NCBI RefSeq assembly: GCF_006345805.1
Contig: NC_043000.1
Coordinates: 45,074,001 to 45,138,000 of the forward strand
DNA length: 64,000 nucleotides
Direction: 5' to 3'
Origin: Octopus sinensis
Lineage: Eukaryota
Shown here: positions 1 through 64,000 of the stretch, piece by piece
Layout of the letters: every line of letters begins with the position of its first letter
Numbering within the stretch: position 1 is the stretch's first letter
Position numbers and translations under genes: made by a program
The notes under the pieces: model-generated
Seen by the model: only the letters and a program-made list of their open reading frames with translations
The model's database searches: none
What the model was told of the DNA's origin: nothing

Positions 1-37
1 TTAAAATTTAAACCTCAGTAACATTTTTCTGCAATAC

Positions 38-97
38 GTATGTATGTATGTAGTATGTATGTATGTATGTATGTATGTATGTATGTATGTATGTATG
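38..97. repeat. (TATG)n microsatellite
   Basis: Direct reading. Confidence 0.95.
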
Positions 98-339
98 AAT
101 GAATGTGTCTGTGTATGTGCGTGTGAGTGTTTATTTGCAATGGACAGCAGAAAAGAGTGAACTGGTCACCAATCGTAATCAACTTACCCCTCTCTCTTTT
201 AAGCTACCTGTTCGTAACACTCACATTTGTTTCCCTTCATTGGCATTTTAAAAGTCAATTATGTGTATGTACATGTATGTGTGCATGCATGCATTGTGTG
301 TGTATTTACGAAAGTATGTATGCAGCGTTGTGTGTATAT

Positions 340-2320
340 CCCTGAAGTCGATATCAGGCGTTATTCTCTCCTTTTTGACCTCACATATTTGAAATCCCAA
401 CTTATTTTTCTACTGAACCAAATTTCAAATTTCGTTGCTGAAAATGTAGCTTAGGAGGTGGTCAATCTAAAAATGTATAAACATCATCAAATTTTGGGAA
501 AAAACTGAATTAGTGACAAAGCGTAGGAGTTGTCACGAGTGAGTAAATGTAGACCTTAAGAATATTATTCATACACTACCATGTGTGAATGATATTAATT
601 ACAATGTAGTGTGTTCTATGAATATGAGATAGAACTTTGCAAGACACCTACATACTGAATTGAATCAAGCATTTTGCAATATTGGTTTCCAATTTTGGCA
701 GAAGGCCATCAAATCCGGAGGGAGGGGATGGAAGTTGATTACATCAACCTGAGTGCTCAGCTGATACTCATCTTATCGAATACCGCAAAGATAAAAGGCA
801 AAGACGACCTGGATGGAATTTGAACTCAGAATGTAGAGGTAGACGAAATACCGCAAAGCTTTCAGCCTGCGAGTTAACGACTCTACCAGCTCGTCGTCTT
901 AGTACTGTAATAAATAATAATATTACTTGAAAATTGTTTAACGTACTTTTGGCACATTTAGCTTATATAATAACTTCTTCATTTTTTTAAAAGATTAGTA
1001 CCACGACACTCGTCTTAATGAGTTCTATCATATGAGCTAAAAAAGAACAAAAGTTTTACACAAAAACAAAATGTTTAGGTTTAGAATTTGCTTTTAGGCG
1101 TTATCACTATTTTCGGCACATTTGGCCACAGTAGTTTTTTTGGTTTAATTTTTTTTAATATATAATTAGCATCATGGGATTCCTGTAATCGAGATCTATC
1201 AGAAAATCTAAATTTAAATACGGTTTTCTTTTGAAATAAGAATTATAATTGGAGCGAAAGTCGATTTCAGGCGTTAATCTCCTTTTTTTTCCCGCGTTTC
1301 ACCTTAGTACATTTTTTACTGAATATTTTTGCATATAATTAACATGAGCAGATTCCAGTCGTCGAGATCTATCATATAAGCTAAAATAAAATATAGATCT
1401 ATTTAAAAAAAGAAACAATTTGGACTCAATGTCGATTTCAGGCGCTTTTCTCTCGTATGTGACCTCATATTTGACGGAAACTTTTTTTCTCCTGAACCAA
1501 TTTTCAAATTTTGTACCTCGAAATGTAGCTTATGATGTGACCAATCTAAAAAAAGTAAATATAAACTAACTTGGTTAAAAACTGACTTATTGACAAAGCT
1601 TAGAAGTAGTCATGAGTGAGTAAATGCTGACCATAATAATATTATTCATACACTACCGTGTGTGAATGAAGTTTTTTGAATAGATTAGCACCGCGACACT
1701 TCTTTTGATGAGTTCTATCATATAAGTGAAAAAGAAAAAGTTTCGGTTTTTAATTTGATTTTAGGCATTACCACTTTTTTCGGTACATTTGGCCCCAGTA
1801 GTTTTCATTAACAAATTTTTGGGATATAATTCGCATCATCGGATTCTTCTAGTGGAGATCTATCAGAAAAGTTGAATTTAAATATAGTTTTCTTTAGAAA
1901 TAAGAATAATATTTGGAATTACAGTCGTTTTTAGGCGTTTATCTCCTTTTGTTTTCGCCGATTTTCACTTCAGTACTTTTGTCTAGTGAATTTTTTTCCA
2001 TATAAGTAACATGGATAGATTCCTCTCGCCGAGATCTATCATATAAACTAAAATAAAATATAGAATTCTTGAAAAGAATTTTGACTCAAAGTCGATTTCA
2101 GGCGTTACTCTCCCGTTTTTGACCTCACATATTTTACTGAAACTTTTTCTACCAAAACAATTTTCAAATTTTGTAGCTGAAAATGTAACATAAGATGTGA
2201 CCAGTGCAAAACAGTAAACATCATCTAATTTTAGTTAGTGACAAAGCTTAAACGTGGTCATGAGGGAGTAAATGTTGACTTTAAGAATATTATTCACACA
2301 CGGTAGTGTGTGAATGATAT
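340..2320. repeat. Higher-order tandem repeat: about 650-700 bp units built from about 175 bp subunits, each unit ending in a hairpin; two full units plus one partial
   Basis: Segment GACCTCACATATT...TATTATTCAYACAC..GTGTGAATGA recurs ending near 594, 1670 and 2318; subunit motif GAG(A/T)TCTATCA recurs near 1020, 1190, 1365, 1710, 1855 and 2032. Confidence 0.85.
685..900 (-). mobile_element. tRNA-derived SINE, family A, decayed
   Basis: Reverse complement aligns with the 2338-2570 copy. Confidence 0.75.
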
Positions 2321-2337
2321 ATAAACTTATTACCATT

Positions 2338-2570
2338 AAGGCGGCGAGCTGGCAGAAACGTTAGTACGCCGGGCGAAATGCGTAGTCATATTTCGTCTGC
2401 CGTTACGTTCTGATTTCAAATTCCGCCGAGGTCGACTTTGCCTTTCATCCTTTCGGGGTCGATAAATCAAGTACCAGTTACACACTGGATCGATGTAATC
2501 GACTTAATCCGTCTGTCTGTCCTTGTCTGTCCCCTCTATGTTTAGCTCCTTGTGGGTAATAAAGAAACAG
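2338..2570 (+). mobile_element. tRNA-derived SINE, family A, with 21-bp target-site duplication
   Basis: Pol III-like head (GAGCTGGCAGAA...GATTTCAAATTCC); central GCCTTTCATCCTTTCGGGGTCGATAAA domain (recalled as MetaSINE-like, unverified); flanked by ATATATAAAC(T/C)TATTACCATT at 2317-2337 and 2571-2591 (20/21 match). Confidence 0.9.
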
Positions 2571-2822
2571 ATATATAAACCTATTACCATTTTAAATATG
2601 CTTGAACTATATACGAACCTATAAGAAAGCCGTTCACGGTATTATGAAGAATGCCATGACTTTCTTACGGGTTCCAATATACCTTAAGTATATTTACACC
2701 AGTAATAAGTTAGTTGTTATACCCGTTATGTGCGTGCGTGTGTGTCTGTGTGTAGCTCCGGCCAAATAAACCCTGTCAGTATAGAGTACTCACTCTGATA
2801 AATGTGAAGTTATATTTATTAG

Positions 2823-3185
2823 GTGCATGAGCGGCTGTGTGGTAAGAATCTTGCTTTCCATCTACATGGTTCCGCGTTCGTTACTCTCCCGTTTTTGACC
2901 TCACATATTTTACTGAAATTTTTTTCTACCTTGTGAGTGGATTTGGTAGATGAAAACTAAAAGATACTGCGTGTGTTTTTACGTCTGAGTTTGTCCCCCA
3001 TCACCCCATGACAACCGGTATTAGTGCGTTTTCGCTTCTGTAGCTTAGAGATTCAGCAAAAGTGACTGATAGAATAAGTAATGGATTTTAAAGAAAAAAG
3101 GACTAGAGTCGATTCGTTCGACTAAAATCCTTCAAGGCACTGCCCCAGGATGGCCGAAGTCGAATGACTGAAACAAGTAAAAGGT
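2823..3185 (+). mobile_element. tRNA-derived SINE, family B, with an internal replacement
   Basis: Head GGCTGTGTGGTAAG, body CTTGTGAGTGGATTTGGTAGA, tail GACTGAAACAAGTAAAA shared with other copies in the window. Confidence 0.8.
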
Positions 3186-3222
3186 AATCCATAAAAATGA
3201 CTAAACATAAAAACAAACACTA

Positions 3223-3262
<40 letters not shown>

Positions 3263-3355
3263 AAATATATATATACACGCACACGTATGTATATTAGTGT
3301 TTGTTTTTATGTTTAGTCATCTTTTATGGATTACATTTTACTTGTTTCAGTCATT
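3163..3355. repeat. Inverted repeat with about 65-bp arms around a TA/TG microsatellite spacer
   Basis: 3163-3227 equals the reverse complement of 3290-3355 apart from 1 mismatch and 1 indel. Confidence 0.92.
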
Positions 3356-3419
3356 GATAGATAAATAGATAGATAGACAAAAATAGCTATCTATGTATCA
3401 TACTTAATGCAGCTCAACA

Positions 3420-3655
3420 TCAACAACTTCATCATCATTTAACGTCCATTGTCCATGCTTGCATGGGTTGGATGATTTGACCGGAGCTGGCAAGCACTAG
3501 ACTACAGTCTGATTTGGCATGATTTCTACAGCTGGATGCCTTTCCTAATGCCAACCATTTTACAAAGTGTGCTGGATACATTTACGTGGCAATGCATGGG
3601 CGCTTTTATGTTTCACTGTACAGGCACATTTACATGGCACTGGACCGGTCTTAAA
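3420..3655 (-). mobile_element. RTE LINE 3' end, decayed
   Basis: (CAT)n followed by TTTAACGTCC...GCATGGGTTGGA...CAGCTGGATGCC, homologous to the 3' end of the LINE at 9129. Confidence 0.8.
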
Positions 3656-4454
3656 AATCATATTAACTGCGGTTTTCATTTACAGATATCTCTTATGGAT
3701 TTACTGTGTTTAAAAACAAATATATGTGCAGCTGATGAAAAGCATCCAGCATCGGTTGGAAGATGATTAAATACGATTTTTATCTCTTTAAGCTTTGTCA
3801 GTATTATGTACTGATTGCTAAATCACATTCTAATGCGAAAACCATCACTACTGATACAGGAAACGGGTATAAAAACGAATCATAGGCATTGTAATTAGCT
3901 GCCCAGCTTCAAAAAAATGTTATAAGCAACAGAAGCAACATTAGATTGATATATCCGTCTGTGTACCATACTCGATGTAAATACATCATGAAAATGTGAA
4001 TTAGCTGGGGTATTCCTCTGGAGACAATATCTCTCAAGGATATCCTGTGTTTGGAAAGCACAAAATATACGAGAAGCCGATGGAAATCGTCCAGCAGCTG
4101 CGTTGAAAATACTTGATGTGCATTTCAGCCTCCTCATTGAGCTTCGTCAGTAGCATGTTTTCTGCTTTGTTATATCAGCAGTGATTGATTTTTTCATTAG
4201 CATGTGGTTGGCATTGAATATAGATGCTACTGACAAAACCGAACGAGAGAGAAATACACATCCATCTAGCAATCACATCACCATTACTGGACGATTTAAG
4301 CCAACTACTGAAATATTTGTGATTTTAAAATCTGCATCACATCTATATCTTCAAATGAATACTGCTGTTAATTTGCCTTTTCGTGATATGTTTGCATTAA
4401 GTCTGAAACACTGACGGTGATTTTAATCTAATACTGCCTCTGTTTTATATGACA

Positions 4455-4615
4455 AATATATGTGTGTGTGTCTGTGTGTGTATGTGTGTATTCTCATATA
4501 CACGTATGACTGTGCATATATATATATATATGTGTGTGTGTGTGTATGTATGTATATATATATATATATATTCTCATATTCACGTATGAATGCATATATA
4601 TATATATAATATATA

Positions 4616-4674
<59 letters not shown>

Positions 4675-4700
4675 TAATATATTTATATATATACACATAT
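4455..4700. repeat. Compound (TG)/(TA) microsatellite
   Basis: Direct reading. Confidence 0.9.
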
Positions 4701-5516
4701 GCAGACATATAACTTATAAATTATAAAACAACCAGAAAAATCTTGCAAGCATCACAGCAGATAGTGAGAAAAGGAAGCAAGTGATATTTTTGTAATAGCA
4801 CTTTGCTCATTTCTATATTTAGATACTTTCATTTGATTTGATGAAAAATGGTAGCAGACTAGATTTAGCTGGTGGTTACAGTCAAAGTGCAAATGATCAT
4901 TTCAGCAAGATAAACTAAAAAGTAAAGCAAAAAAAAAAAAAGATAAATAAATAAATAAAAAAACTAACAAAAATATTAAATCAATGTATGATGAATATAA
5001 GTGTCGATATGGAATGGTTCTGAATCACATTATAGCAAAAGTTAATATCCTAAATGTTTATAAACATCACAGAGAATATAGAATGCCGAGTATGAAAGCA
5101 TATTGACATATTGCTGACGTAGACAAAGAAAAAAGTTGTTTGATTTTTTTTTTCCTGTTATGCAATTAGAAATTTTAGATAGAAAATGAAACATATAAAT
5201 ATTTGTGTTGTGATTGCGTGTGTGTGCAGGTATGCATATATACGTACTCACACACATGTATATGTATATATATATTTTTATACGTGTTTTTTGTATATAA
5301 ACGTATGCATAAATGCATGTACTGTTGCAAAGATTCTATTTAAAAGACAGCATTTTGGTAATGACATTAGTCTTATCCAGACGTAATAAAGAACTAAAGA
5401 AGTGGCCTTGGGAATAAAGCTTAAAATGCTTGAAAACCACATATCTATTACTCACCTAATAAACTTGACATGGTTGTATATTCATATATTTCAGGCAGTA
5501 TCATCTTCAGCATATA

Positions 5517-6408
5517 CGAGTTGGAATCAAAAGGTTCCCGGGCTAGTTATGTTTAATAAAAAAAATAATAACTTATTTATCCAAGTTTCAACTTCATCTT
5601 CTTCGAAATAGTCACGTTGCGCAGCAATACACCGGTCCCAGTGTTCCTGTCACTTTTGGAATCCGGCCAGGACGTCGTTTTCCATAAGCAAGCCAAGGAC
5701 CTCCTGCGATTCTCTCTGGATTTCGACAGTGGTGTAAAAATGACGACCTTTGAGCTGCATTTGTATCTTGGGGGAAGAGATTGAAGTCCGTAGATGCTAA
5801 ATCTGGTGAATAGGGCGGGTGGGGAAGCAATACTATGTTGTTTTTGGTGAGAAACTCACGCGTGAGGAGAGCTCGGTGAAGAATCTAATTCTTTGCACTC
5901 CTCAGGTCCGGTCACTTTCACCGAATGTCCTCCCTCAAATGTTTCAAAACATCGCAATAGAAATCTTGATTGAGGGGTTCTGGCCCTGAATAGGGAGGAT
6001 GAATTCTCGATGCACAATTCCAAATTTTCGGTGGTGACGTTCATGGTAGGCCTTCCAGATCGCTCATAGTCTTCCAAGGACTTTCCCCACTTTTGAAGCT
6101 CCCATACCACTTGAAACATTGCGTACTGCTCATTTCCACATCGCATAAGCTTGCTGGAGCACGCTCAATGTCTCTGTAGCAGACTTACCAAGTTTAACGC
6201 AAAATTTCATGTTCACTCTTTGTTCCTGTACGTGACAAACTCACAGACTACAGCATACATGTGATCCTAAAACACAGGTTTCACAACTTACTAAGTAAAC
6301 ACAGCAGTGTTATATGACACACTGCCTCATGAAGGTAACGGCTAGCTCTCACTGCACATGCAACCGTATGCTGCAGAAATAACCCAGGAACCGTTTGATA
6401 CCACCTCG
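5517..6408 (-). mobile_element. Internally deleted mariner (Tc1/mariner) transposon
   Basis: 26-bp TIRs matching 22/26 (CGAGTTGGAATCAAAAGGTTCCCGGG), TA on both sides, mariner motif HPPYSPDLA, N-terminal fragments such as LEDYERSGRPT. Confidence 0.93.
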
Positions 6409-6789
6409 TACATATACATACTTATATCCATATCAGCTCTTTCAATGATTCTCTCAGAGAAGATATATTATGCCTTTATGTAATTTGAGGGATATTGAGT
6501 TTTCTAATGTGCACTGGGCTCACCTAGGATTAGAGCCCCTGAGGAAGCACTCCATGAACTAAACCCAAGATAATTGGACTACTGGCTGGTTTAGCAATAT
6601 TTCAAGTCTTAATACCTTTAAATTATAGCTTAAAGGGACAAGTTCTGTTATGAAATTTTCCAAGGACAAATACTTTTCGCCTTATCATTTTGAGAAATGT
6701 AAACATCTTTTAAATTAATTTGATAATTTATTGAAAAGTTAAACACATTGTGAATTTTCTCTTTAATGAGTTCAGTAATAAAGAATCAA

Positions 6790-7010
6790 AAATTTTCATA
6801 AATAAACAAAACATGCTTCATGCACCTTTTCTAAAGCAAATGTTTTTATTATCTCACTGATGTCATCTTTGCCTCCAAGGTTACTCTCAATATTCAGGTT
6901 GACTATGTCATTTAGTCTTTCATGTGTCATCGTGCCCTTCAAGAAAGTTTTGATGTGCTTTAATTTATTGAAAGATCTCAACTGCAGATGCTACCATTAC
7001 TGGTAACATG
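6790..7010 (-). pseudogene. hAT transposase C-terminal dimerisation-domain remnant
   Basis: RSFNKLKHIKTFLKGTMTHERLN resembles the hAT motif ERSFSxLKxIKTxLRSTMxxERL. Confidence 0.8.
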
Positions 7011-7559
7011 TAGAATATTTACTGTACAATATATACATTTGGGAAAATGTAATTTAATTTATACATTTTTATTGTCTGATCATGTCAAAGAAAAAGATAA
7101 AATTCAGTCAAGAAGGGATATGTAGTTAATACAGAGTATCTGGAGAAGGTGAAGTTAGAGGGAAAAAAGAATGCGATTTGGTGTCTGATTCTTTTTGTTG
7201 CAGTTTTTGTTGATATTGTCATTCTCTTATTCAACCTTGTGAGGAAGACCTAAAGTAAAATGTTGTACAAACATAAATATTTCATTCCTTCTAATTAATA
7301 TTTGTTGGACTGTTAGAAGATGTCCTATTTCTGTTTAAGATTGTTAGAAATTTGACTTCTATTTTTTTTTCGGGTGTCATAACCACCATGTAGATAATTC
7401 TTTTTTCTAAATCTCTGACTGTTAATCCCTGTGACTGAAAAGAGGAACCAAGATGAGCGGTTAAATGTCATACATCAAACCTGTGCCAGTGTAGAAATAC
7501 AGGTATTAAGCCATATAGATTAACTGGCTGATAGATTAATGAGAATAATGGGGGAAAGG

Positions 7560-7673
7560 GATGAGGACAACAATGATTATGATAGCAATGATGATGAGAA
7601 CACCTCTACCACCATGACTAATTACAACAGCAGTTGTAGCTATGACGACAACAATAATGATGATGACGATGAC

Positions 7674-7705
<32 letters not shown>
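7560..7705. repeat. (GAT)n-rich trinucleotide repeat
   Basis: Direct reading; explains the poly-D and poly-I ORFs. Confidence 0.9.
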
Positions 7706-9128
7706 CAGGTGTAATTATAATCACTGACAACTTTTATCTAGTTTAATGGAAAAACCTTGAAACTGAGTAAAAATATTGACAATATATAGGTATATACTGT
7801 AGAAATTGCTTTGCTTAGTATATTTATTACTTACAATAGTAGAAACATTTGCTACATAGTATTTCATGTACATTGACTCAGTTTTTATTCACTACATGGT
7901 GAGGCCTTACTATTAATATAATCTTTGACGCAATTCCTCTGTAATTGTTTCATTAAATATTTATTCGTTATAGATGCATTCTCTAAAGATCTGCAGTGAT
8001 ATTTGATTGGTCGGCATAATTAGCATCACAACCATTTTTTCCCTGTAATTTATCTGGTTTCTTGGTTTGTGATCAAGAATTTCTGTGAAATATGTTACAC
8101 AATACCCTTGCCTATTGATTAGCTAATTCATTTAATTGCCTTCATCTTATTTCTGGCTTTCATAATATTTAACAGATGAGATAATATATATATGGACATG
8201 ATACTAGTCTATCACATATAGATGGCAACAGGCATCAAAACCTCTTTGCAGCATAAGACAAAATGCATCATATTATTTATTTGGGCTTTTCACACTCTTA
8301 GTTGAAATCCCACTGGTCGGTTTTGTTTTTGATCTTCAATTCTTTTGGAGTTGATAAAATAAATTATTGATTCATAGTTTCAGAATGTCAGGATTTGTAA
8401 CAGTGTCAGACAAAGTGCCTCGTACTATTTGCTCCAACCTTTGGAGTTCTGATTTCTTGTACAATTTATCTTCATAGTTATCAGAACTTTGTCCTTGAGT
8501 TTCTTTAGCAGGTATTAAGGATTAGTTCTCTGTTTGTGGATAAGTTATTCTCTTTTAACAGCCAGTTATGGAAACCTTGGAGAAATAATGAGTCAAGGGC
8601 ACAACCTTTCTCACTGACAAAGCAGCAAAAAAGTAATCAAATGACTTTGGCTCTAGTCTAGATGCATTTGTTAATTATACAAAATTGCTGCTACTTACAA
8701 TTATAAACTATACTACATGGGCTATCACTTTATAGTGAGATTAGCCATCTCAGCAAAACATAGTGATCACCTGATTTGCTACATTAGCGATAAAATAATT
8801 ATTAAGTTTAATAATGTATATGAGTAAGCATGAAAATTAAATATATTGAAATAATGAATCACGGAAAGGAATTGTTTCCAAAGCATAGGCCTTATATTTT
8901 GCAAGGATTGGGATTAGTTATATACATATTATATATGGTTTCACATATGTAATATATATTAGGTTGAAAATTTTGATTGACTGTAATTATCGGCAATTGC
9001 TAGGAATGGTTGAAATCTACAAAACAAAAAAATAAAGAAAGAAAAGTTAGTGATGTAAATAATTCCAATAAAATCAGTAAAAAGAAACTTTTGCACACTG
9101 TAGTTTGGTGTGATTTTACCAGGTGAAG

Positions 9129-11810
9129 TCATCATCATCATCATCATCATCATCATCGTTTAACGTCCGTTCTCCATGCTAGCATGGGTTGGACGGTTCG
9201 ACCGGGGATCCAGGAAGCCAGAAGGCTGCACCAGGCTCCAGTCTTATCTGGCAATGTTTCTACAGCTAGATGCCCTTCCTAACGCCAACCACTCCGTGAG
9301 TGTAGTGGGTGCTTTTTACGTGCTACCTGCACAGGTGCCAGGCGAGGCTGGCAACGGCCATGGTCGGATTGGTGTATGTTACATGCCACCGGCACGGAAG
9401 CCAGTCGAGGTAGCGCTGGCATCGGCCACGAGTCGGATAGTGCTTTTTACGTACCACCAGACCAGGGATCCTGGCTGGTTCAATTCGATTTCGCTTGCCC
9501 CAACATGTCTTCACAAGCAAAGGGGGTTGGCATGGGTGCCTGTCGTCGGATGAGGTTCTATATCGACTTCGCTTGCCTCAACAGGTCTTTGTGTCCAAGG
9601 GAGGATAGGCATGCATAAGTGAGCTGGGCTCACTTGTCCTGCCTGGTCTTCTCATGTACAGCATATTTCCAAAGGTCTCGGTCGCTGGTCATTTCCTCAG
9701 TGAGGCCTAAAGTTCGAAGGTCGTGCTTCATCACCTCGTCCCAGGTTTTCCTGGGTCTACCTCTTCCACGGGTTCCCTCAACTGCTAGGGATTGGCACTT
9801 TCTCACACACCTATCTTCATCCATTCTCGCCACATGACCATACCAGCGCAATCGTCTCTCTTGCACACCACAACTGATGCTTCTTAGGTACAACATTTCT
9901 CTCAAGGTACTAACGCTCTGTCGAGTAAGTACACTGACATTACACATCCATCGGAGCATACTGGCTTCATTCCTCACGAGCTTATGCATGTCCTCAGCAG
10001 TCACAGCCCATGTTTCACTGCCATGTAGCATGGCAGTTCATACACATGCATCATACAGTCTGCCTTTTACTCTGAACGAGAGGCCTTTAGTCACCAGCAG
10101 AGGTAAGAGCTCCCTAAACTTTGCCCAGGCTATTCTTATTCTAGCAGTTACACTTTCAGCGCACCCACCCCCACTACTGACTTGGTCACCTAGATAACGG
10201 AAGCTATCAACTACTTCTAGTTTTTCCCCCTGGAAAGTGACGGAAGTTGTTTTCTGCAGATTTTCGGAGGTCAATGCTCCCGAGCATCTGCCACATACAA
10301 AAACTATCTTCCCAGTTAGCCTACCTTTGACATTGCTGCACCTCTTATGTGTCCATAGCTTACACTGGGTACATCTTATAGAGTTTCTACCTACACCTTT
10401 TCTACAGATCGAGCAGAGCCATCTTCCTGAAGACATTTGTGGATTGTCTACCTTTCTACTTATTAGTACTTTGGTCTTAGCTAGGTTGACTCTAAGGCCC
10501 CTTGATTCTAAACCCTCCTTCCACACCTGGAACTTCTCCTCCAGTTCTGATAATGACTCAGCAATTAGAGCAAGGTCGTCAGCATAGAGGAGCTCCCAGG
10601 GGCAACCTGTCTTGAATTCCTCCGCAATTGCCTGGAGGACTATGATAAATAGGAGGGGGCTGAGTACTGAACCCTGGTGGACCCCAACCTCTACTTTGAA
10701 TTCTTCTGTGTACATGTTGCCAACACTAACCTTACTTACGGCATCTCTGTACATGGCTTGCACAGCCCTCGCCAGCCATTCATCTATCCCTAGTTTCCTC
10801 ATTGACCACCAGATGAGGGATCGGGGGACCCTATCAAAGGCTTTCTCCATGTCAACGAAAGCCAGGTACAGGGGCTTATCTTTGGCTAGGTATTTCTCCT
10901 GCAGCTGCCTTACCAGGAATATAGCATCAGTGGTTCTTTTCCCTGGCACGAACCCAAACTGCATCTCATCTAAACTAACTCTCTCTCTAGTAACCTTCAT
11001 TAGCTGATCTAACAGCTTGATACCTCTGTAATTATTTGTATCTAGGGCATCACCTTTACCTTTGTAGCAGTTGACTAGTATGCTGCTACACCTGTCATTG
11101 GGTATGACTCCTTCGTGTATCACCTGGTTAACTATACGGGTGACTAGGTTATAGCCGACACTGCCAGATATTTTGAGCATCTCTGCAGTAATTCCTGATG
11201 GGCCTGGGGCTTTCCCTGTCTTCATGCTTCTAATTGCCTTAGCTACCACGGAACTATCAACTCGGATAGCTGGTCCCTCTGTTGGGTCAACATTCGGCAG
11301 ACTCTCTTTATCCCATTCATTTTCTTTATTCAGCAACCTTTCATAGTGGCATTTCTAAACCTCTCTCTTTGCATCCTCATTTAGCGCAAGTGAACCATCA
11401 TCCATGCGAACACACTTCTCTCCTACCACATCACGATTCTCTCTCACACACTGTCTTGCAACACGAAATACCTCAAGTCTTTGGTCCTCACGGGGCAGAA
11501 CATAGGCAAATTTTTTCTCATTGCTTCCCCTCTGGCTAAATAATCCTGTCTCCTAGCTTCCCTTCTGGCTGTCTGATACAATTCCCTGCTACCACCGTTC
11601 TTCCAGTGCTTCCAAGCCTGTCTCTTTTGTCTAATAGCCCTGTCAACCACAGTGTTCCACCACCATGTTACTCTGGGTTGAGATGGTACTTTGCTCCATC
11701 CACAGATCTGGTCAGTGGCTGTCAGCAGATTGTCCCGTAGAAATCTCCAGTCGTCTTCCACATTAAGTGAAGCTATATCCCCTTCTATTTCGTCAAAGGC
11801 TTCGAGAAGT
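9129..11810 (-). mobile_element. RTE-clade non-LTR retrotransposon, 5'-truncated, (GAT)n tail
   Basis: RT ORF, RTE-type C-terminus (RLRWYGHVARM...RGRGRPRKTW), about 480-nt 3' UTR, trinucleotide tail. Confidence 0.96.
10038..11336 (-). pseudogene. Reverse transcriptase of the RTE LINE (432-aa open stretch; stop after DACV, frameshift upstream)
   Basis: Motifs QFGF, FVDMEKAFD, GVHQGSVLSPLLF, YADD and SFRYLG. Confidence 0.95.
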
Positions 11811-12687
11811 ATTGTAGAAATTAAGCAAAGAGAATTATGTTATTGAAATTGCTGTGGTAAAATCCTGATACCCCTGTGGGATAGCAAGTTAACCGTTCTA
11901 AACTGTATAAAGGTGCATGTGCACTGTCAGTGAGGGACAATGTGCCATGTGCTCTCTCTCGTGTTACAGTCTGTGGATTATTTTCAAGGTTTACTGTTAG
12001 TTACTTGATGTTGAATTTTGTGGCATGTTTTCCCTTTTGGGAAATTCTTTGTTGAAAAAAGGTTTAAAAATTATTTTGAACTTGGGCTCTTTAAAATTTC
12101 TTTAGAGCATTGAAAATTACTACATTGCATTTTTTGCTAAAGAATTCTGAGCACTTGACCATGTAAGATGGTACCTGACAAATTATATGAATATTAATAC
12201 TCCCAGAAATGTTTTCCTTTTGTTTTATATATGACATTTCTTTACTTGAAGAAAATGAATAATCATATTATTGAAATAGTAAATAGTAAAAAAGAAAAAC
12301 GAAAAAATATGTAAAAATTGATTAATAGAAAATTCAATTAAACAAGAAATCAATTCCACACTGATAATACAAAATCTTACTCAGGCAAGTAAGAATAGAA
12401 GCTCAAGCCAAAGTGTGTGCCTCTATAGTCTGCAGCAATACTGAGGTACTGTCTTGAAGGGTGCAGTCACACAAATTAACTCAGTAGTTGTTTTTCTAAT
12501 TTTGGTTCTTATTAAACCAGTCTCTTCCAACTGGTTGGAAGAGACTGGTTGGAGTCTAAAGAAACTATGGAGACATAAACAAACCAGCATTGGTTGTCAA
12601 GTAGTGGAGTGGGACAACGACAAAGACAAAGGCATCCACACATATGCATACATACATATAATATATCTGTGTGTGTATTATATATAT

Positions 12688-12729
<42 letters not shown>

Positions 12730-13479
12730 ATATTATATATATATATACATATATTATTGAACATAAATACTCATATATAAGTGTGTGTGTGTATTATTGA
12801 AAATACATACTTATTGTATGTATTTACTAGTAGGCTGCTCTGGTATGGTAGAGAGGACTCTATCAAAGTGCCAGGTTTTGAAACACCTGAAGATCATAGA
12901 AAGGTGAGAGACAACTCTCCTAAATTCCCATTCAGGATCAATGGACATGGATGTTTCATCATTTTTGTAGCTTATCAATATCATATATCTGAACCGAATC
13001 AGAGGCAAGCTGAATCGTCATTCCAAGACTATATGCAAATAATATAAAAAAATCCTTTGTGGGTATACCCAGATGATGCATATGTACAAATAAATTGTTC
13101 CCCATTAGGCTGCAATTTGACATGGTAAAGATGACACCATCAAAGTACCAGATGACTTTCAAGTTTTGAGATATCTCACCTGTCTATGATTTTCAGGCAT
13201 TTTTATATATTCTTTCCTAGGTAGTTATGCTATGTCCTTTAAAAATGTGTCCCAAAATATTGTCTCCGCTTCAAAGATAATCTACTTACTACAATATGGT
13301 CTACTTGATGAGGGCCGGTCTGCAGACAAACAACTGCGAAAACAGACAAACAAGTATCAATGAACTAATGAGTAATCTTCTATGTGTTCATTTTGTCTGC
13401 CAGAAATAGTTGCAAAGAAACATTAACTAATTAAAAGTAAAGCCCCTAATTATAGCCCTCAGTCAGACAAGGCTGACTA

Positions 13480-14260
13480 TGCAGCTGCACATCTATATGC
13501 AAATATGGACATGATTTTCTTGAGAGAGGCTGGCAGTTGCCCACATATGCAAGAATCCTTTTTCTCCACTGCAAATGTTATCCAAAGAAAAGGCCAGAGA
13601 CTTGGACTGATGAAAGTAGTTGTCAGTTCCATTACATTGCAACAATCACAACACAAAGAACCAGAACAGATACCACAAGACATCTTGCCCAATCATTCAA
13701 AAGTTCTGCCAAGATGGGTTCTTTGCTAATCAATCCTAAAACAGTGAAAGAGAAAGCTGACCTCATTAGAATCTAAACTCAGAACAAAAAATCAGAAAAA
13801 ATACCATGAGGCTTACTATCCAACACTCATATAAAACTTGCAAGTCTTTGCTTTATCTAAATTAATAAATCCAGTCAAAGTAGAAAAATAGATAACCTTG
13901 AGATTACAATTAATAACAACTAATTGAATATGGAATGCAGTGTGGACTGAATCTGATGTTAACGTACTGAATCTGATCTTTATTTGTATGATGATAACTC
14001 CAGACAAGTTTCAGTACTATTAAACCTCATCAGTAAAGCATTTAACATTTGTTATTGCATGGAGGAACATAGACTCACCTTAATCTAGAGAAACTGATTT
14101 TCCACTTAAACTGTTGCAAGTCAACACGTGCAGAAATGATATCTACATCCATGAGGTTTATATTATAGGAAGAAACAATGAGGTGCCAAGGCTGCTGCTG
14201 CTGGGTCTACATGGTTTGATACAACATGGGTGATATATGAGGGGAGACCAGAGAGATGAC
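13480..14260 (+). pseudogene. Ancient CR1/L2-like reverse transcriptase remnant
   Basis: Decayed motifs in the expected order: DLYLYDDNSRQVSVLLNLISKAF (cf. VLLDLSKAFD) and a frameshifted GVPQG-like segment near 14180. Confidence 0.5.
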
Positions 14261-15063
14261 ATAAAACCAGAAGGCTCTGAGAATTAGAAAAGATTATACG
14301 ATTTGTAAAAAAGAAAAAAAAAGAGAGAAGCAATGGCTAATCTGTAGGCTAGATATTAGAGTCCTTTTGTAGCTTTGTAGCAATAGAATTTGTTAGAATT
14401 TTAAAAGCAATCTTTTAAAACAACAAATATTTTGAAAGTTATACATGGTCTCACAAGACCTTGTTGAGCGCTTGTAGTAAGACTTTGTCTATAAGCCTTC
14501 AGTACTGCTCTTCAGCAAAATCCCCCCATCATAGTTTCTGCACAAACAGAATACAGTTAATTATCTGTTAAGTTTTGGGTTTGCTTTTTTCAACCATTCA
14601 TCAATCTGAAGCAGCAATGTTTGGTTGAATTCGTCACTGTTGCTATAAGGATAAGATAAGTTAGGAAAACGTTATTGTTAAATCAGGAGTATTAAATCAG
14701 GTGGGATAAATCAGCATCAATCAAGAAATTTTATCACTCCTATAAAACGGAGTGTGTATTAATAGTGAAATAACATGTTGTTACAGGCAAAAGCCAAATT
14801 CAAATTTATGAATAGAACAAGCTGTTATACCATATTGAGAACTGAGAACTATCGTGTTAAAGTCTTTTAAATTCAGAGGTCTACTGAAGAATACTTCTTT
14901 TCAATTTCAAGAAGGGTTCAGAGAAAATGCTTTTATATTTACCATTACTTACACAAAAATCCTTTTCCTTTTAATTTCACCATTTCTGAAAGTACTACTA
15001 TAGTAAATGGTTTACACACACTTAGGCATGCGTGTGCTCATGCACACATACACCCATGCATGC

Positions 15064-15100
<37 letters not shown>

Positions 15101-15688
15101 TATCAGCATTAGTTTAAATTGACTTTGCTATAATTGCATAGGTTAGAAGAAATTTCTTGAGGCAGAATTTCTATTGCTAAATGCCCTTCTTGTTCCTGCT
15201 TTGTTCATCACTGCCTACTGCAAGGTTTCTGCAGCTGGATGCCCTTCCTAATGTCAACCATTTCACAGAGTTTCCCATAGCCCCTGCAAAATTGAAGTCA
15301 CCTTGAAACCTACATGACTAAATACACTTCTTAACTGAGTTGAAATATCAAAGAAAAGAAGAAGGCTTATGTTATACACTGTGAGATTATAGTATGGTAG
15401 CTATAAGAGCAATAAGGTTATTGCGATAAATGTGATGCATTTTTACATCAAATTAAGACAAGGTGTCACCATATATTACAAGATGCAAGAAAGGGATTAC
15501 ACATTAATAGAGGAGAGAAAATTAAGAAATGTGGTGAGTAAATCTTACAAGACTGTGAGGGAGAACCAAAGATGAGAAGATATAGGGTTAATAAGGGAAT
15601 GGTGAAAATGTAAAGAGGGGGTCAACGATAAATATGAGGTTAGAGAAAGTAATAAGAATAAAGAATGGATGTTAAAAGAAATGATTCA

Positions 15689-15689
<1 letters not shown>

Positions 15690-15783
<94 letters not shown>

Positions 15784-15801
15784 TCACATGCATACATACA
15801 A

Positions 15802-15833
<32 letters not shown>

Positions 15834-15897
15834 TTATTTATATATATATATATATTATATATATATATATATATTTATTTATTTATATATATATGTA

Positions 15898-15940
<43 letters not shown>

Positions 15941-15965
15941 ATATATACATATGTACATATATATA
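15690..15965. repeat. (TA)n microsatellite
   Basis: Direct reading. Confidence 0.95.
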
Positions 15966-16600
15966 TCATCATCATCATCAATTAGCATCTGTTGTCCATG
16001 GTGGCATGGGTTGGACGGTTTAACCAGGGCTGGCAAGGTGGAAGGCTGCACCAAACTCCACTGGGATTTGCCATTGTTTCTATGACTGGATGCCCTTCCT
16101 CATGCCAACCACACAGAGAGTGTAATGATTGCTTTTACATGCCACCATCACGGGTGCCATTTGCGTGACTTTGGCATCTTTCACAACAGCAACATCACTT
16201 GGATTGATGGTTTTCTCAAGCATGACGTAATGCCAAAATTCTCAGTCATTGCCTCTGTGAGGCCAAACACTCGAAAGGAGCTCAGCCACTTTGCCACCAT
16301 GAGGCCCAATGCTCGAAAGGTGCATTTTCTCTGTCACCGGCATGGGTGCCATTTACGTGACACCAGCATCAACCACGACAACGATTTTGCTTGGATTAAC
16401 AGGGCTTCTCAAGCACAGCATATCACCAAACGTCTCAGTGCCAGTCATTGCCACTGTGAGGCCCAAAGTTCACAGATCATGCTTCACCACCTCTTCCTAT
16501 GTCTTCTTGGGGGCCTACCTGTACCACACATTCTCTCCACAGTTAGAGATCGGCATTTATTTACACAACTGTTCTCGTCCATCTGTATCACATGACCATA
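15965..16600 (-). mobile_element. RTE-related LINE 3' end, older subfamily
   Basis: (CAT)n tail, GCATGGGTTGGACGG, GGATGCCCTTCCT, and a last-ORF-like segment ending CACATGACCATACCAGC as in the 9129 LINE. Confidence 0.75.
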
Positions 16601-16718
16601 CCAGCACATGTGTATATATATATATATATATATGTAGGTCCCGGGTTGAGTCGGGGTTAACCACAGTAAATAAGGTACTCAATACATAGCAGAGTAAATT
16701 AATTTATTATATAGAAGG

Positions 16719-16769
16719 AGCTTCTACAGGACTAGAACTGTTTCATTCAAAAGAAATCATCAGGAAGCT
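16719..16769 (-). ncRNA. Type I hammerhead ribozyme, mirror copy
   Basis: Exact reverse complement of 16778-16828. Confidence 0.8.
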
Positions 16770-16777
16770 AGTAGACT

Positions 16778-16828
16778 AGCTTCCTGATGATTTCTTTTGA
16801 ATGAAACAGTTCTAGTCCTGTAGAAGCT
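16778..16828 (+). ncRNA. Type I hammerhead ribozyme
   Basis: Stem I AGCTTC/GAAGCT, core CTGATGA, stem II TTC/GAA with a U-U closing mismatch, GAAA, stem III CAG/CTG, GUA cleavage triplet. Confidence 0.8.
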
Positions 16829-16843
16829 CCTTCTATATAATAA

Positions 16844-16876
<33 letters not shown>

Positions 16877-17189
16877 CACTTGTGTATATATATGTATGTA
16901 TACATATACATATATATATTTTTATACCTATATATAGATAGACAGAGATATCGTCCGTAATCATAAATCCACTCTAAGTTATAAAGCAGTATACATTAAA
17001 CTTAGATAAGGCCGGATTATGGGATTACCGTAGATTTCACGTCCATAAGGGGTTTAGAATATGGCATATCATTAGATCCCAAAACCTGAGCTGACCCGGA
17101 AGTTGTTGCTCTTTGATTACTATCGCAAACATCAGTAGGATTCTAGAGATGACCTGGAAGTTGTTGCTCTTCAATTACACACACACACC

Positions 17190-17415
17190 CTCTATAAATC
17201 CTAAATTTTATTTTAGAATTTATGGGAGCAACTGTCTTTGAAGACTCATATTGTCATTGAATGCTTGAAATGAGGAGTAGATAGACAGCTGACAACTGAT
17301 GAAAGGTCATTTCTCTGTGTTTACTTGTCCTGAATTCCATTTTTATCTCTTGTTTTTTGCATATTTAATTCGTTTGTTTATGTATTTCATGTCGTTTACA
17401 CAGTTGGCGGAGTCC
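17190..17415 (+). mobile_element. Unclassified about 220-bp interspersed repeat, possibly a Penelope-like terminus; other copies at 55536-55662 (-), 55672-55870 (+) and 56335-56545 (+)
   Basis: Shared ATTTATGGGAGCAACTG...GACTCATATTGTCATTGA...CTGATGA...TTGTCCTG. Confidence 0.75.
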
Positions 17416-17419
17416 TGTA

Positions 17420-17422
17420 CTC

Positions 17423-17484
<62 letters not shown>

Positions 17485-17505
17485 CATTCATATATATATT
17501 ATTTA

Positions 17506-17564
<59 letters not shown>

Positions 17565-17569
17565 TCTAC

Positions 17570-17628
<59 letters not shown>

Positions 17629-17640
17629 TTATATTTATAT
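17420..17640. repeat. (TA)n plus (ATT)n microsatellites
   Basis: Direct reading. Confidence 0.95.
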
Positions 17641-18104
17641 ATATGCTTTGCTGATGAACATTAGGAAGATTGTTGTCCACGTCATCTGCATGCTCATTTG
17701 TTGTTGATAAGGCCAATATGGGATCAACATATCCAATTGCAATGATGACAAAGGTATGGTTGTTCAGGGTTTGATGATGCAGTTGCATTATTCTTTCACC
17801 TCCGACGTTTGTCTTCAAGAGATGCACTGCATGAGATCTCAAAGGAGGGAACAGCATCAGTGATGGTATGGCATCAAGCAGCATGGTCAGCTGTTGGAGT
17901 GGAACACTCATGATAATCAATGCCACAAACACTAAGGGACTGCTACTTTACCACTATTTCTGTTTAGAATAACATCTACACAAATTTTATAAACAAAACA
18001 TTCAAAAGAGATATCTCAAGAATTCAATCACTACTACCATCCGCAATGGGTCACTTTCAGGGCACTTGACCATTTAACATCCTACTACTTTCATGGCACT
18101 CCCG

Positions 18105-18247
18105 CATTCTTCTTCTCCTCCTCCTCCTCCTTCTTCTTCTTCTTCTTCTTCGTCGTCGTCTTCTTCTTCTTCTTCTTCTTCTTCTTCTTCTTCTTCTTCT
18201 TCTTCTTCTTCTTCTTCTTCTTCTTCTTCTTCTTCTTCTTCTTCTTC
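18105..18247. repeat. (TCT)n/(TCC)n polypyrimidine microsatellite
   Basis: Direct reading. Confidence 0.95.
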
Positions 18248-18515
18248 CCTGCCAAGAATTCACAATGACCTCGAACCCACAAGAGTAAACAAGAGAGACA
18301 GAGACAGGCAGAAACAAAGAAAATGCCTTTTGTATCTGAATACAATGCAAATATTCTTTTAAAAAATTTTTCTTTTAATCTTTCTAAAATTTAATTGTTT
18401 TCCATACTTACAGTTGAAAAAGTCTCAATGACTGAAACCGGTACTGCAATGTTTTTTATAAAATTATCATAGCATTTTTCACCTTCACTTTTTTCCTTAT
18501 ATGTACATATATGTG

Positions 18516-18593
<78 letters not shown>

Positions 18594-19125
18594 GTATATA
18601 TGTATGTATGTATATATATATGGAGATATATATTCGTCTCGGACTATATGCATATCTGTGTGTGTGTATACTGAATAGAGGGCCTACAATGATAAATGTA
18701 AGTTCGCAGCCTGGCTGCCAAACTTAAATGATAGATTGTAGAAATATATTGCTCGGATTTTTGAATCCTCGTAGCTCCCATGTCTCTCTTGTCATTTTCA
18801 TAGATGCAAAGCCAAAAACATAATCTTCTATCTGCTTTGAGAAATAATAACACCGTCCATTTACTATCTATCCAAAGAAATTGCTTTGACTTCTTTAGCA
18901 TTGTAGTTACGGTTGCAGATATTGTAATATATTCCATGGTCTAGAACAAAATAAAAAGGTTACTGATGATAGTTATAAAATCTTTAAGCATTTCATGTGG
19001 TCTGCCAACAAGGTTTTCTTTATATAATGGGTAATTCTACTACATTATTAATTAAGCACATATAAGTCATGCAAATAAATAAGCTATCAGCAAACTCATA
19101 TTCCTCTATGTTGTGTGTGTTTGTT

Positions 19126-19161
<36 letters not shown>

Positions 19162-19749
19162 TGTGTGTGTTTGTGTGTGTGTGTCTGTGTGTGTGTATGT
19201 TTGTGTGTTGGAGTACATAGCCTTGTGCTTAGGCTGTTACACTCAAGATTGCAAGTTTGTGGTTTTGATTCCAGGACAAACCAAACATTGTATGCTCAAA
19301 CAAAACACTTCATTTCATATAGTTCGGTGATCACTTCAATATCTGATCTGTGGCACATTGTGCACCAGTATAGGAGGCAATGTCGATTTGAAAGAGGGAC
19401 TGAGCTATCGTATAACATAATCATTTGATCACTATTTACAAATCCTCTAAGCATGTAATTGAGTAAAACATCAAGAATCTTCATTATTTGCTGTTTATGA
19501 TAGGAGAGTCCATATCCTCATCATCATCATATCATCATTTAACGTCTGTGTCCCATGCTAGCACCTGACATTTGTGATTGTTTTGGCAGGAGTTTTATAC
19601 AGCTGGTTGTATAAACAAAAGTAACAGGTAGCTATTATATGTTGATACTAGACCGAAGCAAAATGTAAAAAAGCAGATTTGTTTTCGAGAAAAGGCAGAT
19701 AATGTAGCAAATTTAAGTATGTTAGAAATTATTACTGTTTATCTAAGAA

Positions 19750-19860
19750 AGAATTACAATGACATTAGTCTTATTGAGAGGACTCTATAGGCCATGAATA
19801 TATTTAACAATGACGGCAGTTCTTTCATGAAACTGGATAAAAGAGGATTGAAGTAATTCA
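19750..19860 (+). pseudogene. Penelope-like RT N-terminal remnant; inverted paralogue at about 20890-21010
   Basis: NIFNNDGSSFMKLD and NILNNDSSSFSKLD resemble the Penelope RT segment ILNDTSKFKKLD; the two DNA segments are clearly homologous. Confidence 0.4.
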
Positions 19861-22800
19861 AGTAATATTTGTCAATGATAGAAGAATGGAAAGCAAAATA
19901 AGCTTCAACTGGATTTAAATTCAGGGTGTGATTTAAATAGTGTAAGAATGTTATCAACAACAGAGCTTCCATGTTAGGTCTAAGGAACCCTCATCTACAT
20001 GAAAATTTTGCCCACCTTCAAACTGGAAACCACCTGCTGACAGAGACTCTGAAATTATATATCAAAATAGGGTTTAAATCTTACGATCAAAAATGCAATT
20101 TAATATAAATTACATAACTGTTAATACATAGAATTAGAATTTTTTCTCTGCCCAGATGTACTCAAATAGTTTTTTATGTGTTTGCAATTTGCTCTTGATA
20201 CTAAAAAGATTTTCCCCACTGCTCTACATGGTTGCTTAACATGCTGAAAATAGCAGCTAAATTTCTCTTGAAATTATATTTTACAGTCTTCGAAAAGACA
20301 AATTCATTAGGTAATGTTAATATGAGATTATATTACATCTAAAGAAAGAAAAAATCATGGTGGTCAAGAGTGGAGCACCTTTGATTTTAAGTCTGTTCAG
20401 TCAGGGGTGAACTTGAGTTCAACAGATGGAAATACATTGTCTAACACCATTGATTCTGCCATCTATCCACTTTGTATCTACCCTCAGTATGTGACTATCA
20501 AAATTTTTTTCTTGTTTTTCTAACAAATTACATCCATTCACAACTGGAGAATGGTCAGTTGCTCCATAATCTTTATTTGGTTTAAATGATATTAATTCAT
20601 GGAAACTTGACTGTGAAACACAAATGGACATTTTAGCTTTCTGCTGAAAAAAAATACCATCTAACTTGCTGTTTTGCTGCTTGTCAAAGTAATCTGTAGC
20701 TAAAGCCAAAATAACAATATTTCTAAAATAGAAGCTGTCTCTTCTAATTATAGTTGGCTATTTTGCCTTGAAAATCTAAAGACAAACAGTTCATGTGTAA
20801 AACAAATTGTTAAATGGAAAATTTTAATATTTCTGAAAAATATTTTTTTATTGCATATCCCGCCAATTAATTTAATTACAGGAAAAAATTATTTTTAACC
20901 ACTCTTCTGTTATCCAGTTTGCTAAAAGAACTGCTGTCATTGTTCAATATATTCACAGTCTATAGAGTCTCTGGATAATACTGATTCCATAATAATTGTT
21001 TCTTAAATAAATAATAATAATTCTACAGATTTAAAAAGATATAATAACTGGTTAAATTGATTCCAACACTCAACTTCAACTTCTTTTTTCTATCAACTAT
21101 GGAAAGATTTTTAAAACCTTGGTTGCTTTTTACATCTGAACATAAAGGCATGTAACTAAACACCGAAAGGCAAATTTTGCATGAATGAGTTTGCAGTCTT
21201 GGTACAAATTTTGTAAATATAATGATAAATACAATTTGAGTGACTCCATTACATGATTAGTACTATTTTATTAATGTCAAACAAAAGGGTAAGTTTGACA
21301 CTGGGAGGATTTGATCTCAAAATGTAAAACAATAGGTTATCTACTTTTTAAGGTACATCAATACAATATAATAAGAGAAAGGCAAAGAAGAGTCATCACA
21401 TTGCTGAAACTTCATCTGCAGTTTCTCTTGTGCAATATATCAAAAAATGCAATAACATTGTGAATGAGATGTATCATCCTCTTTATACAGAGAAAGATAC
21501 AAATAACAAGTTAATTAAAGTGGCTCAGGTAAAGTTTGGAACTGCAGCATAAACATGTCTTTCTGGGTACTAAATATCATTCTATAACATAAGTATAAAG
21601 TATTCACATATTGCTTTCAAGGCCAGCGTAGGGCCTTCAAATATCAGCAAAAATATATCAGTTCATTATGAATGTCAAAATATTTTTTAAAAACCATAGC
21701 AATAAGGTAAATTATGGAATTTAAGGAAAACTAGTAATGATCTGTGTAGGTCAAAATCAATATAAGTTTCAGAAGATTGTAAAGTTCATTTGATGTGAGT
21801 GATGTTGAATACGACTTTACAGCCTGACTCTGACCCTGAAAATAAGGGGATCTATTCACTTTGACCGGTAGATTTAAAAAATAATTTTTCGTATACTGGT
21901 AGAATGTGTCACACTGCAGGAACTTCTTATTGACAAACAACAACAGTAATTGTATTCACCTCAACAGACGTCATTGATTGGTTGAAATTGCCAAAATACG
22001 AAAAATTTAACAACAAATAGCTTACAAACTGCAGAATTTTCTCAAGAACGCCAAGAGAAAAAGATGTTTTATGCGACAAATTCTACAAGTATACAGAGTT
22101 TAAAAGTGTTTAGGTACAAAAAATTATTTTTTATATCTGCCAGTCAAAGTGAAAAGATCCAAATAAGGAAATGAGGAGGAAAACTTGAAGTTGTGGGAAA
22201 TATATAATGGGAAGAGAGCTGGTTATCCAGGAGGATTAGTGAGAAGGTGACAACTCAAATAGACGAACAGGTGAAAGGAATAAAGGAATATTCTAAGAAA
22301 GTAGAACATAAGAGTGTCTGTACAAGACTTATGCTTGTCTGAGAACACACAGAGTAAGAATCTTCAACTAGCTCCAGGTAAAACAATTAATCAATGGAAT
22401 AGGCCTGGCCATTTGTCAGACTACTTACATCTTATAGATGTGCTCAGTCAGAGATAACCTGGGGTTAAACAACCAATGTTAATAATGTAGTTATGACTTA
22501 AATGGTTACACACATTTCTTTCTTCTTTCTTTTTACTTTTCTTCTTTCTTCTGTTTTTTCTTCTTCCTTTGCAGTCATATTGTCTAAATTGGGAAGGCAT
22601 TCCTTATAGCCTGTAGGGACTATCTTAGATCATAAATTGGAATAGTGGTGGCATGAAAGAAATTGGAAGTTAATATGTAGCATGGAGTTTCAGTGTTTAA
22701 TCTTATAGTTGTTTTTCTTGTTATACTTCAATATATGTATGCAACTGAATGCAAAGTTTCTTGTGTACCTTTTCTTTTTGCATTTTATTTATTTATAGTT

Positions 22801-23373
22801 GCATTCTTGCTTCTAACAAATTGTATGATATTACATTCCAAAATTACATAACCCTTTATTATTGTGAACCTATCAATGTGATATGCAATATTGTAAATGT
22901 TAATATCCTTTGCGTGTATAGCTTTTGACAGTCAAACAAATTATCTACCTTTGGTGTAAGAGAAGGGTATTCCACAATATAAAAGAACTGCTAAAAAAGA
23001 CTAGCTATAATGCTTGCTACATGATTTTTATTTTTTAACTTAATAGTTGCTCTCTATTGAAATATTTCTTTGCTTTACCTCACTTGGATGTTTTTCTTTA
23101 AAGATATTTTTCTTTAAAGGAAAATATACATATCTATAAACTAGTTGTTTAGCTCCAGGTAATCTGGATTAAGCATACCTTTGGATCAAAAAGCCTTCCA
23201 TCCATGACCAATTCATCATTTATTCATTTATTATTATTATTATTATTATTATTGACTTTGCTTTTTATGCTTTCAGGGTTGATAAATTAAGAACCAGTGA
23301 AACACTGGGGGGTCAATGTAATCGACTAGTCTCCTCCCACCAAATTTCAGGCATTGTGTCTTTAGTAGGGAGG

Positions 23374-23394
<21 letters not shown>

Positions 23395-23406
<12 letters not shown>

Positions 23407-23525
23407 GAGTGAGAGAGCAGTGCCTGCCATCAAAATGACACTCGGGTAATATATTTGAAGCTCAGTATACCCATCATGACTACCCATCCGATAATGATAC
23501 ATCAGGCACATGCGTCACAACAAAC
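23395..23525 (-). mobile_element. 3' UTR fragment of an RLE-type LINE with (AAT)n tail
   Basis: GAGAGAGCAGTGC...CCCATCATGACTACC also at about 45540 and 46425, adjacent to RLE fragments. Confidence 0.65.
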
Positions 23526-23789
23526 CTTGTAGGTGGGGCATAATTATCATCATCATCATTATCATCATCGTTATTCAGTTGTCTTATTTTTATCACATGC
23601 TTTCACTGCAACTACCAAGTCCAGCCCTGTGTGCTTTGGGTATGCATTGTGACTTGTTTTTGGTGTTATTATTTTTTACTGTATTTAAAATGCTTTTGAT
23701 AGGGTGTGTGCAGTGCCTGGCAGTGCTATTTTCAGTATGCTATATATATTTTTGTAAGTCTTGGTAATTTTTTTGGCAGTACATTTTTT

Positions 23790-24190
23790 AAACAAACCCA
23801 GTGCTCTAATTTTTAAAGGAATTATTTCTGTTTTCAGGCTCCACATTCAGGTTATCTCTATTTCTATATGTTTGTATTTTGAGGGTTTCTCTGTTTCTTT
23901 TAGTGATGCATTCTCATCTGTTGAGATTGATACATCAATTAGAAGGCATTTTTTTCTTGGTGATATCTGATAACTATATCTGGCCTTGATTTCTTTATCT
24001 GTGTGTATTGATATATCCTAGAGTATGATTGCTTTGTCATTTTCTGAAACCTTTTCTGGGGTGTGTCTATACAATCTTTTTTTCTGTTGTCATTCCATAG
24101 TGTTGGCATAGCTTTCAGTGCATATATGTCCCGACTCTCTCATATCTGTGGATATATTCCTTCTTAACCAGGACTAGGCAGCCGCAAACA
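23790..24190 (-). pseudogene. Restriction-like endonuclease (R4/NeSL-type) LINE C-terminal remnant
   Basis: Translation GTYMHxKLCQHYG...HTPEKVSEND...KCLLIDVSI...KETEK. Confidence 0.75.
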
Positions 24191-24259
24191 ATATGATTTA
24201 TTGTTTCTTGTCCATCACCACATATTCTTCAGTTACTTGTATTTTCCTTCATTATGTAT

Positions 24260-24780
24260 TTTGTATTATTATTTTGGTTTGGCTCAGATTCAGCCTTATT
24301 CCTTGTAGGAATTATGTGGATAGTGACTTACTACCTGTAACCTTAGGTATCCACAAGTTTTCAGCAGTCTTTCAAGTGCCTAGAGCCCTCCTGATAATCT
24401 TTGCTGTCCCTAAGAAATAAACTTCCTGTAGGAGCTCTTCCAGGCATTATATTTCATTTTCCTTCAGCCATTTGCCTATATTTTGGCTTATAGTTCCCAA
24501 AGCACCAGTTATTATAGGAATGACCTTTACTGTCCACATGTTCCAAATTCTTCCTATTTCAAACTTTAGGGGATTGTAATTCTTTTGTTTTTCTTCCTCT
24601 TTCTTTATAATCCTGGAATCAAACGAGCATGATTGGGTTGATGAGTAAGCAGCTTCACATTTCCTAATCTACAATCATTATGTCTGGTCTATTATTTTTA
24701 TAATTTCTCATCCGTTTGAATAGGAAAGTCCTACAAGACCTTGCATTTTTCTGACTTCAGTATTTTTTTGACTTGATGAT
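24260..24780 (-). pseudogene. Second RLE LINE C-terminal remnant; related copy at about 46080-46400
   Basis: DFPIQTD...NRPDIMIVD...KEEEKQKNYNPLKFEIGRIW...VIPIITGALG (RPD endonuclease motif). Confidence 0.82.
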
Positions 24781-24816
24781 TGTTCCAGTGTATAACTTTT
24801 ACAACCTGGTCAATCT

Positions 24817-24817
24817 T

Positions 24818-24858
<41 letters not shown>

Positions 24859-24859
24859 G

Positions 24860-24894
<35 letters not shown>

Positions 24895-24922
24895 ACTACT
24901 ACTACTACTACTACTACTATTA
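24817..24922. repeat. Compound (CTA)n(CTG)n(CTA)n microsatellite
   Basis: Direct reading. Confidence 0.95.
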
Positions 24923-24944
24923 CCCCATTTCTATTATCATTATT

Positions 24945-25490
24945 ATCATCATCATCATCGTTTAGCGTCCGCTTTCCATGCTAGCATGGGTTGGACGGTT
25001 CAACTGGGGTCTGGGAAGCCCGAAGGCTGCACCAGGACCAGTCTGATCTGGCAATGTTTCTACAGCTGGATGCCCTTCCTAACGCCAACCACTCTGTGAA
25101 TGTAGTAGTACTTTTTACGTGCCACCGGCACAGGTGCCAGACGAGGCTGGCAAACGGCCACGATCGGATGGTGCTTTTTACGTGCCACCAGCACGGGGGC
25201 CAGGCGAGGCTGGCAATGGCTACGAATGGATGGTGCTTTTTACATGCCACCGGCACGAGGCCAGTCGGGGCGGCGCTGACAACAGCCACATTCGGATGGT
25301 CCTCTTACGTGCCACCGGCACTGGTATCACAGCTGCAATTTCCATTGATGTTGATCGATTTCGATTCTCACTTGCCTCAACAGGTCTTCACGAGTAGAGT
25401 TTTGTGTCCTCAGAAGGAAAGGTATGCATAAGTGGACTGGCACATCCCGGGTTATGGTCTCACTTGTCTTGCCGGGTCTTCTCCTGCACA
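24945..25490 (-). mobile_element. RTE LINE 3' UTR plus ORF end, 5'-truncated
   Basis: Homology to 9129-9670; four GTGCCACCGGCAC-type repeats. Confidence 0.9.
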
Positions 25491-26023
25491 CATTATCTAT
25501 TATTTGACATATGATAGTTTCAAAGCGATTTCTACGGCATTCCTTGCTACACCTACATGATGTGGTGTATGCAGCATTGTGTTATTTTTTTGTGGGTGGG
25601 GTGGGGGAGAATGCAAACTTTTCCCAGTATTATATTGCGTCAGTATGTTGTTATGGAGTTTGGCCTGAGTTGTGTGTTTCAGTTGGGTAGCCATCCTATA
25701 GAGTACATGTAATGGGGTTTGTTTAATTTATTGGATATTTGCTGTATGAGTTTGTCTATTGCAGTTTTGAAATCTTACCTTTCTCATAGCATATATGATC
25801 ATACATTTGCAGGTGTATTTTGTTTTTCCTTACATATTTATCACTTTTCCTCCATATCTCATGTTTCTTTTATTATTCCTTGAATGTCTTGCAGAATACA
25901 TGTAGCACTTCAATGTAGTTGTCAACTGTCCATCATTCTCTTTTGGTTTTGTTGTTACCATTATTTTTGTTGTTCTTCTTTTCCCCCTCCTCCCCTCCTC
26001 CTCCTCTTCGTTTTCTTCTTCTT

Positions 26024-26110
<87 letters not shown>

Positions 26111-26694
26111 TCTTTCATCTAAGGCATCTATCGTGTGTCCTACTACTTTTTTAAGATGCTGGAATATGATTTGAGAAAAATTTAACTACTATTTATCACA
26201 AACTGAGCAGCCATATAAAAGCTCACTTGCTCGCTTGATTTCCCCCACTACCTTTGCTTGCCTCTAAGACAGTTCTTTACAATGATTGCTGTAGATTTTT
26301 ATAGAAAAGAAAAATTAATTACTTGCTTTTCCACTTACTATGGTAGCCTTTGAATCTGAATTTTAAATTTCCTGTGTAGATGGTGGATGCTGTTCTTGTT
26401 TTGCCCCAGTTCGACTCTAATCTAGTCAACTTATGATCAAATATCTACTAGTTTTCTTTTTTCTCTTGTCTTTTGAGTATATAGAACTACAATATCAAAT
26501 GTATCATTTACTTATTTATGATATGTGTGCAATTAGAAAATTTGGCTACTGTTTCTAACAGATTGAGGTATCCCATATGGTTTCATGCTTTAGCTTATGT
26601 TTGAATACAGTTTTTGGAAATGAATGTTGAAGATTTATGCAGAGGAAAATGAAATTTCATAAGATGTCTTTTGACATATCTAGGCTGTATTTAA

Positions 26695-27107
26695 CCCTTT
26701 CGTTATGAACCTGGCTGAAACTGACTGTGGCTCTGTAGTACAAATGTCTTGTTTTCATAAGTTTTGAATTAAAATCTTCTACCAAACATTATTTTTTATT
26801 TTTTATTTTATCTAGTTTCAGCTCACGAGCTGTGGACATGCTGGGGCACCGCCGTTTTAAAGGGAATGCTTACCGCACCTAGGTTTCCCAAGCGGTCACC
26901 CATCTAAGTACTAACTAGGATCGATGTTGCTTAACTTCGGTGATCGGACGAGAACCGGTGCTTTCAATGTGATATGGCCGTATGTCACAAATTATGTTCC
27001 TAATACCAGCTTAATGATAACTAAGTTATTTTACTAAATTCTTTGTTATTTTTTAAATAATTGAAAGAAACACAGAGCATCTCAAAATAAATATGGTAAC
27101 GAAAGTG
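26695..27107. mobile_element. piggyBac-like MITE interrupted by the 5S chimera
   Basis: TTAA at 26691-26694 and 27108-27111; termini CCCTTTCGTTA and TAACGAAAGTG are inverted repeats. Confidence 0.8.
26867..26982 (-). rRNA. 5S: 5S rRNA-derived copy (pseudogene or SINE head), lacking about 3 nt at the 5' end
   Basis: Reverse complement TACGGCCATATCACATTGAAAGCACCGGTTCTCGTCCGATCACCGAAGTTAAGCAA...TTAGTACTTAGATGGGTGACCGCTTGGGAA...GGTAAGCA matches metazoan 5S including the A and C boxes. Confidence 0.95.
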
Positions 27108-28105
27108 TTAAACTGATGAATTTGGTTTTGCTGTGCTATCATAAATAGATGCATTGTGTATGTGATAAGTAAAGGTGTAAGTATTTCATTTTTGATAGTC
27201 TGTAATTCTTTATATTTCATAGCAGAAAGTTAGGGTATGGTGTCCAGAAATGCTTGTTATAATGAACAAGAGCTGTAATAAATTAACGAAAGAGTTTCTA
27301 CTTGTATATCAGAAAATTCTTCCTCAAACTTTGCAATGCTTGATACTATAGCATACTTGAAGCTATGTACTTTTGATATTCTCAGTTACATTTGACCTGA
27401 GCCTACACAAAAATCAATGGTTGTAAGATAGTAGTTATTGTTAGAAATTTCATAATATTACAATATTAGTACCAATGATTGAGCATATTTTGTTCATTAC
27501 TCTTTGTACTTCGGTTATGTCCCCTGTTTTGCAGTAACAGTATTGATATTATGTGTTCTCTGAATGCACTGAAAATTTTAATCCTAATTCATGTCTGTCA
27601 TGTCCATTTCAGCAATTTTCAACTGACGTCCTCTCTTTTTTGCTTTCAGTAAAATAAACCTTTATTTTCACATTTTAATAAGAATCAGCTAATTTTCAGC
27701 AATGACTTGTTACCCGAATTAAACCAATGGCAAGAATTCTAATATCTTTTGGATGATATATTTATTTAGGCAAGATTTGTATCATGAGGAATTTCTGACA
27801 TAGGCTGCAGGAAATATATTTTAATGTTTACTTCAGAATAATTATCCATTAAAATTTTTCTGGTATCTTTTTCTTTGATAGTCTGTATTTGTTGACTTCT
27901 AGATAAAGCTACTAAAATATTGTATAATTCTGTTCAACGTAGAATCATTAGCCTCAGGTTTTATTTTCTATCTATGTGTTATTACCATTCTACATACAAT
28001 CGATGCTGGTTCATTTTCGTTATCAGCACTCATGAAGGCAATGTATGTCTCTCTTTTCTTTTGTACGTGGAGCATACATACATACATTCATACATACATA
28101 CATAC

Positions 28106-28136
<31 letters not shown>

Positions 28137-28182
28137 CATACATACTCATATATATTTGTATGCAGGTATATGTATATATATG

Positions 28183-28269
<87 letters not shown>

Positions 28270-28409
28270 TCAGTCATTTATCAATTTTTTTTTATAATTT
28301 ATTCAAATGTATTTATCTCAGATATCTAGATGTGTGTATTTCATTCAGTAAATATTTAGGATTTGCCTTTTTTTTGCTTAGATTTGGAGGAAGAGATGAT
28401 ACTGGCAAA

Positions 28410-29460
28410 GCAGACAGTTGATTCATAAAAGTAGACAGTGAATTAGCACTGTAAATTGGAAAGGCAGTCAGTGAATTGGCAATGGAAAAAGTGAATTAGC
28501 TGAGCTGAGAAGAAATTTTCATGGTAGATAATTAATTGGCAGGGTTAACAGCAACTTGGAAGAATAGATAGGGAATTGGCAGAGTAGATAGTAAATAGGC
28601 AGGGTAGAGAGTGATTTAGCACGATAGACAGTGAAGCAGAAGCATAGACTGCAAATTAATGAAGTATGCTGCCATTTGGTAGGGTGGACAACAAATTGGC
28701 AAGGTAGACAGCAAATTTGAAAGGTTGACTTTGCAGTGTCGACAGCAAAATGGAAACACAGATGACAAATGCAAAGTTAAGACAGCAAATTAGCAGGATA
28801 GACAGTGAATTGACTAAGTAGACATCAAACTAAAGAGTAAACAGTAACTTGGTAGAGAAGAATGTCAATTACTAAGATAGACAGTGAATTGAATGAATAG
28901 GCAACGAATTGGCATAGCTGCCACTAATTTGGCAATGTTGACACCGAACTGTCAGAAAGAACAGTGGATTGGTATAGTAAATGGTGAAATTACTGGGAAG
29001 ACAGTAACTGGGTAAGGAAAGTTGCTTATTAGCAGGGCAGACAGCAATGTGGATGGGTACAGAGTGAGTTGGCAAGACAGATAGCAAACTGACAGGGTAG
29101 ATGGTGAATTAGTAGAGTAGACAGTGAATTAGCAGGGTAGGCAAAGAATTGGTATGGTAAACAAAGTAATGAAAGTGTAGACAGCATAGAAACAAAATAG
29201 CGACATGTTAGGGTAGCTAATGCATTAGCAGAATAGCCAGCGAATTGGCAGAGTAAACAGTGTTTTGCAGGAAAGACAGCAAATAGGCAAGGTAGACAAA
29301 AATTAGACAAGGTATACAGAGAATTGGCAGAGCAGACATTTGTTATGGTAGATAGTGATTTCGGACAGTAGACAAGTGAATTCGCAATGTAGACAGCTGT
29401 GAATTGACAAGATAGACAGAGAATAGACAAAACAGACAACAAAATGGTAGGGTAGACAAA
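28410..29460. repeat. Degenerate 20-bp minisatellite, consensus about AATTGGCAGGGTAGACAG(T/C)(G/A)
   Basis: Consecutive 20-nt units, for example at 28574-28633. Confidence 0.85.
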
Positions 29461-31379
29461 TGTACATTTTAAGATGTCACCAAACTACAAAAGATCCCTT
29501 GTTCTCTCCTATTTTTACGAAATTGAAATCCCAGTAATGCCTGCACTGTCTTTGTTGACATGAATGAGTTATTAAAACAGTGATGTATTTTACTCTAAAC
29601 TAAGTTTAATTTTGATTAATTAAAATTTCATAATGATTTTGATATGATTTTTTTTTTAGTCCCCACTAAATGCAATATTAATTAATTGAAATTTCTTTGC
29701 TTCACTGCATTCAGTATGTTACCACTCACTGTGGAAAGTGCCATATTATTTAGAGAGAAAAATCTAAAGTGCTATGCCTGAGACCCATTTTTTTGCTTCT
29801 AACTGAAACTGTTTCTCTACATTAAAATCACTAGTATCTTTTCAGAAAAGCATGAATGTTTCACAATCTCATTTACTTTATAATTTACATGAATTCATTG
29901 AAATTCAACTATTTAAGCAATCAACTTGTTTAGTATGCAATGAAAATATTATTATTACTTTAAAAATATAATAAAAAAGTTATTATTGCTTGGAAATTCA
30001 TAAAATCACAATAATTATATCAAAAGGCAAAAACGTTGTTTCTTTTATAATTAGATTTCATTGGAAATTCATGCTAAAACATTATTTAGTACTTTAGTAT
30101 GTTTTTATTGTTTTCAGAGCTTATACTTTATTAATGTCTGGTTTGTTTCAATATAAACCCATCTGTCATATGATAAGAGAAAAAAATTGCCTTATGTTTT
30201 ATATATTTTGTAAATATTCTGAAAATTTATAGACCTGCATCATCTTGTTTTCAGCAGTCCAAGTTATTACTTAGATGCTGTTTTAGGAATCTAAAATAAT
30301 ATTTATTTATATCGGATCTGTACCAGCTGGCCGGCAGCACAATATATATATAATTGCTAATTTGATAAATCATATCATATTTTTAGGTACTGGGTATTAA
30401 ATAATCATTTTGTTAAACTGGTAGGCTTTCATTTTCATAATCATAGAATCTTAACCTTCTATGATGATAATGAAAATGACAGACATATGTGTGTATGTGG
30501 TGTGGTGGTGGTGGTGGTGGTGGTGGTGGTGTGTGTGTGTGTGTGTGTGTGTATGCATGCTTGTGTCTTTCTGTCTATCTGTCCACCAGTATGCTTCTAG
30601 TATATGTTTGTCTATCAGTTGCGTCCATCCTTTGAACTATTGGGCTGTTATCAAACGATAGTAGCTGAAATATTAACATACTTGCTAAGACTTCTCAAGC
30701 CACTCACCATTTCTAACTGACCCGGAGGTAAGCATTGCATGCTAAGTTCACAGAACTGAAACAGCTATTACAAGATGCCTATGCAATACTCTAACTTTTT
30801 ACAAATATATTGGAAAGTTGAAATAAAATGCTGATCTAGACATGATTTAAATCACTTCGCAGAGAATTGAAATAAATATTACATGGCATTCTATCCGCTT
30901 CTCTAATGGCCCTTCCGATTTGGCATTTATATATTGACACACTTTGCAACTGCATGGGCTTTGATTCAGCTTCACTGCATGACACCTCATGCAAGTGTCT
31001 TCTGCTAAAATCCCAGGGCAATCAACGCCTTGTGAGAGAATTTGTTCAACAAAAACAGTATTGAAGTTTATCATACATATGTGTAGGTGTAGATGTGCAT
31101 GCATGTATCTTTGTGTATATGTTTGTTCCCACCACCATCATCATTTGACCACTGGTGTTCGTTTGTTTACATCCATGTAACTTAGCAGTTTGGAAGAAAG
31201 TGACTGATAGAATAAGTGCCAGACTTGAAAATATTATGAGTGGTGGGCAAATCTTCTTCAGTACAGCATTGTGGAGCATTGCTATACTCAAGAAGACCTG
31301 CCCACCACAATAGAATTGAGATCCTAAGGCCAAGGTGCCACGTAAAAAGCACTGGTGTTGGTGCTGGTACCATATATAA

Positions 31380-31575
31380 TGTACACTGGTACCATATATA
31401 AAGCACACTCTGTAAAGTGATTGGCATTAGGAAGGGCATCCGGCCATAGAAACCAAGCCAAATCAGACTTTAGAACCTGGCGCAGCCATTGGCTTTGCCA
31501 GCACCTGTAAAGCCATCCAACTCTTGCCAGTATGAAAAATGAATGTTGAATGTCGATGGTGACAATGATGATAGA
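31380..31575 (+). mobile_element. RTE LINE 3' end, older subfamily
   Basis: TTGGCATTAGGAAGGGCATCCGGC...CCATCCAACTC...GATGAT, the reverse complement of the RTE tail. Confidence 0.7.
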
Positions 31576-31744
31576 TGTGTGTGACTGATTCCATGGCTGC
31601 AATCCAATGAGTGAAACCAGTAAAAGATAAAAGACATGAAAGAATTTTACTTCACATTCTTTCAGTCCACTCAGCAAGCAAAATATATATATAACAACTA
31701 AAGGTGGTGCTCCAGCATATATATATATGTATATATATAATTAT

Positions 31745-32098
31745 ATACTCTTTTACTTGTTTCAGTCATTTGACTCCAGGACTAATTCTTTGGAAGCCTA
31801 GTACTTATTCTATCGGTCTCTTTTGCCGAAACGCTAAGTTATGGGGATGTAAACACACCAGCATCGGTTGTCAAGTGATGTTGGGGGTGGGGACAAACAC
31901 AGACACACAAGCACACACACATACATATATATACATATACATATATACGACTGGCTTCCATCTACCAAATCCACACACATGGCTTTGGTCGGCTCGAGGC
32001 TATAGTAGAAGACACTTGGCCAAGGTGCCAAGCAGTGGGACTTAACCCAGAACCATGTGGTTGGTAAGCAAGCTACTTACCACACAGCCATTCCTGTG
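31745..32098 (-). mobile_element. tRNA-derived SINE, family B
   Basis: Full head-to-tail homology with other family B copies; internal microsatellite. Confidence 0.9.
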
Positions 32099-32246
32099 TC
32101 TATTTCAAATGGGTGAATTTCTAATAGTATAGATTTCCTTGGATTCTAAATTTTAAATATTACCAGCTTGAATAATCACTTGTACTATTTTGTATTTCAA
32201 ATTGAACAAACTATGAATGCTGATAAAGAATTAAACTGTAGAAGTG

Positions 32247-32306
<60 letters not shown>

Positions 32307-32929
32307 ATTCGAAAATAGAGAAAAACATAGATTAATCAGTACATCAACAGGACTACATTTAAAGCTTGTTTATTGATACAAAGCAAGACAGAAATAAGCT
32401 AACAGCTGTTTCTGATCAGATTCCCAGAATGCAGTATATACATAAATGCGAGAATAAAATTCTTCATCTTCATAGGGCATTCAAATTAAGGCAACCGTTC
32501 TTCATTAGACTGGAAAACAAAAGCATACAATATAAACAAAAGGGAGAAGGAATTGGTAAGAAAACATGGTTTAGACAAATATTCTAAAAGCCCAATATGT
32601 TAAGTGCATATAATTTATCTCTCATTTATGTTCTTTGATGGTAAATGTTTTCTTATCATGTTTTCTTACCTCTTCTTTTAAACAAGCTTTCAATGTGGTC
32701 CTCTTCGATGTACTGGTTAATCTATGTTTTTCTCCCTTTTCTAATTATTTGCATTGGTTCCTGATGAACATCTGTTTATCCTATTGTCCCCTGTGCTCAA
32801 TGTATATGGTGCCCCTGCACGCCATTACCCGGAGATAACACAGGTAATGGATACTTATATAGCATACAGATATTTTATCCCTTAGTTGGTTACTACAACT
32901 GCTAACTCTATATTTGATATATCTATATC

Positions 32930-33028
<99 letters not shown>

Positions 33029-33088
33029 ATGTATACACATATATATAATATATATATACACATATATACATACATATACATATACATA

Positions 33089-33123
<35 letters not shown>

Positions 33124-33178
33124 TATATATATATATACATATATACATATATACATATACATATATATACATACATAC

Positions 33179-33210
<32 letters not shown>

Positions 33211-33212
33211 TT
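32930..33212. repeat. (TA)n-rich microsatellite
   Basis: Direct reading. Confidence 0.95.
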
Positions 33213-34660
33213 AGTGAAGCTATTATATCACATTACAATAGAAATGTCATTGTTTCACATATAATACCAAAAGTCTAAGAGATAGTTCTGGGCTCACATT
33301 GGGCACGATAGGTAAGAAGTTAAGCATTGTTTTGGCTCATGACACTCCATGCACCCTAAGTAATGCATGTGTAAAATTTGAATGAAATCGGCTGGGTAGT
33401 TCTTGAGTTTTAGTGATGCACACATAGACAAATAGTCAAACAGATAGAATGTATGTGTCTTGTATGTGTGTGTGTGTGTTGTGTGTGTGTGTGTGTGTGT
33501 GTGTGCATAAAGGTAAAGATGATATATGCACATACTCCTTTTGTGGATAGTTGTGAAGAGCTTCCACTCTTTGGCATCCATGTAAAATTATACTAAAATC
33601 ATATGATGCCAGAATCACAATAGTCATTTACAATAAAATAAACAGCAATTTAGATTTCTTTTCGATAAATTCATAAATTTTGGGCGAATATTTCTTTGAT
33701 TAATCACTTTTAATATCAGGTTGAGGTATGTTTGCCCTAAAAATGTTAGCAGTATTATGTCTTCTTCTGTAACCAAGATTTCTGTGTTCTCTTTTTAAGC
33801 TTCTGAGTTTTCTATTTTCTATTTGTCCTGTGTTCGATTTTGTAAGCAGCTTCTTCATCCACTTCTGGGCACATTAATCCAGCCATGAATCTCAATAACT
33901 CTCGTTGTAGATTGATTTCCATATCTCATGCATTCATGTATTGCAGTGCTATGTCTTGAGTTCAAAGCATACGTATTTCCACTTTGAGTTGTTCTGAAGG
34001 CTGTTTCTGCATGTGTTTTGTTATTTTTATTTATTATTTATTTTTTTTGTTGATTAATTTCCTTGTACAGTTCTTTTGTAGCATGTTTACCTGTTTTTCT
34101 TTGATTTACCTTAATTTCCCACATTTTTCTGTTGTGGTTTCATTTTCATCATGAAGTCTTATCCAAAGTTGCTTTTGTAACCGTCAAACCAACAATCTTG
34201 TTTTTACAACAGTTTTGTAGATTTATCTTTATCGTGCTTCATATCTTCTTTCCATAGTTGTTGGAGCAGTTCCTGAATTTGACAATTATTTCGATCAGAG
34301 ATTTTGGCCAGCATGAAAGGGTTGATTATTTTAAATGTTGCCTCATATCATACTTTACTTGCCTGTGGAAGAGAAATTTCAGTATCTAGATGGCATAATG
34401 CTAAATTTACACCTCTTTCCATTTCCTGTTGATGTCACATTAGCCTTTCATTTTCATGAAGAAATTTTGTCATAGGATTGTTTTTTCTCTGTGTCATCAA
34501 ATCTGATAGATGCTTGCAACGTTTTTATATAAAAAGCTGTTCCAGTGTGCTAGCCAGCATTCATTTAGGGAGTTTGTATGCATAGTTATATACATCTCTG
34601 TATTTGTATAAATAAAAATATACATACACACACAGAGGCACACATATACATGTGTGTGTG

Positions 34661-34696
<36 letters not shown>

Positions 34697-34797
34697 TATA
34701 TATGCATATATATGTATATATCTACATATATATATGTAGGTATATATATATTCATATAAATGTATGTATATAAGTATATAAATATTCATATATATAT

Positions 34798-34906
<109 letters not shown>

Positions 34907-35262
34907 CAGACACACTTATATCACTGGTCAATGTCACTCACTTGCATATGCATGCCCTAACAGAACCTGTATATATCCATAGGCACATACACTCATGCAC
35001 AAAATTATTTCACTGGATCTAAAACTCTATCATGCAAAATTCTTCTTACTTAAAATTTGAACACAGAATAAGTTTTGACTTTCCACATCATCTCAGTCTA
35101 TGGTCGTTGATATCTTGGTCAACAATATAAGAATGTAATCTCCATTTCATCAGCAGGGACAAAAATTACTTTACATTAACTACACAGAACAAAACAGGAT
35201 AATAACAGTATATTTTCTCTCATTTCTTTAAGCAAATTGAAAGACATTTTCATATTTGTATA

Positions 35263-35632
35263 CTCTTTTACTCTTTTATTTGTTTCAGTCATTTGAACAA
35301 ATCAACCCCAGGACTTATTCTTTGTAAGCCTAGTACTTATTCTATCAGTCTCTTTTGCCAAACCACTAAGTTACTGGGATGTAAACACACCAGCATCAGT
35401 TGTCAAGCGATGTTGGGGGGACAAACACAGACACACAAACATATACATACACATACATATATATACATATATACGACGGGCGTCTTTCAGTTTCCATCTA
35501 CCAAGTCCACTCACAAGGCTTTGGTCAGCTCGAGGCTATAGTAGAAGACATTTACCCAAGGTGCCATGCAGTGGGACTGAACCTGGAACCATGTGGTTGG
35601 TAAGCAAGCTACCTACCACGCAACCACTCCTG
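35263..35632 (-). mobile_element. tRNA-derived SINE, family B, part of a local duplication
   Basis: Family homology; flank shared with the 40060 copy. Confidence 0.9.
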
Positions 35633-37249
35633 TGCCTATTTGTTGGGTATTATTCATAATTGGATCATTCTCTGCTCCAATTTTTACTGTAATTTGCATC
35701 AAAATTATTCGATAGTTTGAATGGTTTGTGTCAAAGACTGGGCATTTGTATACTAGCTCAAAACTCTTTATTCAAAAGTCAAATGCATTTTAGATTTTGC
35801 CACATTTGTTTCACACTCTGGTATTTCTGTCAGGTTGATCAGCCACACAGAGGCTTCCTCAGGGGCAACTTGATGATAGCAGTAGACCAAATAAGTAGAA
35901 AGAGAGCTTGAATTATTTTGAAGAAATAGTTAAATGGGGACATGAGATTATTGTGTCTTGGCAATACTGTAATACAGTGTGAAACATGGAGTTAACATCG
36001 CTCAAATGATGAATAAGCAGGCATTAACATTAGTGAGAAAAAAGCTGATAGCAGAATGTAGTAGATCTCTTTTTAATAATTGTTTCCTTAATGAACGTCA
36101 GCTGTTAATATGCTATTAAACATTCAAACTTCTGACTTAAAAGTGTTCATTGCATTCAGTCATTTTGCTTCTTTGATTGCAAAGGAAGTGAAAACTTTAT
36201 TTAACTCCCTTGAGAAACTTATCTTTTACCTTTTTGAACAAAGGATTTGGAGCTCCTTCAATAGTACTATTATTATTGATGCCAATATTATCAAGGGAGA
36301 GGCAAAGCTACCAGTCTATTGAGAAGCTGGTTGGTGTCACTTCCCACACATTACTCAGTTTAGTTGTATAGAGAAAATATTTCAGATTATCATTTCAAAA
36401 GAAACACACAGAAACCAATGCTCTATGTACTTTTTTTTCGTATTAAATATAAATGAACATCTTTACTAGTTGCTTTTTTCATAAACTTTACACAATAAAG
36501 ATCAAATAGATAGTGATCTGTGTTATTGGAAGACCTTTTGGAAATTTTCGTATTATTATTATTGTTGTTGTTGTTGTTTTCTTTTTCATTCATATCTTTT
36601 TTATATTTTCTTTCATAAGCTCCAATTGTTTATTCTGTGGAGACAGTCACTCTATCACATGACTTTTATGCACTCTTCTTAACCAAAGAGCAAACAAACG
36701 TAGCTAAAGTTTCATGTGATTTTTTGCCAAACACAAATGAAATGAAAAGAAAAGAATTGAGAAAGCTTGCTTTCAAATAGATTAAAAAAGAAATTTCTTC
36801 TCATTATTGTGGAAGCTTATGAGGTGGCAAGTAAGCAGAATTGGTTGAATGCCAGACAGACTAAAAATCTTGTAGTATTTAATTTCATTTCTCTACCATT
36901 TTCAATTCAACTTTCATCATGTTAGCCTTGTCTTCCCTCCATCTGCACTGGAGGTGGGTAGAATAAAATAACTACCATCATATTGTACTAAATATTGGGC
37001 ATGAACTGGTGCTAATTCAAATGCTTCCTTTCCTTATAAATTTCTGGTATTTTGCTAATCTAAAACATCAGTATTGTTTATTGTTGCAATCAAGGAATAG
37101 ATAGAATGCTAAGAGCATCAGACAAAACATTTTAACAGTATTTAGTTATGGCCTTGCACATTTTCAGTTTAAATCCTGTCGAGGTTAGCTTCACTTTTTG
37201 TCCTCCCCAGCTCAGAAAAATTAGGCTCTAATCAAGTATTGAGTTTCAT

Positions 37250-37625
37250 ATAGGCATAGGAGTGGCTTACAAACCAGATGGTTCTGGGTTCAGTCCCACT
37301 GTGTGGCACCTTGGGCAAGAGTATCCTACAATAGCCTTGGGCTGACCAAAGCCTTGTCAGTGGATTTGGTAGACAGAAACGGAAAGAAGCCCGTCGTATA
37401 TATGTATATATATATATATGTATGTGTGTGTATATGTTTGTGTGTTTGTGTTTGTCCCCCCCAACATCGCTTGACAACCGATGCTGGTGTGTTTACGTCC
37501 CCATAACTTAGCAGTTCTGCAAAAGAAGCCGATAGAATAAGTACTAGGCTTACAAAGAATAAGTCCTGGGGTCAATTTTACTTGTTTCAAATGCCTGAGA
37601 CAAGTAAAAGAGTAAAAGAGTATAT
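37250..37625 (+). mobile_element. tRNA-derived SINE, family B
   Basis: B box GGGTTCAGTCCC, CACCTTGGGCAAG, (GAGTAAAA)n tail. Confidence 0.9.
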
Positions 37626-40059
37626 AACTAACACTAATTTGTTCCAATGTTAAATATTAATATTTGCATTATTTTTAACCAAGATTAGCACTGATAGAGC
37701 AGACCTATAAGTAAAGATTCTCCCAGCATAATCATCCATCACTTTCTATCACTGTTATCCAAGCACATTAGCTCATTTAAGGCAGTAGGGTGTGATTTAT
37801 ATAAGAAATAAATTGTTCACCCATAGAGACTAAGCGTAAAATGATGATAACAATAATGTTCTCTCTAAATACGTTATAAAATAAGTACCAGTACTTATTA
37901 CCAGACACACCAAATTACTTTACTGTAATTCTAACTTCTGTATAAAAATTTCATTTGCAAGCAGAAATGAAAATGTTACAAAAGTATATAAGTAAATAAA
38001 GTCAACAACATTTTCAATAAAGTTTAAAACCAAACAAGACAAATCTGATGTGCAAATGTAAATACAAATTGTAACCATTTCATTTAACTGTGAGTAAGGC
38101 ATGAGTGTCATCCAACCATCGTTTTTATCCCCTATAAACTTGAACCTACTTGTGTGTCTGTGTTAATGATAAATATTAAGAATGCCTGCTGAGATATTCA
38201 GTTTTACATATTAATAATAAACAGACCTATAGAAGAAGCTTCAACAGTGATCTCTCATTTATCATGGTAGATTGGTTCCGAGACTGACCACGATACCTGG
38301 ATTACAGTGTTTATTTAACATGTATTTGGACTTTTAAAACCCTCCCTGTACTGTCAATAACCCACCCATTACAGTAGTCTATTAATAACAAGGACAACTG
38401 TTAAGCAATAACACTTTAGATTTATAAAAATAAAGATTGTTATTGTTGCACATGCCAGATTACAAAAGAGAAAGCAGTGATTCGTCGTCTCTTTTCATTA
38501 CATCAATCACAGCTCGTTAAGTTCAAATACCCCTGTATATGCTTTTTTGCTATTTTAGGCTTGTTTTGTTGTTCCTAGACTAGGAAATAATATTTATTAT
38601 TAATATTTTAATGGATTCAAGGAAAAACGTTAGGCGTTCATATATATATATTTTTAAAATCCGTGAAGTTGTGAATCCACGATAGTTGAACCGCAAAGTA
38701 GTGAGGGATCACTGTATATGGTTACTGATCCTGAGAAAAAGCAACCAACTTCCCTTGAATTACACCTTACTCTCTTAAATGAAGATACACTGGATAGTTT
38801 TGTCTTCGACACGCTCTGGAACCACTGGTACTGATTAATGACTATGTATATTGGTTAATGTGGCACAGCACACTGACCACACTACACACTCACTCACTGC
38901 AGGAATCAGCAGCACAAATATTCATAAAACCACAATACATCATATTTAGAAAGAAAGAACCTGTTGCAAAATGTCTGGAAAAAAGAAAGAATGGATGCAT
39001 CCAGAATACTTTTGATCATGGATCTATTTGATCTCGGGTCTATTTGATCAGAACTGATGGGAAAGGGAAGCTAATCAACAATACCAACAACCAAATGATA
39101 ATTGAAGTGATATCCCTAATGTTCAGTTTCCCCAATTCACTATCATAAAGTTTATTAGTTTTTTTGTTGGTATTTTTTTTGGTGGTGGGGAGGAAAAATT
39201 CAATTTATTTAGCCTGAAGCTAATTAAAAATCTTTAGAAGCACATATTTTATTTTTATCATTTGGGTGTAAATGATCAGGCATCAAAGGATTCCAATGGG
39301 GATTAGATAACATGAAGATAATTTTAAATAAACAGCAATTGCCCAAAATTTAATTGTGCTCGTTTGTTTTTGAGACAGTTTTTATTATGTGAAATAAGGG
39401 GAGGTTGGAATGAAGGAAAAAATTACACAAACCATGCAGATAATGCTCCTTTTGAAATTTAAACTCAATAAAAATAAATCCCCAAGTCATGCATGGAAAA
39501 AACAGAAAAAGCAAATAACTTCCATTTATTTATTTATTTATTTATTTTTACATATTTTAATTTATAGGATAAAATGCTTTTCTTTATTTCTAAGGAGGAC
39601 TCTATCTAAGTGTAAATGACACATTTACTTTTGATTTTACTCTTGGTTTGGTAACTAACTTTGTAACCACATTTTTTCCACCACTAGTACAGAGGAAATT
39701 AAATGATACCCATTCAATCACATATACACATGCATGAATGTTAGGCAAAAGTTCAGCAAACAAAATAAAATTGAATAGTTTTATCTTGAACAGACATCTG
39801 GTTTGTAGCTTATGGTGATAAATAACATAATTTAATGATATATTAACTGAACTGCATCTTCAACACTGAAAACAAAAAAAAGGAGTATGCAAATGTATGA
39901 CACTGTAAAAATTATTTAAATAGGTTCTGGTTTATATACATTTGACAGTTTAGAGTTCCATTCTTATTTTGTTTTTTGTCAGGTTTTTTTGTAACTTGGG
40001 AGAGTTTGCATATCAATAATTTTTGTATACATGGACAGAAATTTGAAAAAATTAGATTC

Positions 40060-40421
40060 TTTTGACTGTGGCCATGCTAGAGCACTGCCTTTAGTTGAAG
40101 AAATCGACCCCAGGACTTATTCTTTGTAAGCCTAGTACTTATTCTATCAGTCTCTTTTGCCAAGCTACTAAGTTACAGGGACGTAACAACACTAACATCA
40201 GTTGTCAAGCGATGGTGCGGGTACAAGCACAGACACACAAATATGCATATGCACACACATACGATGGGATTCTTTCAGTTTCCATCAACCAAATCCACAT
40301 TCACAAGGCTGTGGTCAGCCTGAGGCAATAGTAGAAGACACTTACCCAAGGTGACACACAGTGGGACTGAACCTGGAACCATGTGGTTTGTAAGCAAGCT
40401 ACTTACCATGCAACCACTCCT
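40060..40421 (-). mobile_element. tRNA-derived SINE, family B, part of a local duplication
   Basis: Family homology. Confidence 0.88.
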
Positions 40422-41229
40422 GCTCCTATTTGTTGGGTATTATTCATAACTGGATCGTTCTTTGCTCCAATTTTTACTTTAATTTGTATCAAAATTATTC
40501 AGTAGTTTGAATGGTTTGTGTCAAAGACTGTGTATTTGTATACCAGCTCAAATATCTTTATTCAAAAGTCAGATGCATTTTAGATTTTGTCACATTTGTT
40601 TCACACTCTCATGAAATTTCAATCAAAATATCATAGATCTATAAAAAAAAAGCAACATTAATGTGAAGCAATAAAATATACAAGCTGGGTTAGTTTGAAA
40701 TTATTCATACAGTTAATAAAGTTGTAAGGTTACTTACAATACTTGTATTATGCACACATACACATGCACACATATGCCTACACACTCACACATACAAACG
40801 CACATAAATATTGCATTTAATCAAGATTTACTTAGTAGCATAGCTGTGACAATTATTGCCGTTTTGCTCCAAGCCAGCATTGGTCTTTTGTTTAGCAGAC
40901 ATCATGAACAGTTGTGTTCTATCCACAATGTCTTGCATTTTTGGCAGTCATAAAATACCGCTGACCATGTTATCCAATTATCCATATTACCGTTACAAGA
41001 TAATAGGGTGTGATTTGTGAGAGAATTGACTGCTATTTCTAGCAGATTCATTCACTACATAAGATATACTTCCCTTTGTTTGATAAGTTGAATATGACTG
41101 ATTTTTAGCACTTTTGCATCATTGTGAGCATCTTAGAATTTATTAGTTCTTTATTCCTGACAAAAATATCAACAATTACATTTCTGTAACCACTTGTTTC
41201 ATTAATTTTGCAGTTCTTTTGTGCCTTCA

Positions 41230-41660
41230 TCTATTTACAGACAACTTCTGATAGTTGTCTAAAGTCATATAAGAGGATTGTCCTCAGGAAAATATCTATG
41301 CATATAGTGTATAGCAGTAGAATATTTCAAATTTGAAGGGTCTTGTAATGTTACTCAATAGAATGTGCTGGTTAGAGATTAGAGAGTCCCTGCAAGTGGA
41401 GCTACTACTTCTTCGAATTGAGAAATCACAGCTCCATAACTAGACATGTGGTAAGAATGTCTTATAAAAGAATTGCTGGACAGGTTCTATATGCAAAACC
41501 AAATTTTAGGTGACCCAAGGGTAGACAGCAAATAGAATGGTTAGATGACGTCCGTGAGCTTGGCTGGTTTTGCTTCAGGGTTTAGTTGAATCAAGTGGAA
41601 ATGGTTGCTAGTGACAAGACATGATGGAAAAGATGCTTGAGGACTCTACCTTCCAGGTAT
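41230..41660 (+). pseudogene. Old RTE-type LINE C-terminal remnant
   Basis: LLLRIEKSQL followed by frameshifted VLYAKP...PKGR...WLDDVRE-like segments. Confidence 0.5.
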
Positions 41661-41756
41661 AAGTGGACGAAGAAGATGAGATGATATGAGATATTTTATA
41701 TTCTTATTTACATTATTTACATTTGACAGATATTTGTCCTCATCTTATTTGTTGTT

Positions 41757-41803
41757 AACACAACGTTTTTGACTGTTATACTCTCCAGCTTTCATCAGGT
41801 GTC
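41757..41803 (-). ncRNA. Decayed minimal type I hammerhead of the Penelope-like dimeric type; GAAA mutated to AAAA
   Basis: GACAC CTGATGA aagctg-gagagtataa-cagtc AAAA CGTT GTGTT. Confidence 0.55.
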
Positions 41804-41844
41804 TTTGGGAAATTTTGAACCTGGATTCTCATTCCTAAGGTATA

Positions 41845-41895
<51 letters not shown>

Positions 41896-41960
41896 GGTGG
41901 TGGTGGTGGTGGTGGTGGTGGTGGTGGTGGTGGTGGTGGTGGTGGTGGTGGTGGTGATGG
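41845..41960. repeat. (GTT)n to (GGT)n compound microsatellite
   Basis: Direct reading. Confidence 0.95.
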
Positions 41961-41984
41961 TGCCAGCATGGAAAGGATGATGAC

Positions 41985-42272
41985 GATGATGATGATCATC
42001 ATCATCATTTAGCGTCCGCTTTCCATGCTAGCATGGGTTGGACGGTTCAACTGGGGTCTGTGAAGCCAGAAGGCTGCATCAGGCCCAGTCTGATCTGGCA
42101 GTGTTTCTACGGCTGGATGCCCTTCCTAATGCCAACCACTCCGTGAGTGTAGTGGGTGCTTTTTACGTGCCACCGGCACGGGGCCAGGCGAGGCTGGCAA
42201 CAGCCACGAACGGATGGTGCTTTTTACGTGCCACTGGCACGAGGCCAGTCGAGGCGGCACTGGCAACGGTCA
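41985..42272 (-). mobile_element. RTE LINE 3' end
   Basis: Homology to the 9129 tail. Confidence 0.9.
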
Positions 42273-42278
42273 GATGAT

Positions 42279-42366
42279 GATTATTATTATTCAGGTCACT
42301 GCCTGGAATTGAACTCGGAATCTTGGGGTTAGTAGCCTGTGCTCTTAACCACTATGCCATATGCCC
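42279..42366 (-). mobile_element. Short tRNA-derived SINE or tRNA-like retrocopy with (AAT)n tail
   Basis: Reverse complement GGGCATATGGCATAGTGGTTAAGAGC...GAGTTCAATTCCAGG has A and B boxes; no perfect cloverleaf. Confidence 0.75.
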
Positions 42367-45300
42367 ATGGGCATTTTATATTATGTTCCCTTAAAATAAT
42401 ATATCATAACAGCATCAGTAAAAAAAAAATGATTGCAAATTATCAGTTAATGCATTGATGCCCTATTTAATACTAACCATTGAGTTATAAAGAAGGATGA
42501 GCAGATCATGTGTCTAGCCACCACAATGATTTAAGAAGGTTGGAATTTATCACTCTGTAGACAATAGACAGGTGCTTTATCTTTCTATATAGTTACTGTC
42601 TACACTAGTTTATGTTGTCCAACAATGCAAATGAGTCAACCTGTTAGGAAATACAATTATTTTCAAAACTTTTTATTCAAACTTTTAAGTGAACTTAGCA
42701 ATCAACTACTGCTAATTAAAGGCAATATGAAAGGATGCAGAAAATATTTAACTTATTTTATTTGTCTGGTATCATGATGGTACTGTTTCATCAATGTCTA
42801 GTTGTATATCTATGGGTATATTTACATGTAAGATATTCTCAATAGTAATATTAAAAACCTATATATAATTTATATGGCTAACTGTTCTCCACAAAGCTCT
42901 AAAGAGAATCTAATGTCATTGTCTCTCTCTACCATTTTTCAATGTCACTGTTCTTCACTTTTCAGCAGGATTAATAGTAGCACACCAGTTACTACATTTT
43001 TTTCACTGGCAATAAGATAATCTTTCTATATATTATGATAATCTAATGCCACAAACAAATAGTAAATGGCCTTCTTGTTAAGAATGAACTACTGGAAAAT
43101 TCTACTATTCTTCAACTTCTGCAGAGTAATAGTAGTAATAGTGGCAGTGGTGGTGGTGGTGGTGGTGGTGGCAGCAGTGTTGCTATTGGTAGGGCTGGAA
43201 GTGATGGGTGGTTTCAACTCCAAGCATGTGGCTGTGCAATTTCTCACACGGATGCAAGGTTACAACTTTCTAGTATTTATCAATTTTACAAGAAATTTTA
43301 AAGTTGACTAGCTGGCAGAATCATTAGCATGCCAGGCAAAAGGCTTAGCATTATTTTGTCCATCCTTATATTCTGTGTTTAAATTCTGTTGAGGTTGACA
43401 TTTCATTTTGTCCTTTCAGGGTCGATAAAAATAAATACCAGGTGAGCAATCTAGTTGATGATCCTGACTTACCCACTCCCAAAAATTGCTAACCTTGTGC
43501 CAAAATGTGAAAACAATATTACAAGAAACTTTAAGGGCAGAATTGTTAGCACATGGGGCAAAATACTTAGTGGTATTTCGTGCATCTTTACATTCTGTGT
43601 TCAAATTCTGCCGAAGTCACTTTTGTCCTTTGTTCTTTTGGATAATCAGTTGGTGCTTTTACGTGCTACCGGCACAGAAGCCAGTCAAGGAGGCACTGGC
43701 ATCAACCACGTTCAGGTGGTACTTTTTACGTGCCACCGGCACAGGTATCACTACTACAATTTCCATTTGATATTTATTTTGATGTTGATGTACTTGACTC
43801 AATAGGTCTCTTCAAGCACAACAGGTCATGTGCCACCGGCAGAGAAGCAAGTCAAGGCGGCACTGGCATCGGCCATGTTCAGCCACATATTTGCAAAACA
43901 AACATTTTTACTGCATGGTCACCAACTCTCTGGTAATTCAGTCCTGATACATTGAAATATAAAGGTGACCTCTGTAAGACTTTTACTCAGAATTCAAAGG
44001 ATTATAACTAAATATAGCACAAAATATTTCCCTACTAGACTGATTTTGCTAAAAGTTGCATATTCAGCAGATTAATTTTGCATTAATGAAATTATATATA
44101 TATTTTTTAAAGATATATTTTCATTCCAATGAGATCAGCACAATAAATTTAAAAGCAACATAATTACAATAAGATTCTTGCAGGTATGGCTTATGGAAAT
44201 ATTTATTTTCTATTTTAACAGAATTCTCAATTGTCACATTCCAGAAATTTAGTAACTTCTATTACTTGTTTCATTACGAATTATGCATATGATTTGATGT
44301 TGTATTTTTAGAAAAATTTGCATGCTGCTATATTCTGAAGTCAATAAAATATTTGACTCTATTCTACTCAGTTCATATAACACATTGATTTTCATGGCTG
44401 CTTTCTTTTTGTTTATTGACTAGTGAAATGTGGGAAAACAAATTCTTTCATAATTCTTGACTGGAGTGTTAAAGTGCCAAACATAATTTGAAATTAATAT
44501 ACTTAATGTAGTAAAGTCCTTATCTTATGCTTATATCTAAAGTATGCAAAATTATTTACGGTGTATATACATAAACAAAATTACAAATAAATCATTTTCT
44601 AATCTACTCTAATTGATTATCGGTTTGAAATATTAGATTTTTTAAGACTTTTATTTAGTTGTTTATTATAGATGTTTGTTTATATAAAAGCATGCATAAG
44701 TTTATAAATTATATAAATATTCTAATTTTTTTTAACAAAATAATATTGCATTATTTCTACAAACAAAAATGCCTAGGTCAACATCGATCTAATTAAAGCA
44801 TACCTGAGAGAATAAGAAAGGAAACAATTGATTTTGTTTCCAAATTGTGGAAATTGTAAATCTTTTTTAATTATGTAGATTAAAAAAGTTTATATTTTGT
44901 TTACCTAGTATTAATAAATAATACTAAATACTAATGAATACTACTAAAACTTTGTTAAGCATAAATTCATAAACACACACAGAAATGTATGTTTAAAATT
45001 TGGACAAATTTGAAAAATATTTAAATTTTGTTAATTACATCCATTGTGAATAAAATATGTTAATGATCTAATTTTCTAACTTCTAAATTGTTTTTGCATT
45101 GTAAAAGTCCACAGTGGATTAATTAAAGTGTAACAGAGAACAGTTTCAAGAGCTGAATCTTCATGGAACTGCAATTAGAATTAAATCCACTATGATGTTT
45201 CAGAAAATGTTAGCAAAGAAGTTGTTTCCAAAAAAACTGTTTTCCTAAATGCTCTTATTATCAGTTTCATCTAACCATGCCTATCTATATATATCAGCAG

Positions 45301-45519
45301 GTGTATGGAGATGCATAGGTAATAGGCCTGATGCATCTCTCAGAATAGACATAGCAATTTAGAGACTAATATTGTATTAATGTATGTCAGTATGTCATTT
45401 TAATGCTGCTGTAAATATAGTATGTAATCTTTTGCAATATATTGCAATGTAAGAAAAGCAAAATATTTGTGTGCATTTAACATATAAGGAAGTCGTAGTA
45501 GTTTATGACTATTGTCTAT

Positions 45520-45960
45520 TTTTATTACTATTGGTATTAAGTGAAAGAGCAGTGCATGCCTTCAAGGTGATACTGGAGTAAAATGTACAAAGCCAAGCAT
45601 ACCCATCATGACTACCTGTCTCATAAGGGAAAACCAAGCCAGGCATCACATCCATATGTGCATGACATGGTGATCTAATATTAAGGTCAACAGCACGTGA
45701 CCTTGCAGGTGGGGCCCAGTTAGAATTTTCTTCCGGTTGAGTAGCCCATCCCACTCAAATGGACCTTGAATAAGGGTTGTTTAAGGATATTGAACAAAAT
45801 GCCCATGTTTCCAGAAATATTCAAACCCCAAAGAATTCCTCTCAAAACATGGTTATGTTGCTCCCCAACTACTTCTACTCATGATCAGAGATGTATATAT
45901 TGTCAACCACCAAGGGACATGCTCAGCTGGTTAATATCAAACACGTGACATGCAAATGTG
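45520..45960 (-). mobile_element. RLE-LINE 3' UTR or derived SINE
   Basis: Homology to the 23395 and 46425 segments. Confidence 0.6.
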
Positions 45961-46039
45961 TGGTATTGAGCAGAATATTTGCTGTATCCCATCTTTTACA
46001 CCAAGACAAAGTATGTGCATGATAATACTTCCAGTCAAT

Positions 46040-46540
46040 TAAGATCACAAGCTATGAGATCCAGTGCCCAGTATTGTAATAGGACATTTGTTTTTTGGTT
46101 TGGCTCGGGTTCAGTTTTTGTTCCTGGTAGGAATTGTGTGGATAGCAGATTACTACCCGCAACCTTAGGTATCCCCAAGTTTTCAACAGACTTTCAAGTC
46201 CTTAGAATCCTCCTGATAATCCTTGCTGTACTTAAGAGACAAACTTTCTATAGGAGGTCTGTCAGGCATTCTATTTGAGTCTCCTTCTTCATCCATTTGT
46301 CTATATCTTGGATTACTGTTCTCAATGCACCAATTATTATAGGCATGATCTTTACTGTTTTCATGCTCCAAATTCTTGACCTTTATTGTTCGCATGCTCC
46401 AGATTCTATTGTCATTGTTATTGACTGAGAGAGCAATGAATGCCATCAAAGTGACACTGGGGTAAAATATATGAAGCCCAGTATACCCATCATGACTACT
46501 CATCTGATAAGGATACATTGGCACATGCATTCACAACTAT
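46040..46540 (-). mobile_element. RLE-LINE 3' fragments
   Basis: Homology to 24260-24550 and 23395-23525. Confidence 0.7.
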
Positions 46541-47293
46541 ATATTTAATAATAATGATAATAATAATAATAAAAATAATAATAATAATAATAAATAATAA
46601 TAATAATAATAATAATAATTTAAAAAATAATAATAATAATGATTTTAGTGATAATGAAACTGATTAAAACACAATTCAATAGGAATTGAGCACCATGTGC
46701 ATATTCAAATGACTCAGTTTAAATATATTTGTAACCTGAAAATAAATAGACAAAAGGAATTATTTTAAAATAATGAAGTGAAATTTTATGTAATATCATA
46801 GCCCTTTTGTTAGTTTTTCTTATTTTTGTTTAGTTATTTGAAAAATTTATTAGTAGAGCACTTATGTTTTCCATTTATTTTCAGTTTGAAGCAGTTTTGT
46901 AATTAAAATTTAGAATAAAACTCCTTGTAAAAATATTATGCAGTTATTTTTTATTTAATGATTTTTTTAATATTTACATGTTGAAACTAAGACTTTAATT
47001 ACGGATTACAATATTTTATAAAAGTACTTTAAAAGATGCCAAGAAACAAGTATTAATACTTCTGCAGTACAAAGAATGGTAAATATATTGAAGTATTTCC
47101 ACTATTGAATTGAAAACACTAGCAGACTCATTAATCCTGGTTTTAATTTACAAAGTATACATATGTCTGTAGACCCACCTCACATACACACGTGTGTACA
47201 TATGTATGTGTATGTGTGTGCAGGTATGAGTGTATATAGTGTATTTACAGACATATAAATATATATTTTTTTTTAATATCTATTATATGTGTG

Positions 47294-47324
<31 letters not shown>

Positions 47325-47943
47325 CCTACCTACATATATACATACATATATATTTCTATGTACATACATAAATGCATACTTACATATTTGTATGTTTATA
47401 TTCATGCACATTTTCTCACACCTAACACTTACCTACTAACCACTGTAATCAGATTAATTGATATTCTCTCATAGACATTTTTCGTGCTCAATATTACATA
47501 GTAAAAATAATGATAGTAATAGTAAGAGAATGAAATAAATAAAATAGAAAATAAAAAATTCTTATTTTGAAGTTACTCTAAATCAATCTTTATTTTCGAT
47601 TTTTTTTTTTTTACTTTATTCTTGTCAAATTAAATTTTCTTTTTCTTTCATTCATACTACTTCAAATGGATATGTATAGATGTTTGAAACACTGTAGCCA
47701 AGTGTAGCAAATAACTTATTACCAAGGTTTATCTGCAAGACTGAATGTTTTAGTAAAACTGAACTGAAATGATTTAAACTTTAACATCTACATGGTTAAC
47801 AGTTATAATGATAGTGTGTTGAAGAGCTTTCAGAAACCAGTATTTACACCAGGAATACAACAGCCAGTAAAACAATGACATAGGTCTTCTGCATAAATCC
47901 GAGTTAAGGACTGTTCTCCAACTTTAACTAATGGGTTCATTAA

Positions 47944-48729
47944 CCTTTTAGTATTAAAACTGGCCATATCTGACCAAAATATTCCGCCTCTTTTATCATC
48001 AAACTAGCTAGGTCAAGCATCTCACACTTGCACTACAATGTTAAACTAGAAACAATCACATCATCAAAATCTTGAAGCCACAAGATACTCTTTTACTCTT
48101 TTACTTGTTTCGGTCATTTGACTGCGGCCATGCTGGAGCACTGCCTTTTAGTTGAGCAAATCGATCCCAGTACTTACTCTTTGTAAGCCTAGTACTTATT
48201 CTACCAGTCTCTTTTGCCAAACCGCTAAGTTACAGGGACGTAAACATACCAGCATCGGTTGTCAAGCGATGTTGGGGGGAGACAAACACAGACACACAAA
48301 CATGTACATACATACGTATATATATATACATATATACGACACACAAACGTATACACACACATACATATATATATATACATATATATACATATATACGATG
48401 GGCTTCTTTCAGTTTCCGTCTACCAAATCCACTCACAAGGCTTTGGTTGGCCTGGGGCTATAGTAGAAGACACTTGCCCAAGGTGCCATGCAGTGGGGCT
48501 CAACCCAGAACCTTGTGGTTCGTAAGCAAGCTACTTACCACACAGCCACTCCTACGTCTATAAAGGTTAAGGGTTGTTCTCCAACTTTACATGATTATTT
48601 CAAAACAATGTGAATAAATACGCATTACATTTGACAGTGAGAATACATGATTAATTCAAAACAATGTAAATAAATAAGCATTACACAGACAGAGTAAATA
48701 AATAAGTGTTATATTTGACAGTGAAAAGG
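47944..48729. mobile_element. piggyBac-like MITE interrupted by a SINE and rearranged
   Basis: TTAA flanks at 47940-47943 and 48730-48733; CCTTTT/AAAAGG termini; duplicated right-hand segment. Confidence 0.6.
48088..48555 (-). mobile_element. tRNA-derived SINE, family B, with expanded internal microsatellite
   Basis: Family homology. Confidence 0.92.
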
Positions 48730-49019
48730 TTAAATGCAAATGGTACACACTAAATATGTACTTGAAATATGACGAATCAATGTGTGTATTTGTCCATACA
48801 TTTAAACTTGCTTTTATTCATGCGAGCATAGATTGAGCATGAAAGTTATTTTATTTGATGTAGGATTTTACAGCTGGATGCTCCTCTCATTGTCAACAAA
48901 TATTGGTTTCATAGTAAGAGATCTTTTCATTCTGTGAAAGCATGGTGATTAGTCATAATATCAATGAGGAACATCTACCATCATCTCCCCTTTGGTCAGG
49001 TAGTGACCAATATTAAATA

Positions 49020-49030
49020 TCAACACACAT

Positions 49031-49076
<46 letters not shown>

Positions 49077-49186
49077 ACACACACACACACACAGACATAC
49101 ACACACACACATACACACACATATACACACACACATACACACACACACATACACACACTCATACACACACACACACACACACACAT
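49020..49186. repeat. (CA)n microsatellite
   Basis: Direct reading. Confidence 0.95.
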
Positions 49187-49839
49187 TCAACAGGCTTCCT
49201 GGAGTTTCCATCTACCAAATTGAATCACAAAGCATTGGTTGGCCCAGAGCTACAGAAGAAGACGCACAAGATGCATCAGTGGAACCAGTCCCAAAACCAC
49301 GCAGTGATTAGGTAAACTTCTTAACCACATGACCATGCTTGACTTCAGCAACCCCAAACACTTATTTTAGCAATCTCTGTGTATCATAATACTAAGTTAA
49401 GGTATTTCAACATACTCCATTATTTTCAAGTGGCATTAACACACACACACAAACATACACACACACACACACAAAGTGTTTTCTGTTTACACAGAACATT
49501 GTACATTGTTCTCTTTTGTTCCGTTATGTCCATTTGTTGTTTTCCTGTCTTTCTTTTCGAAACACATATTTCTCCACCCATATTCATACATTATATTTGT
49601 TTATGTCCAATCCAGTTTATTTTGCTATTCAATGTCTCATTCCATCATTTCTATCCCAGTTCACACTATCTCTATTTATTATGTTTTTAATGCATGTAGT
49701 CTCCCTTATTTTGCACAATATTTGCTTAACAACTACCAATTCCTCTCCTCTCTCACTCCCTCTTTCTCTCACCCCCACTGTAACACTCTTCTTTTCAGTT
49801 TCGTCTATCACTACTACAGATTTTTACACAGAACCTTAT

Positions 49840-49858
49840 TTCTCTCTCTCTCTCCCCC

Positions 49859-49889
<31 letters not shown>

Positions 49890-49893
49890 CCTC

Positions 49894-49984
<91 letters not shown>

Positions 49985-49985
49985 A
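49840..49985. repeat. (CT)n microsatellite
   Basis: Direct reading. Confidence 0.95.
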
Positions 49986-50244
49986 CACACACATACACAC
50001 ACACACATGTTTATAATTCCAGTTTTCCACATTTCCACTGTCCTGCTATCTGGATGGATTTTCTTGTCTCTGTTACATTTTATTCCACCAGCTGAAAGAC
50101 ATTTCTATGTTGTTTTCTTAACCATTACTTTTGAATGTTATTTATATGTCTTTCTTCTTCGGTTAAAAGATTGTTTACATTTCTTGTTTGTGTTCTGTCC
50201 ATTTCTTGCTCAAACCATAATTACTGAATACTGCTAAAAATTGT

Positions 50245-50465
50245 GGTCATATTGATTTAAAATGTTGGCACAAGGCCAGCAATTCTTGGGAGGAGTAAAT
50301 CAATTACATTGATCCCAGTACTCAACTGGTACTTACTTTATCGACCCCAAAAAGATGAAAGGCAAAGTCAACCTCAGTGGAATGTGAACGCAGAATGTAA
50401 AGACATGAAATGCCATTAAACATTTTGCTGGACATGCTAACAATTCTGTCAGCTCACCATCTTAC
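50245..50465 (-). mobile_element. tRNA-derived SINE, family A; other decayed copies near 21190, 23240, 37090, 43310 and 57420
   Basis: Reverse complement of the 2338 copy (ATCGACCCCAAAAAGATGAAAGGCAAAGTC). Confidence 0.82.
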
Positions 50466-51811
50466 ATTGTGGTCATATTGGCAAATGTTAAGAACCACAA
50501 ACGCAATCTTGTTAAACAATCATAATTTTGGTTTATATTGTAATCACTTTCTGTATATATCATAATTTGTTCACACTGTACATTGTCCAATTTGATATGT
50601 TGTTTGATAATGCACAATTCTTACTGGACTTCCTGTCTTTCTTTTTGAAACACATTACTTGTTTTTATTTATCGCCCACGTTTATATATTATTTTTGTTT
50701 CACCCTGCCCTTTGCATTTAACCAGCTCATCACTTGTTTCACATCATCCTTCTCAGGGAACACATTTCTATATGCATGAGTCTTAGTTTTTTGGGGATAG
50801 TTCAAGCTGGTTGTTAACAAACTGACAAGGCTTTTTTTTAAGTTAAGAGAATTCCAGTTCACTCAGTCATTGTTTACAGCACCTTCATAGCTTATATTTT
50901 TATTAACGTCAAGGTATTCGCAACATTCTTTGTGTGGAACATGAGAGATAGCATGATCATTAATACAGAATCTAGGTTTGGGGCACTGGTTTTTTCCATG
51001 TCCAATGAGCAAATACACAAGACATATTTTGATCAAATCCAATTCAGATATCAGCCGAAAGTGCTATTAATTCCAGCTCATTTTTTTATTTTATTATTTT
51101 GCATTGTAAACATCTTTAGGACAAGGTCATCCACAAAGATATTGTGGGTTACATTATTAGCAGCTGTAGTAAATTCTAGCATGTAACCAAGGAATTTTTG
51201 TAAAAGAAAAAAGATTGTTTTAATGCCAGAATTACCAGAAGTTCTCCATAGAATATTCCATTTAAAATATTTATGACACCAGAGGCACTGGTTCATCACT
51301 CAGTTGTAAATGTGGGGATTGTTGCCCAAGTCTTTGTGAGCCTCTGAACAGCATTCAGTAAGACCAGCAGATAATTTTGCTGAGAACAGAGACTTCAGCA
51401 GCTTTGAATCAGGTAAAGAGTAAAATGTTTTCCTGAAAATAAGTCAAACTGTTTCAAGATTTCTGCAGTATTTTCTTATCTCAAAATGCACAGCTTTGTG
51501 TTTTCTAAAAGTTATTTGGCACACTCCCTTCTTTCCACCTGCCACCTCACCATTCATTATGTTGTTGAATGTAAAACTATCCAATTGGAATTGGGTGAGA
51601 CAGTTTGCATAATGCAAGCAATAAGTTCATAGTTTTCAACTAACATGGTGATTGTATTCTTAGCTACAAGATTCGTCTGTGCTATTGCAAACAAACTTGG
51701 TATGTCAATCAATGTATGTATGACTCCTTTCCACACTGTTTCCTTTTACTAATTTCATTCTCATATTATTGGTTGGCTTGTGGCTACTATAGCTAAACTT
51801 GCCAAAGATGT

Positions 51812-52330
51812 ATGAGGGGGTGCTGAAAAGTTCCTGACTTTGTGTAAAAGAAAATACAGGAGGATTAGTTAATTACGACTAGCAGTATCGCCCGGCGTTG
51901 CTCAGGTTTGTAAGGGAAATAACTATAAAGCATTTTTAGAGAGTTATAGCCAAAAAATAGCCAAAAAATGGAAAAAAAATTATGGTAAATTTTTTTGAGA
52001 GTTAAAAAAGGTCGAGTTGCGTCCCCTAGATAGTCTGTGGTTTGTGTTTCTGATTCTCGACCCCATGTCGAATTTATCGATTTTTTTCAGAACTGGGGGA
52101 ACTTTTCAAAATTTTCACTGCGTTAGTTTTGAATTATGACATTGGGCTATGTGTGTGTCAAGTTTCATCAGAATCGGTTGAAAGCCGTGGTCAGGGTGAG
52201 GGTACAACCAAACAGACACACAGAAACACACACAGACAAACTGCCGTTTATATAGAGAGAGATTTTATTGAACATATTCCCCTCTCAGATTCATACATTT
52301 ATTGCAGCAATCTTTTGGTTTTTCTAAGTC
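51812..52330. mobile_element. Mariner-like terminal fragment or MITE interrupted by a Helitron
   Basis: TATGAGGGGGTGCTGAAAAGTTCC mariner-type TIR; sequence appears to resume at 52263 after the insert. Confidence 0.55.
51879..52262 (-). mobile_element. Non-autonomous Helitron
   Basis: On the - strand: 5' TC, 3' CTAG, subterminal GC-rich hairpin (CCTGAGCAACGCCGGG), inserted between A and T with no TSD. Confidence 0.85.
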
Positions 52331-52619
52331 CTGTAATAGAACTTGGATGTAATGCTTCTGGTGAGCATACTGAGGTAGGTGGCATGCAGGTGTGTAGGTG
52401 GAAGGGAGGGGGAGTTGAATGTGAGAGGTGTTTGGGAATCTGTGTGGGGTGGTGTTATATGAAGAGAGGATGTGAGTTGAGTCCATAAGGTACAAAGAAA
52501 TGAAGGGAGAAGATCAATTCCTGTTCACAGCAAAGGCGAGAGTCTGGATGACCCCTGTGCAGAGACAATACAAACACAGAGAGAAGTTGTAATACATACA
52601 TATATATACACATATACAT

Positions 52620-53025
52620 ACACAGGCGTGGTTGTGAGGTAAGAAGCTTCTTCCCAACTACATGGTTCTGGGTTCAGTCCCACTGCATGGCACCTTAGGC
52701 AAATGACTTTTACTATAGCCTTGGGTTGACCAAAGCCTTGAGAGTAGATTTGGTAGATAGAAACTGAAAGAAGCCCATCGTAGTTATACACATGTATGTA
52801 TTTGTATGCATGTGTCTTCATGTCTGTGTTTGTCCCCCCGCCATCGCTTGACAACCAATGTTGGTGTGTTTACGTCCCCGTGACTTAGCAGTTTGACAAA
52901 AGAGACCAATAGAATAAGTACTAAGCTTACAAAGAATAAGTCCTGAGGTTGTTTCCTTTGACTAAAACATTTTAAGGTGGTGCTCCAGCATGGACGCAGT
53001 CAAATGACTGAAACAAGTAAAAGTG
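52620..53025 (+). mobile_element. tRNA-derived SINE, family B
   Basis: Family homology. Confidence 0.88.
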
Positions 53026-53065
53026 TAAAAGAATTTATATATATGTGTGTGTGTGTGTATGTATG

Positions 53066-53099
<34 letters not shown>

Positions 53100-53684
53100 T
53101 GTATGTATGTATGTATGTATATGTGTGTGTGCAGCCAAAATAAAATCTAATGTGCAATGCCAACAATTACAATAGTAAATAAACAGAATTTATAAGTCTT
53201 TTGTTATCAGTTTATATATTTGGTTATCCAGACGTTTCTAAAATAGGAATGAATATTATTATTGCTACTAACCTCTTAGGAAAATGTCTGGTTTTATTTC
53301 TTTTTTATACCTATCAACATTTTTATGTGTTAAATAGTTATTATGTTTATTATCAAACAAAACTTTATTCATTGCTTTTCCTAGAGGAAAATACTGTTTT
53401 AGAAGCTAGCATTATTAATTTTGTTTAAATTTAAAATATTTTTTTTTCTTAAAAAAACCTTATTAATCAAATGAGTGAATATGTTTTGTGAAAATATGCT
53501 TGTATGTGTTTAAACATCTGTTATATAATTGATTGAATTTTTCAGATACTGAACTGTATAGCATCAAATTTTCTCTTTATCTTTGTGTCCAGTTTAATTT
53601 AACATTATATATTAACCATTGTCTCAATATGATGTCAGGGTGATATTTCAATTTTAGATCTTGTAGCGAATCAATATTTAATAA

Positions 53685-53940
53685 CTCTTTTGATACTAAC
53701 CTTCCTAATTCCGCTTCCAGTTCTATTGTATAAAACATCTTGCCTTAAAAGTATTCAAATTAAAATTCAAGCCTTCTGTCATAAATTTATGTAAGAATCT
53801 TTTGTTAAGACACGTTCCAAACTTTGGTTTTATAATGAACATTTTCATATTTTACTAAACCCCTTGAAATTGTTAATTATTTTTGAAATTAATCAAAACA
53901 CTTATGCTATGAATTTCAATAGAAGCATGTCTACAAAGGG
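53685..53940. mobile_element. piggyBac-like MITE, decayed
   Basis: Ends CTCTTTTGATAC and GTCTACAAAGGG followed by TTAA. Confidence 0.45.
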
Positions 53941-55404
53941 TTAAGATTATTACTCTGTGCAGAAAATAAGATGATTTTTTTTACATATTTATTAAGTTTA
54001 TTTTCTCTTGTTTTTTTTTATTGTTTAGTTCTAAGTCAGCCATGATTGAGAAGGCATGATTAAAGATTCTTCTAGCTTTACCTATTTCATATTTTTTCAG
54101 GCATACTCTATTTAAAATTGCATTGTCTATTATATTCACCTCCCTATTAAAATGACAAAATGTGATTTTAAGGGGATTTAACTATTATTTCTAGCAGTTA
54201 AACATCCTAACAGAATCAGTCTTGTTGTTCCATGCTACTGGTTAGCTGATATTATTATAGTAGCATCTTGTTGTTGATTGAGGTTCTAGTTCTGTTTTGT
54301 TAATATTGTTATTATAGTGTCTTGTTTAACCAAAACTCAGCACTGTTCAAAAGTATTCTAGGTGTGTTCAACTTTAATTGTCATTATATATTCAGAACAT
54401 TGTTGATTACTATCATGGTAAGATATGCCTCTAAGGATATTTGGTTGCTCTTTCTAGAAAGCTAAGTGACCCTGCTAAGTCTTTTCTATTTCTTCTTTTT
54501 TTAAAGATTACCTCGTTATTGTATTGTTTAGTCTTAGGCTAACCTTAATACAAAGGATTCATGCTCAATAACATTACAATCCAGAGAATCTCATCCCTTT
54601 ACCTAGTACTTTTGACATAATATAACTAGTATATCCAGTAAATTTGTTTTAATTATGGAATGTAATAAAATGTATAATTTCAATTATGGAATGTAATATA
54701 AAGGAAATTTGGTTGGTTGTTCTAACAAGTCCACCAACTGCATAGATACTTCCTTATTAGCTTGTTAACCAAGGTATTGTAGGTATGAAATCATTATCAG
54801 CTCATCATAAAAGACTTCAAACAACTGGAAACACTTTAAACCAACATACAAGCTCTACTGAGATGATCAACCTGTTAGAAATATCAGCCAAAATTTTCTT
54901 CAGATAACTTTAATGTCTTCAAAAATGATTGGTACAAGGTCCATGAGACTGGCAGAAGAAAAGGAAGATGTTATCCTCAGAACTGGAATGCTTTTAATGA
55001 AACAGACTTTGCTAAAAGCAACCTATGTATACAGGTGGTTTTGTTAAACTGGACAGTGGGTTAAGTCTACCATATAAGATAGGATTTCAATTCATAATAC
55101 AAAGAGCTGGAACAAATATCGAAGGGTGTGGTTCAATGGTAAAAGCTTTGCTTCCCAATCACATGGTTCCAGGATCAGTCTCACTGCATGGCACCTTGGA
55201 ATTTAGCCTTGGGTCAACCAAAGCTTTGTGGAAGGATTTGGTAAATGGAAACACTGAAATAAACCCATCGTTTATTTCTCTTTCTCTCTCTCTCTCTCTC
55301 TCTTTGTATACATATATATACAAACTTACTTGGAACGTACGTGTGGCATTCAATAAATAATTATTAAAATTATCTCTCTCTTTCTCTCTCTGTATATATG
55401 TATG

Positions 55405-55462
<58 letters not shown>

Positions 55463-55463
55463 C

Positions 55464-55535
<72 letters not shown>

Positions 55536-55537
<2 letters not shown>

Positions 55538-55867
55538 AACTGTGTAAACAACATGAAGTATGAAAACAAGCGAGTTAAATACTCAAACAATGAGAGAAAA
55601 AATGGAAAACAGGACAAGTGACACAAAGAATGACCTTTCATCAGTTGTTGGCAGTCTGTCTCCCCAATTTGACCATCCATAAATACAAAATTTTATTTTG
55701 GAATTTATGGGAGCAACTGTTTTGGAAGACTCATGTTGTCATTGAGACAGCCGACAACTGGTGAAGGGTCATATTTTTGTGTTGCTTGTCCTGTTTTCCA
55801 TTTTTTCTCTCGTTGTTTGCATATTCAACTTGTGTGTTTTTGTACTTCATGTTGTTTACACAGTTGG
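55536..55867. repeat. Imperfect inverted pair of the unclassified repeat, arms about 125 bp
   Basis: CCAACTGTGTAAACAACATGAAGTA versus TACTTCATGTTGTTTACACAGTTGG. Confidence 0.85.
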
Positions 55868-56559
55868 TTTCCTCCTGTACCATAAATGCATATATATATA
55901 TTGTTTATACTATTATTTAATTGAATGACACACATCCATTTCCAAGTAAGTTTATCTTGACTTTTTTGATGTGACTCTTCTCTATACTGGTTTCTCCCCA
56001 TCCTTCTCTAATTCCCTTTTCTCCCCTTCACCATTTTCTCTTTGTTTCTTTCTCTCCCTCTTTCTCTTTTTCTCTCTCTCTCTCTCTCGTTGCTCACACG
56101 TGATCATCGTCCATCTTTCTTTTCCTCTTTTCCTCTCGTGACTATCTTTCTTTGCCTGCACGACGTTCTAAGGACTGGATGTCTTCTCTCTCTCTTCTAT
56201 CTTTTTTTTGTTTTCAACGAAAATATTCCTCCCAGCATTCACTATTTTCCTCTCGTTCTTGTCTAACGACCCTCCATGTTCGTCTTCGTTTGGGTTCTTT
56301 GTATGTCTTCACTGTCCTGTTTTTGCTCCCAACTTTGACCATCCATAAAACCAAAATTTTATTTTGAAATTTATGGGAGAAACTGTTATTGAAAACTCAT
56401 ATTGTCATTGAATGCACGAAATGCAGAATAGATAGACAGCCAAAAACTGATGAAGGGTTGTTCTTTGTGTTGCTTGTCCTGTTTTCCATTCCCCACTTTG
56501 TTTGTTTTCGTTCTTCATGTTGTTTTTACAGTTGGTGATGTCCTGTTCCCATATATGCG

Positions 56560-57145
56560 AAATGGCTAGTAACTGAGACTTTTGGAAATATGCTGTGCTT
56601 GAGAAGACCTGGCAAGCCAAACGAGGCCATAACCTCGTGGCCTATGCCAGGGGCGTAACCAGCCCACTTATGTGTACCTTTCTTTCTTTGGACACTAAAC
56701 TCTGCTTGCGAAGACCTGTTGAGGCAAGTGAAATCAAAATCAAATTCGATGACCGGCATCCGTGCTAGTGGGGCGCAAAGAGCACAATACGAACAAGATG
56801 GTCGACAGAGCAACTAACTGGCTTTCATGCCAGTGGAACGTAAAAGGCACCATTCGAGTGTGATCGTTACCAGCGTCGCCTTACTGGCACTTGTGCCCCA
56901 TGCTAGTGGGGTGCTAAGAGCACCATCCATGCGAGATCGTTGCCAGAGCGGCTAACTGGCTTCCGTGCCAGTAGCACGTAAAAGCACCCACTACACTCTT
57001 GGAGTGGTTGGCGTTAGGAAGGGCATCCAGCTGTAGAAACTCTGCCAGATCAAGATTGTAGCCTGGTGCAGCCATCTGGTTCGCCAGCCCTCAGTCAAAT
57101 CGTCCAACCCATGCCAGCATGGAAAGTGGATGTTAAACGATGATG

Positions 57146-57147
<2 letters not shown>
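56560..57147 (+). mobile_element. RTE LINE 3' end, sense orientation, (GAT)n tail
   Basis: Reverse complement of the RTE tail and ORF end. Confidence 0.9.
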
Positions 57148-57182
<35 letters not shown>

Positions 57183-59789
57183 TATATTATATGTGTGAGT
57201 ATCTTTGTGTTTGGATTTGTCCCCCACCTCTGCTTGACAGCTGATATTGGTTTGTTTATGTCCCAAAAGTTAGCATTTCAGCAAAAAGAGGTAGAGAGAA
57301 TAAGTAACAGGCTTAAAAATTAACTGTGATCGATTTGTTCAACTAAACTTTTCAAGGTGCTGCCCCAGCATTGCCACAGTTTAAAGACTGAGACAAATAA
57401 AATAGTTAAATAATAAAAACCGCAAAGCATCTGGGCCAATAATTTGAAGTTCTACCAATCTACTTACTTTCGACTAATACTTTTTATTCAAGTACATTTT
57501 ACAAGTAGTTTTTTTCCAAAAACATTTTTATCCAAGAAGACGAAAGATAAAGCTGCTGTCAGAAGGATGTGAACTCAGAACGCAGAAACTTGAAATGTCA
57601 CAGAAAGGAAACTTAAAAATCGTTTTCCTCTCACTAAACCAAACTGAAATATGTTTGCTTGTATAGCTGATACATGTGATATGAAAACTTCTAAAACTAA
57701 TAATGCTTCATGCAATACAAGCCCTACTCTGAGGCAAAAATCCAAAATTCCTCATAGAACATAATGAGAAAATAATCCCATATTTTTATCATCTACTTGG
57801 AAACTTCAGATACACTGAAACATTAATTTATTAATTTTTGAATTTTACAAAATAACGTATGAATCACTTTTGAAGTAAAAAACATATTTCAGAATATTCA
57901 ATTACTTCCTATAGAATAAACTGAAGGAAATGAGTTTGGTTTAATTTTACAACTGTAATATAATAGTTATTCTAGACACTCAACGTTAACTATGCCATAT
58001 TGATATCATTATTAAATGCTATATTTTTTAATATTTTTGATATGTTTTTTAGTTTATTGGTTTCATATGTTTTTCTTTACATGCCTTTCTGATATTAATG
58101 CCTGCTTGTGCCTTCCTTACCCATGTTTTTTTAATGTTTGGCTTCACATGCTTAAAACCAATTAAACCATCTTTATCATCACCATCATCATCATTATCAT
58201 GATGATCATTATCATCATCATCATCATCATCATCATTATCGTCATAGTCACCATCCTCCTCCTCAACACCACCTTACCACCACCACCACCATCGCAACCA
58301 CAATAACCATCATCATCATCATCATCACAAAGAGTATGAAGAGAAAGTCCCCAATGACTCAAGTTTCATGTTATGATTTTGTGTGATTGCATTTTTTTTT
58401 GGCAATTTGCTTCTCTTTCTAAAGACAAATTTTAATAAATGGAAAATGGGGGGGGGAAGTAAAAAAGGAAGATGAATAAAATGTGATCAAATTGCTAGTG
58501 TTTCTTTTAAAATAGATAAGTGTGATTTAATAGCCAAAGGCTTCAATAATTTAATATCCATGAAATATCTCCTTAACATCCATTGATGGAATTAATTCAA
58601 AGCAATTAACCTATTAGTTGAAATCACCTTCAGGGTACTAATTATTTTTTCAACCAATTCTTTCTGAATTTCCTCTTTGAAATATATCTGTTCCCTCACT
58701 ATCTTTATAATTTTTTTTTTTTTTTTAATCATAATTTTTTTTTAACTATTTTCATTTCAAAACTAAACGAAGTAAAGAATCAATCATTCTATCTTCTGTG
58801 TTAATTTTCCTTCAAGTTTAATTTTCCCTAATAAAAATCATTGGTGACTGAATCAGCAATATCTGAGAATTGCCTTGCAATATTTACTTTCTGATTTCAA
58901 TCCTTGATGAAATCATATTAGCATTTCAGTATTCTTATAGGTAAAGCAATAAAGCGGCAGCTAAGTACTCAGGTTAGTTAATGTATTCTGCAAATCAAAA
59001 ATGTGTAGCCAGCCTTGTGTCAGTGTTAAAAAAACATCAATAGTCAGTTATATGCCTTTATGTTCTCTGGTCAAATCTCTCTGAGATAGACTTTATTTCT
59101 CATCCATGTAGTATTGATAAAATAAACTAGCAGTCAGACAATGGGTTTCATTGAATCTCTCCTATTTTTTCTGTTTTATGCCTGTGTTAAAAAGCAGTTG
59201 GGTGCTAGGCAGTCAACCAAAGATTCAATGGATCATAACCAATAACTGATGTGTAGCATCCATATCCAAGATATATAACTGACATTAGCTCAGTTCAAAG
59301 TACTTAGAGCCAAAATGTGCATCTGTGTGTAATATATTCAAGAGGATAATGGAACAAATAAAAAATAAAATAAACAAATGTATAAGGTATTTCACACTAC
59401 AAGGAAAGTTACAAAGGAAGTTTCAACTTTTCAGTGAGTGGACCTCCATCATGAAAAAGCAGAGATGAAAGTTTTATCTTGCATGCCACAAAACCATCCA
59501 GACCATCAAAAGGAACCAGGGAACATGATAAACATAGATAAATTAGTGTGGTGTAAACAGATACCATGGTAAGTGACTAAAATTTATTATGAAGAATGCT
59601 AACTTTTCTTTTATTCTTTCACATCTTCCAGTCATAGTATACTGTGACACTATCAGTTATAACAAGCCTTATGCTTATTTGAGTTAGAAAAGTTTTTATT
59701 GATCTCTATTTTTTGACATACAAAGTTATGAAGCATGAAAAAAAACACCTGGTATTTAGACCATAAATAGAAACACAGATATGAACACA

Positions 59790-60270
59790 TATCATCATCA
59801 TCATCATCATCATCAGCGTTTAACGTCTGCTTTCCATGCTAGCATGGGTTGGACGATTTGACTGAGGACTGGTGAACCAATCTTAATCAGGCAGAGTTTC
59901 TATAACCGGATGCCCTTCTTTACGCCAACCACTCTGAGAGTGTAGTGGGTGCTTTTACGTGCCACCAGCATGAGGGCCAGTCAGGTGGTACTGGCAACGA
60001 CCATGCTCAAAATGTGATTTTTTATGTGCCACCTGCACAGGAGCCAGTCCAGTGGTACTGGCAATGACCTCACTCAAAAGTTTTTCAGGTGTCACCGGCA
60101 CAAGTGCCAGTAAGGTGACGCTGATAACGATCACGCTCAAATGGTGCTCTTAGCGCTCTACTAGCACGGATGCCAGTCATCGAATTTGAGTTCGATTTCA
60201 CTTGCCTCAACAGGTCTTCACAAGAGTTTAGTGTCCAATGAAGGAAAGGTATGCATAAGTGGGCTGGTCT
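59790..60270 (-). mobile_element. RTE LINE 3' UTR, same subfamily as the 56560 copy
   Basis: Shares GATTTGACTGAG-type diagnostic segment. Confidence 0.88.
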
Positions 60271-60277
60271 ACATGCA

Positions 60278-60329
<52 letters not shown>

Positions 60330-60330
<1 letters not shown>

Positions 60331-63285
60331 CATCATCATCTTCATCATCATCATCATCTTCATTGTTTAATGTCCGTTCTCCATGCTAGCATGGGTCGGG
60401 CGGTTCGACCGAGGATCTGGGAAGCCAGAAGGCTGCACCAGGCTCCAGTCTGATCTGGCAGTGTTTCTACAGCTTGATGCCCTTCCTAACGCCAACCACT
60501 CCGTGAGTGTAGTGGGTGCTTTTTACGTGCCACCGGCACAGGGATCACAACTGCAGTTTCCTTTGATTTTTTAATGTTGGTGTACTTGACTTAATGGATT
60601 TCCTCAAGCACAGGGTCGAAACGGTGTTTCTTTACTTGCCACCTGCACACGAGTCAGTCCAGCGGCCCTGGCAACTACCGGGTGCCAGTCATAGGATTGG
60701 TTCAATTTCGATTTCGATTTCACTTGCCCCAACAGGTCTTCGCAAGCAGAGTTTAGTGTCCAATGAAGGGAGGTTGGCATGGGTGCCTGTCGTCGGATGA
60801 GGTTCGATTTCGACTTCTCTTGCCTCAACAGGTCTTAGTGTGTCCAAGGGAAGGAAAGGTATGCATAAGTGGGCTGACTGGGATGGATTCACTTGTCCTG
60901 CCGGGTCTTCTCACACCCAGCATATTTCCAAAGGTCTCAGTCACTAGTCATTGCGTCGGTGAAGCCTAAAGTTCGAAGGTCGTGCTTCACTACCTCGTCC
61001 CAGGTTTTCCTGGGTCTACCTCTTCCACGGGTTCTCTCAACTGCTAAGGATTGGCACTTTTTCACACACCTATCTTCATCAATTCTTGCCACATGACCAT
61101 ACCAGTGCAATCGTCTCTCTTGCACACCACAGCTGATGCTTCTTAGGTACAACATTTCTCTCAAGGTACTTACACTATGTCGAGTATGTACACTGACATT
61201 ACATATCCATCGGGGTATACTGGCTTCATTCCTCGTGAGCTTACGCATGTCCTCAGCAGTCACGGCCCATGTTTCACTGCCATGTAGCATGGCTGTTCGT
61301 ACACATGCATCATACAGTCTGCCTTTTACTCTGAGCGAGAGGCTTTTTGTCACCAGCAGAGGTAAGAGCTCCCTCAACTTTGCCCAGGCTATTCTTACTC
61401 TAGCAGTTACACTTTCAGCACACCCACCCCCACTACTGACTTGGTCACCTAGATAACAGAAGCTATCAACTACTTCTAGTTCTTCCCCCTGGAAAGTGAC
61501 GGAAGATGTTTTCTGCAGATTTTCAGTGTTTATTGCTCCTGAGCATCTGCCACATACAAAAACTATCTTCCCAGTTAGCCTTCCTTTGACATTGCTGCAC
61601 CTCTTATGTGTCCATAGCTTATACTGGGTATATCTTATAGAGTTTCTACCCACGCCTTTTCTACAGATCAAGCAGGGCCATCTACCTGAAGGCGTTTGTG
61701 GTTTGTCTACCTTCCTACTTATTAGGACTTTGGTTTTAGCTAGGTTGACTCTAAGGCCCTTCGATTCTAATCCTTTCTTCCACACCTGAATCTTCTCCTC
61801 CAGTTCTGATAGTGACTAAGCAATTAGAGCAAGGTCGTCAGCATAGAGGAGCTCCCAGGGGCATCCTGTCTTGAATTCCTCCGTAATTGCCTGGAAGACT
61901 ATGATAAATAGGAGGGGGCTGAGGACTGAACCCTGGTGGACCCCAACATCTACCTTGAATTACTTACAGCATCCTTGTACATGTCTTGCACTGCTCTCAC
62001 CAGCCATTCATCTATCATTAGTTTCCTCATCGACCACCAGATAAGGGATCGGGGTCCGTGTCGAAGGCTTTCTCCATGTCAACGAAAGCCAGGTACAGGG
62101 GCTTATCTTTGGCTAGGTATTTCTCCTGCAGCTGTCTCACCAGAAATATGGCATCAGTGGTGCTTTTCCCTGGCACGAAACCAAACTGCATCTCATCCAG
62201 GTTGACTCTCTCTCTAATTAGTTGGGCTATGACCCTCTCCGTAACCTTCATTACCTGATCGAACAGCTTGATACCTCTGTTATAATTTGTATCTAGGGCG
62301 TCACCTTTACCTTTGTAGCAGTTGACTATTATGCTGCTACACCAGTTATTGGGTATGACTCCTTCGTGTATCACCTGGTTAACTATACGGGTGACTAGGC
62401 TATAGGCGACACTGCCAGATATATTGAGCATCTCTGCAGTAATTCCTGATGGTCCTGGGTCTTTCTCTGTCTTCATGCTTCTAATTGCCTTAACTACCAA
62501 AGAACTGTCAACTCAGATAGCTGGTCCCTCTGTTGGGTTGACATTCGGCAGACTCTCTTTATCCCATTCATTTTCTTTATTCAGCAACCTTTCATAGTGG
62601 CGTCTCCAAACCTCTCTCTTTGCATCCTCATTTAGCGCAAGCGAACCATCATCCATGCGAACACATTTCTCTCCTACCACATCACGATTCTCTCTCACAC
62701 ACTGTCTTGCAACACGAAATACCTCAAGTCTTTGGTCCTCATGGGGCAGAACATAGGCAAATTTTTTCTTATCTGCTTCCCCTCTGGCTAAATAATCCTG
62801 TCTCTTAGCTTCCCTTCTGGCAGTCTGATACAGTTCCCTGCTACCTCCGTTCTTCCAGTGCTTCCAAGCCTGTTTCTTTTGTCTAATAGCCCTGTCAACT
62901 ACATTGTTCCACCACCACGTTACCTTGGATCGAGATGGGACTTTGCACCAGCCACAGACCTGGTCAGTGGCTCTCAGCAGGTTGTCCCGTAGAAACCTCC
63001 AGTTGTCTTCCACATTATGTGATGCTATATCACCTTCTATTTCATCAAAGGCTTTGAGTAATACGTTTCTAAATCTCTGCCCATTTGCAGGATCTTTAAG
63101 CTTCCAGACCCTTATCCTCCAGGCTGGTCTTCTTCTGGGCATCCATGCAGCCTTGATCCTGAAGTCGCTAACTACTAATCTATGTTGAGGGATACATTCT
63201 TCGCCTGGGAAGGTTTTGGCATTTATAAGCAGCCCTCTTTCCCTTTTTCTGGTGAGGATATAGTCAATATATATGCATATATATA
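60330..63285 (-). mobile_element. RTE LINE, 5'-truncated within the endonuclease domain, frameshifted
   Basis: Endonuclease end (IDYILTRK...QHRLVV), RT fragments (QFGF, FVDMEKAFD, YADD region), C-terminus; collinear with the 9129 copy. Confidence 0.96.
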
Positions 63286-63288
63286 CAC

Positions 63289-63761
63289 TTCCTGGACTAG
63301 TTCTGTAGTGCAACATATTGAAACGTTTGAGGAAGGACATTCAGTGAAAACAACTGGATCTGTGGAGCACGAGGAATTGGATTCTTCTCAACAACGCACC
63401 CTGTCACCAAGCCCTCTTCCCTTGTATGTTCCTCACATAAAAACAACATGGTATCACTTCCACACCCACCCTACGTGCCAGATGTAGCACCTGCAGGCTT
63501 CCATTTCTTCCCCAAGATAAAAATGCAGCTTAAAGATCGCTGTTTTAATGCCATTGTCAAGATCAAGAGTGAATCACAGAAGATTCTTGGCTTGCTCATG
63601 GGCAATAACTTCCAGGCTGGATTCCAAAAGTGGCAGGAACACTGGAACCAGTGTATTGCTGCACAAGGTGACTATTGTGAAGAAAATTATGTTAAAACAT
63701 AGGTAAATAATTTATCTTTTATTAAACATAACTAGTCCGGGTACCTTTTAATACCAACTTG
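63289..63761 (+). mobile_element. Heavily deleted mariner of the same family as the 5517 element
   Basis: HPPYVPDVAPAGF motif; right TIR followed by TA; left end keeps the inner part of the 5' TIR (TTCCTGGACTAGTTCTGTAG). Confidence 0.88.
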
Positions 63762-64000
63762 TAGTTATTCTACCCACTAAAGTTTTCACCAGTGTGATGA
63801 TGGGTGTGCAATGATTATATTACTGAGAGCCCATATGCATACATATGAAAAAGTGATAGATATAAATCCCTCCTTGAGACAGAAACAAGAAACAAACCCC
63901 AAAATAGGACTTCTGCTATATGCCTATCATTGTCTAAGCAGCTGCATTAGTGATAAAGCTATAGAAAATTTGGTATTTCTCAATTTGGATACTATAATTT

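What the first reader, a model, noticed from the sequence alone, without database searches (positions are those of the whole stretch)
26790..26982. 5S rRNA head fused to a LINE-type tail: candidate cephalopod SINE3
Seen on the - strand: about 116 nt of 5S with internal Pol III boxes, a short linker (TTCCCTTTAAAAC), then GGCGGTGCCCCAGCATGTCCACAGCTCGTGAGCTGAAACTAGA and (TAAAAA)n. This tail is homologous to the 3' end of family B tRNA-SINEs in the window. It sits inside a piggyBac-like MITE with no evident TSD. Known: SINE3 families use a 5S head and borrow LINE tails; L2/CR1 insertions often lack TSDs. Inference: either an undescribed 5S-derived SINE family or a single template-switch chimera. 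I know of no such octopus family but could not search.
Basis: partly seen in the sequence, partly recalled or inferred. Interest (0 to 1): 0.78.

Follow-up and report, generated by a model that had tools for sequence, protein, structure and literature searches.

The report
Octopus 5S-headed SINE copy
A decayed 5S ribosomal RNA copy is fused to the kind of tail that octopus jumping genes use to get copied, so it is most likely one copy of a 5S-derived SINE, a class already listed in octopus repeat tables but never described in detail.

Summary
Window 26867-26985 (- strand) is a full-length 5S rRNA sequence (Rfam 93.9 bits, E 5e-19). It runs directly into a ~77-nt tail: a 13-nt linker, two hairpins, GAAACTAGA and A-rich short repeats. 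[quoted passage not shown] It keeps hairpin 2 through 2-3 compensatory base-pair changes, so it comes from a related but distinct tail lineage. The 5S promoter region is intact (21/21 conserved positions), the rRNA fold is not (6/34 pairs broken), and no T4 terminator occurs before the 3' flank. The element sits in a TTAA-flanked, piggyBac-like MITE and has no detectable TSD.

Copy number could not be tested. No tool searches octopus DNA, and two peptide searches across the junction found nothing, without a positive control. The claim of "no such octopus family" does not hold at catalogue level. Published annotations list SINE/5S in O. vulgaris (9.8 Mb, 4 families) and O. bimaculoides, which predicts about 225 bp per 64 kb; I see 196 bp. 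A 2024 review lists no characterised mollusc 5S SINE.

Best reading: a copy of a catalogued but undescribed octopus SINE3-type family (about 0.68). Main rival: a one-off template-switch chimera (about 0.22). Interest is low to moderate.

The parts
26867..26985 (-). 5S rRNA-derived head, full length (119 nt). The internal Pol III control region is conserved and the rRNA helices are partly broken.
   Evidence: Rfam RF00001, 93.9 bits, model 1-120. 66% identity to the pan-life consensus over 118 columns. 21/21 highly conserved positions kept in model region 45-98. 6 of 34 pairs are non-canonical: 3 in helix I, 2 in helix II, 1 in helix V.
26854..26866 (-). 'Linker' TTCCCTTTAAAAC. It replaces the 5S T-run terminator and may be the 5' edge of the tail module.
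   Evidence: Sequence. It aligns loosely with TCCTTCAA / CATTTTAA / CTTTTCAA, which precede hairpin 1 in three tRNA-SINE copies. Weak evidence (A/T-rich, needs gaps).
26834..26853 (-). Tail hairpin 1, GGCGGUGC-CCCA-GCAUGUCC.
   Evidence: MFE fold. Helix 1 is 88% paired across 6 tails, with 3 invariant pairs.
26819..26832 (-). Tail hairpin 2, CAGCUC-GU-GAGCUG. The tRNA-SINE has CAGUCA-AA-UGACUG here.
   Evidence: Three double-sided changes, UA>CG, CG>UA and AU>CG; the third is the loop-closing pair. 87% of cells pair against 24-47% in the slid controls. 0 of 500 shuffles reach the covariation score.
26811..26818 (-). Conserved 3' box (G)AAACTAGA. The tRNA-SINE has GAAACAAG.
   Evidence: Alignment A1.
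26789..26810 (-). A-rich short tandem repeats TAAAAT/TAAAAAA. The tRNA-SINE has (TAAAAGAG)n.
26771..26774 (-). First T4 run on the sense strand, the candidate Pol III stop, in the flanking DNA about 15 nt (14 intervening bases) past the repeats.
   Evidence: There is no T4 inside the 196-nt element; the first is at element position 212.
26691..26705 (+). Left end of the host MITE: TTAA target site plus terminal inverted repeat CCCTTTCGTTA.
   Evidence: Inverted repeat I5; pattern scan gives 2 hits against 0.14 expected.
27097..27112 (+). Right end of the host MITE: TAACGAAAGTG plus TTAA.
52963..53031 (+). Comparator: tail of a tRNA-type (CORE-like) SINE copy. Other tails lie at 48090-48158(-), 57343-57411(+), 3123-3191(+) and 40041-40102(-).
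   Evidence: Covariance model R1, 42.8-87.4 bits; sequences.

Best explanation
This is one decaying genomic copy of a 5S rRNA-derived SINE (SINE3-type, 'simple': head plus tail with no body) in an octopus genome.

Proposed mechanism:
1. RNA polymerase III starts at the 5S +1 using the internal type-1 promoter (box A / intermediate element / box C).
2. The 5S T-run terminator is gone (…GTAAGCATTCCC…), so transcription continues through the ~77-nt tail and stops at the first T4 in flanking DNA.
3. The tail (two hairpins, a GAAAC-AG box and short A-rich 3' repeats) mimics the 3' end of a stringent-type LINE. The LINE's reverse transcriptase binds it and copies the RNA into a nicked target by target-primed reverse transcription.
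4. This copy landed inside a TTAA-flanked, piggyBac-like MITE.

The tail belongs to the same tail family as the dominant octopus tRNA-type SINE, but to a different lineage. Its second hairpin has a different stem and loop that still pairs.

Shown: the anatomy, the tail homology, the hairpin covariation, the intact promoter region, the lack of an internal terminator and the broken rRNA helices. Inferred: transcription, mobilisation, the partner LINE and membership of a multi-copy family.
For: - Full-length 5S at 93.9 bits.
- 21/21 highly conserved positions across the internal control region are kept, while 6/34 helix pairs are broken. The promoter is preserved but the rRNA function is not.
- No T4 occurs until about 15 nt (14 intervening bases) past the element.
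- The two-hairpin structure is kept, with 2-3 compensatory pairs in this element.
- The window is octopus DNA: best named hit is O. vulgaris at 82%, and LINE copies are about 88% identical to O. vulgaris chromosome OX597814.1.
- Published O. vulgaris annotation lists SINE '5S' at 9,831,953 bp in 4 families. Only 42 kb of that is <=2% diverged, so the bulk is diverged and interspersed rather than homogenised rDNA arrays.
- That amount predicts about 225 bp per 64 kb; 196 bp is observed.
- SINE/5S and SINE/5S-Core-RTE are listed for octopuses in Marino 2022.
- About 24,000 5S-derived loci, 'likely SINEs', are reported in the giant squid.
Against: - No second copy of the 5S-tail junction was seen anywhere: one 5S head among 14 tail modules in 85 kb of octopus DNA.
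- A junction peptide found no relatives in 5.8 billion clustered proteins or in 1.84 billion representatives. These are weak negatives without a positive control.
- No LINE carrying this tail was found. The only LINE family in the window ends in a different hairpin plus (GAT)n.
- No TSD.
- The published 'SINE/5S' labels are automated classifications. I could not see their consensus sequences, and the two papers differ more than 10-fold in implied copy number (about 1,000-3,000 against up to about 50,000).
- The same architecture is expected for a one-off chimera.
Confidence: 0.68

Rival explanations
1. One-off chimeric retropseudogene. During target-primed reverse transcription of a LINE or SINE RNA, the reverse transcriptase copied only the last ~60-77 nt. 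It then switched template onto a mature 5S rRNA and copied that to its 5' end. The result is a single, immobile 5S-tail fusion. This is also the proposed birth event of SINE3-type families.
For: - The layout is exactly bipartite: complete small RNA at the 5' end, short LINE/SINE 3' fragment at the 3' end, same orientation, with the junction at or within 13 nt of the 5S 3' end.
- Only one such junction is seen in 85 kb, against 13 tRNA-SINE tails.
- The peptide searches found no other copies.
- Template switching to small RNAs, including 5S, is the published model for chimeric retrogenes and for 5S-headed SINE heads (Buzdin 2003 and Nishihara 2006, as cited).
Against: - The tail variant (CTC-GU-GAG hairpin, A-rich repeats) is not found on any other element in the sample, so its donor is itself unseen.
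- Published annotations imply thousands to tens of thousands of 5S-class SINE copies in octopus. That makes a family copy the more probable origin of a 5S element met in an arbitrary 64-kb window.
- The 5S terminator is absent and no T4 occurs inside. A family needs this, but a chimera would have it only by chance.
Confidence: 0.22
2. MITE cargo. The 5S-tail unit was captured once inside a piggyBac-like MITE. Any further copies arose by cut-and-paste or replicative spread of the MITE, not by retrotransposition.
For: The element lies wholly inside a TTAA-flanked structure with significant terminal inverted repeats. A piggyBac element and MITE carrying rDNA-derived sequence has precedent (Pokey/mPok in Daphnia, listed).
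Against: No second copy of this MITE, with or without the insert, is in the window or in L047. The MITE category is small in the O. vulgaris annotation (186 kb).
Confidence: 0.04
3. Two independent neighbours. A severely 5'-truncated LINE or SINE tail and a separate 5S retropseudogene or orphon happen to lie head to tail.
For: There is no TSD around the whole unit. 5'-truncated tail fragments do occur in the window, for example 31560-31634 and 40041-40102.
Against: The two parts abut within 0-13 nt, in the same orientation, exactly at the 5S 3' end. The 5S ends precisely at its RNA termini, which argues for an RNA-mediated origin, yet a bare 5S rRNA has no tail of its own for a stringent LINE to use. 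This is the only 5S in 64 kb.
Confidence: 0.04
4. A functional or variant 5S rRNA gene.
For: Full-length, high-scoring Rfam match with an intact internal control region.
Against: 6 of 34 helix pairs are non-canonical, including 3 of 9 in helix I. There is no T-run terminator after the coding end. It is a solitary copy inside a transposon, not in a tandem array.
Confidence: 0.02

Closest known systems
SINE3 / 5S rRNA-derived SINEs (zebrafish SINE3, Kapitonov & Jurka 2003; HaSE3 and other lepidopteran SINE3; fruit-bat MEG and springhare Ped-1)
   Same: 5S-derived head that keeps the internal Pol III promoter, followed by a 3' part used to borrow a LINE's reverse transcriptase. Such families are said to have arisen independently several times.
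   Different: There is no body or central domain; zebrafish SINE3 and AmnSINE1 carry a Deu domain. [quoted passage not shown] The tail is a two-hairpin, short-repeat type shared with an octopus tRNA-SINE, not a poly(A) tail as I recall for the mammalian 5S SINEs (own knowledge, not checked here). Copy number is unproven.
Octopus tRNA-derived CORE-type SINEs (OR1/OR2, Ohshima & Okada 1994; 'SINE/tRNA-Core', 27-31% of octopus repeat copies)
   Same: Homologous ~70-nt 3' tail: hairpin 1, hairpin 2, GAAAC-AG box and short tandem repeats. They share the genome, with about 12 copies in this window.
   Different: The head is 5S, not tRNA. There is no CORE body and no internal TG/TA microsatellite. 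The hairpin-2 stem and loop and the 3' repeat unit differ. I did not test the window's 'family B' against OR1/OR2 or a CORE consensus; that assignment rests on abundance and on my recollection.
Chimeric retrogenes made by template switching (U6-, 5S-, 7SL-L1 chimeras; Buzdin et al. 2003)
   Same: A complete small RNA fused upstream of a LINE/SINE 3' fragment, in the same orientation.
   Different: Those are L1-driven, poly(A)-tailed and TSD-flanked. Here the tail is of the stringent, structured type and no TSD is detectable. Uniqueness of the junction is untested.
UnaSINE1 / UnaL2 (eel; Kajikawa & Okada 2002)
   Same: Working model: the SINE is mobilised because its 3' stem-loop and terminal repeats are those of the partner LINE (cited).
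   Different: No partner LINE has been identified here and nothing was tested experimentally. The clade of the partner (RTE, CR1 or L2) is unknown.

Membership tests
SINE (SINEBase definition, Vassetzky & Kramerov 2013) | Short (<1 kb), non-tandem genomic element | tested here: met
   196 nt from 5S +1 to the end of the A-rich repeats. It is a single, non-tandem 5S in 64 kb.
SINE (SINEBase definition) | [quoted passage not shown] | not testable with these tools
   No tool searches octopus genomic DNA. Metagenome and prokaryote contig scans gave only chance bacterial hits and contain no octopus SINEs at all, so the positive control failed. Peptide searches found nothing. Indirect support: published SINE/5S totals of 9.8 Mb in 4 families and about 1,000-3,000 copies.
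SINE (SINEBase definition) | At least 60% identity to 5S rRNA over at least 60 nt | tested here: met
   78/118 = 66% identity to the pan-life Rfam consensus over the full length, 93.9 bits. Identity to the host's own 5S was not measured, because no cephalopod 5S sequence was available.
SINE (SINEBase definition) | Not a plain RNA pseudogene: extra module(s), or diagnostic changes shared with a source gene | tested here: inconclusive
   It has an extra LINE-type tail module. Diagnostic substitutions shared among copies cannot be assessed from one copy.
SINE3-type (5S-headed) SINE | 5S head retaining the internal Pol III promoter (box A / IE / box C region) | tested here: met
   21/21 highly conserved consensus positions are matched in model region 45-98. 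The box positions come from my knowledge of the Xenopus 5S gene.
SINE3-type (5S-headed) SINE | Read-through into the tail: 5S terminator lost, no internal T4 | tested here: met
   …GTAAGCATTCCCTTTAAAAC…; the first T4 is at window 26774-26771, past the element.
SINE3-type (5S-headed) SINE | 3' tail shared with an autonomous partner LINE | tested here: inconclusive
   The tail is shared with a co-resident SINE family and is structurally conserved. None of the 14 tail modules in 85 kb sits on a LINE body. The window's LINE ends differently, …CCATGCTAGCATGGAAAGCGGACGTTAAAC(GAT)n.
DeuSINE / 'SINE/5S-Deu-L2' (zebrafish SINE3, AmnSINE1) | Deu central domain between head and tail | tested here: not met
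   Only 13 nt lie between the 5S 3' end and tail hairpin 1, so there is no room for a central domain. No sequence comparison with a Deu consensus was run.
Template-switch chimeric retrogene | Bipartite: complete small RNA at the 5' end, LINE/SINE 3' fragment at the 3' end, same orientation | tested here: met
Template-switch chimeric retrogene | Junction unique in the genome | not testable with these tools
   Same limitation as for copy number.
Functional 5S rRNA gene | Canonical helices, T-run terminator, tandem array | tested here: not met
   6/34 pairs are broken, there is no terminator, and the copy is solitary.
piggyBac-like MITE (the host element) | TTAA target duplication plus terminal inverted repeats starting CC(C) | tested here: met
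   TTAA|CCCTTTCGTTA … TAACGAAAGTG|TTAA, 15/16 complementary, 2 hits against 0.14 expected. The multi-copy status of the MITE was not shown.

The most novel reading that the evidence does not exclude
This is a copy of a genuine multi-copy 5S-headed 'simple' SINE of octopuses that arose independently of the vertebrate and insect SINE3 families. It would be the first to be characterised in a mollusc or lophotrochozoan. Its tail marks a second, still unidentified LINE lineage whose 3' stem-loop has co-varied away from the one used by the dominant tRNA-Core SINE. If so, octopus SINE heads (tRNA, 5S) have been shuffled onto a diversifying set of LINE recognition tails.
Probability: 0.45. Interest if true: 0.4.

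Novelty: new member of a known kind. Interest (0 to 1): 0.27.

Why it matters
Octopus genomes are unusually rich in SINEs, about 12% of the genome. Yet the heads, tails and LINE partners of these elements are barely described; 1,279 of 1,317 SINE families in the 2026 annotation are 'unclassified'. A worked example of a 5S head on a tail that co-varies with the main tRNA-SINE's tail gives a concrete handle on which LINE lineages drive octopus SINE expansion. It would also extend characterised 5S-derived SINEs beyond reptiles, insects, fish and mammals. It changes no concept: 5S-headed SINEs, shared LINE/SINE tails and template-switch origins are all established, and octopus 'SINE/5S' already appears in annotation tables.

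Tried and rejected
1. DNA scans for the junction. The pattern GGTGCNGTARGC-N(3-25)-GGCRGTGCYCCAGCATG in metagenome contigs gave 0 hits. A looser pattern matching both tail types gave 25 metagenome and 21 prokaryote-genome hits. All were GC-rich bacterial contigs with no similarity beyond the 20-mer. Those collections hold no octopus repeats, so they say nothing about copy number.

2. Peptide route to other copies. The + strand frame stays open across tail, linker and the 5S 3' end. The search for homologous proteins found no candidate. HMMER against 1.84 billion representatives found only P0121, an unrelated GC-rich repeat protein.

3. Sampling more octopus DNA through LINE proteins. Only P0014 (O. 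vulgaris) was usable, giving L047 (20.9 kb). A second search seeded with P0014 returned no further octopus proteins. L047 has tRNA-SINE tails but no 5S.

4. The window's own LINE as partner: rejected. It is an RT plus PHD-like finger element whose copies are about 88% identical, and it ends in a different hairpin plus (GAT)n.

5. 's57410' as a separate SINE family with the closest tail: rejected. It is a tRNA-SINE 3' half lying next to a 3' fragment of that LINE.

6. TSD search: nothing above chance.

7. CpG observed/expected is 1.12 in the element, 0.39 in the window and 0.27-0.67 in the SINE copies. I do not use this to argue for youth, because 5S is intrinsically CpG-rich and I had no host 5S reference. 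Walker & Doolittle 1983 is not held.

8. Low-score Rfam 'mir-297/mir-466/mir-3149' hits are TG/TA microsatellites, not genes. ARAGORN finds no tRNA in the SINE heads.

9. A full-text search for either tail sequence or the SINE body found no paper.

Full report
**1. What is there**

On the minus strand, window 26985-26867 is a full-length 5S rRNA sequence. Rfam RF00001 matches model positions 1-120 at 93.9 bits against a gathering score of 38, E 4.7e-19. It is the only 5S match in the 64 kb, even at E<=1. Every other low-score Rfam hit is a TG/TA microsatellite posing as a miRNA.

- TTCCCTTTAAAAC (26866-26854)
- GGCGGTGCCCCAGCATGTCC (26853-26834)
- A, then CAGCTCGTGAGCTG (26832-26819)
- AAACTAGA (to 26811)
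- TAAAATAAAAAATAAAAAATAA (26810-26789)

The 5S part is 119 nt rather than about 116, and it runs 3 nt past the stated end.

**2. State of the 5S head**

All 21 highly conserved consensus positions in model region 45-98 are matched. From my knowledge of the Xenopus 5S gene, this region spans box A, the intermediate element and box C. In contrast, 6 of 34 base pairs are non-canonical: three in helix I, two in helix II and one in helix V.

No T-run follows the 3' end (…GTAAGCATTCCC…), and no T4 occurs anywhere in the 196 nt. The first T4 is at 26774-26771, about 15 nt (14 intervening bases) past the A-rich repeats.

So this is not a working 5S gene. It does keep what a Pol III-driven retroposon needs: a promoter, and read-through into the tail.

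**3. The tail**

A local-alignment scan with the 43-nt core found three other loci at score 38, against a maximum of 28 for shuffled queries. It has about 12 copies or fragments in the window, with a tRNA-like head, a TG/TA microsatellite in the middle and the tail GGCAGTGCTCCAGCATGGCCGCAGTCAAATGACTGAAACAAG(TAAAAGAG)n.

Folding gives the same two hairpins in all tails. The individual z-scores are unremarkable at about -1.

The alignment is more telling. On the six-tail alignment A1, 87% of cells pair, against 24-47% when partners are slid. No shuffle out of 500 reaches the observed covariation score. Hairpin 2 of the 5S element differs from the SINE's by double-sided changes at three stacked positions: UA>CG, CG>UA and AU>CG, the last being the loop-closing pair.

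Caveats: there are only six related sequences, and the structure was derived from them.

Reading: the tail on the 5S head is an intact recognition module from a related but different lineage. It is not a degraded piece of the tRNA-SINE. The loop (CGUG against AAAU) and the terminal repeat unit also differ.

The 'linker' aligns loosely with an 8-nt stretch (TCCTTCAA / CATTTTAA / CTTTTCAA) that precedes hairpin 1 in three SINE copies. The 5S 3' end may therefore abut the tail module directly. This is weak evidence.

A covariance model of the tail, run with filters off, finds 14 modules in the window plus L047. One is on the 5S head, the rest are on tRNA-SINE bodies or their deletion subfamily, and none is on a LINE body.

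**4. Surroundings**

The element lies inside a TTAA-flanked structure with terminal inverted repeats: TTAA|CCCTTTCGTTA at 26691, and TAACGAAAGTG|TTAA ending at 27112. The repeat matches 15/16, with 2 hits against 0.14 expected by chance. This fits a piggyBac-like MITE of roughly 220 bp without the insert.

No other copy of the MITE is in the window, so there is no empty-site comparison. No target-site duplication flanks the 5S-tail unit; the best repeat is 7/8, which 41% of random site pairs equal or beat.

**5. Organism and LINEs**

The RT ORF at 10038-11336(-) has its best named hit in Octopus vulgaris, at 82% identity. A 20.9-kb stretch of O. vulgaris chromosome OX597814.1 (L047) carries the same LINE family at about 88% DNA identity.

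That LINE (RT plus a PHD-like finger) ends …CCATGCTAGCATGGAAAGCGGACGTTAAAC(GAT)n. It is therefore not the partner for this tail. The partner LINE remains unidentified.

**6. Family or one-off?**

This is the crux, and I could not test it directly.
- The contig collections open to DNA pattern search contain no octopus repeats at all, so the positive control failed.
- A peptide translated across tail, linker and the 5S 3' end found no relatives by word index or by exhaustive HMMER. Gene callers seldom call ORFs in such DNA, and I had no quota left for a positive control, so these are weak negatives.
- A second homology search meant to harvest octopus loci for sampling returned none.

**7. What the literature adds**

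- Bonar et al. 2026 (PMC13282606) list SINE class '5S' in O. vulgaris at 9,831,953 bp in 4 consensus families. Only 7 insertions (42 kb) are <=2% diverged. Most of the class is therefore diverged, as expected for interspersed copies rather than homogenised rDNA arrays.
- That total is 0.35% of 2.8 Gb, which predicts about 225 bp per 64-kb window. The window has 196 bp.
- Marino et al. 2022 (PMC8967140, Table S2) list SINE/5S at 0.030% of repeat copies in O. bimaculoides and 0.039% in O. vulgaris, roughly 1,000-3,000 copies. They also list SINE/5S-Core-RTE in O. bimaculoides and SINE/5S-Deu-L2 at 1.18% in the giant squid.
- The giant squid genome paper notes about 24,000 5S-derived loci, 'likely SINEs'.
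- I found no paper that describes a cephalopod 5S SINE's structure or prints either tail.
- The consensus library is on Zenodo, which I cannot reach.

**8. Verdict**

The most probable explanation (about 0.68) is a decaying copy of a 5S-headed, body-less SINE. It would be mobilised through a structured LINE-type tail and would belong to a class already labelled in octopus annotations but never characterised.

The main rival (about 0.22) is a single template-switch chimera. It would have the same architecture, and it is also the accepted way such families are born. MITE cargo, chance neighbours and a functional 5S gene are minor or refuted.

By SINEBase's own criteria, length and 5S similarity are met, and the 100-copy criterion is untested. 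So I do not file it as a proven SINE family member.

Novelty: a new member of a known kind, possibly already catalogued. Interest is low to moderate. The one feature worth carrying forward is the compensatory hairpin difference between the two tails, which points to two LINE lineages serving different SINE heads.

Noticed in passing
window 9143-11809 (-) and about 59808-63174 (-); 3' fragments at 24944-25366 (-), 41987-42286 (-) and 56850-57148 (+): Two large copies and several 3' fragments of one LINE family. It encodes an RT followed by a PHD-like zinc finger, its copies are about 88% identical to one on O. vulgaris OX597814.1, and it ends in the hairpin CCATGCTAGCATGG…GTTAAAC plus a (GAT)n microsatellite. 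It may be the 'Dong-R4' class that is abundant in octopus annotations, but the clade was not tested.
   Followed up: partly
window 35260-35634 (-), 37265-37623 (+), 31746-32102 (-): A deletion subfamily of the tRNA-type SINE. It lacks hairpin 1 and the 5' arm of hairpin 2 (…GATTTGTTCAAATGACTGAAACAAATAAAAGAG…) yet occurs in three copies. This suggests the full two-hairpin tail is not strictly required, or that the deletion arose in a master copy.
   Followed up: partly
window 26691-27112: A TTAA-flanked, piggyBac-like MITE with terminal repeats CCCTTTCGTTA / CACTTTCGTTA hosts the 5S element. A third similar terminus (TAACGAAAGAGTT) lies at 27284-27296 without an adjacent TTAA.
   Followed up: partly
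protein P0002: A protein labelled 'MAG: hypothetical protein [Herbaspirillum sp.]' on a 1.5-kb contig is 72% identical to this octopus LINE reverse transcriptase. It is almost certainly animal DNA contaminating a bacterial metagenome bin.
   Followed up: no
window 31560-32102: A cluster of nested or fragmented tRNA-SINE pieces in both orientations, with interrupted tails (for example GGTGGTGCTCCAGCATATATATAT at about 31690-31718). This looks like a local insertion hotspot or a rearrangement.
   Followed up: no
window-wide, e.g. 3231-3293, 4524-4590, 28058-28218, 33009-33220, 34583-34765: Dozens of sub-threshold Rfam 'mir-297 / mir-466 / mir-3149 / mir-1277' hits. All sit on TG/TA microsatellites and are artefacts, not miRNA genes.
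   Followed up: yes
window-wide: CpG observed/expected is 0.39 for the window and 0.27-0.67 in the tRNA-SINE copies, but 1.12 in the 5S-tail element. This may simply reflect the CpG-rich 5S source. It could also mean a younger or less methylated insertion.
   Followed up: partly
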